A program made the position numbers and the translations under genes. The notes under the pieces were generated by a model that saw only the letters and a list, made by a program, of their open reading frames with translations, did no database searches and was not told the DNA's origin. Below are positions 1-64,000 of a stretch of 64,000 nt of DNA, in pieces; positions within the stretch are counted from its first letter, which is position 1, and every line of letters starts with the position of its first letter. Source of the stretch: Mytilus trossulus (Eukaryota); NCBI RefSeq assembly GCF_036588685.1, contig NC_086373.1, positions 68,386,001 to 68,450,000 on the forward strand, given 5' to 3'.

Positions 1-575
1 TTTATAGTCATAAACCTTGTGTTTAAATTTCATAGATTTCTATTTACTTATACTAACGCTATGGTGCGAAAACCAAGAAAAATGCTTATTTGGGTCCCTT
101 TTTGGCCCCTAATTCCTAAACTGTTGGGACCAAAACTCCCAAAATCAATACCAACCTTCCTTTTGTGGTCATAAACATTGTGTTTCAATTTCATTGATTT
201 CTATTTACTTTAACTAAAGTTATTGTGCGAAAACCAAGAATAATGCTTATTTGGGCCCTTTTTTGGCCCTTAATTCCTAAACTGTTGAAAATAAAACTCC
301 CAAAATCAATCCCAACCTTTATTTTGTGGTTATCAACCTTGTGTCAAAATTTCATAGATTTCTATTAACTTAAACTAAAGTTATAGTGCGAAAACCAAGA
401 AAATGCTTATTTGGGCCCTTTTTGGCCCTTAATTCCTAAAATGTTGGGACCAAAACTCCCAAAATCAATACCAGCCTTCCTTTTATGGTCATAAACCTTG
501 TGTTAAAATTTCATAGATTTCTATTCACTTTTACTAAAGTTAGAGTGCGAAAACTAAAAGTATTCGGACGACGAC

Positions 576-606
<31 letters not shown>

Positions 607-1653
607 CCAACGTGATAGCAATATACGACGAAATTTTTTTCAAAATTTGCGGTCGTATAAAAATGAGGAATCTACATACACAGTTAGATTTGGCATATCA
701 AAGAACCCCATTTATTCAATTTTTAATGAAATCAAACAAAGTTTAATTTTGGACCCCGATTTGGACCAACTTGAAAACTGGGCCAATAATCAAGAATCTA
801 AATACATTTTTAGATTCAGCATATCAAAGAACCCAACCGATTAATTTTTTGTCAAAATCAAACTAAGTTTAATTTTGGACCCTTTGGACCTTAATGTAGA
901 CCAATTTGAAAATGGACCAAAAATTAAGAATCTACATACACAGTTAGATTCCGCATATCAAAGAACCCCAATTATTCAATTCTTGATGAAATCAAACAAA
1001 GTTTAATTTTGGACCCTTTGGGCCCCTTTTTCCTAAACTGTTAGGACCAAAACTCCCAAAATCAATACCAACCTTCCTTTTATGGTCATAAACCTTGTGT
1101 TTAAATTTCATAGATTTCTATTTACTTGTACTAAAGTTATGGTGCGAAAACCAAGAAAAATGCTTATTTGGGTCCCTTTTTGGCCCCTAATTCCTAAACT
1201 GTTGGGACCTAAACTCCCAAAATCAATACCAACCTTCCTTTTGTGGTCATAAACATTGTGTATAAATTTCATTGATTTCTATTAACTTAAACTAAAGTTA
1301 TTGTGCGAAAACCAAGAATAATGCTTATTTGGGCCCTTTTCTGGCCCCTAATTCCTAAACTGTTGAAACCAAAACTCACATAATCAATCCCAACCTTTCT
1401 TTTGTGGTCATAAACCTTTTGTCAAAATTTCATAGATTTCTATTAACTTAAACTAAAGTTATAGCGCGAAAACCAAGAAAATGCTTATTTGGGCCCTTTT
1501 TGGCCCCTAATTCCTAAAATGTTTGGACCAAAACTCCCAAAATCAATACCAACCTTCCTTTTGTGGTCATAAACCTTGTGTTAAAATTTCATAGATTTCT
1601 TTTCACTTTTACTAAAGTTAGAGTGCGAAAACTAAAAGTATTCGGACGACGAA

Positions 1654-1685
<32 letters not shown>

Positions 1686-1740
1686 CAACGTGATAGCAAT
1701 ATACGACGAAAATTTTTTCAAAATTTGCGGTCGTATAAAA
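1..1740 (-). mobile_element. Helentron/HINE-like non-autonomous element with ~130-bp tandem core repeats and (GAC)n; two copies of the same terminus (ending ~660 and ~1740)
   Basis: Near-identical to 26460-27551. Contains tandem AAAACTCCCAAAATCAAT...TTTCATAGATTTCTAT units, a (GAC)n tract and the terminal stem-loop ATACGACGAAA...TTTGCGGTCGTATAA, present twice. Confidence 0.8.
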
Positions 1741-3273
1741 ATCAGAAGAATATTTACAAAGAAAGGCCACTAAAAAAATAATAAACTACTATTTTGTATG
1801 TTGTGCTTAACTTTCTTATTTATGCAAATGTTGTAATATGTAGTGCTTTGAAAACGAATACCACTTTTTATTAGGATGCCCTGCCTATAGATCAATTGGG
1901 CCTATATATTTGCCAAAATTCTATTGTTCTTGGCCAAACATTACTAAATTACAGTTTTATTTAAAGTAATGTCTGTTTTACATATTAAAAAATTGTGTAA
2001 TTACATAAAATCTGCGTTGTCAATCAGATCACATATTGTTACTTAAAGTTATTTGTTTTCTTTTAATGATTTATACACATTGATCTCTGTTGTGATGTTG
2101 TAAATATGTTTTTGTTGCTATAACATATATATATGCTTTTTGCAACAAAGTATTCATTCATATTTAGAACAATAGCCATGTCACAATGTGTTTGATCGGC
2201 TTGAACAGAAGGAACAAGTTTAAAACTATCAACCCAACATTGATTGTTAATACTAAGTTTCATTTCAACTGATAAAGAGATTTTTGAGAAAAATTTTTTT
2301 TGGGAATTTACAGAAGAAGGCAATTTCTCTTTGCATTAATGACCATATGGACCAGATGACGTAAAAAATATATAAAATACCAACAATTTTTTACACAGCA
2401 TACAAACTCGAGGAACAAATCTGATCTTTTTTTAAGTTCTTACAATCAGCTGATTCGTATTTCTGAGTTCAAGTTTACTGAGGAAAAAAATATGTTATTT
2501 GTCCTAACTGTGTTAACTTCAGGTGCAATTTACACTTCCTACACTTAATGATTATATTTATTTATTATACAATCTTGTATTACCATTAGATAATACCAGT
2601 AAACACAACCCTATTATTATTACATTTTATCTTACTAGTTAAAACAGATGTCAGCATTAGGTTCGGCTACTGAAAATATTTACATCTTAAAAGAAATAAA
2701 GATAATCGTAAGTGAATACTATACTTGTGGGAATGATGCATTATTTTTTCTGCATTTTTCTAGAAATTCCAACCATAAGATTTTTTTGATTTTTTTAATA
2801 AATTACTTGTAATAAAAATTTACATTAAATGCACAAGGTAAATTATTAATTCAAGTCACCTTTCTTGCTTTAATGACTTGAAGAAAAGCTTATTTTAGCC
2901 TGTATGAATATCTAGGTGTGTATGTCTGTGGGTGTACTTTATATTGCTGAGCAACTTAGATCAAGCTTGAAAGCAAGTATAGGGTTCAAAATATTGAGGT
3001 ATTCTGCAGAATTTTATGCAGACAAGTACATGTAACAAGCAATTTTAAATGAGGGAAGGATGTGCCAACTTGAAGAGGTCAGGGAAAATGTGATAGTCAT
3101 GCAGCAGTGACACATATGGAAATACAAATTAATGTAAACCATTCTGTCTTCTATATTTTAAAAGTGGAATATGGTTTCATAAATCTATTGCTAGAAGTTG
3201 ACTAATCAGTAAAAGAGGGCTACAGCTTTGCTACTGAAATGCACAATTTTCAAATACAACACACCAATACAGA

Positions 3274-3864
3274 AAAGGAGTAGGTCCGGTAAGAGCTGAT
3301 TTTGGCCCCAAATTTCAGGTTCATCTGACAAAAGATTTTGACCACTTTTTAAACACTTAAGTGTCAATTTTATTTGAATTAATTAGTTTATGTGAAAGAT
3401 TATAACTGATTTAATCATAAAAAGGCACCGATTCAAGCTGAAATATGAAAAAACTACCAAATATGTTGAAAAATGTCACTTTTCAGATGGTTTTTGTCAA
3501 AAATGAAAGTGGCCGCATCCGTGTTCATCCTCAACCTTTATATATGTTATTTATTATCATAAAATACAACTTACATTCCAATATTAAGGATGAACATGAA
3601 TGCGACCACTTTCGTTTTACACAAAACCGTCTAAAATTTAACTAAAATGACAGAATTGTGAAGATTTCAGTAATTTAGCATGACTTAATGGTGCTAGTAC
3701 CCGATATATGCAATATTTGCGCATTGTACAGTAAAAAACAGCCCATATTTATGTAGCAGAAGCATTTTACTGTCCAATAAATAACTAAAAGTTTTCATTT
3801 TAACAATTTTGTAAAACTGCTATATTTTGGGGCCAAAAAGGGGTCTTACTGGACCTACTCCTTT
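3274..3864. mobile_element. MITE / non-autonomous DNA transposon
   Basis: TIRs AAAGGAGTAGGTCCGGTAAGA...TCTTACTGGACCTACTCCTTT and an internal inverted repeat. A second copy lies at 62562-63133. Confidence 0.85.
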
Positions 3865-6495
3865 AGATTACTTCTACCTAAATTTTGATCAAGTATACCA
3901 CTGAGATCAATAAATCAGACAAATAATTTCAAACAAGAAGTCTGTAACATAATATATTTTGAAAACTGAGCACATGCAAAAATTTATTAATTAATCATGA
4001 CACAGTATTTGTATCAGTATCTAATAACATAAAATATTAATATCAGAAAGTACATTTAAACAAAAGTTTATAGATGGTTGATCTCTTTAGTTGATGCAGA
4101 AATTTGCATGTTCGTGGTTTCAATTTTAAGTATCAACATGATAATATTGTATTTCATAATGATACTTTAAAATTATTACTTCTATAGTTCAAATTAGTTT
4201 TAGGTACACTGACTCAAAACTGAAAGTTAACCTGACAATTGGTGTAAACTGTGGCGTTAGGGTGGATCCAAATTTTTACACCACTGAGCAAAACATTAAT
4301 TATTTTCATCCTAACATCTGTGATACTTATTTGTAACTTGCTGCAATTAGTAGTTATTTACTAATCATACATACCTAACACATTAAACAATGTCTGATAG
4401 GATTTACCAAGCACATTCATTCATTTTCCTTGTGTCAATATGTATTTAGAGGAATGTAAGAGAAAATATTAACAACTGCTTAAGAAGGTTGATGTTTTAG
4501 TTCAATAGGATTTAGGTGGTAAAATATTAACCCTAGAAAAAGATTTGTGGAATGTTTGATCTAAAGCGAAAAAATCTAAACAAACAAGAAAATAAGTAAA
4601 AACTGAGTTGAAATCATAAAATTCAACATTGTTTATAAAGAAAAGATATTTAGGATGTAAGAACTGAAGAAAAATCTAAACAAACAAGAAAATAAATAAA
4701 TCAACCTTCAGTTGGAATTCATAAATACAATATGGTTTACACATCAACTTTCTTACAATAAGAAAAAAAAACATGTTACAGTAAATAAATTGTATTACGA
4801 GCAATAAAGAGAAAGGGCGTGGGGTAAATATTGAACTATAGTTTTATTTTGTGTTCCATAATTAAGACTCTTTGACCTGGACATTAATTTGATTGTCTGA
4901 ATTGAAAATCATTTAAAAAAAAATTATGGTTTATTTTGACATGTTCAATTCTAAAAGGAGAAACCGTTTAAACTGTTTGTAAGTTTGCTCTCGAGTTTAT
5001 CATCCAAGTGGTTTCATACCGGCTAACTTTTCAAAATCCAAACAGGAATTTTAATGCAAGAGGACCTCTTACATCATCATAATTGTTTTTTTTATTAAAT
5101 CTAATTATATACTATTTGGATGAAAATGTATGTGCTTAAATACCCTTTTAACCCATTTGAATGCCTATGTTGAGGTGTTTAGTTCATATAATAAGAATAT
5201 CAAAAGTCAAGGTCAACACCTCTCATGAGGAAAATCATCCATAAATCATTGGCAGGTCTGTGGTTTTTATATGGATCAGGATTACAACTAAATAAAATTG
5301 AGAAAGGAAATGGGGAATGTGTCAAAGGGACAACAACCCGATCATAGAGCAGACAACAGCTGAAGGCCACCAATGGGTCTTCAATGTAGCGAGAAACTCC
5401 CGCACTCGTAGGTGTCCTCAGGCTGGACCCTTAAAAAATATGTATACTAGTACAGTGATAATGGACGTCATACTAAACACAAGAAACTAAAATCAAAAAT
5501 CATACAAGACTAACAAAGTCAAAGAAGCTTTTACTTCCATATGGATTATGCTGGTGTTTTGGGATCAAATAAACATTTTAGAACTTTATGATAAGTGAAT
5601 AACAGCCAATTCCCTGGTGGTAACAACATAAGCCCACATAATGAAACCAGTATTTCATTCCATAAGGGTTATGCCATTCTATGTTTATGTACATAAACAA
5701 CAATCTATTCTTATTTTCTTATTACAAAAATTGAATCCAAGCTGACATTTTCTCTTAACTTTGTAATCCAACTGAACAGTAAATTGTATAATAAATTTTA
5801 TTATGTAATTTCAAAAAGCACCAAGACATGCACCAAAATAGTTTCCAGACATCTGAGAGTTATGTTTGCATTTGGTGATAGTTTTCTGATTAAATGGTTA
5901 TTTTGCCAAGCAATGGAAGAAGATGAATATTTCTCCTAAAGTGATATCCAAATAACAAAGCTTTGAAGAATTGGAATCAATAACATTATGACACAACAAG
6001 TATTACAAAACAGATGTTTGATGGACACAAATGTTAAGGGAAGCACTTAATTTGAATATCAATTAATTCAACTACAATTCAATTGTACAAAAATGTATCT
6101 ATTTACAATTCCTATGGCTATTCAAGCAATAACTATACTACAAATTCAAGTTTTGTTACAATATGACAATCAAAACATGAACATCTAATTTGTAAACATG
6201 TACATCTAAATTTCATAATTCTGAAAAGTTATGACAACTGTAAACAATTGAAGACAAAAGTGATTATCTTAATACATGTACAGGTTTTGCTCATTGCTGA
6301 AGTATGTTCAGTTACATATAGTTGTTTTAATCCACATCATTTCAACTCTAATGAATAGTTGTCTCATTGGCAATCATGCATACCACATCTCCTTATCTTG
6401 TCTTGATTTTCATATTTTTTGTCATAGTGAACACTAGCCCAACCTACAATGAAGTAGGGAGTCATTAAAATCGACAGAGAGGAGAGGGTACTTAC

Positions 6496-6639
6496 TTCAG
6501 CTTTAAGGGTCTTCTCCCTACTACTGGATACAGCATCTTTATCCTTTCTATCATAGTGAATACTTCCTTCTTCTTGTAGGGTCATTAATCTATCCTCTAA
6601 ACTCTGAACCTCTTTCTCTAATGCTGAGATTCTAGAATC
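6496..6639 (-). CDS. ERC1: ERC/ELKS/CAST coding exon 4 (DSRISALEKEVQSLEDRLMTLQEEG...KTLKAE)
   Basis: AG acceptor at 6640-41, GTAAGT donor at 6495, 144 nt phase 0. Resembles the human ERC1 segment DSKISSMERGLRDLEEEIQMLK. Confidence 0.85.
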
Positions 6640-6740
6640 CTAAAATAAGGCAACAAATGTGAAGCTCTTTTAAAGTACCATATTGAAAAATTCTAAGTAT
6701 CGCCAAACATGAAGTAGATGTGACCATGTCTTACAGATAT

Positions 6741-7509
6741 AACTAGTTGCTCTAAAGAGCCTGTGTCGCTCACCTTGGTCTATGCAAATATTAAACAAAG
6801 GAAGCAGATGGATTCATGACAAAATTGTGTTTTGGTGATGGTGATGTGTTTGTACATCTTACTTTACTGAATATTCTTGCTGCTTACAATTATCTCTATC
6901 TATAATGAACTTGGCCCAGTAGTTTCAGTGGAAAATGTTAGTAAAAATTTACAAATTTTACGAAAATTGAAATTGACTATAAAGGACAATAGCTCCTTAG
7001 GGGGTCAATTGACCATTTCAGTCATATTGACTTATTTGTAAATCTTACTTTTCTGAACATTATTGCTGTTTACAGTTTATCTCTATCTTTAATAGTATTC
7101 AAGATAATAAACAAAAACAGCAAAATTTCCTTAAAATTACCAATTCAGGGGCAGCAACCCCAAAACGGGTTGTCATATTCATCTGAAAATTTCAGTGCAG
7201 ATAGATCTTGACCTGATTAACATTTTAACCCCACGTCAGATTTGCTCTTAATGCTTTGGTTTTTGAGTTATAAGCCAAAAACGCATTTTACCCCTATGTT
7301 CTATTTTTAGCCATGACGGCCATCTTGGTTGGTTGACCGGGTCACCGGACACATTTTTTAAACAAGATACCCCAATGATAATTGTGGCCAAGTTTGTTAA
7401 AATTTGGCCTGGTAGTGTCAGAGGAGAAGATTTTTGTAAAAGTTAGCGACGCCAGACGCCTTGTGGTGGGAAAAGCTCACTTGGCCCTTTGGGCCAGGTG
7501 AGCTAAAAA
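6741..7509 (-). mobile_element. Short Helentron/HINE-like element (second family)
   Basis: One end is AACTAG plus the hairpin GCTCTAAAGAGC and subTIR GCTCACCT. The other end is the stem-loop AGCTCACTTGGCCCTTTGGGCCAGGTGAGCT. A degenerate inverted relative lies at 60875-61886. Confidence 0.7.
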
Positions 7510-8267
7510 GGCTCACACAATACAATTTATCACTGTCAAGCTGCTGCCAAATACGAAGTCGTGCTAAAAAAGAAGTTCTTGGGAAAAGAGTGGTCGAAAT
7601 GTTTGTTTGACAATCTGACAATTGGACAAACAAAGGTGAATGCCATATGGTTCTTGAGTTTACCTATAATTTTGATAATAATGGCGGCAGTTATTTTTTC
7701 ATTACACCTTTCAAGAGTTCTAGAGTGCAGTAAAATATTTTTTATGAGCTGAGCAATATAAAATATCTTTTAGTTCCAATTGGACTACAAAATCATATGA
7801 AAAGAAAATCAATTTTGTTTGGCCTACAAGATTTTCCTCAATTTACTCATTTCTTCAAATCAAAATGCTTTGAAATTTTTGACAATATTTCAAAACTGCT
7901 TCAATAGAAGATGTTTCATGCAATAATCAAAATTATGCATGGTATTCTTTCTGTAAATAAACAATATATAAAGTACATGTAACAACTGGCTAAATGCCCA
8001 ACTATATTTATTGAATCCATTATCATCTCATCTCTTTATCACAATAAACACTGCCAAGTTCAATACCAAACTGAAATGTGAGTCTCTGAAGATACAAAGA
8101 TCAATCCTACACTTTTAGAGAACATTTTACAATGTTTAATACTAGCAATGTTTCATGCCCCACTTAATTAGGTTATAAAAATGGACACCAGATATCACAG
8201 GGAAATGATTTATACAATTCCAGGTAATTTCCTCAATTATTTTCTCATTAACAGGTATATAGATTAC

Positions 8268-8366
8268 CTTGGCTTCTAAGATAGCCTGCATAGTATGGGT
8301 ACTGGAAGGTTGCTGTTTTAATTGAAGTTTACTGTGTTTCAATTCATCTGACAGTTTACTGTTTTC
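8268..8366 (-). CDS. ERC1: ERC/ELKS/CAST coding exon 3 (ENSKLSDELKHSKLQLKQQPSSTHTMQAILEAK)
   Basis: TTTTACAG acceptor, GTAATC donor, 99 nt phase 0. The end MQAILEAK matches ERC1 LQTVIEMK and joins exons 2 and 4 in frame. Confidence 0.85.
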
Positions 8367-11014
8367 CTGTAAAACAATTTATAGAAATAGTCATCATTTA
8401 TACTATACGTTACTGGTAAAAAAATGAATAAAAGATAAGACATTAAATTATTATCTTCTTTAATCTTGTTTATTAAAAAAGCATCATTTTTTTCTTGCAA
8501 TGTTGTCTCTTTTTTTTTAAAGGACAAGGTTTTGAAGTTTGTATTGTTTTTATCTTATAGAAGTTATGTTAGGTCTTCTTTTTTCTGGTTGAGAATTAAA
8601 TTGCAGGGAACATAGGGATGCTCAACATTTAATTTATATACTATGGCCTAAAGCTGCCAATAATCCTGTTAATAGCTCCTATGTTAGAACAACAACTACT
8701 CCATTCTCAAGTATGATTATCAAACACAACATACACAGATGCTTTACAACTTTTTTGTACTTTGGTACAACTCTCTCTTCCAGTCAGTGGCATCTTTGAA
8801 GAGAATGTTATTGAGAGAAGACTTTTTACTGTTTGCTATAATTATTTCATTTTCAGGTGTTTATTGATGTTTGTTCTCGTATTTGATGTGAATTTTTTCA
8901 ATGTACAATTCATCAACAATTTGAAGACAGTTCTGACTTTACATTACAATTGATATAAACATTTATAAAGGGGCGATGCTTTATTCAGTTATGCAATAGG
9001 ATATTACTTTTCACACTTAAGATTTTCGTTCCCTTTCAAGTAATATTCTACAAAGAAAAGTAGATGTGCTAAAAAGGTTGATCTGTCTAATTGATATCAC
9101 CAAACAAGAGGCTCCAAAGAGCATAAAATCATTCACATGAATTTGTTTGTTTGAAACAAATTATCATTAGAATCATGTGGTTTGAGTCTTCTATCATAAA
9201 TCCTTTAAGATTTCATAACATTGAGTCTTGTACAGTAGATTTACAAGAGGAAGTAAATGAAACCTGGAAAAGCAGAATCAATGTTTGTCTCTCTGGTCCT
9301 ATTTTGGAAGGACCAGTATTGATTGTTTATTTCAAACTAATTTAGTGATCTCCAAGAAGTTGATTTTTTTTCATAGGGATGTGCTAGCATTGTTGCTATG
9401 TCAACTTGGCTCATGCATAGCTTGGAGAAAATCATTAATCCTTGAACTTTTGAGTTGGCAATCTTTATTATAATCAGCCCACTGAACCAATAAGGTCTTG
9501 TTCTATCCAAGAGGTATTCTCATGCTTAATTTGGTGTTGATAGAGCAAATGTTTCAAGAGATTGCCAGATATCAAAACTTTTTTCTAATTTTAGTTTATC
9601 ATTTGCTGCTGTGACCTTGACTTTTTTACCTTGTGACAGGTTTTTAATATTGGGCCTATCAAAAGTGGCTTTTTGAAGATGATTGTTTATTTATGGCTTA
9701 AAAGATCTTGTTAATAATTGAAATGTTCACACTACATTCCAATTTATATAAAAATATGAATTCTCTGATTAAAAACGTTTCACAAGATTTATTACCACAA
9801 TTCCTAAGAAGTGTTTAAAAATTACTTAGTCTAATTTATCCATTCCTCAATGATCTATTAATCAATTGCAAGGAAATCATAAGTATAAAGTAAAGAGATT
9901 ATGATGTAACCATTATAGAAAAAAAAATATGCATATTGCATCTTGTTGGAATTATGTGGGATATTTGTGCAATATCATGGTAACTGAAATATCTTAGTAA
10001 CTCATTCAACAGATACAATAATGGGATCATTACTTTGAAAGCATATATACATGTACACCAACCCTATGTTTATTGCTAAACAAAATGCACATACAGAGTT
10101 CTTAAAATATCAAATTCTAGTACCATGGTACTTAAATTAAGACACAGAGAGGTGTGTAATGATAGATCTCTATTTAAGGAAACTTCAGATGCAATGGTAG
10201 CATGTCGCAGAGCATTATAATTTTTAAAGAAAAGCAACAAAAAGTGTGACATTGACTTTGTACTTCTGTAGTAGGTATAGAAATAAACAATACATTATAC
10301 TATATAGGTATAATGTGACATGATGACAGCAAGTGTCTGTTAATTAGGTCAACAAGAAAATATATTGTATCCTTCAGAATAGTGAAGGTGATGGCACTCA
10401 CAGTCATAAATTATGTCTTTCAGTTTAAGGATACAATTATAATAAATTTTGTCCTTCTGGAATATTTTCCAGAAATTTGAATTTTAGCCAACACCAAACC
10501 ATTGTCACCATTTTAAAGAGCAGTGTCAAGGGATAACAGCAATACCTTTTATAGCTCACCATACATTTTTCATGACAGTCAATAACATATTATGGATTTT
10601 GCTTAACTTTAGTTATTTTTGCTATTTTAGTATTTTAATGACATGACTGAAAATGAATAAAATAATATGATAGCTATGCATTATTCAAATATTGTTGCAT
10701 ATTATATATATATATATACAAGTCTGAGGGAAAGTATTACAAAACAGCATTTCAATCAGCCAGAAAGTTTAATTTGATTTTCGCTTACAGAATTCTAAGA
10801 TGCAAAATTTAATCAAGTAGAGAAATAATCAATAACATTCTTTCCTTAATAAATAAATTAAATTTCAAAGTAGTACTGGTAAATATAAGATCATAGCACT
10901 TTTATTTCAATATATATTAAACCAGTTTATTTTACAAATTGAATCAGCATAAAATTGAGAATTTCAATACTTGTTACATTGATAAGCCATCTCTTAACTT
11001 AAAAAAAAGCTAAG

Positions 11015-11350
11015 GATCCCGCTAACATGTTTAACCCCGCCACATTATTGATGTATGTGCCTGTCCCAAGTCATGAGCCTGTAATTCAGTGGTTGTCGTT
11101 GGTTTATGTGTTACATATTTGTTTTTCATTCATTTATTTACATAAATAAGGCCGTTAGTTTTCTCTTTTGAATTGTTCAATTGTTTAACATTGTCTTATC
11201 AGGGCCTTTTATAGCTGATTATGCAATATGGGCTTTGCTCATTGTTGAAGGCCGTACAGTGACCTATAGTTGTTTATGTTTGTGTCATTTTGGTCTTTTG
11301 TAGATAGTTAATTGTTTCATTGGCAATCATACCACATCTTCTTTTTTATA
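11015..11350 (+). mobile_element. Abundant SINE-like interspersed repeat (3' part)
   Basis: Ends TTGGCAATCATACCACATCTTCTTTTTTAT. The same tail recurs at ~6280-6400, 30785-30895, 40990-41093 and inverted at 46323-46610. Confidence 0.65.
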
Positions 11351-11473
11351 AATTAAGAGATCTTTATGTCATGTTTGAATTCAAATTCTGATCTCTTGAA
11401 TTATCAATGAGCTTCCAATCAAATAAGTTATATTTTGTGTACGCTTCAAGTTTTTGGTGTATGTTTCTTTCTC

Positions 11474-11807
11474 NNNNNNNNNNNNNNNNNNNNNNNNNNN
11501 NNNNNNNNNNNNNNNNNNNNNNNNNNNNNNNNNNNNNNNNNNNNNNNNNNNNNNNNNNNNNNNNNNNNNNNNNNNNNNNNNNNNNNNNNNNNNNNNNNNN
11601 NNNNNNNNNNNNNNNNNNNNNNNNNNNNNNNNNNNNNNNNNNNNNNNNNNNNNNNNNNNNNNNNNNNNNNNNNNNNNNNNNNNNNNNNNNNNNNNNNNNN
11701 NNNNNNNNNNNNNNNNNNNNNNNNNNNNNNNNNNNNNNNNNNNNNNNNNNNNNNNNNNNNNNNNNNNNNNNNNNNNNNNNNNNNNNNNNNNNNNNNNNNN
11801 NNNNNNN
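11474..11807. other. Assembly gap (334 N)
   Basis: Run of N characters. Confidence 1.
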
Positions 11808-12698
11808 CAATTTTTTTTTTAAAGCAGGGGTATAATTACACTGTAATATCAAATTTGTTCGACCTCAAATAATCATAATTCTGAATATTCCACTCAGATA
11901 GACAATACTCTATTGTGATAAATCAAATCACTACAAAATGTACCGATATGTGCTTTATACTTGCAGGATAAAAAGAGTGGACAATATCTGTGGTCAGAAC
12001 AATACAAAGGATGGAAGGATGGACATGTATACTACAGGCTGCAAAAAAAAATCTAATATTGTGACAGAGCTTATATCCAAGCAATGATGAATAGATCTTG
12101 TTAGAAGAAATAGATTGTTGTTAGCAGCTAAATTACATCAATGTCTGAGGACACCTCTTCTAATGCCAAATGAGATAGAGGACCTAATTAGCTTGTCTGC
12201 AGTCTGTCTGTAATGAAGTATAGGCTGATATTGTTTTAACAAGGTTTTAAAGGAAATAAAATACAATTGTGGTATCAAATGCATCCCAATTGGTCTACTG
12301 CTAGATAATTTGCTGACGCAATGGCATTTTAATTTTGCTAAATTATGTAGTAAACTGTGTGTAGCTTAATTAAATAAACTTGCAATGTTTAATAAAGAAT
12401 ATGGAGTAAAAAATATGATGCAATACATATGATTGGTAACATAAATGAACAACTATAATGTTTATTTTGTAACAGTGTCCTAACTAGAGTTACTGCACTC
12501 AATACCAACAACTAAAACATTGCCTTTCAAAAGAGAAAACATCTTTATGCTTTCCAACTGATATTGTTTTAATTCCATCTGAAGAAATGTATTTGGTGCC
12601 CTTCCAAAAAAAATTATTCTGGCTGAATTTTTTTTCTCAATACATGTTTCCCCCTATTCCTTATCATCATATTTATCTATGTCTAATTCTTCACTCAC

Positions 12699-13085
12699 CT
12701 CTTTTACTTTGGACATTTCTAATTCATTCTGACTGATAGTATTTTGTAACTGTTTAATTTTTCGATCGTCCTCTAACTGTCGTGTCTGTAAATGTTCTAC
12801 TTCCTGTTGGTTATCCTCTATTTTTTGTACCGACAATCCTTTACTTTGTAACATTTCTAACAGTTTTTTCATACTCTCATCTCTAGCACTTAACGTTTGT
12901 TTTTGAGTTTCTATTCTAAGTTCCATTTCGTCAACTGTCTTTTTAAGGATAAGTATCTCTTTGTTTTGTTTATCTTTCTCTCTCTGAAGAATTTCAATTT
13001 CCTGTTGCGAGATCTTAGAACTTGCCTGGACATCTTCGTAAGATTTGGTCTGGTTTTCTAATTCATGTAGATTATCACTTTGTTT
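12699..13085 (-). CDS. ERC1: ERC/ELKS/CAST coding exon 2
   Basis: Contains the conserved ERC motif LKKTVDEMELRIETQKQTLSARDESMKKLLEMLQSKGL. TTCCAG acceptor, GTGAGT donor, 387 nt phase 0. Confidence 0.93.
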
Positions 13086-13961
13086 CTGGAAATATAAGGT
13101 AGAGAAATTATAATTTATTGAAATATAATTTATTGCATGATACAATTTTTTACCTTCAAGCCTTTTTGCTTAATTATAAATGACAAACTTTCTAACTCCT
13201 GTCAGTATGGCAACAAATATTTAATTTATTTTGAAATCAAAAATACATGTCAATACCCCACTTGCACTATCACATTTTATGTTCACTGAACTGCAAAATC
13301 TAGGTCAAGTAATCTGCAAGACACACAAATGGATCCTTGTGGAATATTTACCTAAATTGTTTCCATAATAAAAATGGATTAGGTACATGTATAGGTAGGT
13401 ATACATATTTTACATGGTCCCTATAGGGAAGTAGTTTTGGATTTTTAAAGGAGCTTTTCCAAAAATGTCCACAATATATGTTAGGACACCTAGCTATAGG
13501 CCGTATAGGGAGACAGGAAACTTAATTATATGTTTTGTTGGCCTCACTTCAACTTGATCTTAAGCTAGAAATTTTCTTATTGCCTTGGGTTACTACTGAA
13601 AGTGAATTTAATAATATTTTAATATTTTAATACAGCAGCAATTTAGATATTTATAATATATATAAAAACATTTTATATAAACATAACACTACATAAGTAA
13701 AATAATAGTTCAAAGTTCCACATGCATGTACAAAACTTCAATTAATTCTTTTAAACAAAGTGTTTTGCATTGCCACCCAAGTTCAATAACAAACATTTTA
13801 AGATTGGCAACAATTTCTCAAACATCAATCTTCTGCAAGTCAGATAAAATAGCAAACATACTAGTTTATCAAATTATCAAATAATGCTGAAAGGAAGTGT
13901 TACATGTATATTCTGAGCAATTATGTCCAGTAATGATACAATATATATCTCAAACTATATT

Positions 13962-14104
13962 CAGAGGCAGATTTAGGGGGGGGGGCCTTTTTGGGAGAAA
14001 AAAATGGTTGCTTACATAGGAAATCACTGAAGCGTGACTGAAGTGGGCCCCCTCTTAGGCAGTCAGTGGGCCCCCACTTATGAAAATTTCTAGATCCGCC
14101 ACTG
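13962..14104. mobile_element. Short MITE with CAGTGGCGGATC-type TIRs
   Basis: CAGAGGCAGATTTAG...CTAGATCCGCCACTG with a poly-G tract. A related copy lies at ~34820-34974. Confidence 0.65.
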
Positions 14105-16580
14105 ATACTGCACAATAAATGTACTAAATTTAACTTTCAATACCATGAATACAATATCTATGTTTTTTTTAAATGGTTATAGGTACAATGTAGGCCCAGT
14201 ATAAAAGACCACTGTACCATATACATTTTTGTAACTGAATGTGATCTAATATTCAAGCCCAACATGTAGGACCCTCATGGGTAGTCAAGGTTTTTAAAAA
14301 CCCTATCATCATCATCTGGTATTGAAACAATTTTCAGACTGACTGAACGAGTTAGAGAACAAATAAACCAACAAATACAATATAGAATAGATGAATAGCT
14401 GTTAAAGAAGGCAATTTTTTGGGGAAGATTGAGGGACAAAAACAATACGTTCTTTTCATCAACTTTTTCAATGTGGTTGCCCTTACTATAAGAAATGAAT
14501 ATTTCCAACAAAGCATCAAACAGTAATACCAATGTCATGAATGTCATAAGTCTTTGGTTTGCTAAGGATTCAATTGCATCCTAGTTTAACAATCACACTA
14601 CCTTGGTAAGGTTGATGTGACATTTTTTAATCTAGACATTTCTATCTTTGGAAATATGCAACTATTCCAAAAATGGAGATTCACGCTTAATATTGTAAGA
14701 AACAGATTGTTGAAATTATTTCCACACTTCTCTCACTGTATGATGTATATTCAATTCTTTCTTAACACTGTGGATGATAGATTCTATCTCATAATTTCAG
14801 ATAAGTCAATTTAAATTTATGGGAAGCCCTTGACTGATAACTTTTAAACTTCCTATATCAAAAAGTCTGCATGTGGTGAAAGATAACTTGATTAGTAGTG
14901 ATATACCATCTAACAGACAGCTACTTTGTATATATGTGTTTTCATAACAGAAATACTTTAACTACACACATATAGCCATTGAAGTGGTCATTCTTGTAGA
15001 ACATTTATTTCATTGATTCTCTTTTCCCACTTACACTTACATTACCAAATTTTGAAGGGATGTGCACAAGCAACTGAACTTTAATTAACATATAATATTT
15101 ATAAAATATATGTGAAAGCAAATGTGACATATGGGCAGGGCCTAATAATTTTGCTTTCTCATTCCAAATCTAGATGCAATTGTATACACAAACTTCTCTA
15201 AAGTCAGGGTTTATATATGAACACCCTATCCTTCTTCTTTAATAATAACTTGCACTTGAAAATCAATAATTATTACATGGTGGCAGATTCTCCTCCCTTC
15301 TCTGTTGTGAATACTTTATTATCAATACAAATAATCAGAAAATAATAAACATAAAGCTTCAGTTCAATTCCTTATCATATTCAGCTGTCAATTATATTTC
15401 AGTAGCAGCATATACATGGTATATATTTTCTGATATGATTTCATCTATTATTAATTATATCTGTATTTATTATTACATGTCATGATGTCAAAGATATTAT
15501 CTGCATATCATAATTTAGATTGAAATTCATTAACCTAATTTTAGAAAGAGTTATTTTCCTTTTTCACCATTTCACCATATAACTTTCATGAGGTCACCTG
15601 GTCACCCTGCAAATTTTTTTTTTCAAAAATCAACCAAATTAAAATTGTTTAGATAGACTTTAATAATTAAATTGGTTGTCTAATAAGGTTAATGTAAAAA
15701 TATGAAGATCGGGAATTATTGCCAAATGGGTCAAATGACTCAGATGACTCTGTATGTGTTGGACAATAATAAAGACCTTCAACAGATTATTCAGATTAAC
15801 ATACAAATTTCAAGCCAGTCAAGTTCTGAGCAGTACAAAAAATGTAATTTTAAAAAATGTACAAGAACCAAATATCTATACTTATTGTTTTCAGTATTTT
15901 AATAACCAGCTTATTTCTGATAAAATGTATAATTGTTTGTTCTGAAATCTTGAATTCAAAAAGTTTTTATTACCAGATCACCAAATGCCAAACGAAAGAA
16001 ATAGAACAAGTCTGAAATTGGGACAGTATTGACAAAGCTGTGCGACTCATAAATGCCAAGGAAAAAGATAATTTTAGCTAAAATGCTATAAAATTAAATT
16101 ATGCAACTAAGTCAGCTGTTTCATGAGGAATTACATCTAAGATCATTGCATGCAGTGAATTGTCATATATGCATCATATTCATAAATTTTGCTGTTTATC
16201 ATGTTTATAGCACCAGTGAAGAGAAAACGGTTAACCATGGATATTAGGAACACAATTTTCATGTCTTTCAGTCCTTATAAGTGTAAAAAAAATGACAGTG
16301 AATCACTCAATAACAAGATAACTCATAAAAGCTATAATCCCTGTACTACATGTACAAGTACCGACTTTTTTTAATCTCATGCGACAGATATTTGTGTTTA
16401 TGACTTATGTTTTCTGTCTTCAGTAATGGCCAATAAGTCTCAAGGTCAAACATTTGTTTTTACAAAGCGGTTATTGACAATTTAGTTTTTATGCTTATAA
16501 TATCAAAATACAATATATGACTAAGGCTGGACTAGTTTACTGTGTTTTTTTGTGTATATTTGAAATGGGATGCATTTTCA

Positions 16581-16811
16581 AGGGCCCTCATGGGGTTTTT
16601 GATTATGTGATTACTTGGCCGTTTTTTTAATGATTATTTGATTATTAAGCTAAATATTTCATGATTATTTGATTACCTAGGACTGTATTTTTAGTTTATG
16701 ATTATTTGATTACTAAAGATAAGCAAATATTTAATGATTATGTGATTATATTGGCCAAAAAAAGGTGATTATGTGATTACTAGGACCCCCCCCCCCCCCC
16801 ATGAGGGGCCT
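16581..16811. mobile_element. MITE with 15-bp TIR, 8-bp TSD and internal GATTATNTGATTA repeats
   Basis: TIR AGGGCCCTCATGGGG / CCCCATGAGGGGCCT, flanked on both sides by CATTTTCA (16573-80 and 16812-19). Confidence 0.85.
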
Positions 16812-16872
16812 CATTTTCAAATATTTTAAATTTTCTACATTCATAAATGTTGCAGACTATATTATATCATTG

Positions 16873-19800
16873 TCAAAAGTTACAAACCTCTGGTACTTTT
16901 GGTAGTGTTACAACTTTGAACTGTGTAATTCCCACAGTGGTATTTTTGCATTCATTATTAACAATATGTAATTGTTTAACTATTTTAGGTGGTGGAGGAT
17001 CCAGTGTGCTACTGATGTCTGCCCTTACTGCTTCTGCATTACGAATTCCTTTATTATACTTTTTCACTGCAACTGTTGACGAGTGGCCTGTCCTTTCTTG
17101 TATAAATTCTTCTTGATAGCCTTGTTTAAACATTTTTGCTGCCATGGTTGCTTTGACTGAATGATTAGTGTAATATCCCTTGTAGCCAGCCTGTTTCATC
17201 ATTTTTGAGATCAAACTGTCCAACATGTTTTTCCCTAAAGGACATCTTGAAAATACTAATCTACTCTTATTTATCGGTAAGCCAACAAAATCTCGTGAAG
17301 GACGAAACCAGAAAATATCATTTACTTTAGGAATTATCAATATGTATGTTTCCAGCAAGTTATAATAAGTACGAGGATTGTCTTCACATTTATATTGTTT
17401 AACTGGTTTGTACTTCTTGGATGAGACAATTCTAGAGGTGAATTGGACATATTTCCCAGTTTCATCTTCGCCAAATGAAAACTGACTAACACGCAGCTTC
17501 CAGAGTTCATATGATGGTCCAACACAGAAAACTTTACAAGTGTAAAAATACACTGCATATAACAAACCCCATGACATATCAAGACTGAACACTCCTTTAT
17601 CCCACAAAACTTGCTCTTGTTGGTCCGTTATCATTTGTGCCTGCTTCTTTTTTACTCCAATACCCTGTTTTATCAATTCAATACATCGCTCATCTAATGC
17701 TTTATGAAATTTAGAAAACTCTTTCTTTGTGGAATCAAACAAGCTTAAATTAGTCCAACCTGAACGTCTGAAAATGCGCTGAAATCCAGCAATTAATGAC
17801 CTTATTGAATTAGGAGGATAGGGAGCACCAGCACTATTCCTTACTTCATGTATAAATTTAATCAGTAAATCATTCAATTCTTCCTCAGTCACATTTTTGT
17901 ACACACTGTGAAGTAAAGGTACAGGTTTGCAATCTGGATCTACATTAGCCTTGTTTCTAGCTTTTGCCCAATCATTCCAAGTGTTATTTGCCCAGTTATT
18001 ATTTTTCAAGGTGTTCCCTGGAACAGATGAGTTACTCGGCTCAATATCTGTGTTCACAGCGATGTTCTTTGATGTTGAGGTATCATCTACATTGTCAGCT
18101 GCAGAAGATTTATTTATGTCAGGATCTCTGCCTCCTAAAAAATGATATCTATCAACAGGAACATTATCAGATGGTTCATTTGCTAGAGAAGTCACGCTTT
18201 CAATACAGAATGGTCCTTGGCTTATGATTTCAGAAGGTATAACGCCCTGCATATTACATGTATTTACTCTGGTATATAACAAGTTTTCAGGAGCCCCAGT
18301 AGAAGTAATAGTTTCATTAGGATTAGCATGAATTACAGTGGAAGTCTCATCACTTGTGATTTCAACTGGTTTTTCTTTTGAATAGATTTCAATGTCAGTA
18401 TTTTCTATTGGCTCTTTTTTAATTTTCTTAACCAAAGCTTCTAAGCTAGTTTCTGCATCTCTTTCTCTCTTCTTTCTATCATGTCTATTACATTTTTCGA
18501 ATAAGGATGGCCAATTTGAACTGCTTGTAACATTACAATTTAATACATTGTTACTGGTGTTTTTTGTCACATTTGTACTGGCCATAGCTGTTTCATCATT
18601 CTCATAATTTGCCTGAAAATCATGTCTTTCTGAATCTTTTTCCATTAAATCAGTTTTCAAATATGTAGAACTTTCTTCATTTGAACTGCATGAATTTTGA
18701 GAAGAATTTGGTTTTGGTAAAATTGGTTTAAGCTGCTGCAAAACAGGTTTCTGTTGTGGTTTCATTTCTGATACTTTTTTAATCATAATTTCATCAGCTA
18801 TATCCTTTTTACGGGCTGTATAAGCTGTTTTAGCTACATAAAGCATTTTTACATCAATCCATCGTAACGCTTCTTTACTTCCCTCTTCAAGCATTGATAT
18901 TATTTTTGACATATAATCCCATGAATAGGTTTTTCCATTTTCATCGACCAAATCAAAGGCAAATTCAAACACTAGTTCAAGCAACTGTTTTTTACCCCTA
19001 ACGCATTTAATCAGTTCTGTAAAACCTGTGCAGGTTAAACCTTTACTCGCCAGATTTTTTTGTTTACTTATTGCCCATTTTTTCCAATGAGTTAAAGCCT
19101 TATCCATCCAGTTTTCCTTGGAGTTTAGGTCAATATGAGTTTGTTCCTTATCTAAAAGGTGTGTTTGAGTGTCTGTATTGTCATATGATTCTTTACCGCT
19201 TTGATCATTCAACATACAAGCATTTGTCACTAAACCCGTAGGATACACTTGTCCTGAATTTAGGTTTGTATTTGCAATAGCTTCAGTTGAATTAGCACTA
19301 CCCTGCTTTTCATATTCTGGGTCTAATACTTCAGTTTTAATATTTACAGTATTTTCAATTTCCAATAATGAGGGAATATTTGTATGCTGTTTGCTAACTG
19401 GTTCAGACTTGATATGAGTAATAATTTGTCTCTGAGATGGATAATTAGATGAATTAATATTTAGAACTGGTGAAATCTGACCAATATTAACAGAAAGATT
19501 TGCATTGTTTACATCTGTTGAAAGTGGGTGTCCTAGATTTTGACCTGTAACCATTGGCTGCACCTGAAACAGCTGCTGTCCCACTTGGACATATGTACCT
19601 TGAACTGCTTGTTGTCCTTGAATCACATGTTGCATTTGACCTTGAGATGGAAAACTCTGAATAAATGGCTGACTTTGTAGAAAGGGTTGTATTTGACTTG
19701 AACTTGATAATCCACTAGGCAGCTGAGTCTGAAGAATTGTTTGTGATCTAATGTCTAGTGGCTGATTATATGGTCTTAAGTCTAACTGTATCCCTGAAGT

Positions 19801-19878
19801 TGAAGGCTGGACCTGTTCAGTCTGTTTGTGTACCTCACTTTCTCCTTGTTGAACCATTGGTTTGTATAGCACATACAT
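16873..19878 (-). CDS. Crypton-derived DUF3504/tyrosine-recombinase-fold protein (QRICH1/ZMYM/KIAA1958-like), nested in ERC intron 1
   Basis: Uninterrupted ORF with first ATG at 19878; the frame is open from 19971. The C-terminal third has CryptonA motifs: LNDLLIKFIHEVRNSAGAPYPPNS, KQAQMITDQQEQVLWDKG, GYYTNHSVKATMAAKMFKQG, IQERTGHSSTVAVKKY. The N-terminus is Q-rich. Confidence 0.85.
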   Translation of the reverse strand: MYVLYKPMVQQGESEVHKQTEQVQPSTSGIQLDLRPYNQPLDIRSQTILQTQLPSGLSSSSQIQPFLQSQPFIQSFPSQGQMQHVIQGQQAVQGTYVQVGQQLFQVQPMVTGQNLGHPLSTDVNNANLSVNIGQISPVLNINSSNYPSQRQIITHIKSEPVSKQHTNIPSLLEIENTVNIKTEVLDPEYEKQGSANSTEAIANTNLNSGQVYPTGLVTNACMLNDQSGKESYDNTDTQTHLLDKEQTHIDLNSKENWMDKALTHWKKWAISKQKNLASKGLTCTGFTELIKCVRGKKQLLELVFEFAFDLVDENGKTYSWDYMSKIISMLEEGSKEALRWIDVKMLYVAKTAYTARKKDIADEIMIKKVSEMKPQQKPVLQQLKPILPKPNSSQNSCSSNEESSTYLKTDLMEKDSERHDFQANYENDETAMASTNVTKNTSNNVLNCNVTSSSNWPSLFEKCNRHDRKKRERDAETSLEALVKKIKKEPIENTDIEIYSKEKPVEITSDETSTVIHANPNETITSTGAPENLLYTRVNTCNMQGVIPSEIISQGPFCIESVTSLANEPSDNVPVDRYHFLGGRDPDINKSSAADNVDDTSTSKNIAVNTDIEPSNSSVPGNTLKNNNWANNTWNDWAKARNKANVDPDCKPVPLLHSVYKNVTEEELNDLLIKFIHEVRNSAGAPYPPNSIRSLIAGFQRIFRRSGWTNLSLFDSTKKEFSKFHKALDERCIELIKQGIGVKKKQAQMITDQQEQVLWDKGVFSLDMSWGLLYAVYFYTCKVFCVGPSYELWKLRVSQFSFGEDETGKYVQFTSRIVSSKKYKPVKQYKCEDNPRTYYNLLETYILIIPKVNDIFWFRPSRDFVGLPINKSRLVFSRCPLGKNMLDSLISKMMKQAGYKGYYTNHSVKATMAAKMFKQGYQEEFIQERTGHSSTVAVKKYNKGIRNAEAVRADISSTLDPPPPKIVKQLHIVNNECKNTTVGITQFKVVTLPKVPEVCNF

Positions 19879-22391
19879 TGTGTGATGATTCTTAAGTTTC
19901 AGTTCAGATAAGTCAATATCAATTAGCACTTTACAATACACATAAATTGAAAGCCTTCTGTTAACAGTGCACTAAATAATCCCAAAAAGAAAGAATGTTT
20001 TCAATTTCCACTGTGGTTAGCCCATTTATTGATTTTTGTGTCCTATGATTAGTAGTGTGTAATTTTACTTGTATCATGAATAGTGATGGCATGGTGTAAA
20101 GTGTTAACATGGTTTATTTTCCTTACCTGTGTCAGTTATCAGTGTACAATTTAGATGTGAATATTTGAAGAGAGTTTGTAGGTTTTATTGTAAAAGTTTC
20201 TTTTTCTACTTAGATAACAATACAAAAAATAAAAGTCTGATTAATAAATTCCATAGAATAAAAAAAAAAAAAAAATACTTTCAAAAGCTCACTTATGGTT
20301 TAACCATTTTAAGAAATGATACCCAATTATTACAATATACCTTTGTCCTAATAATTTTTCAGAATATCTAACTAGATCACCATTAGTTAAATAGTAAACT
20401 TATTATCTATATACATTTTTAATGCTCAGGGGTTCCTAAATCACAAAAGTTGCCATTATTTACAGTATGCCATAAAACTGTCATAAATCTTCTCAAGGTA
20501 TTTAAATATGTGGGGCATCATTTGGGTTAAAAAAAATATAGTTATCATGTTTATTCAATTTCAATCATTTATTTAAGTATTTTTAGTGCATATTAAAAAG
20601 ACATTAGTATGAAATCAAAACAATAGAATTAAATGTGTTAACAGAAACAAACAATAAACAAAACAAACTTTGACAAGCAATATGTTAATATAGAAATTTG
20701 TTTTCATAAGATTTTTAATAGCTACTTCTGCATAGAGGAAATTCGTTCATGGAATTTTTATACACAATACACAATGAAGCATCTACATAAACCAAACCTG
20801 GCAGAATTTATTTTGATACATTTTGGACAATTATACTTAATAGTTCCAGGATACATGTACAAAATGCAATTTTTAAAAGAATACATGTACATGTACAAAA
20901 AAATGTAGCATCTGACAGGATAAGGTATAAAAAGTCGGAAGGTTATAGTAACACTCTATAAATTCAATTACATGCAGTTGATTATGTAACAAACTGAAAT
21001 GTTAGTAACTGTGTAAGCCTTGGGGTCAGGGTTTTATTTGATATTCAATAAGTAAACACTTACTGGGTAGAAATTGGATTCATGGGTGAGTAAAAAACTT
21101 TCCCCTCTTTATCAAAATCCTGGATCTACATTTACACCTGTACACTTCCAGCGGATGGTAACTATTACAAAATTTAATGTTTTTACTTGCAAAACATGGT
21201 ATTGATGCTGCGTTTAAAATATGATGCAGTTACAAGAGGAACATTAAACAATCGAAGTGAATGGACACATTACCCTTATTTTGAACTTTTAAAAAATATG
21301 CTTTATATAAAGCAGACATGTACTTGACAGTGTTTATTCAATGCAGAACTTTGTCTCCATTTTGTCTTTAATTGTAGCACAGATACATTTCAACATTTGC
21401 ATTACAGTCTACAACTCATTTAGATATTTAAAATATTAATATGACAAATATGATTATTAACATGACTAATAAAACATATTTTTTTATTGAATATCTGAGT
21501 GAGTACATATCTGATTACAGCTGTTGTCCATTTGTTTGATGTATTTGAGCTTTTGATTTTGCCATTTGATTAGGGACTTTCTGTTTTGATTTTGCCATTT
21601 GATTAGGGACTTTCTGTTTTGATTTTTTTATATGCCCATCTGTACTTTTTTGTCTATTGGTTGGTGTTATATGAAAAAAGTGTCCAATTCTTGTAATTAT
21701 AATGTTATGGAAATGCATGTATATCATCAGATTAGTGATGATCTAAACCAACTCCTGGTCTGTACAAGTTTTTTTTACATTAATAACAAAATCATCAAGT
21801 ATTATCTAGAGAAAAACATTTCATTGAGTGATTGTTCAAAAGTTTGGCTGTGTTGGGAAATTAGAGTATGGGAATATAATTCATTATCGGTAACTTTCAA
21901 ATATGTTCTAAAGATTTTAATAAAATATAAGGTGTGTTTTTTAAACGGAAGCCTATGCTTACATGTACATGTCTTACAAATGTCTTATAGTAAAACTAGG
22001 TACATGTATATAAAGCAACCTACAAAATGTATATTACATTTTTGTATTTCATGATGGAGGATTAAGAGGAACGCAGATTACCAGGGGTTGAAGTCATTAA
22101 ACTTTGCTCAGTGCTTGGAGTTGGAGCACAAAAATCATGCTTGAAACATGAAATCCAACATTTTGATTGGTTGATTTTGGAGTATGAGTACAAAAAAACT
22201 GACTCAAAAGTTTGGAGATTGCTCACCAACCTTTGAAAGGACTTTTTTACACTGACAAATCTATATATAGCTCAACACAGAGTTATACTTAGTATATATA
22301 TACATTCATATAATATGCTACATGAATTTTTAGGTGTATTATTAACATTTATAAGTATGTGCCAAAAATCAGTAACACTAACATTCAGCAA

Positions 22392-23330
22392 TGAATCCGG
22401 TTCCTTACCTGGAAGAAGAAGAAGACCTATTGTATTTGTTCTGATTATTATTATTTTTTTATTTTTATTTTTTCTTCCGCCTAATTTTTTTTCTTGCGTA
22501 GTATTGATGTTTCAAAAGAAGTCGCTAAGATATTTGGAATATGATATCCTATAGTTTATACGCTTTAAAAATTTACAACGACGTAACAAAATACTTTACG
22601 TTGTAAGGGTTATCTCCCCAAACACTGTTTTTCTTGTGGCCACTACTCCTTCGCAACCGTAATAGATTACGACAAATTTATTTTACCAAATTGCTTGTTA
22701 CATCTTACAGATTAGGATATTCATTGGACCGAAGCTTTACGGAGACTCCATATGACAGTTATTCCCCCTTTTTCATTTGATTCAAGTGATATGCATTTCT
22801 AACTAGTAAACCATAAGTGATAGAGACCTAGGGTCTTCAGATTTGAGATCCTTGGTCCAAGAAAATGAGGTGAAGGTCAAAGGTCAAGGTCATATTCTAA
22901 ATTTTGATTTTGGCTTATTTTCACTTATTTTCAAATACTTTAAGACACATCGACAAATATTTTTTCATAAATTGTTAGTTGCGACATGTCCTTACTTGTA
23001 TATTTTGGTTGAAAGGGTGCGGAGACAATAAATGGGAGTTTTTGCCCATCTTACTTTTAGAATAATGCGTAAAGTGATATACCTCATTAACCAAACATAT
23101 TAAAGACCTAGGGTCTTTTGATTTAAGGTCCTTGGTTTGTGACCTTGAAATTGAGGTCAAGGTCATAAGTTTATGGGACATTCTAGATTTTGACCTTTGC
23201 TTTAAATTCATATTAATACATCATAAAGCCATAGGAATTAACATTTTAAACTGATTTTTCATATTTCAATATCAAAATAGATCTTTACTAGTGGAAAGAC
23301 TTTCAATTGTTTTCTAAACAATTGGTTTTT
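22392..23330 (+). mobile_element. Helentron/HINE-like element (third family), degenerate
   Basis: Starts near GAAGACCTATTG...(ATT)n, has internal GACCTTG/CAAGGTCA repeats and ends GGAAAGACTTTCAATTG...CAATTGGTT with a terminal palindrome. Confidence 0.5.
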
Positions 23331-25725
23331 AATTGATTTATATTTTCTTTGAATAATTCAGCAGTTTTTTACTAAAAGGTATCAGAGTTTTGGAAACAGA
23401 CTGACATATGATTACTAGTAGTAGTGTAAATTAATTCATATACATGTACATACAAAATTTATTTCTCCCTAAACAGTGAATAATATAACATTAAAAGATC
23501 TGCATTGGAGATGCATTTACATTATTAGACAATTATCAGTAATTTAGCATTTACGGATATACACGTACATGTCTCCAGCTGATAGAAAACAGTGGATCTC
23601 TTAACAAAATTGCAGAGTACCAAGAACATTATGACAGAGCAATTGCCAATTCTGTATACATTTAATTTTTGTACATGCATATATATCAGTCCATAAAATA
23701 CTAGCACAATTTACAGGAACCTTGAGAAAGGTAATCAGGAAATAATTTATTATGGAAAACAATTAACAATTATATATACACGTACATTTGTACAAATGTA
23801 TCTCATTAATATTCCATGGAAGTCCCCAACTTCATAATATTACATGAAATTAGTGTTGTATGCATGCATGCGTCTTTCACATTTTTTACGTTTTTTGTGT
23901 CAATTGCAGTTAATTGCTTTTCCTTTCATTTTGTAACTGATTTAATTACAATATAATGAAAGTTTAATAGTACATTTAAATTTATGAACATTTGTATTTA
24001 CATTGATTTATATATACAAGCACTTTTTTCTTTTCTCTTCTTGTGTCTTGTCGAACAACCTTTTAACAACCTACACAATACAACTCAAAGCATGGATATG
24101 CAGTACATGTATTATTTTTCATTCACATGCACATGTACAATGAACCCATTAACCCTGTACTACTACATCTTAAAATGTTCATTTGTAACCCCTGGTTGTT
24201 CAAGATTATTTCTCATTACAAATAATATATTCCTGTGCCGTTATAAGGGGATAACAATACCAAAATCTGTTCTATCAACTGTATCAATAATAACATTATT
24301 ATTGCCCTATGTGGGCTGAATCTATCAACATCATCAATAACATGTGACAATATCACATTATTATCAAATAGAAGTTTATAATTTGAATCCAATTCAGTTA
24401 TGTTTGACAAGTACTTGAGAAATAACTTCAAATAAGTACATACATGACATATGTACATATGGTTGATTACAGCGCCTGCATGGCACCAAAGTTCATTGAT
24501 CCTACATGTATTTTTTCTTGATATATTCATGTAGATATGGATTCTACCACTGCATCGAGTGGGATACAATATTTATCCATTCGAGACAGATAAATTTTCA
24601 AATTTAAAGTTAAATATTTGAAATTTAACTGTTGAGAGTGGATAAATATCATATTGCACAAAATTTGGTGGTGGAATCTGTTTCTCTTAATGGTTTAAGA
24701 CAATATGCAGGAAATCTTAATCCTACTTTTCGAAATGACCTAAGAATTAGATAAATAATTGTACTCTTTTTTTCAGTTATTTGCATACCCTATTTTTAAG
24801 ACAAAATTATGCAATTAACTAAATTAAGGGAGACTAACTGGGAGTGTTTCTTTAAAAATATGAGTTACAATTACATTTAGTTTTATATATAGCATTCTAC
24901 AACAAATGTATACATGTAAATTTACATGTCAAATATCACAATTAACTACATTTTGTACATGTGTATTAGCAGCCATTTGTACCCTTGGCAAGAGGATTAG
25001 ATAATAGATGGTGATAGATAGCTGTTTAATGACAAGTTACAAAAATGAAAATACAATGGATTAGGGAAACTCCAGTTACCCTGAAGGAAGCTATGTATAG
25101 CTAGCTATTGTAGCGAAGTTTTTATTATTAAATTACTATACTTATGTATACACAATGGGGATGGCCAGTATGCATTCACAATATCTATTGGTCAGACTGT
25201 CTATAATGATATTTTCCCAGGTTGCAGTTTAAATTCATCATTTCAAACTGATTTAATGGAGAGAGAAAATTGCCAAAAGTAAAATGTTATTATTATCAAG
25301 CCTGCACAATATAATAAAAAAAAATATGTGTTAGCACATGTAGTTAAAATCAGTGTTTAATTAATACATGCATGAAGATATAGTAAAACATGGCTAACAC
25401 CAGATTTTTCTTAACTTTTTTCACTTCAGGGTACACAGATAAATTCTTTTCATTTCTAGTCATGCGTAAAATAACAGGGTTAAACAGTATCATTTATTAT
25501 CACCTTTCTAACAACCAAATCTTTACTAAATCTATCATGGCCCACTGATCTAAATGATCTAAACACGCAATTTTGAAAATTGATATAACAGAAGTCAGAA
25601 ATGTGGTTATGGACTTTGTATCAAAAGGAAATGATGCACAATAAGTCAAAGGCATTTCAATCATATGAAAAGGAGATTTATATTAATAGCCCACATTATA
25701 GTGACATAACATGTACAGCAATGAC

Positions 25726-27443
25726 AACCAGATGCTCCGCAGGGCGTAGCTTTATACGACCGCAGAGGTTGAACCCTGAACAGTTGGGGCAAGTATGGAC
25801 ACAACATTCAAGCTGGATTCAGCTCTAAATTTGGATTGTGATTAAATAGTTGACACAGCATAGGTTTCTGACACAGAATGAATGTGTTCTAATGAAATTA
25901 AAATTTTTGTTTTCTCTTAGAGCAATTCACTATGCTGTTGAATATTATTCCTCTCAAAAAAATGTTTGAAGAAATTTTCTTTTTATTTATGAAATTTCAA
26001 ATGAGAAAATTGAACCCAATTTTTTTAATCACATCCCCCTTTCCCTTATTCCAAAACTAATCTCAATTAAAATTTCTAATGGAGTTTGCAACAATTACTA
26101 CTCATTTAAATACATCATAAAATATTAAGATGTAAAAAAATTGCTTGTTATCACTGAATGGTAAAGATTATTTTAATTTATCAGTTGGTAGTAAAAAGTG
26201 AATATACATTGTATATTGTATATATAACAAAGATTTAAGTTGATTATGGACAAAGAAAGATAACTCCAAATAAAAAAAAATCTTACAATTAGATATTTCT
26301 TGCTTACTATTCTGGACAAAGAAAGATAACTCTAATTAAAAACAAAATTGCTATTTCACAATATTTTGCAATAAGATATTTCTTGCCATTGCGCAATACT
26401 GCGCAATTGAAAAGACTTGCTATTGCACAAAACTTAATATAATAATTTTAGATCCTGATTTGGACCAACTTGAAAACTGGGCCCATAATCAAAAATCTAA
26501 GTACATGTTTGGATTCAGCATATCAAAGAACCCCAAGATTTCAATTTTTGTTAAAATCAAACTAAGTTTAATTTTGGACCCTTTGGACTTAAATGTAGAC
26601 CAATTTGAAAACAAGACCAAAAATGAGGAATCTACATACACAGTTAGATTTGGCATATCAAAGAACCCCATTTATTCAATTTTTGATGAAATCAAACAAA
26701 GTTTAATTTTGGACCCCCATTTGGACCGACTTGAAAACTGGGCCGATAATCAAGAATCTAAGTACATTTTTAGATTCAGCATATCAAAGAACCCAACCGA
26801 TTAATTTTTTGTCAAAATTAAACGAAGTTTAATTTTGGACCCTTTGGACCTTAATGTAGACCAATTTGAAAACGGGACCAAAAGTTAAAAATCTACATAC
26901 ACAGTTAGATTCGGCATATCAAAGAACCCCAATTATTCAATTTTGATGAAATCAAACAAAGTTTAATTTTGGACCCTTTGGGCCCCTTATTCCTAAACTG
27001 TTGGGACCAAAACTCCCAAAATCATTACCAACCTTCCTTTTATGATCATAAACCTTGTGTTTAAATTTCATAGATTTCTATTTACTTATACTAAAGTTAT
27101 GGTGCGAAAACCAAGAAAAATGCTTATTTGGGCCCTTTTTTGGCCCCTAATTCCTACACTGTTGAAACCAAAACTCCCAAAATCAATCCCAACCTTTCTT
27201 TTGTGGTCATAAACCTTGTGTCAAAATTTCATAGATTTCTATTAACTTAAACTAAAGTTATAGTGCGAAAACCAAGAAAATGCTTATTTGGGCCCTTTTT
27301 GGCCCCTAATTCCTACAATGTTGGGACCAAAACTCCCAAAATCAATACCAACCTTCCTTTTGTGGTCATAAACCTTGTGATAAAATTTCATAGATTTATA
27401 TTCACTTTTACTAAAGTTAGAGTGCGAAAACTAAAAGTATTCG

Positions 27444-27496
<53 letters not shown>

Positions 27497-27551
27497 CAAC
27501 GTGATAGCAATATACGACGAAATTTTTTCAAAATTTGCGGTCGTATAAAAA
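25726..27551 (-). mobile_element. Full-length Helentron/HINE-like element
   Basis: SubTIR TTATACGACCGCA (25752) pairs with TGCGGTCGTATAA (~27536). Terminal hairpin GCTCCGCAGGGCGTAGC next to AACCAG, tandem core repeats and (GAC)n; no TSD seen. Confidence 0.82.
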
Positions 27552-27969
27552 TTGATAGAAAATAAAATCATTAGGATCAAATATACATTCATATAATACA
27601 GGTTGACTTCTCATAAAATGTTTGAAAGCAACAAAGTACAAATATTGACATGATAAATGAGTGAATGAGCATCATGCATGTCATACATGAATGTAAATGT
27701 ACAATGTACATGCACATTTTTGTTCATGTACAATGTCCATCGATGTGCATTTTGTATTATACAGTTGTGCTTAAACTGACTTGGATGAACACAGACACTG
27801 ACTATATAATTCATGTAATTGTGGCGCTGATGTACATGTGTACATTTGGATTTTTAGTTCCACTCATGATTTTTTGCACAAATCAAAGTTTTTAGATTAC
27901 ATGTAAATGAGAGTAGTTTGACAAATAATTCAGTATCATTTAATTACTACATTGTAATCTACAAGTGAA

Positions 27970-28198
27970 TGTACATTTCTACATGTACATGCATGATTAT
28001 AATTATTTATTTTAATATATATACAAATAATTACAAATGTAATTAATTTTATAAACGTTACCTACATTGTACATGTATACTGTACATTTCTACATGTACA
28101 TGCATGATTATAATTATTTATTTTAATATATATACAAATAATTACAAATGTAATTAATTTTATAAACGTTACCTACATTGTACATGTATACTGTACAT
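27970..28198. repeat. Exact tandem duplication, 111-bp period
   Basis: TGTACATTTCTACATGTACATGCATGATTAT...GTACATGTATAC occurs twice (27970 and 28081). Confidence 0.9.
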
Positions 28199-28580
28199 TG
28201 TCACAGGCACATGCAACCTCCTTTTTTTCTTTTCAATTTTGTTATTTTGTTATTGTTTATATTAAGTTCTTTATCATTTTAATTATATAACTTATAACCA
28301 TCAATGTAATTCAATTCCAAACAAATTTTCAACCACAAATGATTAAAGCAACTGCTTTTTTTCACTTACATGTAACAACCACCATACTGGACAAAGAAGG
28401 AAAACACTAAATGCTCTGACATGAGGAAAACACCAAATGCTCATGAGGAAAACACTGAATGTCCATGTAACAATAGGATGGGTACCAATCAATTTATATA
28501 TATCAAGCATCAAAGCCTACAATGTACATGTACCTAGGGTTATAATACATTATAAAATTAAACTAATAAGGTTAACTTAC

Positions 28581-29468
28581 TTTTAATTCTGCTTGTGCCA
28601 CTTTTAACTGTTCATTCATTAAGCAATACTTTGCATTTTCTTCCTTCCGAAGTGCTCTTTCTTTCTTTAATTCAGGACTCCAAAATGTTTTAATGCTATT
28701 CATACTTGAACTTAATTTATCTTTGTAGGAGTCAACCTCTTGCTGCATTTTTGCACAATCCTTATTTAAATCTGCTATTTGTGACTGTAACTCTAGAATT
28801 AATCCATCTCTAAACGTTCTAATTTCTTGTGAATTATACACCTGGTTTGAATTTGTGTACTCAGGTCTTTCTGAAGATCGAGACCTTCCAATGTGATTGT
28901 TATGATCACGTTCTAAAGATCTAGCTCCCATATGTGGATATTCCTTGTCTATAGATTTATCACGATTAAAAGAGGATGACAGAGTATGCCAATCTCTACC
29001 CATCAACTGTTTTGATGGATCATTATGAACTGGCATTGTCAGTCTTGCAAACTGTCTATCTAACGACTGGTCTCCAATTGACATAGGACTTTGCTCGAAC
29101 TCATATCTATCACTTAAATTTCCAATGTTCCCATGACTTCCAGGTGGACTATCAAAATGGTATTTACCACCACTTGTTGGCATGCGTGGTTGTGTGCTGT
29201 AGCCATCATGCATTATGTACCTGTATGGTGAGTAATCTGGTGGTTGAGCATCAGAAATATGTGTATGACTAGGCGAGGTATTGGCATTGTGAGTAGGGGA
29301 CATTGAATTGTCTTTTGAACTGCTAGAACTTTTTCTGTTTTTTCTACCTGAAAATATGTTTTTGGGCAGAGAGGAGCTCAAGAAACCCCCTTTTTCATTG
29401 TTCGGCTTTTCCTTTGAAGGACTGGATTGCAAGGACTTAGGTCCCTTACTGCTCTTTCTTTTAAACAT
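28581..29468 (-). CDS. ERC1: ERC/ELKS/CAST family protein, first coding exon (296 codons)
   Basis: Contains the ERC/Cast signature KLSSSMNSIKTFWSPELKKERALRKEE. ATG at 29468, donor AAA|GTAAGT at 28580, phase 0. Confidence 0.95.
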
Positions 29469-30042
29469 TTTGAGGTTTGTTTTCTGACTAATTAAATTAC
29501 TTCAATAGATGTGTTTCGTCTGACGTAAACATTTTGTAAAATGAGTTCATGATTACCTCAACGATACCATTGACGGACCACAGCACAGACCAAAATTGGC
29601 AAAAATCATCACTTATCCTTCATCTATCTCGTGTATTGCAACATCTTCGTTATCATAACGGTTACAGAAGATACAAATCTGTTATACCTTCATCTTGGGG
29701 TAATTTAGATACTCGAAAAATAACGAAAATATATCGAAATCAACTAAACTTTTTAAGTTTCAGCTGCTGAGCCGAAGATGTCTCGCAAGTAATTTATGCG
29801 CCCCCTACTTCCGTTGTAAACAAATTAATATTTGACAGATTTAGAAAAGTGATTTTATAAAAAACGAATTTCAAATTTCGATATTATGTCTACAGGTTTT
29901 AAATTGCAAATGCTTTTTCTCATAACAAATTTTTATTGCATAAAAAAAAAAAAAGTTGAGACAAAACATCTGTAAGTAATAGCTTATTTTGTCAGTGTCT
30001 AGAGGCTACGCAAGTTCAAGTATATACCTAAAATGCACACTG

Positions 30043-30759
30043 AGGCACTTGTCTCAAAAAAAATCCTATATACCTTAAGGGCATACGATACAGTTACAGG
30101 GGAGGTAATGACGTTGCTAACGTAAACTGTTATTTTCGCGACGTCAAACTATGACACATCGGGAAAAGATGCATTTTTCGACTGATTTTTATCATTCAAA
30201 CTGATTTAATTTGAAAACGAGTGCATGGAACCCTATTTTTCAAAACGGTAATTTGTTTCATTTTGTAAGGAGATTATTTGACCCAAATTTTATAAAGCTG
30301 TAAATAGAGAAATTTCTTTTAATTTTGATAAACATGCATCAAAAATTAACGTTTTTTACTCAATTCATGAATATTTAATAAATATGAGGTATTTCTGAAT
30401 AGAAATTGCATAATTTTTTAGAATACTTATAACATACAGAAATAACCGATTATTTAACAAAAAACAGTTTGTGTTTATCTTTTATAACAAAAAAGTTATG
30501 TCTTTCTTTCGAAAAAGAAAATACGGCCACAAATCTTAATTTTGAGCAAATATACCAAATTTCGACCTCATTTTACTCCAAAAGTAGCACATGAAGGTAT
30601 ATTTTTTATAACATATTTGATTTAATCAGGTAAAAAATAGCCTATATGCACATTTTCATGAACTTGTAAATACAGGATCAAAACTGTATCGTGTGCCCTT
30701 AATATAACACAAGGTGTTATTATAAGGTATATAGGATTATTTTTTTTGAGACAAGTGCC
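30043..30759. mobile_element. Foldback mini-element (host of the TTAA MITE)
   Basis: Arms AGGCACTTGTCTCAAAAAAAATCCTATATACCT and AGGTATATAGGATT...TTTTTGAGACAAGTGCCT are inverted repeats. Confidence 0.75.
30079..30698. mobile_element. TTAA-target MITE (Kolobok- or piggyBac-like)
   Basis: TTAA|GGGCATACGATACAGTT...AACTGTATCGTGTGCCC|TTAA, i.e. a 17-bp TIR with TTAA duplication. Confidence 0.85.
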
Positions 30760-32586
30760 TGTGCTAAAATGGCATTTGGCTTAGCTCATCAGTGTTGAAG
30801 GCCGTACGGTGACCTATAGTTGTTAATGTTTGTGTCATTTTCGTCTTTCGTGGATAGTTGTCTCATTGGCAATCATACCACATCTTCTTTTTTATGTTGT
30901 ATTTTGAATTCAATGTACACTAAACAAACATGAAATTATTCTGTAAATCATGATGTCTAAACCAATAATTCAAAGCAAAGAAAACAATAGTATATGTAAG
31001 TGAGGTATAGTCTACCTGTCCCCGTTGAAAATAGTGCTATATGATATCCAGCAGCTACTCAGGGTTACAAGGATTTGTACAGAAACTTTACAAATTTGCT
31101 ACTGAGAAGCTTGAAACAACAAGCAGAAACAACGCAAATTCAACTTGATAATTACCTGGTATATCATAACGCTTTCAAATCTAATTCAGTTTATATACTG
31201 CACTGCGTGTATTCCCCCACCTTATTATCTCTTCAGGGATATTTGTATATACCAAAATTATTAGAACAGGTTATCTTATCAATGTTGTAATTAGATCTTT
31301 GAATATTGTTTATATTGGCACAAATATCGATTTTGTCATCATCAAATAAAACATAACTGTATTCGTTTCATTTTTTTTTTATGTTAGCCCATATGATTAT
31401 GATTATCGATATAACGTGACATATATCTCAAAAGGTTTCAATCCTAACTATCAGACTGCCTGTCGATACTTTTATTTTGTCATTGCACACAGGTCATGTC
31501 TTCCATGACTGTCCATGACATTGAAACACTACGGGGGGAGGGCTAGTTCATTTACGTCTCTGATCGGTTTGATTTTTTATTGGCCTTTAACTAGCTTTCA
31601 GATACTGCAAAAAAATATCCGATGACTATGGTTGTTTGTTTAGCCGAGGTTCTAAAGCTGTGAAAAGGCTGTGTAAGCAGAGGCTAAAAAAATGTGGAGC
31701 GTATCTAGTAAAACTGCAATTTGTTATTTCTCTGCAGTAAGATTCATTTGTATAGAAATCTGATCATGAGAAATTTAAAATAAAATTGTTGTGTCTGAAG
31801 AGTAACATCTCGATATCATACAAAGCATATAAACATTATAAGTACTATGAATAAACTTATTTTTCTGACATCGTTTTATTTTTTAATTTGATTGTTCTGT
31901 TGTCCAAAGAGTTAATTGTAATTTTTAATTATGAACCGTTTAACTGGTGATTCCTCGCATACATTTTATTAAAGTTTATTTAGAAAAATGAAGAAACATA
32001 AATTGTTAGTACGTTCTTTGTCATCGGTGGTCTCTGGTTAGGTAGATAGTTGAATCAGTGGAACTAATACCACATCTTCTTATTTGTGTGTAGACCGTAT
32101 TAAATTACTCAACTTCCGTGAGAAATTCAGTTGTGTTGATTGTCCCTTGCGTAACTTCCAGTAGCGGAAATATTTCATTCGTTCGTAACGTCTCGTCAAG
32201 ACTGTCCTTCACCCGTGATTTATTTATACGTGCCAGTATCTTTTATGTCCAATAACCAAAAAATGTACAGATGTGTAGTTCTATAGTTTAACGTATGTCT
32301 CTCCCTCTTGTTATTGACCTCATACGACTTTAAGACTTGTATAAAATGTGCGTTTAGAATGATTTATTTCATATTTCATAAGACAAACCATCTTCAAAAT
32401 CCTTATACTTCCAGTAAATATCCAATTGTACGGCGTGTGTTCCTATGTCCATACGAAAGCTTTATTTAGATTAGACATATACTTATAATATACAAAAACA
32501 TTGATGCCTGCCTAATCTTGACGGCTTCAAAGGATTACATGGATGGGGCCGTTTGATCGAAAGTCCAATAATCAGCTGCACCAAGA

Positions 32587-32620
32587 CAGGGACTTTATAT
32601 AATAGTATAGAAAGTCCCTG
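32587..32620. mobile_element. 34-bp palindromic micro-insertion with 7-bp TSD
   Basis: ACCAAGA|CAGGGACTTTATATAATAGTATAGAAAGTCCCTG|ACCAAGA. Confidence 0.65.
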
Positions 32621-35600
32621 ACCAAGACTCATGTCTTGTGCATTTTATTTTTTTCTGCAAGAATTAGATAAAACATTTGGAAAAATTCTTATTAGAAGTC
32701 ACTAAAATGTCTCAAAATTTGTAAACGCATTTTTTAAAATATTTATTACGAAGCTATAAAGAATTATCGACAAATAATATTTCATTTAGTTATAGTTGAT
32801 CGCATTTGCTGTCGAAGATTACCGCGGATCGTGACTGGACTTAGGCAAATAATCAGCACAGAGCACGTGGAACATGTGACAAATAAGTGAGTTGATAGAG
32901 CCTTGATTGTTTTTGTTTATAATCTTTCATACGGTTCCATTTGTTAAGCTTTAAAATGATTGTGTTGTATTTATGCATAATTGGCTTTTCAAGAATCAGC
33001 TATTACTTTTCACCTTCAAGGACAGAGCACCTTCGTCAACGTCACTGCATCATGTGACACTGATGAATATATCGGCGATTTGGTGTACGGGAAGTCAATA
33101 AATGTATTTCAATAAGAAAACATTTATCTAGATTTTGATAATATAAAAAATATTTTCTTCAACAAGAGAGTTCACGTACACTTGTTTTAACAGACAATGA
33201 CTTTGGAATGACAAATTAAGTAAAAAAAACAAAACAAAAAACATAATCAAAACCAGGAATCGAAATTCGCACTAGCACAGTAGTTTCCCCCACCTTTCAA
33301 ATTTGAGCTGGAGAAGTATGTTTCCACATTATAGTTCTTAATTGAGCATGAAATAAAAGATCACCGACAGAACTTTGATAATGCCCATCCATAAAAGGGT
33401 ATTATACCCTCTTCAATATACCAATTGTCACACTATAATGTTGTCAGTTAATCAATCAAATCATAATAAAAAAATAATTGATGGTATGTTATGAACAACA
33501 TGTGATTTTTGTTTTTAATCTGACCAGAAGCGCTCATTGAGGAATAGACCTCCCTCTTTCTATTTTTGTGTGTGTGTTATAATGTTCCGACCGTGCGAGA
33601 GTCATGATACTCTCATGGCCATGATAGCCCGGCAAGGTCGGTGACACCACTGAGAGTTAGTTTTTTTTAATATCTATATGATTTGGAAAATAAAACAAGT
33701 TTTTACTGATATAACACCCTTCTTATTCTGCTTATCTCATCCTTGCTTTCTCTAAACTTAGACCAATGATTACTTGCGTAGTAAACATCAGTATGTTGAG
33801 TTTTCTAAAACTGAAAAATTAGGCTATGATCACGACTATGATAATCATATTAGGCTATATGTCTCTGATGTCTTAAAGCCGTACACCCAATAAAAATTAT
33901 CCAAAAGAGCATCATTTCAAACACGTTATATATGTGAAAATATTGATAAATACTCACAAAAATTCATATTATATAGAAAAAGGGTTGTCTACATTTTATA
34001 TGTCTCTAAACGCCTGTGATTATTTTTGGATTTGAACCATTAAATTATCAAAATTTTGATCTTTAGGCTAAATATTGGGATATATTTGTTTTATGACAAC
34101 TGGTGTCATTTGTTAAACAAGTTTGAAGTTCCTAACCTTCCCTAACCTGGGACAGTTGTGTAGATAGTGGTGTAGACAAATTGGTACTGTTTCAATCTCC
34201 GGCGCAGAGTTCATATCCGTTCCATACATGCTTTGCAATACTGCACTTAATATGACCTCTGCCACACATTGTCCGACTCCATGAGGAAATTTCCTCATGG
34301 CCGACAAGCATTCGGTATTCTCTGCAAAGTCCCTTGCGTGATACACAATTTAGCGAGGATTGTCGAAAAAAATATTTGCGGAAGGTTAGGAGTAATGAGG
34401 TAAAGTGGCGATGGCGGAAATTATGAGAATCATCTCATCGCTTCATCTCCTTCAACTAGGATTGTCGCCAAATTGAAGTTTAAAAATTACTTTGACGAAA
34501 CGTGCATCTGACGCAAACACAAAATTTCAATCCTGGTAACTATGAGGAGTATATTTGAAGCGAAAAAAGAAGAAATTCTATGAATTTTGCAGACAGGCTA
34601 TATGTAGGCTACGGCAATCTGTTGAGTCTTTCAAGTATTTTATCACTCGGTTAGCACTTTTGATCCTGGTCTAGGATGGTAGTTGTCAATTCAGTATAGC
34701 TCTATGTACTCCACATGGGTTTGTTACAATTTGCCGGGTTCATACATAAGAAACCCCAAAAAATCACACTTCAGTTTACATATCATAGTGCCGTGATAGA
34801 CATATTTTAAAATAGAAGCATAGGCGGACCCAGGGGCCCTCCCTTTTCTTGAGAAAAAAAAAATGGTTGATTTTATAGGGATTCGCTGAAGCATGGCTGG
34901 AGTGGGCTCCCTTTGGTCAGTCAGATAACTCCCCCCCCCCCCCCCCTTTTTGAAAAGTTCTGGATACGCCACTGAGGAGACAAATTAAGTGGAAACAAAG
35001 TACATGTAAGTGAAAGTCTTATATGTGTTTCAAATCATTGTATTAAATTGATACAATGATTTGAAACACAGTTGCTATGGGGGTTCTACCCTTGTATTTT
35101 TTCGGTTTTTGTATAGATAAAAAGTAAACCCAGCAAATTGTAACAAAACCCCTCCCTGTGTTCCAAAGTTTTTGCAAAAAGTAAAAAAAATTAGAAATGA
35201 AGAAAATCTAAGGTTGGGATTTCTGGAATAAAGTGCTAGGTATTACTAAACATTGCTAAAAGGCCACACTTAAAAATTTGTTGGTTTGCCCGAACCCTAC
35301 ATTCAATGGCTGAGACAGTGGGTAGGTAGACATTTCCTTTTTTCAACAAAAAAGGAAATTGAAGTATCAGCTGTTTATTAGTCTTCCTGCCTATCTGATT
35401 AAAAAAAGAAACTTCTTCAAATCAGGACAATAAAAAGATTTTTATTAGGCAGCTATTTTCTGGGTAGGTAGGCTAAGGGTTAGGGCAAGCAAACATATTC
35501 CTTTTTATGGTCCAATGCATCCTTACCATTAGGAATCCATTAAACTTCCATTAAAAAAGGTACATGGCAAATATTAACAAACCTCTGTGATACCTGTATA

Positions 35601-37599
35601 TTAAACAGCACAACCCTTTGTCAGAGGGAAAGCCTCTCATAGCTTGGTGGGGTTGTACCTTACCTTATAAAAATTCCTGCTACCAAATGAGAAAAATATA
35701 TTGCTTTGCTTCCATGAAGCCTATTCTTGTGCAAGCATTCTACAGTACATAGACACCTATAGGAAATAATTCTTTCAAATTCTGAATCTTGCAGTATAAC
35801 ACTAGACAATGGTTTTATTACTCTACTTTTATTCTTGCATTATTCCCCTTCTCTAATGTATCATATAATCTTGACTTTTACTGCACATTAACCAATGTCT
35901 ATTATTTAATATACATGATTGGGGACTGGGTTTTAAGCTAGCAGATACCTTGGTAGATGTTACACCCAAATTATGTCCTGATACTCTTGGCATTATCAAT
36001 AATTGATATTGGAGTTCTGTGCACTAAACTAGTGATGAATGTATGTACTGTTAATCAATTGTTATTATTTCAAGTTGAAAAACAATCTGGATCCATTATC
36101 ACTGCTAAAAAAATAATGTCTCAATAGCAACAAACACATCTCATATTTTTTATTCAGTAAGCCAACAAAACCTGGAATCTACATCAGCTTAAATTTATCA
36201 TCTAGTTAAACATTTTACATGCCATATTGAATTCAGAATAAATTCAAAAACCATTGTCAGCACATTCACATACCCCATGTCCCCACATTGTCAGTGGACA
36301 AACATCTACCTAGAATGTCCTTGTTGTCTACAAAGCTTAATAAGATTCTATTGTGAAGTTTCATAGAATTTGCAATGAAAAACTATATTGTAGAAGTATA
36401 GTTGAGGCCAATAAGTTCAAAGGGGAATAACTTCTAGAAAAAGACTTGAATCACAATTTCCTGTTGATATGCACATCTATAAAGTTATATGAAGTTCTCT
36501 TACAAGAGGGTTTTCAGAGGAGTTGTGATGACAAGTTGTTGAAGACCAGGAATGACAGACAGACAAATGCATGGGTCAAAAACATTATCCCCCTCTGCAA
36601 GTTCATTGTGTGGGGTCATGAAATAATTGTCATTGTAAGAGGTAATAATACTGAACTTTCTCATGCATCAATACAACCATTTAATCAAGCACAGACATGA
36701 TGTACATGTATCCAGTGTGAGATGATTTAACCCATTATAATTTATTTGCAAGACAACTGTTATTACTGCTTTCTTTTTGTTGATGGCAGATCTTTATTTG
36801 TAACTGAAGTATTTTATTAAGATTTTTGTGTTTTGGAATGCTGTCCAATTGACTCATACCAATTATTTCCTTGAATTCATATGCTTAAATCTCAAATCTT
36901 AGGTAAAAAGTTAAATCAGTTTTATCTGTACATTACTGAAGTTATGAGTAGTATAAAGCAAAAGGCTTTTTGGGAAGTTTTAAAAATGTAAACAATGTGA
37001 AGGACATTCATATTTCCATACTACTTGGCTAAAACTGATAAAATGTATTCTTCATTTCTATTTTAATTGCTAACAACAATATGTTCATGATAGATTTAAG
37101 AAGACATAAAAAAATTTCAAAACAGCAATTAATAAAATTCATTGTAATTAATACATGTATTAAATGCACACAAATTTGGATGTGCAATTAGAATCACTCC
37201 AATTCACTCATTGAAACATGAATCATTTTTTTATGAGTTCTTAAGTCTTGTTTGTAAGTTCTTTTAAAGTGAAAGTCTATTCCATTTGTGTGTATAATCT
37301 ATGCAGGTGTGTAATGCTTCTCATGTTTCTATGATCAGGTTAACATAATTGTGATCTGAAAATATAATTAAAAAAAAAATATCTTTTTAATTTCCAGTTT
37401 TTATTAAGATAAGGGAAATACATGGTATGCCATTGTTTGTCAACACTTTATTCAATATCTCAAAGGAGTAGAGGCATAAAAGACCCTTATTTGACTCAAA
37501 TTAATATTGCTGCAAATTTAAAAGTCATCTTAATCCTAAACATTTAGAAATTTGTACAAACTAGACTAAGGAGCTAAAATAATAAAATAAGTATAACTT

Positions 37600-38750
37600 T
37601 AACCATATGCTCTGCAGAGAACAGCTGTATAAGACCCCAGATGTCCAATCCTGAACAGTTGGGCAAGTATTGACACAAAATTCAAGCTTGATATAGCTCT
37701 GAATTTGGATTGTGAATAAATAGTTGACACAAAACAGGTTTCTGACACAGAATGAATGTGGTATTAAATTGAATTGGAAATTTACCTATTATTGGCCAAC
37801 ATCCAAAATCAAAATACATTGTTAGATTCAGCAGATGAAATAACCCCAAGAATTCAGTTTTTGAAGAAATCTAATAAAGTTTCATTTTGAACCTTTTAGT
37901 CTTCAATGTATATCCATATATTCAATTTTTTTTTAATTTTGGACCTCGATTTAGACGAGTTTGAAAACTGGGCCCATAATCGAAAATCTAAGTACATGTT
38001 TAGGTTTGGCAAATCAAAGAACCCAAAGAAATTATTTTTTGATAAACTCAAGCTAAGTTTAATTTTGGACCCTTTGGACCTTAATGTAGACCAGTTTGAA
38101 AACAGGAACAAAATTAAAAAAAATAAAAATCTAATTACACAGTTAGATTCAGCATATCAAATTAAGCAAATATATTTCAATTTTAGATCAAAGTTTAATT
38201 TTGGACCCTTTTGGTCCCTTATTCATAAACTGGTGGGACCAAAACCCCCAAAAATAAATCGCAACCTAACTTTTGTGGTCATGAACCTTGTGTTTAAATT
38301 TTATAGATTTCTATTTACTTATACTTAAGTTATTGAGTGAAAACCAACAAAATTGCTTATTTATGCCCCTTTTTTGCCCCTATATAATTCCTAATCTTTG
38401 AGACCCAAACCCCCCTAAATCAATCCCAACCTTCCTTTTGTGGTCATAAACCTTGCCTTTAAATTTCATAGATTTCTATTACTTATTCTAAAGTGATTGA
38501 GCCAAAACCAAAATCAACTGCTTAAAAGATGTATTTGAGCCCCTTTCTGGACCCTTTTTCAAAAACCGTTTAGACCAAAACCCCTATAATCAATCTCAAC
38601 CTTTCTTTTAAGGTCATGAAGCTTATTTTATAAATTTGTATTCACTTGTACTACAGTTATTGTGCAAAAACAAATAAAAATGATTATTTAAGCCCCTTTT
38701 TGGCCCCTAATTCCTAAACCATAGGGACCAAAATCCATCTCAAGCTTCCT
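37600..38750 (-). mobile_element. Diverged copy of the 25726-27551 HINE-like family
   Basis: The same motifs occur in the same order (CCTGAACAGTTGGG, TTCAAGCTTG, TTTTGGACCCTTTGGACCTTAATGTAGACC) with many substitutions. Confidence 0.75.
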
Positions 38751-41256
38751 GTCTATGGTATGCATATGAACTACATGTTGACTATAGGATGGCAATATTA
38801 TTCTACTCATAATTGTAAAAGGTGGCAAATTATGGCTACCACTACAGTAATTGTTTACTGAAAACAAATAAGTTACAGACTTTTTATAAAATGTGTTAAC
38901 GAAACTGTAAGTTTATAAGACTTTGCAGTGTCTGTGCATTTTAATTTATGCTAAACAGATAGTACATGATTTTGTTTTTCTATCATATGCATTTTGTATA
39001 AAAATCTACAAATAAGTCTGTGTTACTATCTCATCCAGATGGAGAGTAACTTTTACAGGATAAAAATGTGTCCATTTTGGTATATTATCTGGTAGTTTAA
39101 ACACCAACTTAACACCAACACCAATATGTAGAAAATCATATTGATTTCAACACTATAAGAGGTGAAAAGCAAAATGTGAAAGCATTCTTTAATATCAATA
39201 TCATGAATATACATGTATTATATTTTATTTTCTATTTTTTTTTTCATAAATGCCAATTAAATGAATTGTGTTCCTTATTTATTTGAAATAAAAAAACAAA
39301 ATTCTATAGGAAAATATACAAGTTATTTTTCCAATTATTAGTAAAGAAACTATTATCCTAAAAATCATTGCTATTTTGTAAAATGATAAAAAAAAAATGC
39401 TTTCATAAGCTTAACTAGCTCACATTTGTTCGTCTGCAGTTGGATTCGAACCAACATACAACAAGTGTATTTCCCTTATTTACAGACTTTATATAATGAA
39501 CTTTGTTATTATAGAGCATACATTTTATCTTTAAGCAAAAAAAAAGAGACTAGAAGCAACATAGGGCCAAATGAGTAAATTGAAGCAAAAATAAAAAAGA
39601 TAAAGCAATGAGTGAGATACAAAGTAACAAATGGTGGCTTGTGCTTGATCAGTTGTTTGTATAGTTGTATACCAATCCCAAGTATAAATGAATACTATAA
39701 TATGCTAGAAATACTGAAACCCTCTCAATTTCATACTTGGTTTCCTGCAAAAGAATAAAGCAAAATTAAATATTTTTATGGTGTATTTATCTTCATCATG
39801 TATATACAAATCAGGTCTAATCTTAATAAATTGGCATAATTAAAAAAAGAATCCAATTGTTACATTCAACATATGCATAATTGTTTTAGTCCTGTCCATC
39901 CACTTCTTATTCTTCTTCTATTAACAATTTACAACTGTACTCATGGTCATTTGAAGAACTGCAATTTAGATGAATGGTAACTTAAAAGTAAAGCCAGTAT
40001 TTTTAAAAGTATTTAATTACTCCTATAGAAAATGTATGGCATATGTATAGCTAGATATTGACTCAATTTCTACATACACTGTACATGTATGAACATCTTT
40101 TTACAATGTTTACTATGTATGATTTGTATGATCCTGTGTTTGCATGTAAATAGAGTAATTACACTGCAGATGTATATGAATAGCACAACATTTACAAACT
40201 ATTTAAAACTTCAGTACTTTGTAGCATTATGAATTTTGTGAAGAAAACTTTGACATTATGTAATGCACTACATAAGAGAAGTTAATCAGTCTTAAACATT
40301 TGTGTTAAACTTTAATTGAAAATAAAATTGTCAAATATTTTATAATTTGATTGATATAATTAATTTCATGTTATACTCAGTAGTCTGTCTTTTTACTCCA
40401 GATGCCCCTTTGAGTCATCTTTTGGCATAACATTGTCATAACTGCTAAAATGAAAGGAAATTATAGAAGCAGTAGTTAGAGATAATTTCCTAATGTATGT
40501 AGAGTAAGAATTTGGTTAACTTGCTTGTTTTGTTTGTATATTGTACAATTGTTATTGGGATAACATTCAATTAAATTGAAATATAATATACAAGTTTAAA
40601 TAACTATTCCTATCTATATTGTTTGCAGATGTCAATCTTAATCACAATGCTTGAGCTACATAGCAGGCAAGTCTACCAAAGTCTTATTTTACGAGCATTA
40701 GGAAATTAGCTCTAATGAGAATTATAACCACATTTCTGTTTAAGTCATAAACATTCAACAAGAGTTTATATAATATATATCATTTTTTTATCATGTTGAG
40801 TATAAGGTATACATTTGTACTTATTCAAATATTATTTGTTTGATTGTCTAGAACTTAAAGTGTCAATAATTTCAGTGCGTTCATTATATTGACAGCTTAC
40901 AGTCAAGCAATCCATCACTTGGCCTTTGTAAAAAATTCAGGGAATATTTTTTTGTGTCTGATAATGTCACATAGACTTAAACTACATCTCATTGTTGAAG
41001 GCCATAATGTGACCTATAGTTGTAAATGTCTTTAATTTTTGTCTTTTGTGGATATTTGTCTCATTGGCAATCATACCACATATTCTTTTTTATACATAAC
41101 TATGATTTCTATCTTTAAAATGAATAATAAAAAAAACAGATTCAAATAAATAGGCAAAACTTTCACCAGCTGTTTGTATGACCCTATCTATCCTTTCTTT
41201 GTGTGCATTTGTTTGCAAAACTGTAAGGAAACACATTTGTACCTAACAGAAAAAGA

Positions 41257-41373
41257 CAATCTAATTAAAATTAAATCCTTTAAATGCTCCTGTTCTGATA
41301 TGTCACGCATCAAGGCTTGATGCGCAACATATCAGAACAGGAGCAAATAAAGGATTTAATTTTAATTAGATTG
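41257..41373. mobile_element. 117-bp foldback MITE with 10-bp TSD (Mutator-like)
   Basis: Near-perfect hairpin CAATCTAATTAAAATT...AATTTTAATTAGATTG flanked by CAGAAAAAGA on both sides. Confidence 0.85.
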
Positions 41374-41539
41374 CAGAAAAAGATTGACTTTAAATAAAAC
41401 TATGGTCATATTGAGTGTAGTGTTACAAAGTATTGAACGGAACGGATATGTGAGCTCTGCGCCGGAGATTGGTACTGTTTATGTTATAATGGGTGATAAT
41501 TCGTTTTATTTTATTTAATGCGTAAAATGGTCTAGGCAA

Positions 41540-41590
41540 AAATGATTGGACAACTCCGACACAATGCGCGAAATTCAACTTCCTGTGGTT
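41540..41590 (+). promoter_or_regulatory. Putative RAD52 proximal promoter: CCAAT box, E2F site, CHR-like motif, ETS-like motif
   Basis: ATTGG at 41545, GCGCGAAA at 41566-73 directly followed by TTCAA, and ACTTCC at 41578, all 60-100 bp upstream of the ATG. Confidence 0.4.
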
Positions 41591-41646
41591 ATAAACATCA
41601 CAACAATCATCAGAAAAAAGCTGATATCTTGGAATTTGTACATGCA

Positions 41647-41676
41647 ATGGAGCACAAACCTGCCTGTTTTGGACAG
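41647..41676 (+). CDS. RAD52: RAD52 exon 1 ([10 protein letters not shown])
   Basis: CFGQ matches the residues that precede the RAD52 N-terminal domain; CAG|GTTAG donor. Confidence 0.8.
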
Positions 41677-44600
41677 GTTAGAAAACAATATTGAACATTA
41701 AAGAGCAGAACATTGCTTTATTGAAATATCCACTATAACGAGACCAACGTTTATAATTTTTTGTTGTCCGAGGCGAAGTTCATAAAAAATAATTTATGAA
41801 TGATGCATTGCCATTGGCATTGATGGGAATTTTCAGAATATGAATTATAGTTGTTCCGTTTCAATTTTTCCTTTATCAATGCTTACAAGCTTTTCTTATT
41901 GTTGACGAAGGCGTCCCAGAAAAAAAAAATAGCCTTGCCAGACATCATATTGCTTTCGGGTTGATCCAGCCCATGTCGATCCTGCCCATATGTAAAGTCG
42001 ATCCGGCCCCAATAAAAAATATATTCATTGAGAATTAAAAAAAAAGATATATGGGGGTATTGATTGTAATTGTAACCGGAGAGCACGAATTTCATTACAA
42101 AATTGCTTGTCTCCAACGGGTACTTCTTTAGCTCAACCGCTTACGGCTGACTAAGTTTCTACTAAGTTTTTCTAAGGGAAGCAATCCCGTCACACTTCCC
42201 CCATCTCAAGAGTCATTATACTCTATAATGATGATATTTTCATCTATTGTATATTTATATGTTAACCTGGCTAGGTAATTCTTCTAACCGTGGATTATTA
42301 TTGTTGGGCGCCAATGTAACCGGAGAGCAAGAATTTCATTACAAAATTGCTTGTCTCCACCAGGACTCGAACCCGGGACCTCTGTGTTACAAGGCAGCAT
42401 GCTAACCGACTGAGCTAAAGAAGTACTTCCTTAGCTCAACCACTTACGGCTGACTAAGTATCTACTAAGTTTTTCTAAGGGAAGCAATCCCGTCACATAA
42501 TTCATAAATGTTTATGATTTTAACTATAATGTAAAAGGTGTACGGTAAAAAAAAAGGGCCTTTGAAAAATATTTTCTCCAGATGAGTATAAAACAACTAC
42601 ATGTAGATTGATCATGTTTTTATTACAAGTTTTCAAGATTATTGGGTAAAATTATATTAAAATGTATATAAAAGAATTCAAACATCAACATTAATCAGCA
42701 GTAATTAGCATTTTCTTTCAAATAGGGCTCTTCACAGTTAGTTCGGCCATATTGGATAGGGGGCAGATTTTCATAATAGAGGTAAAACTGGTGTGAAAAA
42801 TATGGGAAAACATCATTAAAACAGAGCTGTTGCTTGGAAACACTTGTGTAATAACAAATAGTTACACAATGGAACAAGCTGATACATACAAACCTTGTTT
42901 TTCTTTTAAGTTCTTTAAATTTCTGAGACATAATAACATATGTGCTATAGCAGTCTCAGTCTACATAAAACTTTTCAAAATATTGTCAACTTAAAAAAAA
43001 ATATAAATTACTATATTCGATGTTACAAAAATAAACCAAGTGTTAAAGAAAAAAATACAATTATTTATAATTATATACGCCAAACAAAAGATCAAACTAT
43101 AAAGACCTTGTTGCTTACGTAACTTTAATTAATCAGGATTTGATCGAATTAAGTAATTACAAGTGGCATTACCTCAGTTCACAGGCATCAGACAATTGTT
43201 GCATAAACAAACCAATTATAGACTAATGATTTGGTTAAACACGACATTATGATGAGTTAAATTTTAACAGTTCAATTGGACTGTTAATATTTATTTAGCT
43301 ACTGAGCCTACTCTGTGAGAAGTAAATAAAATAAAAATCGCCATGACATTCAAAGTCAACATGGAAAATATCTACACATTCTAAAATATGTTAGAGCTTT
43401 ATATGCTTTACAAACAGACACAATTACACTCAGTTTAGTATCGATTTAAAATAGTTCTTTAACTGGTACTGCAATACTTGCCTGTTGTCATCCATCATCA
43501 ACACTTTTTGCAAGTTCCGTTTATACTGTTTAAAAATTCCTCCATATAATTTATTCATATATATAAATGAATAAAAAAAAAGTTTATTCATATTTTATAA
43601 TGGGACCGGATTGACTTGGGGCTGGATCGGTTTGGGACCGGAACAACCGGATACCGTCATATTTATTTGGACAAGTGTAGAGAGTTGTCTTAATTTGACA
43701 GTCATAACCGGCGTGATACCCAATCTTCTTTTTTATACTTCACAAATTGTGGTGTGTACACAGACATAATATGATTGAGGCAGGCATTATTTGTGAAATT
43801 ATTTTTTCAAATCCAATTTCCTGTTTCATACACATGTCTCGGTAGTATTTTGAGAATTTTTGAATATGATGATTTATGATAGTTTGTATGAGTGTAACCA
43901 ATGTAACTATTATACATGTCAATGAGGGTTACAAAAAAAGATAACTGAATTATTGTGCACATTTTGTGCCTCATATGTAAAGTTGTGTATAGATTTTTAT
44001 ATGAAAATTTTTTGATACTGCACTAAAGTTGTGTATAGATTTTTATATGAACATTTTTTGATACTGCACTAAAGTTGTGTATAGATTTTTATATGATATT
44101 TATGACATTACAGGCAGAGTTTACCACAGAAGAACATGAAGCAATACAAGGTGCCTTAAGACAAAGACTGGGACCTGAATTTATCAGTCAGAGAGCTGGA
44201 GCTGGGGGTCAGAGGGTAATTTGATTATCAGATATAGAAAAATATGACAAATGAAGACTTTCAAGAATATCATAAGTGCACTTTTCACATTCAAAATTGT
44301 ATTTGTCTAAATTTTTAAACCTATAAACAGAAAGGGGAGAAGTTTATTATTATCAAATAAGTCATGAAATTATGGCATCACATCTGCACATGTACACATT
44401 AAACAAATTACAAATAAAGAAAAAAGTGCTTTTATTGCTGTTTATCTCAAAGTTGTTGTTATACATCTAAAGTAACAATACATTGCAAGTTCAACACGAC
44501 TGCTCCCTTCATTATGAGTTTATGTATTGTGTCATGTCATATGTTGTATTATATTTGCCAAGTGTTATAACAGACATACCATAGTTCACAATGCAAAAGG

Positions 44601-47600
44601 AAACATGCTCTACAGGCAAACAAAAAACAGTAAACACTTATAATGGACCTGAAGTCTAAAAGATTCTTTTTAAATTTGACTTGATGTAGTTTAATATTTG
44701 AGGAAAGATCCAAATTTTACACGCTTTTGATGATTTTTATTTGCGTTATTTTTCATCATGTGAAAGTCACGAAAATAATTTGGTTTGCAGTACATTGTAT
44801 TTGATAAAAGAAATTTTCATTTCCCCTATGTTTCAATTAAGAATGTAGTTATAATAATCCTTTTGTTCTTTTTCTTCAGTTAGCTTACATTGAAGGATGG
44901 AGACTGGTTAATCTTGCCAATGAAACGTTTGGATTTAATGGATGGTCCCATTCAGTTACACACCAGTCAGTAGGTAAGTCCATGTTCCGATAGTGGAATT
45001 CAATCATATAAAGTATGATGCATAATTTGAAAATTGAATTTTAATTAAAATATATATATATATATATGTGATTTCTGTCATTTATTATACCATGTATTGA
45101 ATATTTAATAATATTGTAGAAGTTCATATCTTGGTTAATGATTTTAAGGCAATTAAGCTGCCTTATGCGAGCACCTTTGATTTGTGTTCTACCCAATAAA
45201 TCCTGAAATACGTGCCATTGTTATTATCTAGCTGGGTATTATGTTATTTATAACTCATTGGACATTTTTTTCATACTTTTCATTCTGGATTACAAAAAAA
45301 CCTTAAATGATCGTCGAATTTCCCAAAAGTTTTAAAGTTGCACATAGGAAGTAGAGCACATTAGGATTCCTTATGTATTTTATTATCCCCTGAGCTTTTG
45401 GTTAAGATGTCGAAGAACAAATGTATGAAATATTTAATCGCCGAAAATCTCTAAAGACAAGTAGTTTAGATTTCCCAAATTGCAAAACTCGTAGGAATAT
45501 TGTCTGTCATCAATATGTAGTCAACTACGTCAGTATAGTCTACTAAAATAAGTTCGACTGATCACGCTGTTGGCGGCAATTTTGAATTAGAATACGAAAT
45601 TTCTATCTTTTCAATTTGGACGCAGGGGTTCAAATTAGCGGTGGTCCAAGGTCTGCGACCTTTCATTTTTGCAGTCGGAATTTCTTCTTGGTTACTAGCT
45701 AAGCCCGACATGCCCAACGAACCTAAAAAAAATAACTTTTTCTAATAAACGATCTCAAACTTATATTCATTATTACTATCCATGACAGCGATGTTCAATT
45801 TGTTCCACCGCTGGATTTATACAGAAAATCACTGACAAATAATGTGTAAATCCGAGTTAAATCGATTCTCACTCCATCTGTCAAAAACAACATTGAAAAT
45901 AAAATGGCTGCCGGGGAAGACAATTACAATATCGGATCTGATTCCGGAAGCGGATAATGGTAATCCCGGGTTTGGCTATCATTTTAAAAAAAATCCAGAC
46001 AGGTGACAAAATACATCTATGCATGGTAAATAAATATAAACACTAGAATTGAAAACCAAAAGATATATGTAAAAGAAAGAAAAAGCAGAAACATTTTGTA
46101 CACAAATTTCAATGTCAAAATTAAATACAATGTGACAGCTAGGAACAGTTTATCTAATAATATATATGTTCCTGGTAACAGTATACATTTTCTTTATCAG
46201 TGATAACTGTTGGTAATGCATGTTAGATGCTTTTAAAGTTAAACATATTACTGCAATTTCAAGGGCTATTTTTTTCTTCTCAATTTTAATGGGTCAGTTA
46301 ATATAGCTGGAAGTTTCTCATATAAAAAAAAAAGATGTGGTATGATTGCCAATGAGACAACTGTCCACAAGAGACCAAAATGACATAGACATTAACAACT
46401 ATAGGTCATGGTACTGCCTTCAACAATGAGCAAAGCCCATACCATTACCACATAGTCAGCTATAAAAGGCCCTGACAAGACAATGACGTGAAACAATTCA
46501 GACGAGAAAACTAATAGCCTTATTTATATAAAAAAAAATAACTATGAAACAAATATGTAACACATAAACAAACGACAACCACTGAATTACAGGCTCCTGA
46601 CTTGGGACAGACACAAACAGTGCAACTATATATATGATACCTGAATGTAAGCAAATCTTATTATATATAGTCCATTGGGCCATTCTACCTCCTCCTGTTT
46701 GATAACTTTGAAACGGATGAGATCCCCACCCCTCGACCATATACATTCATGTATGAGACTAAATAAATAATCAAATGAAATATAGGTGAAGTCCCCAGGG
46801 TCACCCCAACCGTCATGTTTAAGAACTTGGAAACAGTCGAGATCCCCACCCCTAATCCATATTTATCATGTATGGGACAATATATAATTTATCAAATGAA
46901 ATATAGGGGGAGTGCCTGGGGATCACCCCATCCCTCCTGTTTGATAACTTGGTAACGGTCGAGATCCCTATCCCTAAACCATATATCTTCATGTAGTGGA
47001 CAATATAACAAATCAAGTGAAATATGTAGAGGGCGTCCCTGGGGATCACCCCACCCCTCCTATTTGAGAACTTGGAAACAGTGGAGATCCCCACCCCTAA
47101 ACCATATATATTTATGTATGGGACATTATAACTAATCAAATGAAATATGTAGAAGGAGTCCCTGGAGATCACCCCACCCCTCCTATTTGAAAACTTGGAA
47201 ATGGTCGAGATCCCCACCCCTAAACCATATATATTTTTATGTATGGGACAATATAACAAATCATATGAAATATAGGTGGAGTTCGTGGGGCCACTCTCCC
47301 CCTTCCGGTTAGAGAATTTGTAAACAGTTGAGATCACCAATCTTAAACCATATATATTCATGTATGGGACAATATTACAAATCAAAGGAATAATGTTGGG
47401 GTCCCTAGGGTCACTGTTCCTTCTCCTGTTTGAGAACTTGGAAACATTTGAGATTCTCAACCCTAAACCATATTTATTCATGTATGGGACAATATAACTA
47501 TTCAAATGAAATATAGGGGTTCCCTGAGGGTCACCCCACCCCTAAACCATATATATTCATGTATGGGACAATATAACAAATCATATGAAATATAGATGGA

Positions 47601-50600
47601 GTTCGTGGGGCCACTCTACCCCTTCCTGTTTGAGAATTTATAATGGTCGAGATCCACAATCTTAAACCATATATATTTATGAATGGGATAATATTACAAA
47701 TCAAATAAATTATAAGGGGGTCCCTATGGTCACTGTACACCCTTCTGTTTGAGAACTTGGAAAAATTAGAGATCCTCACCCCTTAACCATATATTCTCAT
47801 GTATGGGACTATATAACAAATAAAATAAAATATAGGGGAAGTCCCTGTGGTCACCATACCCCTCCTGTTTAAGAACTTGGAAACAGTTGGGATCGCCACC
47901 TCTAAATAAAATGAAATATAGGGAGAATCCCTGCAGTCACCCCACCCCTCCTGATTGAGAAATAGGAAACAGTCGAGACCCCCACCTTTAAATTAAACCA
48001 TATATATTCATGTATGAGAACTGATCAAAAGAAATATAGGGAGAGTCCTTAGGGTCACCCTTTACACTCCTGTTTGATAACTTAGTGTACTGTTGAACAC
48101 AAACTCAGATTTCTTTCCAGGGAAGCAAGTCTATTCATACTTTTACAAGCTCGTACTAAAGTCAATTTGAACTTCTAACAGTCAACCAATACTAACGTTA
48201 ACGAACTGCAATCATTGTAAACTTGTACCACTGCAGACTCATGACCATGAATAAGATATACTTGATATATGTGTTGCTTTTAAAAACTTTGACAAAATAT
48301 GAATTATTTGCCTCAATGATTAATTCATTAAATGAACATAAATGTACAATATATGATTGTTTAATGTTTGTTCTTTTTAACAAATCTTTAAAAAACAAAT
48401 TGAAGCAACAATATTTGTCTTATTATATAAACTTCTGCCAAGTTTGCCTCTGCATTTTTTTTACTTAACTGCCTACAGCGCCTTTGGTGCTTTGATTTCC
48501 TTTAAAGTTTACTTTTAAAACAAGACTATAATGATCGAAAACTTTGAAATGATGATCATTACGAAAGAATGAACATTTAATCTTTTTTTAAAGTCATTAA
48601 TTAATAAATGTGATTTTGTAGACTTTGTTGACCATTTTAACAGTAAATACTATGTAGGAGTTTGTGCCACAGTCAAAGTCCAACTGAAAGTAAGTTTATT
48701 GTGAAACCAAATATTATATATAAGAAAAATTGACAATGGTTTAAACAGCTTCACATTCTGTTTCTTCAATTTGTGCCTATCTGTGAATGCTGAAGGTGAA
48801 CACTTTCATAAGTTAGTAATTGAAAGTAAGACATTTGATTATATTTCAACAGAAAATCTTTAAATTGAACACCAAAAAAAATGGTAGAAAATGAGAGTGA
48901 AAAGTAAAAGGGGACACACTCATTTAATATTTTAAGAATTATCTCCCTTTAAACAGTATATCATAAAACTTTCAAGTTCACAATATGTTATTCAGATGAA
49001 AAAAACTCTACTTATTAATTATGAGAATAATTTCCTCCTATGGTTATGCAGAAAACAGATAAATATATTCATGTACACAACATAAAAAATGCAAAAATTG
49101 GATTAGCAACTTTACAATTTTTGCTTACAGTTAAACACATTCCTCAAAAATTGATTTATACATGAAGAAAGCTAACTGATAGATAATCTGATGTTTCTTT
49201 TCTTTATAGATATCAGATTTAGAACACTGTCAATCAGAAATTATTGACTTGTTAAAATATTTTTTTTTTCTCAGGATGGTATCTTCCATGAAGATGTAGG
49301 TTATGGGGTCAGTGAAGGAATGAAGTCCAAAGCTTTATCTATAGAAAAAGCTAGAAAAGAAGCTGTCACTGATGGATTAAAAAGAGCTCTCAAGTAATAT
49401 CCAAACTATTAAATGATGCAAATTTTGTTACTAATTCATTTATCATTACTGTAATGTGTTGCAATTCAAAATTGACATATTATACCTAGATACAACAACC
49501 GTTCATGCTGGCTGTTCAAAACTTCTCCCTCTGAAAAATCATGTGGCCAGTTGTTTGCTTGTTTACAAACAAAATAGGGGAGGTTGTGGAAGAGCCTACA
49601 TAAACACTCTACACTTATGCGCATCGGACATAGAAATTACCTTAATTGTCCTATGGGTTAATCAGAATCGAAATAATTGATGCAAGCTATACTTTATTGT
49701 AGTTTTAACATGGGTAGGCATTATATTCATGTTATTTAACCCTCACTATCGCTCTGGTAAAGATAATCACAAATATTATGCCTTCCCATGTTAAAACTAC
49801 AATAGAGTATAGCTTGCATCAATATGATTCTTCTCATGCAAAACTTGTTTTTTCAACTGACACACTTTCCCTTGTGTAATGTCAAAACATGGACCTAGCT
49901 TATAACTTTAAATGAGAATTTTTATTTTATCTTGTGATAATTTCTGACACTTCTGTTAATATTGCCTGCTTGCATGTGCCAATATATATCTTTGCAAGAT
50001 ATTTATTTCTGGCTTGTATTTCCTTTGATAAAAATCAAATCAAATATTTTATTATTAATATAGTCTCACCTCTCCATATGTACAATACAAACATGAATAC
50101 AATATTTACAGCATTTTTTATTTAAAAGTACAAAACAATCTTAAAAACATTCAAGAGCCACTCTCAAAAGAGTTATGAGAGACTTACATAAAAATGACTA
50201 ATCGATAACAATAAAAAAACACATATCTATATAAAAAATTGTTCCTTTGAATTAAAATATTATGGCAGATTTTGGCAGAATAAAGGCACACATTTTAAAA
50301 ATTTCACTGAGTAAACAAATTATCAACTGATTGACAACAACATGCAACTGTTGAGCCTTTTCTTTTGTAATAGATGGTTTTTTTTCTTAATTTTTTCAGA
50401 AGCTTTGGTAATTCTTTGGGAAACTGTATGGCTGATAAAGATTATTTGAAATGTATTAACAGAGCTCCTAAACCGGTAATGTTACATTTAATAATACAGT
50501 GAAGAGGAGTTTTACACAGAAATGATAAATATCAGTGATTTGATCAGGGTCACACAAAATAAATATATTATTTGTTGTTTTATTAAGATTTTACTAAGAT

Positions 50601-53600
50601 GTTTTTGCAGTTGTGCCATAAAAAAAATATATGGGTATATTTTAGTACTACAATGTACCTTAGAAAAAACTCAAAATTATTCAATTTTATGTACTTTTGT
50701 ATACTGGTTTATCTAGATAATGAAAAAAACAAAAAACTTCAGTACGGGAGTGATTTTCTCCTTACAGTCACCTGGGCTGAGTTCAATATTATAGCCACTA
50801 GCTTAGCCAGTAAATTGATCTAGATAACTCAAAGAATTCATGCAATACATATGGAATACTAAATGGCATCAGATAGGTTATTACTATTGACAACATTGTA
50901 GTAGGCTAACTATCCAGCATATCTTTCAACATACATGTATATCTAAAATAGTGGCTTTGCAAGCAGCTACAATATTGAAAGCAACCCTGGGAATAGTTAT
51001 GGTCATAGAATAGAATCTGAGAAAAGTGACAAATGTGGAAATGAAAAGATTAAAAGTCAGTTGGAATAAAAAAGATTAATGCTTTTAGGAGGTAATAATA
51101 ATTGAATAGATAACTTTTGAGTTTGATGCATTCCGTCAAAAACTGATTTAAGTGAACGTCATTCATGCGTTTAGGGGCATCATTACTTCCGTTTCAATGT
51201 TGAGCTAATGGTTGGAAAACTATAATGCTATATTGCACGAATTATTCAGCAAATTAAATTCACATAATTGACAACTGGCACTATTGTCATTAGGGAATTT
51301 TGATTAGGTACTTACATAACAAACATTATTTCTAGTTTATCCTGCACAATGACGATCACTTAGATGCTTGATGAACATTAATAGTGCAGGGATACAGACA
51401 ATCTCCTCTATTTGGTAATTGACGTCATAAAGGCACGCATAATTGACAAGTTTTTTCCAGTGACGGATGAACTTGAAAGTGGTTTATTGCAATTTTACTA
51501 ATGCAGTCAAATGTATTCTTATAATATTGATACATTCTTATTTTCCAGCCTGCAAAAGTTTATGATATAAATGACATGAAACATTCAGACATTGATCAGA
51601 CAGTGGCTAAAGCTAGGAAAGTTAGAGCTAAAGCATTGGACACTCAAGTAAGAAATGAATGTATGCCTCCTCCTTCTATGATATCAGATGCCAGACTGAG
51701 CGGGAGAGACACATTTAATAGAGAAAGTATTCAAAGTACAAATTCTAATCCAAGTTCGAACAGTGGGGGTTCTAGTGTTCATAGTTCTAGAGACAATGCT
51801 TCAAAAGAAAGTGCCTACTCTTCTTGTGTATCTAGAGATTCTAACAATTTCACAGGAACAACTAAAAATCAAGACTGGTTACCTGCTGCTGTTGTGTTAA
51901 ATGCTTGTGAGACTGATGGACAGGGACCAGTTAATGTGCCAGAAGGTGTCACTACTAGGAGGGGATCTTTGAATAGTATGCAGGCAACTAGTACTCCTTC
52001 AAATAGTGGTAGACTTTCATTAGGAAAACAGAGCACTGAAGACCAAACATTAACTGGGAGACTTTCTTTAGGGAAACAGGGCTCTGAAGATCCAGGACAA
52101 AAGATCAATCATAAAAGGACACAATCAGTACAACTAGTAGATCCTAACTATGGGGACGAAAACATGAGGTAAAGAAACCAAGCTATTATTAGTTGTTGGG
52201 TGCCAATTTATAATTATGTCTATTGGCTGATAATTACAAAACCACATCCGCCAATCAGAGGACATGTTACATCCAAAATTAAATTATAAATATTTAGACT
52301 GACAATTAAACACTTTTAGAACAATATAGTGAAAAGAATAACTGTAGTATCACCCCTTAATATCTAAATTGATAAAACTTAGGCTATAAGGAGTGAGCTG
52401 ATGGAATTGGCCATATTTGCATCTGTGTAGATCTATTTTACTTTGTTGTACAATTGATTATGTTTTCTGATCTGTACATTGGTACATTTGTGTGTCCCAT
52501 ATTTGGTTTTATGGTAAAGATAGTCTTCAAACAAGTTGTAATCATATAAACTTGAATTTTAGTACACAGGGTCACTAAGATGTTAACTTTCAGAATTATA
52601 AGCCAAATTCAGCTTTGACTCCAATTTCACAGTTCATTGATTATGTGTTATATTTTATTTTACACAAGCAGAAGGACCTTAAACAAATGGGATAATACCC
52701 CTAATGCGCCTTGAAATGAGGAACACAAAAGTCACGTGTAAACGAAAAATCTCTGTGTAGTGATATTTGACACATTTCTATAATAACAAAATGACTGAGC
52801 TGAACCATTTGTGTTAATTCAGGAAGTAAGGGAACACAGAATAAATGTGTAAAAACTATGGAGCTATTAAATGTGTTCAAATTATTAAATTTTCAATGCA
52901 CTTATTGTGTGAAAAATGGGATTTTTTACCATGAGGAGCCACATCACAAAAGGATACTCTGGGTTTGCTAATTTACGGAAAAATGAATCACACTTCGTAC
53001 CCCAAAAATTTAACCTCATATGTAAAAATGTCTCAGCTTCGAAACAAGCCATCATACATATACAAGTTTACGATATGGACTGAGCAACAGAGGAAAACGT
53101 TACCATTACGGCCTATGTAGAAACAATTGCGCATATTGCCCCTAATGCAAATAAAATAAACAATAAACACTTAAATATGATTCATTTCATTATAAAAAAA
53201 TACCAATAAACCAAGCAAAATCAATTTAAATTCCTTTCAATTGTTTTTAGAAAATAACTTTTTTGGAAATTTTACATAGGAAAGACCTGAAAGATGCCAA
53301 AGGAGAAGATGAGAAAGCAAAATATGAAAGATTGATGAGGCAGCGACAAAAACAGATAGAATTCCAACAAAAATTACAACTGAAACAACAGGACCAAACA
53401 GCCATTACTAATCTAGGTAGAATACTGAGGACAATAAAAAAAATAATAATGAAAATTTACCAATTCACATTTCAATATTAGATGGGTTTAGATGGTCACA
53501 TGTTTTATCACTTGTTCCTAAAAAAACTTCTATTTGCTGATGGGAGATAAAAAAAAAAAAATACTCGCAAAAAATAGAATAATCATGAATGTATATTTAT

Positions 53601-56600
53601 GAGACTAATGGATGGCATTTATAATTCATTCTAATATGACGTGCTTCTTTCGCTTTGTTAACAACACTGTGATAAAATTCTCTATATATCTATACTTCAG
53701 TGTCTTCCCTAGAAAATTCTTGATGCATGGTGGGTCTAAGATGAATTTGCAACGCGGTGTGCGGCTTTGATTTGTAGAAAAAAAATTCTTACACAATACA
53801 CTAGTGAAATGAATTGTTCATGTCAGTTTAAAAACTTCACATCAATCTGCAATACAGTTAGGAACAATACTTAACATTTTTTCTCAAAGCCAGCTGGATC
53901 CAAAAGTTTTTTCAAGGGCCCTGTAGAATTTTTTTAGGCTCTACCAGGTTTTTTTTTACTACAGGTACATACTTATTAATAGTCTGGAATGTTCTTATAT
54001 AAAAGCCAAAAATATATGTTTGAAATACCTTAAACATGTAGCTTGTTTCTGATTTAATATGATGGAAATAATAAAGGAATTAAAAAAAACATAAACATGA
54101 GTCTTTTTAGAATTAAAATCCATTTAACCATGTATTTTCAGACTTGTTAACTTTATGAGGGGGAGGACAGGGTATATCCTTCTCCCTTCTCCCACCCCTC
54201 TTCTCCTTTCTCCTACCCCTCTTCTTTTCTTTTTTTTAATTTACCGGAAAAAAGAGAGGTATTTTATTTTCTCATATTTTATTTTTTGTTCCAACTTTTT
54301 CTCCTTTCTCCCAGCCTTCCTCTCCTTTCTTCTACCCCCTTTCTCCCTGTCTCCCTTCACCCTGTCCTCCCCCTCCTTTATATATTTGTAATATTGAAAA
54401 AAAAACAAAACAAAAAAACCTTTCCATATACCCCTAGATGTAAATTATTTTAATAAAAAGAGTATTATCAGTTTCACCCAAAGAAATTATTAATTTTTCA
54501 TGAATAAATCTTAGCAGTTTCCAAAATGAAATTCCTACTGTCTATAAATAACAATGAAATGTAACTGTTTCCTGTTAATAAGGGGTTTCCCGAATTTTCC
54601 CGCCAAAAAGCACATGGCTTTCAACAATTGTAAACAAAGCATTGTGATCATGGATTACAGCTTTAATTAATTTAATTTGGATATAGATATTCAACTTAAG
54701 GTACAGTCAAGCAATGTTATTACTTTCTTCTGGATTTTGAAAACTAGTTTGAAAGATCAATTGAAAATAAAATAATTTTTGAAATCAAAACAAAAACTAT
54801 CTTAATTGTGAATATTCAGTGACCCATAAATTTGTTGAACTCTGCTATGGAGGTCAAAGGTATTCTCTGTTAAAACTAATCAACTGGGTTTGATATAAAT
54901 ATTTCGATGTCAGACTTGAGTTATGATTTCAAAACGTAAAATTTATACTGCCAAAGGTTTACTTTAAATTTTTTCACGGAAGGATATTTGGAAGCTGTAT
55001 CAGGCTAAAATATTTATCATTAAATCAATTTGAACTCCCGATTTCTATTATGCAATCGAAGTCTTCAATGTTGTTCTATCTAATCAATGTGTTGTAAAAT
55101 CAGAGCGTTGCATCTAATTATGATCAATTATCAGGCCAGTGAGTTTGAAACACCTGTAGAGTTTTGTCAATTGTCACTTCATATTATAAGATAATAAAAA
55201 TTTCACACATAGCGGGATGCATAGCGGGTATGATAAATGCATGGCGGCCGAAATTTTATGCGTAGCGGTACCGCAATGCATGAATAGCCTAGGGAAAACA
55301 CTGTACTTAGCGCAGACTCCGTTGACTTGTGTACATAATAATGGCTGTTACAATATACTTCCCACGTAAATCCACATGTAAAGAAACCTATTTGCAAACC
55401 CTTTGCCGATTTTATTGTTTTAAAAATAGCAATTAAAAAGAGACTAAATCACTCTTATTCTTATTCGGATGCATGATAAAAAGAAGTAATGCACAATACC
55501 TCGGAGAAACCAACAAAATGAAAATAAAATAAAATTCCCAGAAAGTTTATTAATGTTTTTGGCGCATTTTTAAAGTCATTTCAAAACATGAAGTCATACA
55601 AATGAAAACGTTAGAGTTGAAAGTTTTCTGTTATGTGAACCATTGCAATGTTGTTTACTATTGTATTAAAATTAATTATCAAGGTAGGTTTTGTTTGATT
55701 TTCTATTCTATTGCACTATATATTCGCATATTCACTGATTTCAGCAAGTCAACATGGCGGCTCCTTAGTTACGAAATGTCAACTTTCGATTTGACGGTAG
55801 CTTATGAGAAAAACATGTAAATCAAAATGACAATTGTTGGTTTTGAAAATGAAACAGATTTTTATTCTAGCGGTTGTTAACGAAAAAATCCATACAAGCA
55901 ACGGCTTTATTAGAATGTTTGAGCTTTATCTAACAGGGAGTAAAAAAGAACAGCCACACACACAGCTTTACAAACCCTCGCTTCAGTTTTTTTAATGATT
56001 GTATTTGTCCTATTAGAAGCGAAATAATTCATGAAAGCCATAGATTATTGGAAATTTACACATGGCCTAGGCCGTGATATTCCTTAATTTTATCCCTTGC
56101 TAACGCTCAGGATAAAATTCTAATATCACGGCTCAGGCCATGTGTAAATTTCCAATAATCTATGGCTTCCATGAATTATTTCTTAAATTTAATATGGAGA
56201 TGAAAAGCATGAGGTTACTGCATTGTAATGTAACATAATTGCCTTATATTTTCTAGTACCACTTGCTGACTGTGACCTCAAAAAATATTAGGCAAAAGAA
56301 TCAGAGGGAAAATGAACAGTTGAAAATAGCAAACTATATCAGATACATTTTGTAGATTGATTGTCAGATGAAAATAAAATATTTTAACATTTTTATTAGG
56401 TCCACCAATAGCATCGTCTACTCCAGCCTTGGGACTTGGTCCACCTATGCATACATCTAGTCCAAAGCCAGGATTGAGGTCCAGAGGTTCTGCATTAAGT
56501 GGAAGTTCCAGACCAGGTTCACTTGGAGAAAAAAGTAATGTGAATGGGGAGACTCCACCAGAACTTATAGAGGAAGGAACTTTTGGTAAATTATAGGATT

Positions 56601-59600
56601 TTATATTGATTGAAATTGAATGCATGTATTTGGGTTTTTAATGCCAGGAAAAGAGCTGTCAGTTCAAATATTTCTTGTTGACTTGTTTCTTTTGCATGAA
56701 ATAGCTGATCAATATGACTTGAATAGAATACTGTGGATTCATTAATATTTGTTGGATACCAATTTTTGTGGATTTCATGGGTACAAGAGAACTTCAAATT
56801 AAAACAAAAATCGATTTTTAGTTACTTTTACAGGAATAAACAATAAAACCATAAAACTATGTACCCTCAAAATAGCCTTTTTTTCTCATTGGAAATTGAT
56901 GCCAACCAAAAATAAATGAATCCACATGATTCCACTGTTTAGTTAAATATTTCTAGTTGTGTACTGTAAATTCAGAAATGATTACAATGTTTTCTTTTTT
57001 GCAAATAATGTGAATAGTCAACTACCACAATAATAAGAAATTGGTTACTGATATAGTAAATACATCTGTATGCAGATTTCCTAAATCGCAATAATTAATA
57101 TCTCTTTTTTTGTCCTTTCATGAAAAATCATTATGATTAATGCATGCAGTTATTTCTGAATTTACTGAAATTATTCAAACTCAGTTGAGCCTTTCAGTAA
57201 CAGTCAAAACTTGCATCAATTTAAACAGGATTTTTTTTATGTTAAATATTATGTTTTCACTATTAAAAGAACAATTTAGTTTTATGTTTAAACTCAATGT
57301 CTTGATGATAATAAAAATCTTAAAAATGATTATTTTTTTATTAAGATTTTTTCCAAACTTTTCAGAAGACACAGTATGGAACCAGTCCATGGATATAGAG
57401 AATATTGACCCTTCACAAAAACATGTGCAGGAGAAACAGGAAAGAAGTAGGACATCAATACCTATGTCTAAAACACCTATCAGAGAAAACACTCTTAATA
57501 ACCATTTTCCTGTAACCAAAGGTTCTGTGGCTGTTAGGAAAGTGTCTGTTAATGGTAGGCTGATAATTGCTTATCTCCCATTGCTGCTGTCAACTGTGTT
57601 TTCTTTTTGATTATCTCACCTTTTTTTGTTCTGAAGAACATTTTTCTCAATTATCTCCCTTTCTTGTTTGTCTGTCACTTGTTTTTTGCGTGTTGATTAT
57701 CTGCCTTTCTATTTTTTTCTGTTGCCTGTTTTTCATGATTATCTCCCTTTCTTGTTTGTCTGTCACCTGTTTTTTGCGTGTTGATTTTCTGCCTTTCTAT
57801 TTTTTTTCTGTTGCCTGTTTTTCATGATTATCTCCCTTTCTTGTTTGTCTGTTACCTGTTTTTTGCTTGTTGATTATCTGCCTTTCTATTTTTTTCTGTT
57901 GCATGTTTTTCATGATTATCTCCCTTTCTTGTTTGTCTGTCACCTGTTTTTTGCGTGTTGATAATCTGCCTTTCTATTTTTTTCTGTTGCCAGTTTTTCA
58001 TGATTATCTCCCTTTCTTGTTTGTCTATCACCTGGTTTTTCGTGTTGCTTATCTCACTTTCTGCTTTTTCTGTTGCCTGTTCTTCTTGATTATCTCCTTT
58101 TCATGTTTGTTTGTCATCTGTTTTTATGCCCAACCTATGAAAGTAGAGGAACAATATGTTTTTTGGTCTGTTCATCGGTTCGTTTGTTTGCTCATATGTT
58201 TATTTGTTCGTCGGTCCATCTGTCCCACTTCAGGTTAAAGTTTTTGGTCAAGGTAGTTTTTGATGAAGTTGAAGTAAAATCAACTTGAAACTTAGTACAT
58301 ATGTTCCCTATAATATGATCTTTTTAATTTTAATGCCAAATAGAGTTATAAGGTTATACTGATTGCAATAATGATAGTGCAAGTGGGGCAAGCATCTACT
58401 ACGGACACATTCTTGTTTTTTGTTCATTATCTGCGTTTCTGTTTTGTTCTGTTGCCTGTTCTTCTTGATTATCTCCTTTTCATGTTTGTTTATCACCTGT
58501 TTTTATGCCCAACCTATGAAAGTAGAGGAACAATATGTTTTTTGGTCTGTTCATTTGTTCGTTTGTTCGCTCATATGTTTATTTGTTCGTCCGTCCATCT
58601 GTCCCGCTTCAGGTTAAAGTTTTTGGTCAAGGTAGTTTTTGATGAAGTTGAAGTAAAATCAACTTGAAACTTAGTACACATGTTCCCTTTAATATGATCT
58701 TTTTAATTTTGATGCCAAATAGAGTTATAAGGTTATACTGATTGCAAAAATGATAGAGCGAGTGGGGCAAGCATCTACTACGGACACATTCTTGTTTTTT
58801 GTTCATTATCTGCGTTTCTGTTTTTTTCTGTTGCCTGTTCTTCTTGATTATCTCCTTTTCATGTTTGTTTATCACCTGTTTTTATGCCCAACCTATGAAA
58901 GAAGAGGAACAATATGTTTTTTGGTCTGTTCATTTGTTCGTTTGTTCGCTCATATGTTTATTTGTTCGTTCGTCCATCTGTCCCGCTTCAGGTTAAAGTT
59001 TTTGGTCAAGGTAGTTTTTGATGAAGTTGAAGTAAAATCACCTTGAAACTTAGTACACATGTTCCCTTTAATATGATCTTTTTAATTTTAATGTCAAATA
59101 GAGTTATAAGGTTATACTGATTGCAAAAATGATAGTGCGAGTGGGGCAAGCATCTACTACGGACACATTCTTGTTCTTTGTTCATTATCTGGGTTTCTGT
59201 TTTTTCTGTTGCCTGTATTACATGATTATCTCCCTTTCTTGTTTGTCTGTCACCTGGTTTTTTATGTTGATTATCTCAATTTTTGATTTTTCTGTTGCCA
59301 GTTTTTCTTGATTATCTCCCTTTCTTGTTTGTCACCTGTTTTTTCTCTTTGATTATCTCCCTTTTTTTCTCCAAAAAATCCTACTGGTATCCTGTTTACA
59401 GAATATAAAAGCTTTCCTGTAACTGAAGGTCAATGCTGTAATAACTTACTAAGTTTTGGCCATGGTCAATTTGGTCTAGAGATTTATGTCTATTGGGGGC
59501 TTTTCATTTGTGTTAAAGGGGAGATAATTCAAATGTATTATTTCAGTTTGTAGTCTGGTTAGTGCTAGATATAGTTAGTGTGAGTGCCAATGAGACAACT

Positions 59601-60083
59601 CTCCATTCAAATAATCCATTTTAAAGGCTTGGAAATATTGTGAAATGAGGAGCAGTTAGTTCACTCCTAAGTCAGCCTGAATATTTACTTAAATGATTTG
59701 TCATTGCATGACAATTTTGTTGTAGCACTCGTTTTCTTCACCTATCCATACTTAATTTCCACATGAAATTGAATTCAAAGTTTATTTAAAATTTTGAGAT
59801 GTCATGATTTGTATCTGCATACCAATAATAAATATATGCTTATCTTTAGAATAACAAAGATTGCAGACATTTTTTGCTAATAACGAGAAAGAGTGAAATG
59901 ACTCAAGAAGGATAAAAGAAGAGAATGATTTTTACTCAAGTTTGAATTAAAAAGAAATTATAAAAAAAACATTAAAAATGTTTCCCAGGAATTATGTAAA
60001 AGTTATTATGGAACTCAGCTTTGTTTTTGTTTTTTGCAGATGATTATAATAGTGTACAGAAAAGAAGAAAGGTTGATGTATGA
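41647..60083 (+). CDS. RAD52: DNA repair protein RAD52, 11 coding exons, 1665 nt / 554 aa (gene span)
   Basis: Exons 41647-41676, 44114-44215, 44880-44973, 48622-48689, 49275-49393, 50400-50475, 51549-52168, 53280-53416, 56400-56585, 57366-57554 and 60040-60083 are all GT-AG with consistent phases. Confidence 0.92.
42071..42497 (-). mobile_element. TRIM (miniature LTR retrotransposon) with tRNA-like LTR, Helenus-type
   Basis: LTRs 42071-42194 and 42315-42497 with TGT...ACA ends. On the minus strand, PBS TGGCGCCCAAC (42303-13) and PPT GAGATGGGGGAAG (42195-207). TSD TAAT on both sides. Confidence 0.88.
42353..42424 (-). pseudogene. tRNA-like sequence (Thr-TGT-like) embedded in the TRIM LTR
   Basis: A-box TAGCTCAGTCGG, B-box GGTTCGAGTCC and TGT in the anticodon loop; the acceptor and D stems pair poorly. 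Confidence 0.7.
43978..44096. repeat. 46-bp tandem repeat, about 2.5 copies
   Basis: TAAAGTTGTGTATAGATTTTTATATGAA.ATTTTTTGATACTGCAC repeated up to the RAD52 exon 2 acceptor. Confidence 0.85.
44114..44215 (+). CDS. RAD52: RAD52 exon 2 ([34 protein letters not shown])
   Basis: Contains the Rad52/22 family motif LRQRLGPE; AG/GT boundaries. Confidence 0.95.
44880..44973 (+). CDS. RAD52: RAD52 exon 3 ([31 protein letters not shown])
   Basis: Contains the YIEG and ANxxFGFNGW motifs; AG/GT boundaries. Confidence 0.95.
46690..48085. repeat. Minisatellite, ~125-bp unit, ~11 diverged copies
   Basis: Recurring ATGTATGGGACAATATAACAAATC...TCACCCCACCCCTCCTGTTTGAGAACTTGGAAAC...CCCTAAACCATAT. Confidence 0.88.
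48622..48689 (+). CDS. RAD52: RAD52 exon 4 ([23 protein letters not shown])
   Basis: Contains the DFVD...VKVQLK motif; splice sites in phase. Confidence 0.95.
49275..49393 (+). CDS. RAD52: RAD52 exon 5 ([40 protein letters not shown])
   Basis: Contains the HEDVGYG and [15 protein letters not shown] signature motifs. Confidence 0.97.
49676..49823. mobile_element. Foldback/hairpin MITE
   Basis: Inverted arms ATTGATGCAAGCTATACT...CATGGG / CCCATG...AGTATAGCTTGCATCAAT. Confidence 0.75.
50400..50475 (+). CDS. RAD52: RAD52 exon 6 ([25 protein letters not shown])
   Basis: Contains the FGNxLGNC and DKDYL motifs. Confidence 0.95.
51549..52168 (+). CDS. RAD52: RAD52 exon 7 (Ser-rich disordered region)
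   Basis: 620-nt open frame with TTCCAG acceptor and AG|GTAAAG donor, in phase with the neighbouring exons. Confidence 0.88.
53280..53416 (+). CDS. RAD52: RAD52 exon 8 (RPA-binding-like [15 protein letters not shown])
   Basis: Resembles the RQKQ-containing RPA-binding segment of vertebrate RAD52; phases are consistent. Confidence 0.88.
56021..56182. mobile_element. Foldback/hairpin MITE
   Basis: Long inverted arms GAAATAATTCATG.AAGCCATAGATTATTGGAAATTTACACATGGCC around a GCTAACGCTC loop. Confidence 0.8.
56400..56585 (+). CDS. RAD52: RAD52 exon 9 ([14 protein letters not shown]...EEGTF)
   Basis: 186-nt GC-richer open frame with phase 1/1 splice sites. Confidence 0.78.
57366..57554 (+). CDS. 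RAD52: RAD52 exon 10 ([15 protein letters not shown]...VSVN)
   Basis: 189-nt open frame, TTTCAG acceptor, GTAGG donor, phase 1/1. Confidence 0.78.
57590..59375. repeat. Compound tandem array: T-rich ~40-bp subunits plus a 379-bp unit triplicated around a short HINE-like element
   Basis: GATTATCTCCCTTTCTTGTTTGTCTGTCACCTG subunits. The 379-bp period is visible from repeated ORF starts at 58371, 58750 and 59129. Confidence 0.88.
60040..60083 (+). CDS. RAD52: RAD52 terminal exon ([14 protein letters not shown]-stop)
   Basis: Strong TTTTTGCAG acceptor. The basic C-terminal NLS-like KRRK is positioned as in vertebrate RAD52. AATAAA at 60164. Confidence 0.8.
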
Positions 60084-60874
60084 CTTCATGAATAATCAGA
60101 AGTTATTTTATTTTAATAAGACTAAAGATTGATGTACAACACATTTAATACAGAAATATTATTAATAAAAGTGTCGAAATGAGTTTGAATCGGTCAGATC
60201 TCATAATGAACATGTGAACAAAGAACCAGTATTTGATATACTTCCAACATTTTACTTATTGTATGATGTATGTCAATTCAATGCTGTAAAAAGAGCTTCA
60301 TATATTTATAGTGTTTGTGTGTATTTATGCCTTTCAAAGATGTGCAATTTCCATTTACTCATTGTCATTATATATCATTGTAAATGTTTAATCAGGTTGT
60401 GATAAATATTGTATGGTTTCATTGAAAAAATATTAACGGTTTGCATGTCTAATTGATAAATGTATATTGATTATTTGTACCAAAGACTGACCAACCAGAA
60501 TTATTTTTGTAGTAATTTACACATACTATTTTAAAGTTACAACATAATTTATTGTTGATCCTACACAGAATAAAACATGTAACACCAACCATTTTTAGTG
60601 TTCAGCATTTTTTTCTGTTGTCTATAAACTGTTTCACTGTTTCTTTTGATCCATGTTGAATTCAATTTTAGATATGAAGAAAACTATTTCATAACATGGT
60701 TTTACCCGATATTATTTAGAACATTGTGTCCCAACAGATGGATAACATTAGAAGAATAGGAAATGGTTTTGTGCAGTTGAAAATCATGCAATTACCTGAA
60801 TTATGCAATTAAGCGGTAGCAATAAAGTGGAGTTGACTGTAGTTTGTTTGAGATATTTTTTAAATGGTCCAAGA

Positions 60875-61886
60875 GAGCTTTTTTCATCACCTGGCATCTG
60901 TCATCCATCATCATCTTTGTCTGTTAACTTCTACAAAAATCTTCTCCTCTAAAACAATTATTATTGGGGTATCTAGTTTATAAAATGTGTTTGCCAATCA
61001 ACATGACCCCCATGACTATAAATAGAACATAGGGTAAAAATGAAAATTTTGTACATTATTTTGAAAAAAATTATGAAAAGAGAAAAATTGACAGGCGCAA
61101 ATATGTTTAGATTGTTCAGCTCTACCAATTGTCCATATACATTGAAATTGTTGACAAATTCTAATAGGAGTTATTACCCTTAAATAATAAATTTTATTTT
61201 TTTTTTTTCATTTTTGCCTATTATCTTTTAAAGACTGACTTTAAAAGATACAGAGAAACATTAAACTGAAAAAATTATCAGCAAGACAAGTTCTACAATT
61301 GTGTTCAATTTTCCATATCGTCAGCCAACTCCTTATTAGAGTTATTGCACTTTGATAATTTAAAAAAAAAATGTTTTTTTAGGCTTTTGCCTATATCATA
61401 AAAATGTATATTTGATAGATAGATAGATAAGCAAAAGTGATCAGTTAAACAAGATCTACAACTAAGACCATGAAAAGTATATTGTCTGACATGTCCCTTT
61501 AATGACGATTTTTATTCTTTTTGGGGGTCTTGCCTTAATTGATATAAATAATAACAGATAGATAGACACTTTAGATATCAAAAATGATCAGCAAAGGCAA
61601 GATCTACTAACAAGTCACATTTCGCTGATATAGGTAAGAGGCTGTCACACTTTAAAAGAGTGATTGCCAAGCCCCTTAAACGAGGATTTTGTTTTACCCT
61701 CTTTTGTGTCTCAAGCAAAAACTAAAAAAGTAGAAACTGAATAGACTTATGATAAGCAATACAAGATCAACAAAATAGAGATTTTTGTCATGAATTCTAT
61801 TCTAGTCTACAATGTTAGAGAGTGTCCTTAATTGAATATGCACATATACCAAGGTGAGCAACTCAGGCTCTTTAGATCTTCCAGTT
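60875..61886 (+). mobile_element. Degenerate HINE-like element related to 6741-7509 (opposite orientation)
   Basis: CAAAAATCTTCTCCTCT near the start and AAGGTGAGCAACTCAGGCTCTTTAGA...CCAGTT at the end mirror 6741-7509. Confidence 0.55.
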
Positions 61887-62204
61887 TAGCCTGCTAACAA
61901 GGCATATATTGTGGTTGTCAATGTGTGGATAAAGAAATACCTAAATGGTAAGTTTTTTGTTTATTTCAGCTATTGATTAAATTGACATGTATTTTTTGGA
62001 GAACTTGATTCATGGATACTGAGTACTTGGTATTCCACAAATATTGCATCAAAAGCCTTCCAGCTATTAACCAGCTTTTCTTGAATCTGGAAGGTTTGGT
62101 GACAATTATAACAAGAGCTGTTAAAATTGGTGACTGTTTAAGACAAAATTACTTGGATCCCCCACAATTGTGCTAATTCATATAGGTAGCTATCTTTTTT
62201 ATAA

Positions 62205-62470
62205 CATTTTTTAAGCCCCATTTATGGGCATTGTGTTTTCTGGTTTGTGCATCTGTCCTTTCCTCTGTCCTGCTTCAGGTTAAAGTTTTTGGTCAAGGTA
62301 GGTTTTGATGAAGTTGAAGTCAACTTGAAACTTAGTACACATGTTCCCTATGATATGATCTTTCTAATTTTGTTGCCAAATTAGAGTGTTGACCGTAATT
62401 TCAAGGTCCACTGAACATATAAAATGATAGTGTGATTGGGACATCTGTGTACTATGGACACATTCTTGTT
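62205..62470 (+). mobile_element. Short HINE-like element (same family as the unit inside the 379-bp repeat)
   Basis: CAGGTTAAAGTTTTTGGTCAAGGTAG...AACTTGAAACTTAGTACACATGTTCCCT...GGACACATTCTTGTT is shared with 58123-58417. Confidence 0.7.
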
Positions 62471-62561
62471 TTATGGCCCAGCAACAAAGTTGTCGGTGCC
62501 ATAAAGTTTTACCCTTTTCCAAAATTCTGTAAGTCAGTATTTCAGAAATTCCATAATTCAG

Positions 62562-63133
62562 AAAGGAGTAGGGCCGATTTTGGCCTCAAATTTCAGGTTC
62601 ATCTGACGAAAGATTGTGACCACTTTTTAAACACTTAAATATCTATTTTACTTGAATCAATTAGTTTATGTGAAAGATTTAAACTGATTTAGTCATAAAA
62701 AACTCACCAATTCAAGCTGAAATATAAAAAATCTACCAAATATGCCTAAAAATATCACTTTTCAGATGGTTTTTGTCAAAAATGAAAGTGGCCACATCCG
62801 TGTTCATCCTCAACCTTTATATATGTTATGTATTATCATAAAATACAACTTACATTTCAATATTAAGGATGAACACGAATGCGGCCACTTTTGTTTTACA
62901 CGAAAACTATAAAATTTAACTAAAAAGCTAAAATTGTGAGGATTTCAGTAATTTAGCATGATGTAATGGTGCTAGTACCCAATATATGTGCATAGAATTG
63001 TCAAAAACAGCCCATATTTATGTAGCAGAAGCATTTTACTGTCCAATAAATAACTAAAAGTTTAGATTTTTACAATTTTATATAACTGCTATATTTTGGG
63101 GCCAAAAAGGGGTCTTACAGGACCTACTCCTTT
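62562..63133. mobile_element. Second copy of the 3274-3864 MITE, nested in a HINE-like element
   Basis: Collinear with 3274-3864; the left TIR is shortened by about 10 bp. Flanks 62470-62561 and 63134-63433 have HINE-like ends (..ATATCTAGTT). Confidence 0.82.
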
Positions 63134-64000
63134 CGTCATTTTGTCATTCCGTGACAAACCATTAAACAAAGAGTTTTTTCTAAATGCCTTCAGATATTGG
63201 GCTGATTTTTTATATGTGAGTTAACCATGATGAGTTATAGTTCAATTTTAAGTTTCGTTCCGCTCCGCTAACTTTTAGCCAGAATTTAGGGTTTACAACT
63301 TTAAAATTGTTATACAGACTGATTTATGATATGTGAGACTACCATCATGTATGTGTCCACATGTGTTATAGAAATTGCAGATATATGAACTTTTTGAGAC
63401 AGGGACATTCGTGTTGCTTTGACATATCTAGTTTTTGTAAATTTCTGTTATATTTTTAATGAAAATGACCGTCTGTATAAAAATTGGTTATGAAAAAATG
63501 TCTGCTATAAGAATAAAAGAAATTGAATGAAGATTTGACTATTATATGAATGACGCATATTAGAATAAATAAAATCTTAAGAGGGCAACTTTTAATATTC
63601 TCACAAATTTTACTCCTTATCTGTTTGAAGGTATCAGAACACTCAACATTAATAACATAGAACCACTTCAAATAAAGTGAAGTACTTCCTTTTAGTGGTT
63701 AAGTTGGTTAATTACACATAGTACTGAATTTAACCCAAATACAGATATTAGAAAAAAATATTAATTTATTAATTTTGCTTTATATTGTCTCTGCTTGTTT
63801 GGTTATTTGAACTGTATCTAAATAAAGTTAAATTTGGCTTCATTTTATCCGCCAGGAATTACAAGCAAACACACTATAAAATTAAAGGAATTAAAGGAAT
63901 CATAATTTCTATTAATTTTATTCTAAATCTATGAAATTAGTTTGGTATGTATGATTGGAGCTTTATTAGTATTCAGGATTAAAATCTAACTAGGAGCGTA

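What the first reader, a model, noticed from the sequence alone, without database searches (positions are those of the whole stretch)
16873..19971. Intact, apparently catalytically dead Crypton tyrosine-recombinase gene nested in the ERC intron: candidate domesticated transposon gene
Seen: a ~1000-codon stop-free single-exon ORF inside ERC intron 1, on the same strand, amid 30%-GC DNA where other elements are decayed. Known: its C-terminal ~380 aa follow the CryptonA tyrosine-recombinase (YR)/DUF3504 pattern, the source of the domesticated ZMYM2/3/4, QRICH1, KIAA1958 and KCTD1 domains. Seen: the usual F-x-L-R-S/G-G-x-E catalytic Arg reads FCVGPSYE (Gly at 17518-20). H-x-x-R reads HSVK (Lys at 17152-54), and the SKN-x-QGG lysine loop appears shortened. 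The second His (TGH, 17083-85) and the Tyr (17056-58) are retained. The N-terminus is Q-rich like QRICH1, has three psi-K-x-E SUMO motifs (IKSE, IKTE, IKKE) and a basic RKKR NLS. Inference: a host-recruited nuclear DNA/chromatin-binding protein rather than an active transposon.
Basis: partly seen in the sequence, partly recalled or inferred. Interest (0 to 1): 0.85.

Follow-up and report, generated by a model that had tools for sequence, protein, structure and literature searches.

The report
Tamed Crypton exon spliced onto ERC
In the first intron of the mussel ERC/ELKS scaffold gene lies a single-copy coding exon derived from a Crypton transposon recombinase; it has lost key catalytic residues, is kept intact across mussel species, and is annotated as spliced onto ERC, so it looks like a host gene that captured a transposon protein.

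Summary
The genome is Mytilus trossulus. Window 16873-19971 (-) holds a 1032-codon stop-free frame, 1001 codons from the ATG at 19878. Its C-terminal ~380 aa match the Pfam QRICH1 domain, DUF3504 and, weakly, Phage_integrase, and fold like Cre and human QRICH1.

It is single-copy by DNA; the next protein relative in the genome is 33% identical. Orthologues exist in five Mytilus species and in two more distant unnamed lineages (51-59% identity). Folded domains are as conserved as the flanking ERC exons, while linkers drift.

Arg I is Gly in every orthologue and the catalytic-lysine hairpin is shortened. The HSVK lysine is not a loss: 20 of 29 relatives and intact multi-copy mussel Cryptons carry the same Lys.

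New here:
- Every annotated Mytilus model (1741-1762 aa, at least two kinds of source: NCBI XP predictions and depositor-submitted genome annotations) splices this exon at GAG|GTTTGT (16888) in frame onto ERC exon 2 (13085).
- This replaces ERC exon 1. A canonical 1058-aa ERC isoform coexists.
- A second, orphan recombinase N-terminal domain lies at aa ~265-360.

Verdict: a domesticated Crypton gene (~0.9), most likely an alternative first coding exon of ERC (~0.65). It is a new member of a known kind.

The parts
16888..19878 (-). Coding part of the Crypton-derived exon: 997 codons from the ATG (MYVLYKP...) to the last codon GAG before the splice donor.
   Evidence: 100% identical to residues 1-997 of XP_063398361.1 (P0001).
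16873..16887 (-). Splice donor GTTTGT (GT at 16887-16886). If unspliced, it reads as 4 extra codons (VCNF) plus TGA.
   Evidence: Sequence. Junction PKVPE|KQSDN in P0001, P0002, P0003 and P0195. The [E/Q]-V-C tail is kept in P0004, P0005 and P0006, and sequence diverges right after it in P0173 and P0174.
19879..19973 (-). In-frame, stop-free 31-codon leader plus a candidate 3' splice site (pyrimidine tract, AG at 19973-19972). Use unproven.
   Evidence: Sequence. Not used by any annotated model.
19474..19878 (-). Gln-rich, low-complexity N-terminus (aa 1-135, 21% Q). Conserved start MYV[LV]YKP.
18799..19086 (-). Orphan, degenerate copy of the recombinase N-terminal (QRICH1-type, Cre core-binding-like) domain, aa ~265-360.
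   Evidence: hhalign against the second copy: 97% probability, E 7.8e-11. AF2 pLDDT 87.6. Best structural matches are Cre residues 37-128 (Z 8.0-8.4) and QRICH1 471-595 (Z 7.5). 13 invariant columns across orthologues.
18412..18477 (-). Basic RKKR cluster (18466-18477) and the IKKEP SUMO-type motif (18412-18423) in the disordered linker. Further psi-K-x-E motifs at 19402-19413 (IKSE) and 19330-19341 (IKTE).
   Evidence: IK[ST]E is kept in all six aligned orthologues and KKIK[KE]E in five.
17692..17997 (-). QRICH1 domain (PF25561), the N-terminal domain of the recombinase fold.
   Evidence: E 1.7e-10. 98-99% identical to the M. galloprovincialis and M. edulis models and 91-93% to the M. californianus and M. 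coruscus models.
17053..17631 (-). DUF3504 / tyrosine-recombinase catalytic-type domain. Arg I is Gly (17518-20) and the Lys hairpin is shortened (around 17404-17424). HSVK (17152-17163), His (17083-85) and Tyr (17056-58) are kept.
   Evidence: AF2 pLDDT 85. Foldseek top hits are QRICH1 9hjt_H and Cre.
28581..29468 (-). ERC coding exon 1 (296 aa, ends in phase 0, AAA|GTAAGT). It is the canonical alternative to the Crypton exon.
12699..13085 (-). ERC exon 2 (acceptor cag|AAA, phase 0). This acceptor is shared by ERC exon 1 and by the Crypton-derived exon.

Best explanation
This is a domesticated Crypton (tyrosine-recombinase transposon) gene of mytilid mussels.

Shown: a Crypton-type coding sequence sits in the first coding intron of the single ERC/ELKS/CAST gene, on the sense strand. 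It has lost the first catalytic arginine and the catalytic-lysine hairpin. It carries a Gln-rich, SUMO-motif-bearing N-terminal extension and a second orphan recombinase N-domain. It has been kept as an intact single-copy ~1000-codon exon across mussel species.

Most likely expression mode (annotated in five species, not verified here with reads): it serves as an alternative first coding exon. A donor (GAG|GTTTGT at 16888), four codons before the stop, joins it in phase 0 to ERC exon 2 (13085). The result is a ~1759-aa chimera in which the 296-aa ERC N-terminus is replaced by the dead recombinase module, while a canonical 1058-aa ERC is made from exon 1.

Inferred: the recombinase fold now acts as a non-catalytic DNA-, chromatin- or protein-binding module, as in QRICH1 and ZMYM. 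The ERC coiled coil would supply oligomerisation and partner binding. Failure to splice at the weak donor would give a 1001-aa stand-alone protein.
For: Domain identity:
- Pfam QRICH1 domain and DUF3504 above cut-off, Phage_integrase just below.
- Two-domain Cre/QRICH1 fold.

Single copy.

Orthologues:
- M. galloprovincialis 89% identity and M. californianus 83%, with M. edulis and M. coruscus models in the same clusters.
- Two unnamed lineages at 51-59% overall and 59-66% in the C-terminal domain.
- They form one clade (SH-aLRT 99) with a long stem and short internal branches. M. trossulus pairs with M. galloprovincialis; M. californianus and M. coruscus fall outside that pair.

Domain-wise constraint, M. 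trossulus against the galloprovincialis/edulis models and against the californianus/coruscus models:
- Folded domains 96-99% and 91-93%, the same as the ERC part (97-98% and 93-94%).
- Linkers 81-90% and 75-82%, with in-frame gaps only.

Catalytic residues:
- Arg I is Gly in all orthologues, against R in 26 of 29 relatives.
- The hairpin K column is S, against K in 26 of 29, and the loop is about 10 residues shorter.

Fusion:
- Eight listed models from five species fuse the exon to ERC exon 2: NCBI XP models for four species, plus M. edulis CAG2216491 and M. coruscus CAC5406907.
- Four of the five models examined share the junction PKVPE|KQSDN.
- Donor and acceptor are both phase 0.
- A canonical isoform, P0196, coexists.
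- Distant orthologues keep [E/Q]|V-C, compatible with AG|GTNTGY, at the end of their frames. Sequence after it varies in length (F*, NF*, 16-18 aa) even between members that are at least 90% identical. That pattern is expected if the frame ends at a conserved donor rather than at the stop.
- In the distant lineage the gene and an ERC exon fragment have identical longest-contig lengths, 408,499 and 100,874 bp.
Against: - The fusion therefore rests on gene predictions, and predictors tend to chain same-strand ORFs.
- The M. edulis CAG2216491 model uses a different path to ERC exon 2.
- The donor GTTTGT is weaker than the neighbouring ERC donors.
- ERC proteins listed for other bivalves (Pecten, Pinctada, Saccostrea, Mya, Solemya) show no fusion.
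- Orthologous DNA was not obtainable, so dN/dS and donor conservation are inferred from protein only.
- The molecular function is untested.
Confidence: 0.6

Rival explanations
1. Free-standing nested gene. The exon is transcribed from its own promoter inside ERC intron 1, terminates at TGA 16873 and is polyadenylated in the intron, giving only a 1001-aa QRICH1-like nuclear protein. The ERC fusions would be gene-prediction artefacts.
For: - A stop lies 4 codons after the donor.
- Distant orthologues were called as stand-alone 900-1114-aa ORFs on short contigs.
- The donor is weak.
- One annotation disagrees on the junction.
- Other bivalve ERCs are unfused.
Against: - Models from two kinds of source in five species converge on the same in-frame junction.
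- The V-C codons at the donor are conserved while the following tail and stop position are not.
- There is no AATAAA on the coding strand for about 900 nt after the stop. This is weak evidence.
- The ORF callers used on contigs cannot see splicing.
Confidence: 0.27
2. Cassette or alternative last exon of ERC. ERC exon 1 splices to the candidate acceptor at 19972, which is in frame. The exon then either stops at 16873, giving ERC N-terminus plus dead recombinase, or continues to exon 2 as a 3084-nt phase 0-0 cassette, giving about 2086 aa.
For: - A pyrimidine tract plus AG lies exactly at the start of the open frame.
- ERC exon 1 ends in phase 0.
- The exon length 19971-16888 is a multiple of three (my arithmetic).
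Against: - No annotated model in any of five species includes ERC exon 1 upstream of this exon; all start at MYVLYKP.
- Thirty-one stop-free codons upstream of the ATG have a chance probability of about 0.08-0.1 (my arithmetic).
- The conserved N-terminus begins at the Met in distant orthologues.
Confidence: 0.06
3. Still a working recombinase. The retained Tyr, both His and the Lys/Arg II position would support site-specific cleavage or recombination with a non-canonical active site, for a host function or for mobilising other Cryptons.
For: - Tyr, the His of HxxK, His III and the Glu of the box I region are kept in Mytilus and in P0004 and P0005.
- This differs from vertebrate DUF3504 genes, which lost Tyr and Arg II (PMC3212892).
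Against: - Arg I and the general-acid Lys hairpin are missing in all orthologues.
- P0006 has also lost the Tyr while the rest of the domain stays conserved, so the Tyr is dispensable for whatever is selected.
- The Tyr segment is low-confidence in the model: pLDDT below 50 at model residues 328-334.
- It is single-copy, and no terminal repeats flank it.
Confidence: 0.04
4. An inert, recently inserted or decaying Crypton copy with no host function.
For: It lies in AT-rich, repeat-rich intron DNA. A young MITE sits 62 nt away.
Against: - The 1032-codon frame is intact.
- It is single-copy.
- It has orthologues down to 51% identity with the same architecture.
- Its domains are as conserved as the ERC exons.
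Confidence: 0.02

Closest known systems
Crypton-derived DUF3504 host genes: QRICH1, WOC/ZMYM2-4, KIAA1958, KCTD1 (Kojima & Jurka 2011, PMC3212892). A QRICH1 structure exists in the Zincore complex, PDB 9hjt.
   Same: - A recombinase fold reused without a full catalytic site.
- A Gln-rich N-terminal region, as in QRICH1.
- Single-copy and conserved.
- QRICH1 is the top Foldseek match. A profile of this protein and its closest relatives (alignment A1) hits it at E 4e-27.
   Different: - Not an orthologue. The protein itself does not hit QRICH1 in the PDB at E<=1. Its nearest relatives are Crypton-like proteins at 34-39% identity.
- It keeps Tyr and both His, which the vertebrate genes lost, and loses Arg I and the Lys hairpin instead.
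- No MYM zinc-finger domain appeared in the Pfam scan.
- Single exon.
- It carries a duplicated N-domain.
- It is restricted, as far as these databases show, to mytilid-type mussels.
- It is spliced to ERC.
Crypton YR sequence in an intron of ATF7IP in birds, predicted to be alternatively spliced into ATF7IP (PMC3212892, section 9).
   Same: A conserved Crypton-derived recombinase ORF inside an intron of a host gene on the sense strand, with a predicted fusion transcript. At the time there was no mRNA or EST for the fusion transcript.
   Different: - The host gene differs: ERC/ELKS/CAST rather than ATF7IP.
- The phylum differs.
- Here the TE exon supplies the N-terminus and the catalytic site is incomplete. 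The bird YR was suggested to possibly retain activity.
Host-transposase fusion genes formed by 'transposase capture' through alternative splicing (Cosby et al., bioRxiv 10.1101/2020.05.07.082677).
   Same: A transposon coding exon with its own splice site is joined to host exons, and the host-only isoform persists. The abstract states that transposons supply exons and splice sites and that transposase domains are captured.
   Different: Those cases are vertebrate. From my own knowledge, not read here, they mostly involve DDE-type transposases giving transcription factors. Here the captured protein is a tyrosine recombinase in a mollusc, joined to a coiled-coil cytomatrix/Golgi scaffold.
Apparently intact multi-copy Crypton-like elements of the same mussel genome (e.g. 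L002, and the tandem copies L004-L006).
   Same: 31-41% identity over the recombinase domains. Shared HS[GV]K, TGH and Y motifs.
   Different: Those keep Arg I (FGLRGRDEH) and the SK...GGL hairpin, are multi-copy or tandem, and lack the 620-aa N-terminal extension.

Membership tests
Crypton-derived (DUF3504) domesticated host gene | Recombinase-derived domains recognisable by profile and by fold | tested here: met
   PF25561 at 41.4 bits (cut-off 30.8) and PF12012 at 39.9 bits (cut-off 29.7). Cre/QRICH1 fold with pLDDT 85.
Crypton-derived (DUF3504) domesticated host gene | Incomplete catalytic set | tested here: met
   Arg I is Gly and the Lys hairpin is shortened in all orthologues. Tyr is also lost in P0006.
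Crypton-derived (DUF3504) domesticated host gene | Single-copy, vertically inherited, under constraint | tested here: met
   (single copy). (domain-wise conservation; one clade whose Mytilus branching fits the accepted species grouping).
Crypton-derived (DUF3504) domesticated host gene | Expressed as mRNA or protein | not testable with these tools
Only annotation models are available.
Active Crypton transposon | Complete catalytic residues (R, K, H-x-x-R/K, H/W, Y) | tested here: not met
Active Crypton transposon | Multiple similar copies and element termini | tested here: not met
   Only itself by DNA search. No terminal direct or inverted repeats bracket the ORF.
QRICH1 / WOC / ZMYM orthology group | Closest sequence relatives are QRICH1/ZMYM, with MYM zinc fingers or the QRICH1 architecture | tested here: not met
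   The PDB QRICH1 sequence is not hit by the protein itself at E<=1. The nearest relatives are Crypton-like. No MYM zinc-finger family appeared in the Pfam scan. No tree including vertebrate sequences was built.
Host-transposase fusion gene (transposase capture by splicing) | TE-derived exon with a splice site in frame with a host exon | tested here: met
   GAG|GTTTGT at 16888 and cag|AAA at 13085, both phase 0.
Host-transposase fusion gene (transposase capture by splicing) | Fusion transcript exists and the host-only isoform persists | tested here: inconclusive
   Fusion models in five species and the canonical P0196. No reads were examined.

The most novel reading that the evidence does not exclude
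The chimera would be a mussel-specific nuclear ELKS isoform. A SUMO-regulated dead recombinase that still recognises Crypton-type DNA sites would bring the ELKS coiled coil to chromatin. There it could repress or tether the many active Cryptons of mussel genomes, or link ELKS-type signalling to transcription. That would be a recombinase-derived transposon regulator built by exon capture.
Probability: 0.08. Interest if true: 0.8.

Novelty: new member of a known kind. Interest (0 to 1): 0.5.

Why it matters
Domesticated Cryptons are known mainly from ancient vertebrate and bilaterian genes whose origin is blurred by age. Here the active relatives still live in the same genome, and the captured copy is lineage-restricted, intact and apparently spliced onto a well-studied scaffold gene. 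That makes it a tractable case for asking three things: what a dead tyrosine recombinase is selected for, whether transposase capture by splicing also operates outside vertebrates and with non-DDE enzymes, and what an ERC/ELKS coiled coil does when given a nuclear-type head. The RefSeq models are currently labelled 'uncharacterized protein' (the two depositor-submitted models are named ERC1 or CAST2). In the paper library searched here I found no paper that describes this gene.

Tried and rejected
- The search for related loci on metagenome contigs with P0155 found nothing. I did not use the second scan, because exact peptides of a JGI-listed protein had already failed.
- phmmer of the whole protein against the PDB gave only marginal hits. 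A profile and the fold search were needed.
- Pairwise BLASTP of the two N-domains was not significant, E 25. Only profile-profile and structure comparison showed the duplication. Z ~8 for a helical domain is suggestive on its own, not decisive.
- Foldseek alone on the orphan domain gave no hit at E<=0.001.
- The AATAAA scan is uninformative in AT-rich DNA, with 240 hits against 208 expected.
- The long 'homologues' P0007, P0008, P0011 and P0018 each carry several recombinase units (2-3 DUF3504 stretches), probably merged tandem Crypton copies, and none carries the ERC (Cast) domain.
- The careful tree did not finish, so the quick IQ-TREE result is reported.
- I built no joined or spliced sequence myself. 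The fusion was examined only through database proteins returned by the tools and exon by exon on the window.


Full report
**1. Observation**

The window is Mytilus trossulus chromosome-scale contig C1:68386001-68450000.
- On the minus strand, 16873-19941 is listed as a 1022-aa ORF from a GTG.
- The first ATG is at 19878, giving 1001 aa, and the frame is stop-free from 19971.
- It is the only ORF of 100 aa or more between 16000 and 21000.
- At about 34% GC, a run of 1032 stop-free codons has a chance probability of order 1e-35 (my arithmetic).
- IKSE, IKTE, IKKE and RKKR are present, and the first 135 residues are 21% Gln.

**2. Domain identity**

Sequence and fold of the C-terminal module:
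- Pfam gives the QRICH1 domain (E 1.7e-10) and DUF3504 (E 5.8e-10), both above cut-off. Phage_integrase scores 26.0 bits, just under its 27.1 cut-off.
- The alignment to archaeal XerA places HSVK on H-x-x-R, TGH on the second His and KKY on the nucleophile Tyr.
- An AlphaFold model of the last 392 residues, built with a 30-sequence alignment, has pLDDT 85.
- Its best Foldseek matches are human QRICH1 in the Zincore complex (9hjt_H) and then many Cre recombinase chains, aligned over both domains.

A second recombinase N-domain sits upstream, at residues ~265-360:
- Profile-profile comparison with the QRICH1-type domain gives 97% probability, E 7.8e-11.
- Modelled alone it has pLDDT 87.6.
- Its seven best structural matches are the N-terminal domains of Cre and its engineered variant Tre (Z 7.2-8.4) and QRICH1 (Z 7.5). 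For a helical domain this Z range is only suggestive.

The overall architecture is therefore:
- a Gln-rich disordered head;
- an orphan recombinase N-domain;
- a disordered linker with RKKR and a conserved KKIK[KE]EP motif;
- a complete recombinase module (N-domain plus catalytic-type domain);
- a short, poorly conserved tail.

**3. Catalytic residues**

Compared with its 29 closest relatives and with Crypton-like ORFs of the same genome:

| Position | This protein | Relatives |
|---|---|---|
| Arg I | Gly | R in 26 of 29 |
| Hairpin Lys (SK..GGL) | Ser; loop about 10 residues shorter | K in 26 of 29 |
| Arg II (H-x-x-R) | Lys (HSVK) | K in 20 of 29, R in 8 |
| His III | kept | H in 25 of 29 |
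| Tyr | kept | Y in 23 of 29 |

- All orthologues share the Gly and the short loop.
It is also found in the multi-copy, otherwise intact mussel elements, which read HSGK. It is a clade trait, not a sign of inactivation.
- The most distant orthologue (P0006) has lost the Tyr as well, while the domain stays conserved. That argues the Tyr is not what selection maintains.

**4. Copy number and conservation**

Copy number:
- DNA search of the 1.3-Gb genome finds only the locus itself.
- The best other protein match is 33% identical and covers only the recombinase part.

Orthologues:
- M. galloprovincialis is 89% identical and M. californianus 83%. M. edulis and M. coruscus models sit in the same 90% clusters.
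- Two unnamed lineages come from metagenome and run assemblies: P0004/P0005 at 1088-1114 aa and P0006 at 900 aa. They are 51-59% identical overall and 59-66% in the C-terminal domain.
- P0004/P0005 share the full architecture, including the MYV[LV]YKP start. P0006 lacks the Gln-rich head (or is truncated there). All six share an IK[ST]E motif, the YPTGL motif, both N-domains and the DPPPPK tail.

Identity of M. trossulus to the other Mytilus models, by region:

| Region | vs M. galloprovincialis / M. edulis | vs M. californianus / M. coruscus |
|---|---|---|
| Three folded domains | 96-99% | 91-93% |
| ERC part of the same proteins | 97-98% | 93-94% |
| Linkers | 81-90% | 75-82% |

Gaps in the linkers keep the downstream frame.

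In a quick ML tree the orthologues form one clade (SH-aLRT 99) on a long stem. Internal branches are short. M. trossulus pairs with M. galloprovincialis (SH-aLRT 95), while M. californianus and M. coruscus fall outside that pair. The relatives have a median terminal branch of 0.85.

This is the pattern of a vertically inherited gene under purifying selection. Formal dN/dS could not be computed because no orthologous DNA was obtainable.

**5. Relation to ERC**

Gene structure:
- Pfam Cast matches and tblastn place ERC coding exon 1 at 29468-28581. It encodes 296 aa and ends AAA|GTAAGT in phase 0.
- Exon 2 lies at 13085-12699, with acceptor cag|AAA in phase 0.
- The canonical 1058-aa ERC of M. 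galloprovincialis (P0196) joins these two exons directly.

The fusion models:
- All eight full-length database models that contain this ORF, from five species, are 1741-1762 aa and carry both the QRICH1 and Cast domains. They comprise NCBI XP models for four species, M. edulis CAG2216491 and M. coruscus CAC5406907.
- They start at MYVLYKP and leave the ORF at GAG|GTTTGT (exon end 16888), four codons before the stop.
- They continue in frame with ERC exon 2. The junction is PKVPE|KQSDN in four of the five models examined. The older M. edulis model takes another route to the same exon 2.

Indirect support from the distant orthologues:
- Their called ORFs end ...HQ-VC-F*...HQ-VC-YYTLV...* and ...NE-VC-SSHS...*.
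- The [E/Q]-V-C codons are compatible with AG|GTNTGY, a splice donor. They are kept, while everything after them differs even between members that are at least 90% identical.
- That is what a conserved donor followed by unconstrained intron would look like. By my rough estimate, a V-C dipeptide within the last ~20 residues has a chance of a few per cent per lineage.
- P0155 and P0167 have the same longest-contig lengths (408,499 and 100,874 bp) as the ERC exon fragments P0181 and P0182. This implies linkage to ERC in that lineage too.

**6. What remains open**

The fusion is therefore an annotation-level result. I put it at about 0.65.
- A stand-alone protein made by read-through of the weak donor is the main rival, and the two could coexist.
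- A candidate acceptor sits exactly at the start of the open frame (AG at 19973-19972). No annotated model uses it.
- ERC proteins listed for Pecten, Pinctada, Saccostrea, Potamilus, Solemya and Mya are unfused. The event therefore looks restricted to mytilid-type mussels.

**7. Comparison with known systems**

- Kojima and Jurka (PMC3212892) showed that DUF3504 in QRICH1, WOC/ZMYM2-4, KIAA1958 and KCTD1 derives from Crypton recombinases. They also described a conserved Crypton recombinase ORF in an ATF7IP intron of birds with a predicted fusion.
- One database protein, P0022, combines ATF7IP_BD with the QRICH1 domain and DUF3504.
- Cosby et al. (bioRxiv 10.1101/2020.05.07.082677) established transposase capture by alternative splicing in vertebrates.
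- The mussel gene works like these but is not an orthologue of QRICH1/ZMYM. It does not hit QRICH1 in the PDB by itself and its nearest relatives are Crypton-like proteins at 34-39% identity. It retains Tyr and His, which the vertebrate genes lost, and it lost Arg I and the Lys hairpin instead.
- I found no paper describing it in the library searched.

**8. Verdict**

HSVK is not a loss, and the exon is probably spliced onto ERC rather than free-standing.
- It is a new member of a known kind: an independent, lineage-restricted Crypton domestication with a new host partner.
- The proposed non-catalytic DNA-, chromatin- or protein-binding role and nuclear localisation are inferences from fold, motifs and analogy.

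Noticed in passing
window 16581-16811: A MITE with 15-nt terminal inverted repeats (AGGGCCCTCATGGGG / CCCCATGAGGGGCCT), six internal 31-37-nt tandem units and a poly-G run. It lies 62 nt downstream of the ORF stop. There are at least 873 first-look candidates genome-wide, and the top 40 are 96-99% identical, so it is a young high-copy family.
   Followed up: partly
L003 = G000:C4:64500843-64501730 (+): A 603-aa ORF, 35% identical to the recombinase part. It also lacks Arg I (His instead), the first His (Asn) and the Tyr. It could be a second dead Crypton-derived gene. In the tree it is weakly sister to the ERC-intron gene (SH-aLRT 79, very long branch).
   Followed up: partly
L004-L006 = G000:C8:8982537-8990551: Three tandem Crypton-like copies spaced 3661 nt apart, with intact R, K, HSGK, H and Y. 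L009 and L014 are further copies. This fits earlier notes on tandem Cryptons in this genome.
   Followed up: no
P0022 (database protein, 1063 aa): Combines ATF7IP_BD with the QRICH1 domain and DUF3504. This is the architecture of the ATF7IP-Crypton fusion that Kojima and Jurka predicted for birds. Its organism is not known here.
   Followed up: no
window 29468-41647: ERC exon 1 starts at 29468. I did not examine it.
   Followed up: no
P0173 / P0174 compared with P0005: Members of one 90% cluster diverge immediately after ...THQVC (F* against YYTLVKQYRHIRFVSK*). This suggests an indel in unconstrained sequence just past the putative donor.
   Followed up: partly

What the first reader, a model, noticed from the sequence alone, without database searches (positions are those of the whole stretch)
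19878..28581. In-frame splice acceptor could fuse ERC exon 1 to the Crypton-derived ORF (chimeric alternative last exon)
Seen: on the minus strand, a pyrimidine-rich tract TTCTTTCTTTTTGGGATTATTTAG ends exactly where the Crypton reading frame opens (TGC at 19971), in phase 0. The frame stays open for 31 codons before the first ATG. ERC exon 1 ends in phase 0 at 28581. Inference: splicing 28581 to 19971 would give 296 aa of ERC N-terminus, including the first coiled coil, fused to ~1030 aa ending in a YR fold. That would be a synaptic-scaffold/transposase chimera made by alternative 3' exon use. A phase match alone has a 1-in-3 chance, so this is a hypothesis.
Basis: inference. Interest (0 to 1): 0.7.

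Follow-up and report, generated by a model that had tools for sequence, protein, structure and literature searches.

The report
Transposon-headed ERC isoform in mussels
In Mytilus mussels a single-copy, conserved transposon-derived exon inside the first intron of the scaffold gene ERC/ELKS is spliced onto ERC's second exon (seen in one RNA contig and in database gene models), so it likely makes a protein whose normal front end is swapped for a recombinase-fold domain predicted to be unable to cut DNA, the reverse of the fusion first proposed.

Summary
The sequence features are real, but the fusion runs the other way. The proposed acceptor's AG is the TAG stop that bounds the ORF, so its phase 0 is automatic, and 31 open codons arise by chance about 10% of the time here. 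I saw no exon 1→Crypton join: one RNA contig reads straight through the acceptor, and no listed database protein has that order. Instead a phase-0 donor at 16888 joins the ORF to ERC exon 2 (13085): one contig carries 30 exon-2 letters there, and contigs of three more runs end within 4 nt of it. Gene models of five Mytilus species encode Crypton→ERC (1741-1762 aa); the window's 997 codons equal the start of XP_063398361.1. The exon is single-copy, folds like Cre, has lost its first catalytic arginine, and 22 of 24 listed domain variants are silent. An unnamed distant orthologue keeps the same start and a matching end. This works like vertebrate KCTD1 isoform b, on a new host gene: ERC's disordered N-terminus is replaced by a likely nuclear DUF3504 module. 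Annotated automatically as 'uncharacterized'; I found no description in the searched literature.

The parts
28581..29468 (-). ERC/ELKS exon 1 CDS (296 aa: long N-terminal region plus start of the Cast coiled coil); phase-0 donor at 28580
   Evidence: spliced to 13085 in contigs X2 rec 9 and X3 rec 16, which reach up to 29646 and 29804
19972..20126 (-).
   Evidence: donor 8 of 9 consensus letters, one of the 4 best of 877 GT sites in intron 1; contigs read through both ends
19972..19995 (-).
19879..20461 (-). Region upstream of the ATG covered in pieces by contigs (likely 5' UTR of the Crypton-first transcript, or unspliced precursor); 19880-20480 has one match in the genome
   Evidence: X1 19692-20085; X2 20060-20246 and 20287-20461
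19879..19971 (-). 31 open codons before the ATG; most likely untranslated
   Evidence: all listed orthologues begin at the equivalent Met
16888..19878 (-). Crypton-derived coding exon, 997 codons, ATG to phase-0 donor
   Evidence: identical to residues 1-997 of XP_063398361.1; junction contig
18832..19209 (-). Degenerate second copy of the Crypton N-terminal (core-binding/QRICH1-type) domain, about residues 224-349
   Evidence: profile hit iE 5.5e-4 here, 6.8e-16 in orthologue P0002
16972..18039 (-). QRICH1 + DUF3504 tyrosine-recombinase-fold domain, about residues 614-969; first Arg replaced (G787), Lys likely replaced (S819), H906, H932, Y941 kept
16873..16887 (-). Donor GT and read-through tail (4 codons then stop) if the intron is not spliced
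12698..13085 (-). ERC exon 2 (388 nt), shared by canonical and Crypton-first isoforms
8226..8375 (-). ERC downstream exon (approximate tblastn bounds)
6493..6639 (-). ERC downstream exon (approximate tblastn bounds)

Best explanation
The ORF is a single-copy, conserved CryptonA-derived exon in ERC intron 1 that is spliced at its 3' end onto ERC exon 2, and it likely acts as an alternative first coding exon, giving a predicted 1,759-aa protein in which a recombinase-fold head predicted to be catalytically dead replaces ERC's first 296 residues. Shown: the 16888→13085 join in one contig, the canonical 28581→13085 join in two, single copy, fold model, residue changes, conservation. Inferred: transcription starts from a promoter inside intron 1 (at or above about 20461); translation starts at ATG 19878; the head (Q-rich stretch, three SUMO-type IKxE motifs, two basic patches, degenerate plus complete DUF3504 module) sends the protein to the nucleus, where it would bind DNA or chromatin factors without cutting, while the 762-aa ERC coiled coil would dimerise it.
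For: Junction: X1 contig (443 nt, depth 3.2) aligns 16888-17300 and its 30 loose letters equal window 13056-13085 exactly. Of 5 runs laid, the 4 with a listed contig near the donor end it at 16888, 16888, 16890 and 16892 (X1, X2, X4; X3); for X1, X2 and X4 the bin depth is fully explained by those contigs. Spliced canonical contigs show the runs hold RNA. Models: Crypton→ERC proteins in M. trossulus, edulis, galloprovincialis, californianus (RefSeq) and coruscus, edulis (GenBank); 6 of the 7 whose junction I read use the same junction. Domestication: best other genomic match 33% identical among 114 scored; domain identity 329-331/335 (edulis, galloprovincialis), 309-311/335 (californianus, coruscus), 222/335 (P0002/3), against 80/250 and 54/255 for the flanks of P0002; 22 of 24 listed variants in the domain are silent against 6 of 16 outside (40 of 59 differences were shown). 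P0002/P0003 start with a near-identical Met motif and end with a matching three-residue tail after the position of the donor. Fold: pLDDT 91.7, Cre TM about 0.62, QRICH1 (9hjt) E 7e-36 by profile. R at the G787 column in 78 of 87 relatives, K at the S819 column in 82 of 87. Precedent: KCTD1 isoform b (PMC3212892, passages).
Against: The direct junction rests on one contig of one run at depth about 3, and its overhang is 30 letters, one short of the tool's 31-letter bar for a bridge. The runs are only guessed to be RNA and no raw reads were available. The gene models are automatic; their read support was not visible, and CAG2216491.1 uses a different junction, so predictors can make such a fusion unaided. 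P0002-P0004 are known only as unspliced single-ORF calls, so fusion outside Mytilus is not shown. The start site is not mapped; the region 20461-19879 holds 10 upstream ATGs, which is awkward for an unspliced 5' UTR. IKxE motifs are only weakly enriched in the window protein (3 seen, 1.1 expected, P 0.10; P about 0.02 in P0002-P0004). Catalytic Tyr and both His are kept, and Lys in place of the second Arg occurs in 33 of 87 relatives. No protein-level or localisation evidence.
Confidence: 0.78

Rival explanations
1. One reading: exon 1 splices to 19971, making ERC(1-296)-Crypton (1,328 aa) as an alternative last exon, or, since both ends are phase 0, a cassette form exon 1-Crypton-exon 2 (2,086 aa), at least as a minor isoform.
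For: Good acceptor (top 9 of 381 YAG sites), open frame to the ATG, compatible phases. In 8 of 9 vertebrate transposase fusions examined the site used is an acceptor just upstream of the ORF (10.1101/2020.05.07.082677, passages). An ATF7IP-Crypton fusion of this order is among the hits (P0202).
Against: Phase 0 is automatic for a bounding TAG; 31 open codons is about a 10% event. X1 crosses the site unspliced with 114 nt upstream. All 5 hits (957-3047 aa) and all 4 begin with the Crypton exon; none of the best 120 of 5112 ERC N-terminus hits (519-2000 aa) carries PF25561 or PF12012; listed cluster members show no such form (15 of 17, 11 of 11, 1 of 1, 2 of 2). The start Met motif is conserved in a distant orthologue.
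Confidence: 0.1
2. The ORF is mainly a stand-alone nested single-exon gene (1,001 aa, ending four codons past the donor); the join to exon 2 is leaky splicing of a nested same-strand transcript and the selected product is the DUF3504 protein alone.
For: A stop follows the donor after 4 codons, also in P0002; donor matches only 6 of 9 consensus letters; selection on the domain does not by itself need the fusion; P0004 has a different end.
Against: Contigs of four runs end at 16888-16892 and X1 carries exon-2 letters there; RefSeq models in four species use the donor; donor position looks conserved in P0002/P0003.
Confidence: 0.1
3. A recent or still active Crypton insertion with no host role.
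For: Intact multi-copy CryptonA families exist in this genome (L004-L010).
Against: Single copy, first Arg lost, silent-biased variation, orthologues in five species and beyond.
Confidence: 0.02

Closest known systems
KCTD1 isoform b of jawed vertebrates (Kojima & Jurka 2011, PMC3212892; passages read)
   Same: DUF3504 confined to one exon, placed N-terminal to the host protein by a new transcript variant; the host isoform without it persists; catalytic site incomplete.
   Different: Host is ERC/ELKS, a coiled-coil cytoplasmic scaffold, not a BTB repressor; the exon sits in intron 1 and replaces 296 host residues rather than only adding; catalytic Tyr and His are kept, whereas the paper says all vertebrate DUF3504 genes lost the Tyr; extra degenerate N-terminal domain copy; mussel lineage.
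QRICH1 / ZMYM2-4 / WOC / KIAA1958 DUF3504 genes; Zincore (SEPHS1:QRICH1, PDB 9hjt)
   Same: Same domain pair (PF25561 + PF12012); best solved relative by profile (E 7e-36); Q-rich N-terminal part.
   Different: Intronless domain in its own clade with P0002-P0004, next to P0194, which keeps the first Arg; no MYM fingers or CARD by Pfam. SEPHS1 binding untested; the Zincore paper itself was not read (seen only as PDB title and a citation in PMC13538652).
ATF7IP intronic Crypton YR (PMC3212892) and acceptor-type host-transposase fusions such as KRABINER (10.1101/2020.05.07.082677); CSB-PGBD3 recalled, not checked
   Same: Transposon ORF in a host intron joined by alternative splicing.
   Different: Those put the transposon part at the C-terminus through an acceptor; here the shown join uses a donor at the ORF's end and puts it at the N-terminus.
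RefSeq 'uncharacterized protein' LOC134683169 X1 (M. trossulus), LOC143082852 X1-X3, LOC127700667 X1 and M. edulis XP_071128969.1
   Same: The same exon structure and, for XP_063398361.1, the identical first 997 residues.
   Different: Automatic models only; names do not mention a transposon origin.

Membership tests
Domesticated CryptonA/DUF3504 gene | DUF3504 (plus QRICH1-type N-domain) | tested here: met
   PF12012 39.9 bits (cut-off 29.7), PF25561 41.4 (30.8)
Domesticated CryptonA/DUF3504 gene | Tyrosine-recombinase fold | tested here: met
   AlphaFold2 model pLDDT 91.7 on 88-row alignment; Cre/Tre E 7e-10, TM 0.62
Domesticated CryptonA/DUF3504 gene | Incomplete R-H-R-Y catalytic set | tested here: met
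   First Arg is G787 (R in 78 of 87 relatives); Lys column is S819; but H906, H932, Y941 kept and K909 is a common natural variant
Domesticated CryptonA/DUF3504 gene | Single copy with orthologues across species | tested here: met
   next genomic match 33%; five Mytilus species plus P0002-P0004 form a starred clade in a quick tree of 57 rows
Domesticated CryptonA/DUF3504 gene | Purifying selection by codon model | tested here: inconclusive
   22 of 24 listed domain variants silent, but no orthologous DNA for a dN/dS test; polymorphism and divergence are mixed
KCTD1b-type N-terminal Crypton isoform (architecture) | Single Crypton exon spliced to downstream host exons, with host isoform kept | tested here: met
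   16888→13085 in one contig; 28581→13085 in two; models X1-X3 versus X4-X5 in M. galloprovincialis
KCTD1b-type N-terminal Crypton isoform (architecture) | Own promoter / start site upstream of the exon | not testable with these tools
   contigs cannot show starts; cover reaches 20461 in X2
KCTD1 gene family | BTB/POZ host domain | tested here: not met
   host part is Cast PF10174; works like KCTD1b but is not a member
Active CryptonA transposon | Intact catalytic set and multiple near-identical copies | tested here: not met
Active CryptonA transposon | Short terminal direct repeats | tested here: inconclusive
   (minimum 20 nt; 20 of 34 families shown) lists no pair flanking the ORF; short repeats were below the limit
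Acceptor-type (exon-trap) host-transposase fusion | Upstream host exon spliced to an acceptor before the transposon ORF | tested here: inconclusive
   acceptor-like site present; no join listed, read-through seen in X1; contigs cannot show absence

The most novel reading that the evidence does not exclude
Mussels have turned an active-zone/cortical scaffold gene into a two-purpose locus: the Crypton-first isoform is a DNA- or chromatin-gripping recombinase-fold head on a 762-aa parallel coiled-coil rod, which can pair with canonical ERC through the shared rod and so either carry ERC partners into the nucleus or pull ERC out of its condensates; it has been kept since before the split from the lineage of P0002, whose domain is only 66% identical.
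Probability: 0.2. Interest if true: 0.8.

Novelty: new member of a known kind. Interest (0 to 1): 0.55.

Why it matters
It is an independent repeat, in molluscs, of the event that made KCTD1 isoform b, but on an unexpected host: ERC/ELKS is known as a cytoplasmic scaffold of synapses and the cell cortex, whose N-terminal 244 residues tune condensate behaviour in human cells (PMC12254231 abstract; PMC6753080 passages). A natural isoform that swaps this part for a DUF3504 module gives a clean test of what domesticated Crypton domains do and of whether a scaffold coiled coil can be reused in the nucleus. It also corrects the direction of the first-stage hypothesis.

Tried and rejected
No RNA holder is on record among the 20 listed runs; all are guessed RNA and kept as contigs. 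No 28581→19971 join was listed: one search showed 15 of 171 joints (repeats crowded the table), one search listed no joints and one loose end (16888); this blank is not counted as proof of absence. An unlisted X2 contig can be worked out from bin depths to end at about 19975, four letters past the acceptor; too short to decide. No cover was seen at 20570-21480 or in several intron bins; not used as evidence for a start site. Contig depth was not used to rank isoforms. Two metagenome scans for orthologous DNA found nothing (37 and 150 pattern matches, none confirmed), so conservation of the 31 pre-ATG codons could not be tested. Exact look-up of the stand-alone 1,001-aa protein found nothing. 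Single-sequence folding failed (pLDDT 33); the aligned run replaced it. The Atlas gave no answer. The careful tree did not finish; the quick tree is used only for the clade statement. No complex was predicted: no mussel SEPHS1 sequence was at hand. Literature: 'Crypton'+'ELKS' 0 papers; 'mussel'+'ERC1'+'isoform'+'transposon' 0; 'Crypton'+'Mytilus' 22, 20 listed, only PMC13465315 on topic and it names Mytilus once as a structure source; 'Crypton'+'domesticated'+'bivalve' 2. Subscription journals, Repbase reports and supplements were not searched or read. Earlier scan notes near this place or like this sequence: none; the long word search found none.
Full report
Setting. The window lies in a 1.3-Gb animal genome (G000:C1). 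The minus strand carries ERC/ELKS/CAST: exon 1 CDS 29468-28581, exon 2 13085-12698 and further exons near 8375-8226 and 6639-6493. Its proteins match Mytilus records, and the ORF in question is identical over 997 residues to M. trossulus XP_063398361.1.

Observation. The tract, the TAG at 19974-19972, the 31 open codons, the ATG at 19878, the 1032-codon frame and the phase-0 end of exon 1 are all as stated. Their weight is small. The AG is the end of the stop codon that bounds the frame, so phase 0 follows by construction. A run of 31 open codons begins at 345 of 3308, 128 of 1436 and 623 of 5308 positions in three nearby intron stretches. The tract is good, though: 9 of 381 YAG sites in intron 1 reach its 15 of 20 pyrimidines.

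What RNA contigs show. Five of 20 listed runs were laid, all as contigs guessed to be RNA. Canonical splicing 28581→13085 is bridged by one long contig each in X2 and X3. At the ORF's 3' end an X1 contig aligns 16888-17300 and has 30 loose letters that equal window 13056-13085, the start of exon 2. The letters after 16888 are a GT donor, and ATG to donor is 2991 nt, phase 0. Contigs of X2, X4 and X3 end at 16888, 16890 and 16892; X6 has none there. The overhang is 30 letters, one below the tool's bar for a bridge, and depth is about 3. At the 5' end X1 crosses the proposed acceptor unspliced (19692-20085), and X2 covers 20060-20246 and 20287-20461; 19880-20480 has a single match in the genome. 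No join into 19971 was listed, which contigs cannot turn into proof of absence.

What databases hold. A search with the ORF returned a 1741-aa M. galloprovincialis protein with QRICH1 and Cast domains. It and its relatives in M. edulis, M. trossulus, M. californianus and M. coruscus begin at the ORF's own Met and run through the donor into exon 2. In M. galloprovincialis isoforms X1-X3 are of this kind and X4-X5 are canonical ERC of 1058 aa. One GenBank model (CAG2216491.1) uses another junction, and two GenBank annotations split exon 1 off as its own gene, a warning that predictors can make the fusion unaided. No listed protein has ERC's N-terminus followed by the Crypton part: 0 of 4, 0 of 5 (957-3047 aa), 0 of the best 120 of 5112 (519-2000 aa).

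What the exon is. Pfam: QRICH1 and DUF3504 above cut-off, Phage_integrase just below. An AlphaFold2 model on 88 rows has pLDDT 91.7 and matches Cre/Tre (TM about 0.62) and QRICH1 in Zincore. Against 87 relatives, the first catalytic Arg column (R in 78) is G787 and the Lys column (K in 82) is S819, the latter beside a gapped loop and so less sure; H906, H932 and Y941 are kept; K909 stands where 49 have R and 33 have K. Multi-copy Crypton families in the same genome keep the Arg motif. A degenerate second N-terminal domain lies at about residues 224-349, clearer in P0002 (iE 6.8e-16). The best other match among 114 scored in the genome is 33% identical. The domain is 92-99% identical across Mytilus and 66% to P0002/P0003, whose flanks are 21-32% identical. 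Of the 40 differences shown from 59, 22 of 24 in the domain are silent against 6 of 16 outside. P0002/P0003 (organism not on record) begin with nearly the same Met motif and end in a three-residue tail like the window's read-through tail; members of their cluster share longest-contig lengths (408,499 and 100,874) with ERC exon peptides, which suggests, but does not show, the same neighbourhood. A quick tree of 57 rows groups the window, Mytilus orthologues, P0002-P0004 with support 100.

How it likely works. Inferred: an old CryptonA insertion into ERC intron 1 kept or gained a promoter, and a donor four codons before its stop let it splice in frame to exon 2. The product, 997 + 762 = 1759 aa, lacks ERC's first 296 residues. 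In human ERC1 the N-terminal about 150 residues are predicted disordered and the rest forms a parallel coiled-coil dimer (PMC6753080, passages); residues 1-244 suffice for condensates and their loss changes condensate properties but keeps partner binding (PMC12254231, abstract). The new head has two basic patches and three IKxE motifs (their reading as nuclear-import and SUMO signals is recalled knowledge), so a nuclear, non-cutting DNA- or cofactor-binding role with the ERC rod as dimeriser is my best guess; none of this was tested.

Comparison and novelty. Kojima & Jurka describe KCTD1 isoform b as a single DUF3504 exon placed N-terminal to a host domain by a Crypton insertion, KIAA1958 a/b as alternative DUF3504 exons, and a YR in an ATF7IP intron (PMC3212892, passages). 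The mussel case works like KCTD1b but is not a KCTD1 member. PMC13465315 (passages) and PMC13538652 (passages) add background only. Searches found no description of an ERC-Crypton isoform; subscription journals and supplements were not covered. Three unchecked notes of this scan report Crypton exons captured as C-terminal tails in other animals, so capture is recurrent; the N-terminal swap on a cytoplasmic scaffold is the distinctive part here.

Verdict. Observation confirmed; interpretation partly supported (chimera yes, direction no). Best explanation 0.78; stand-alone nested gene 0.10; exon 1→Crypton 0.10; unselected insertion 0.02. New member of a known kind; interest 0.55.

Noticed in passing
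   Followed up: partly
L003 = G000:C4:64500846-64501730 (+): 603-aa frame with a strongly degenerate DUF3504 domain, nearly identical to P0229 and in the same starred 10-row clade as the ERC-Crypton exon: a candidate second domesticated Crypton gene.
   Followed up: partly
L002, L004-L010 (G000 C1, C4, C5, C8, C10, C11): CryptonA elements with intact catalytic motifs; two multi-copy, intron-split families with near-identical copies, three of them within 8 kb on C8: likely recently active.
   Followed up: partly
P0188, P0189, P0190, P0199, P0307: Unnamed proteins with two or three tandem QRICH1/DUF3504 modules; tandem duplication of this module seems recurrent.
   Followed up: no
P0250: Unnamed 1015-aa protein with an N-terminal QRICH1+DUF3504 module and a weak Ski/Sno/DAC hit (below cut-off): possibly another Crypton-first fusion.
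   Followed up: no
window 25470-27840, 21530-23300, about 14060-14105, 16560-16800: Interspersed repeats inside ERC intron 1 with very many matching contigs; the 26.4-27.5 kb element has tandem units of about 160 and 260 nt and recurs at window 1-1900.
   Followed up: no
window 51531-52172 (+): 213-aa Ser-rich open frame with no Pfam hit, probably an exon of a neighbouring gene.
   Followed up: no
P0007/P0011 versus P0001: M. galloprovincialis models differ by a 15-residue tandem duplication near the end of the Crypton exon.
   Followed up: no
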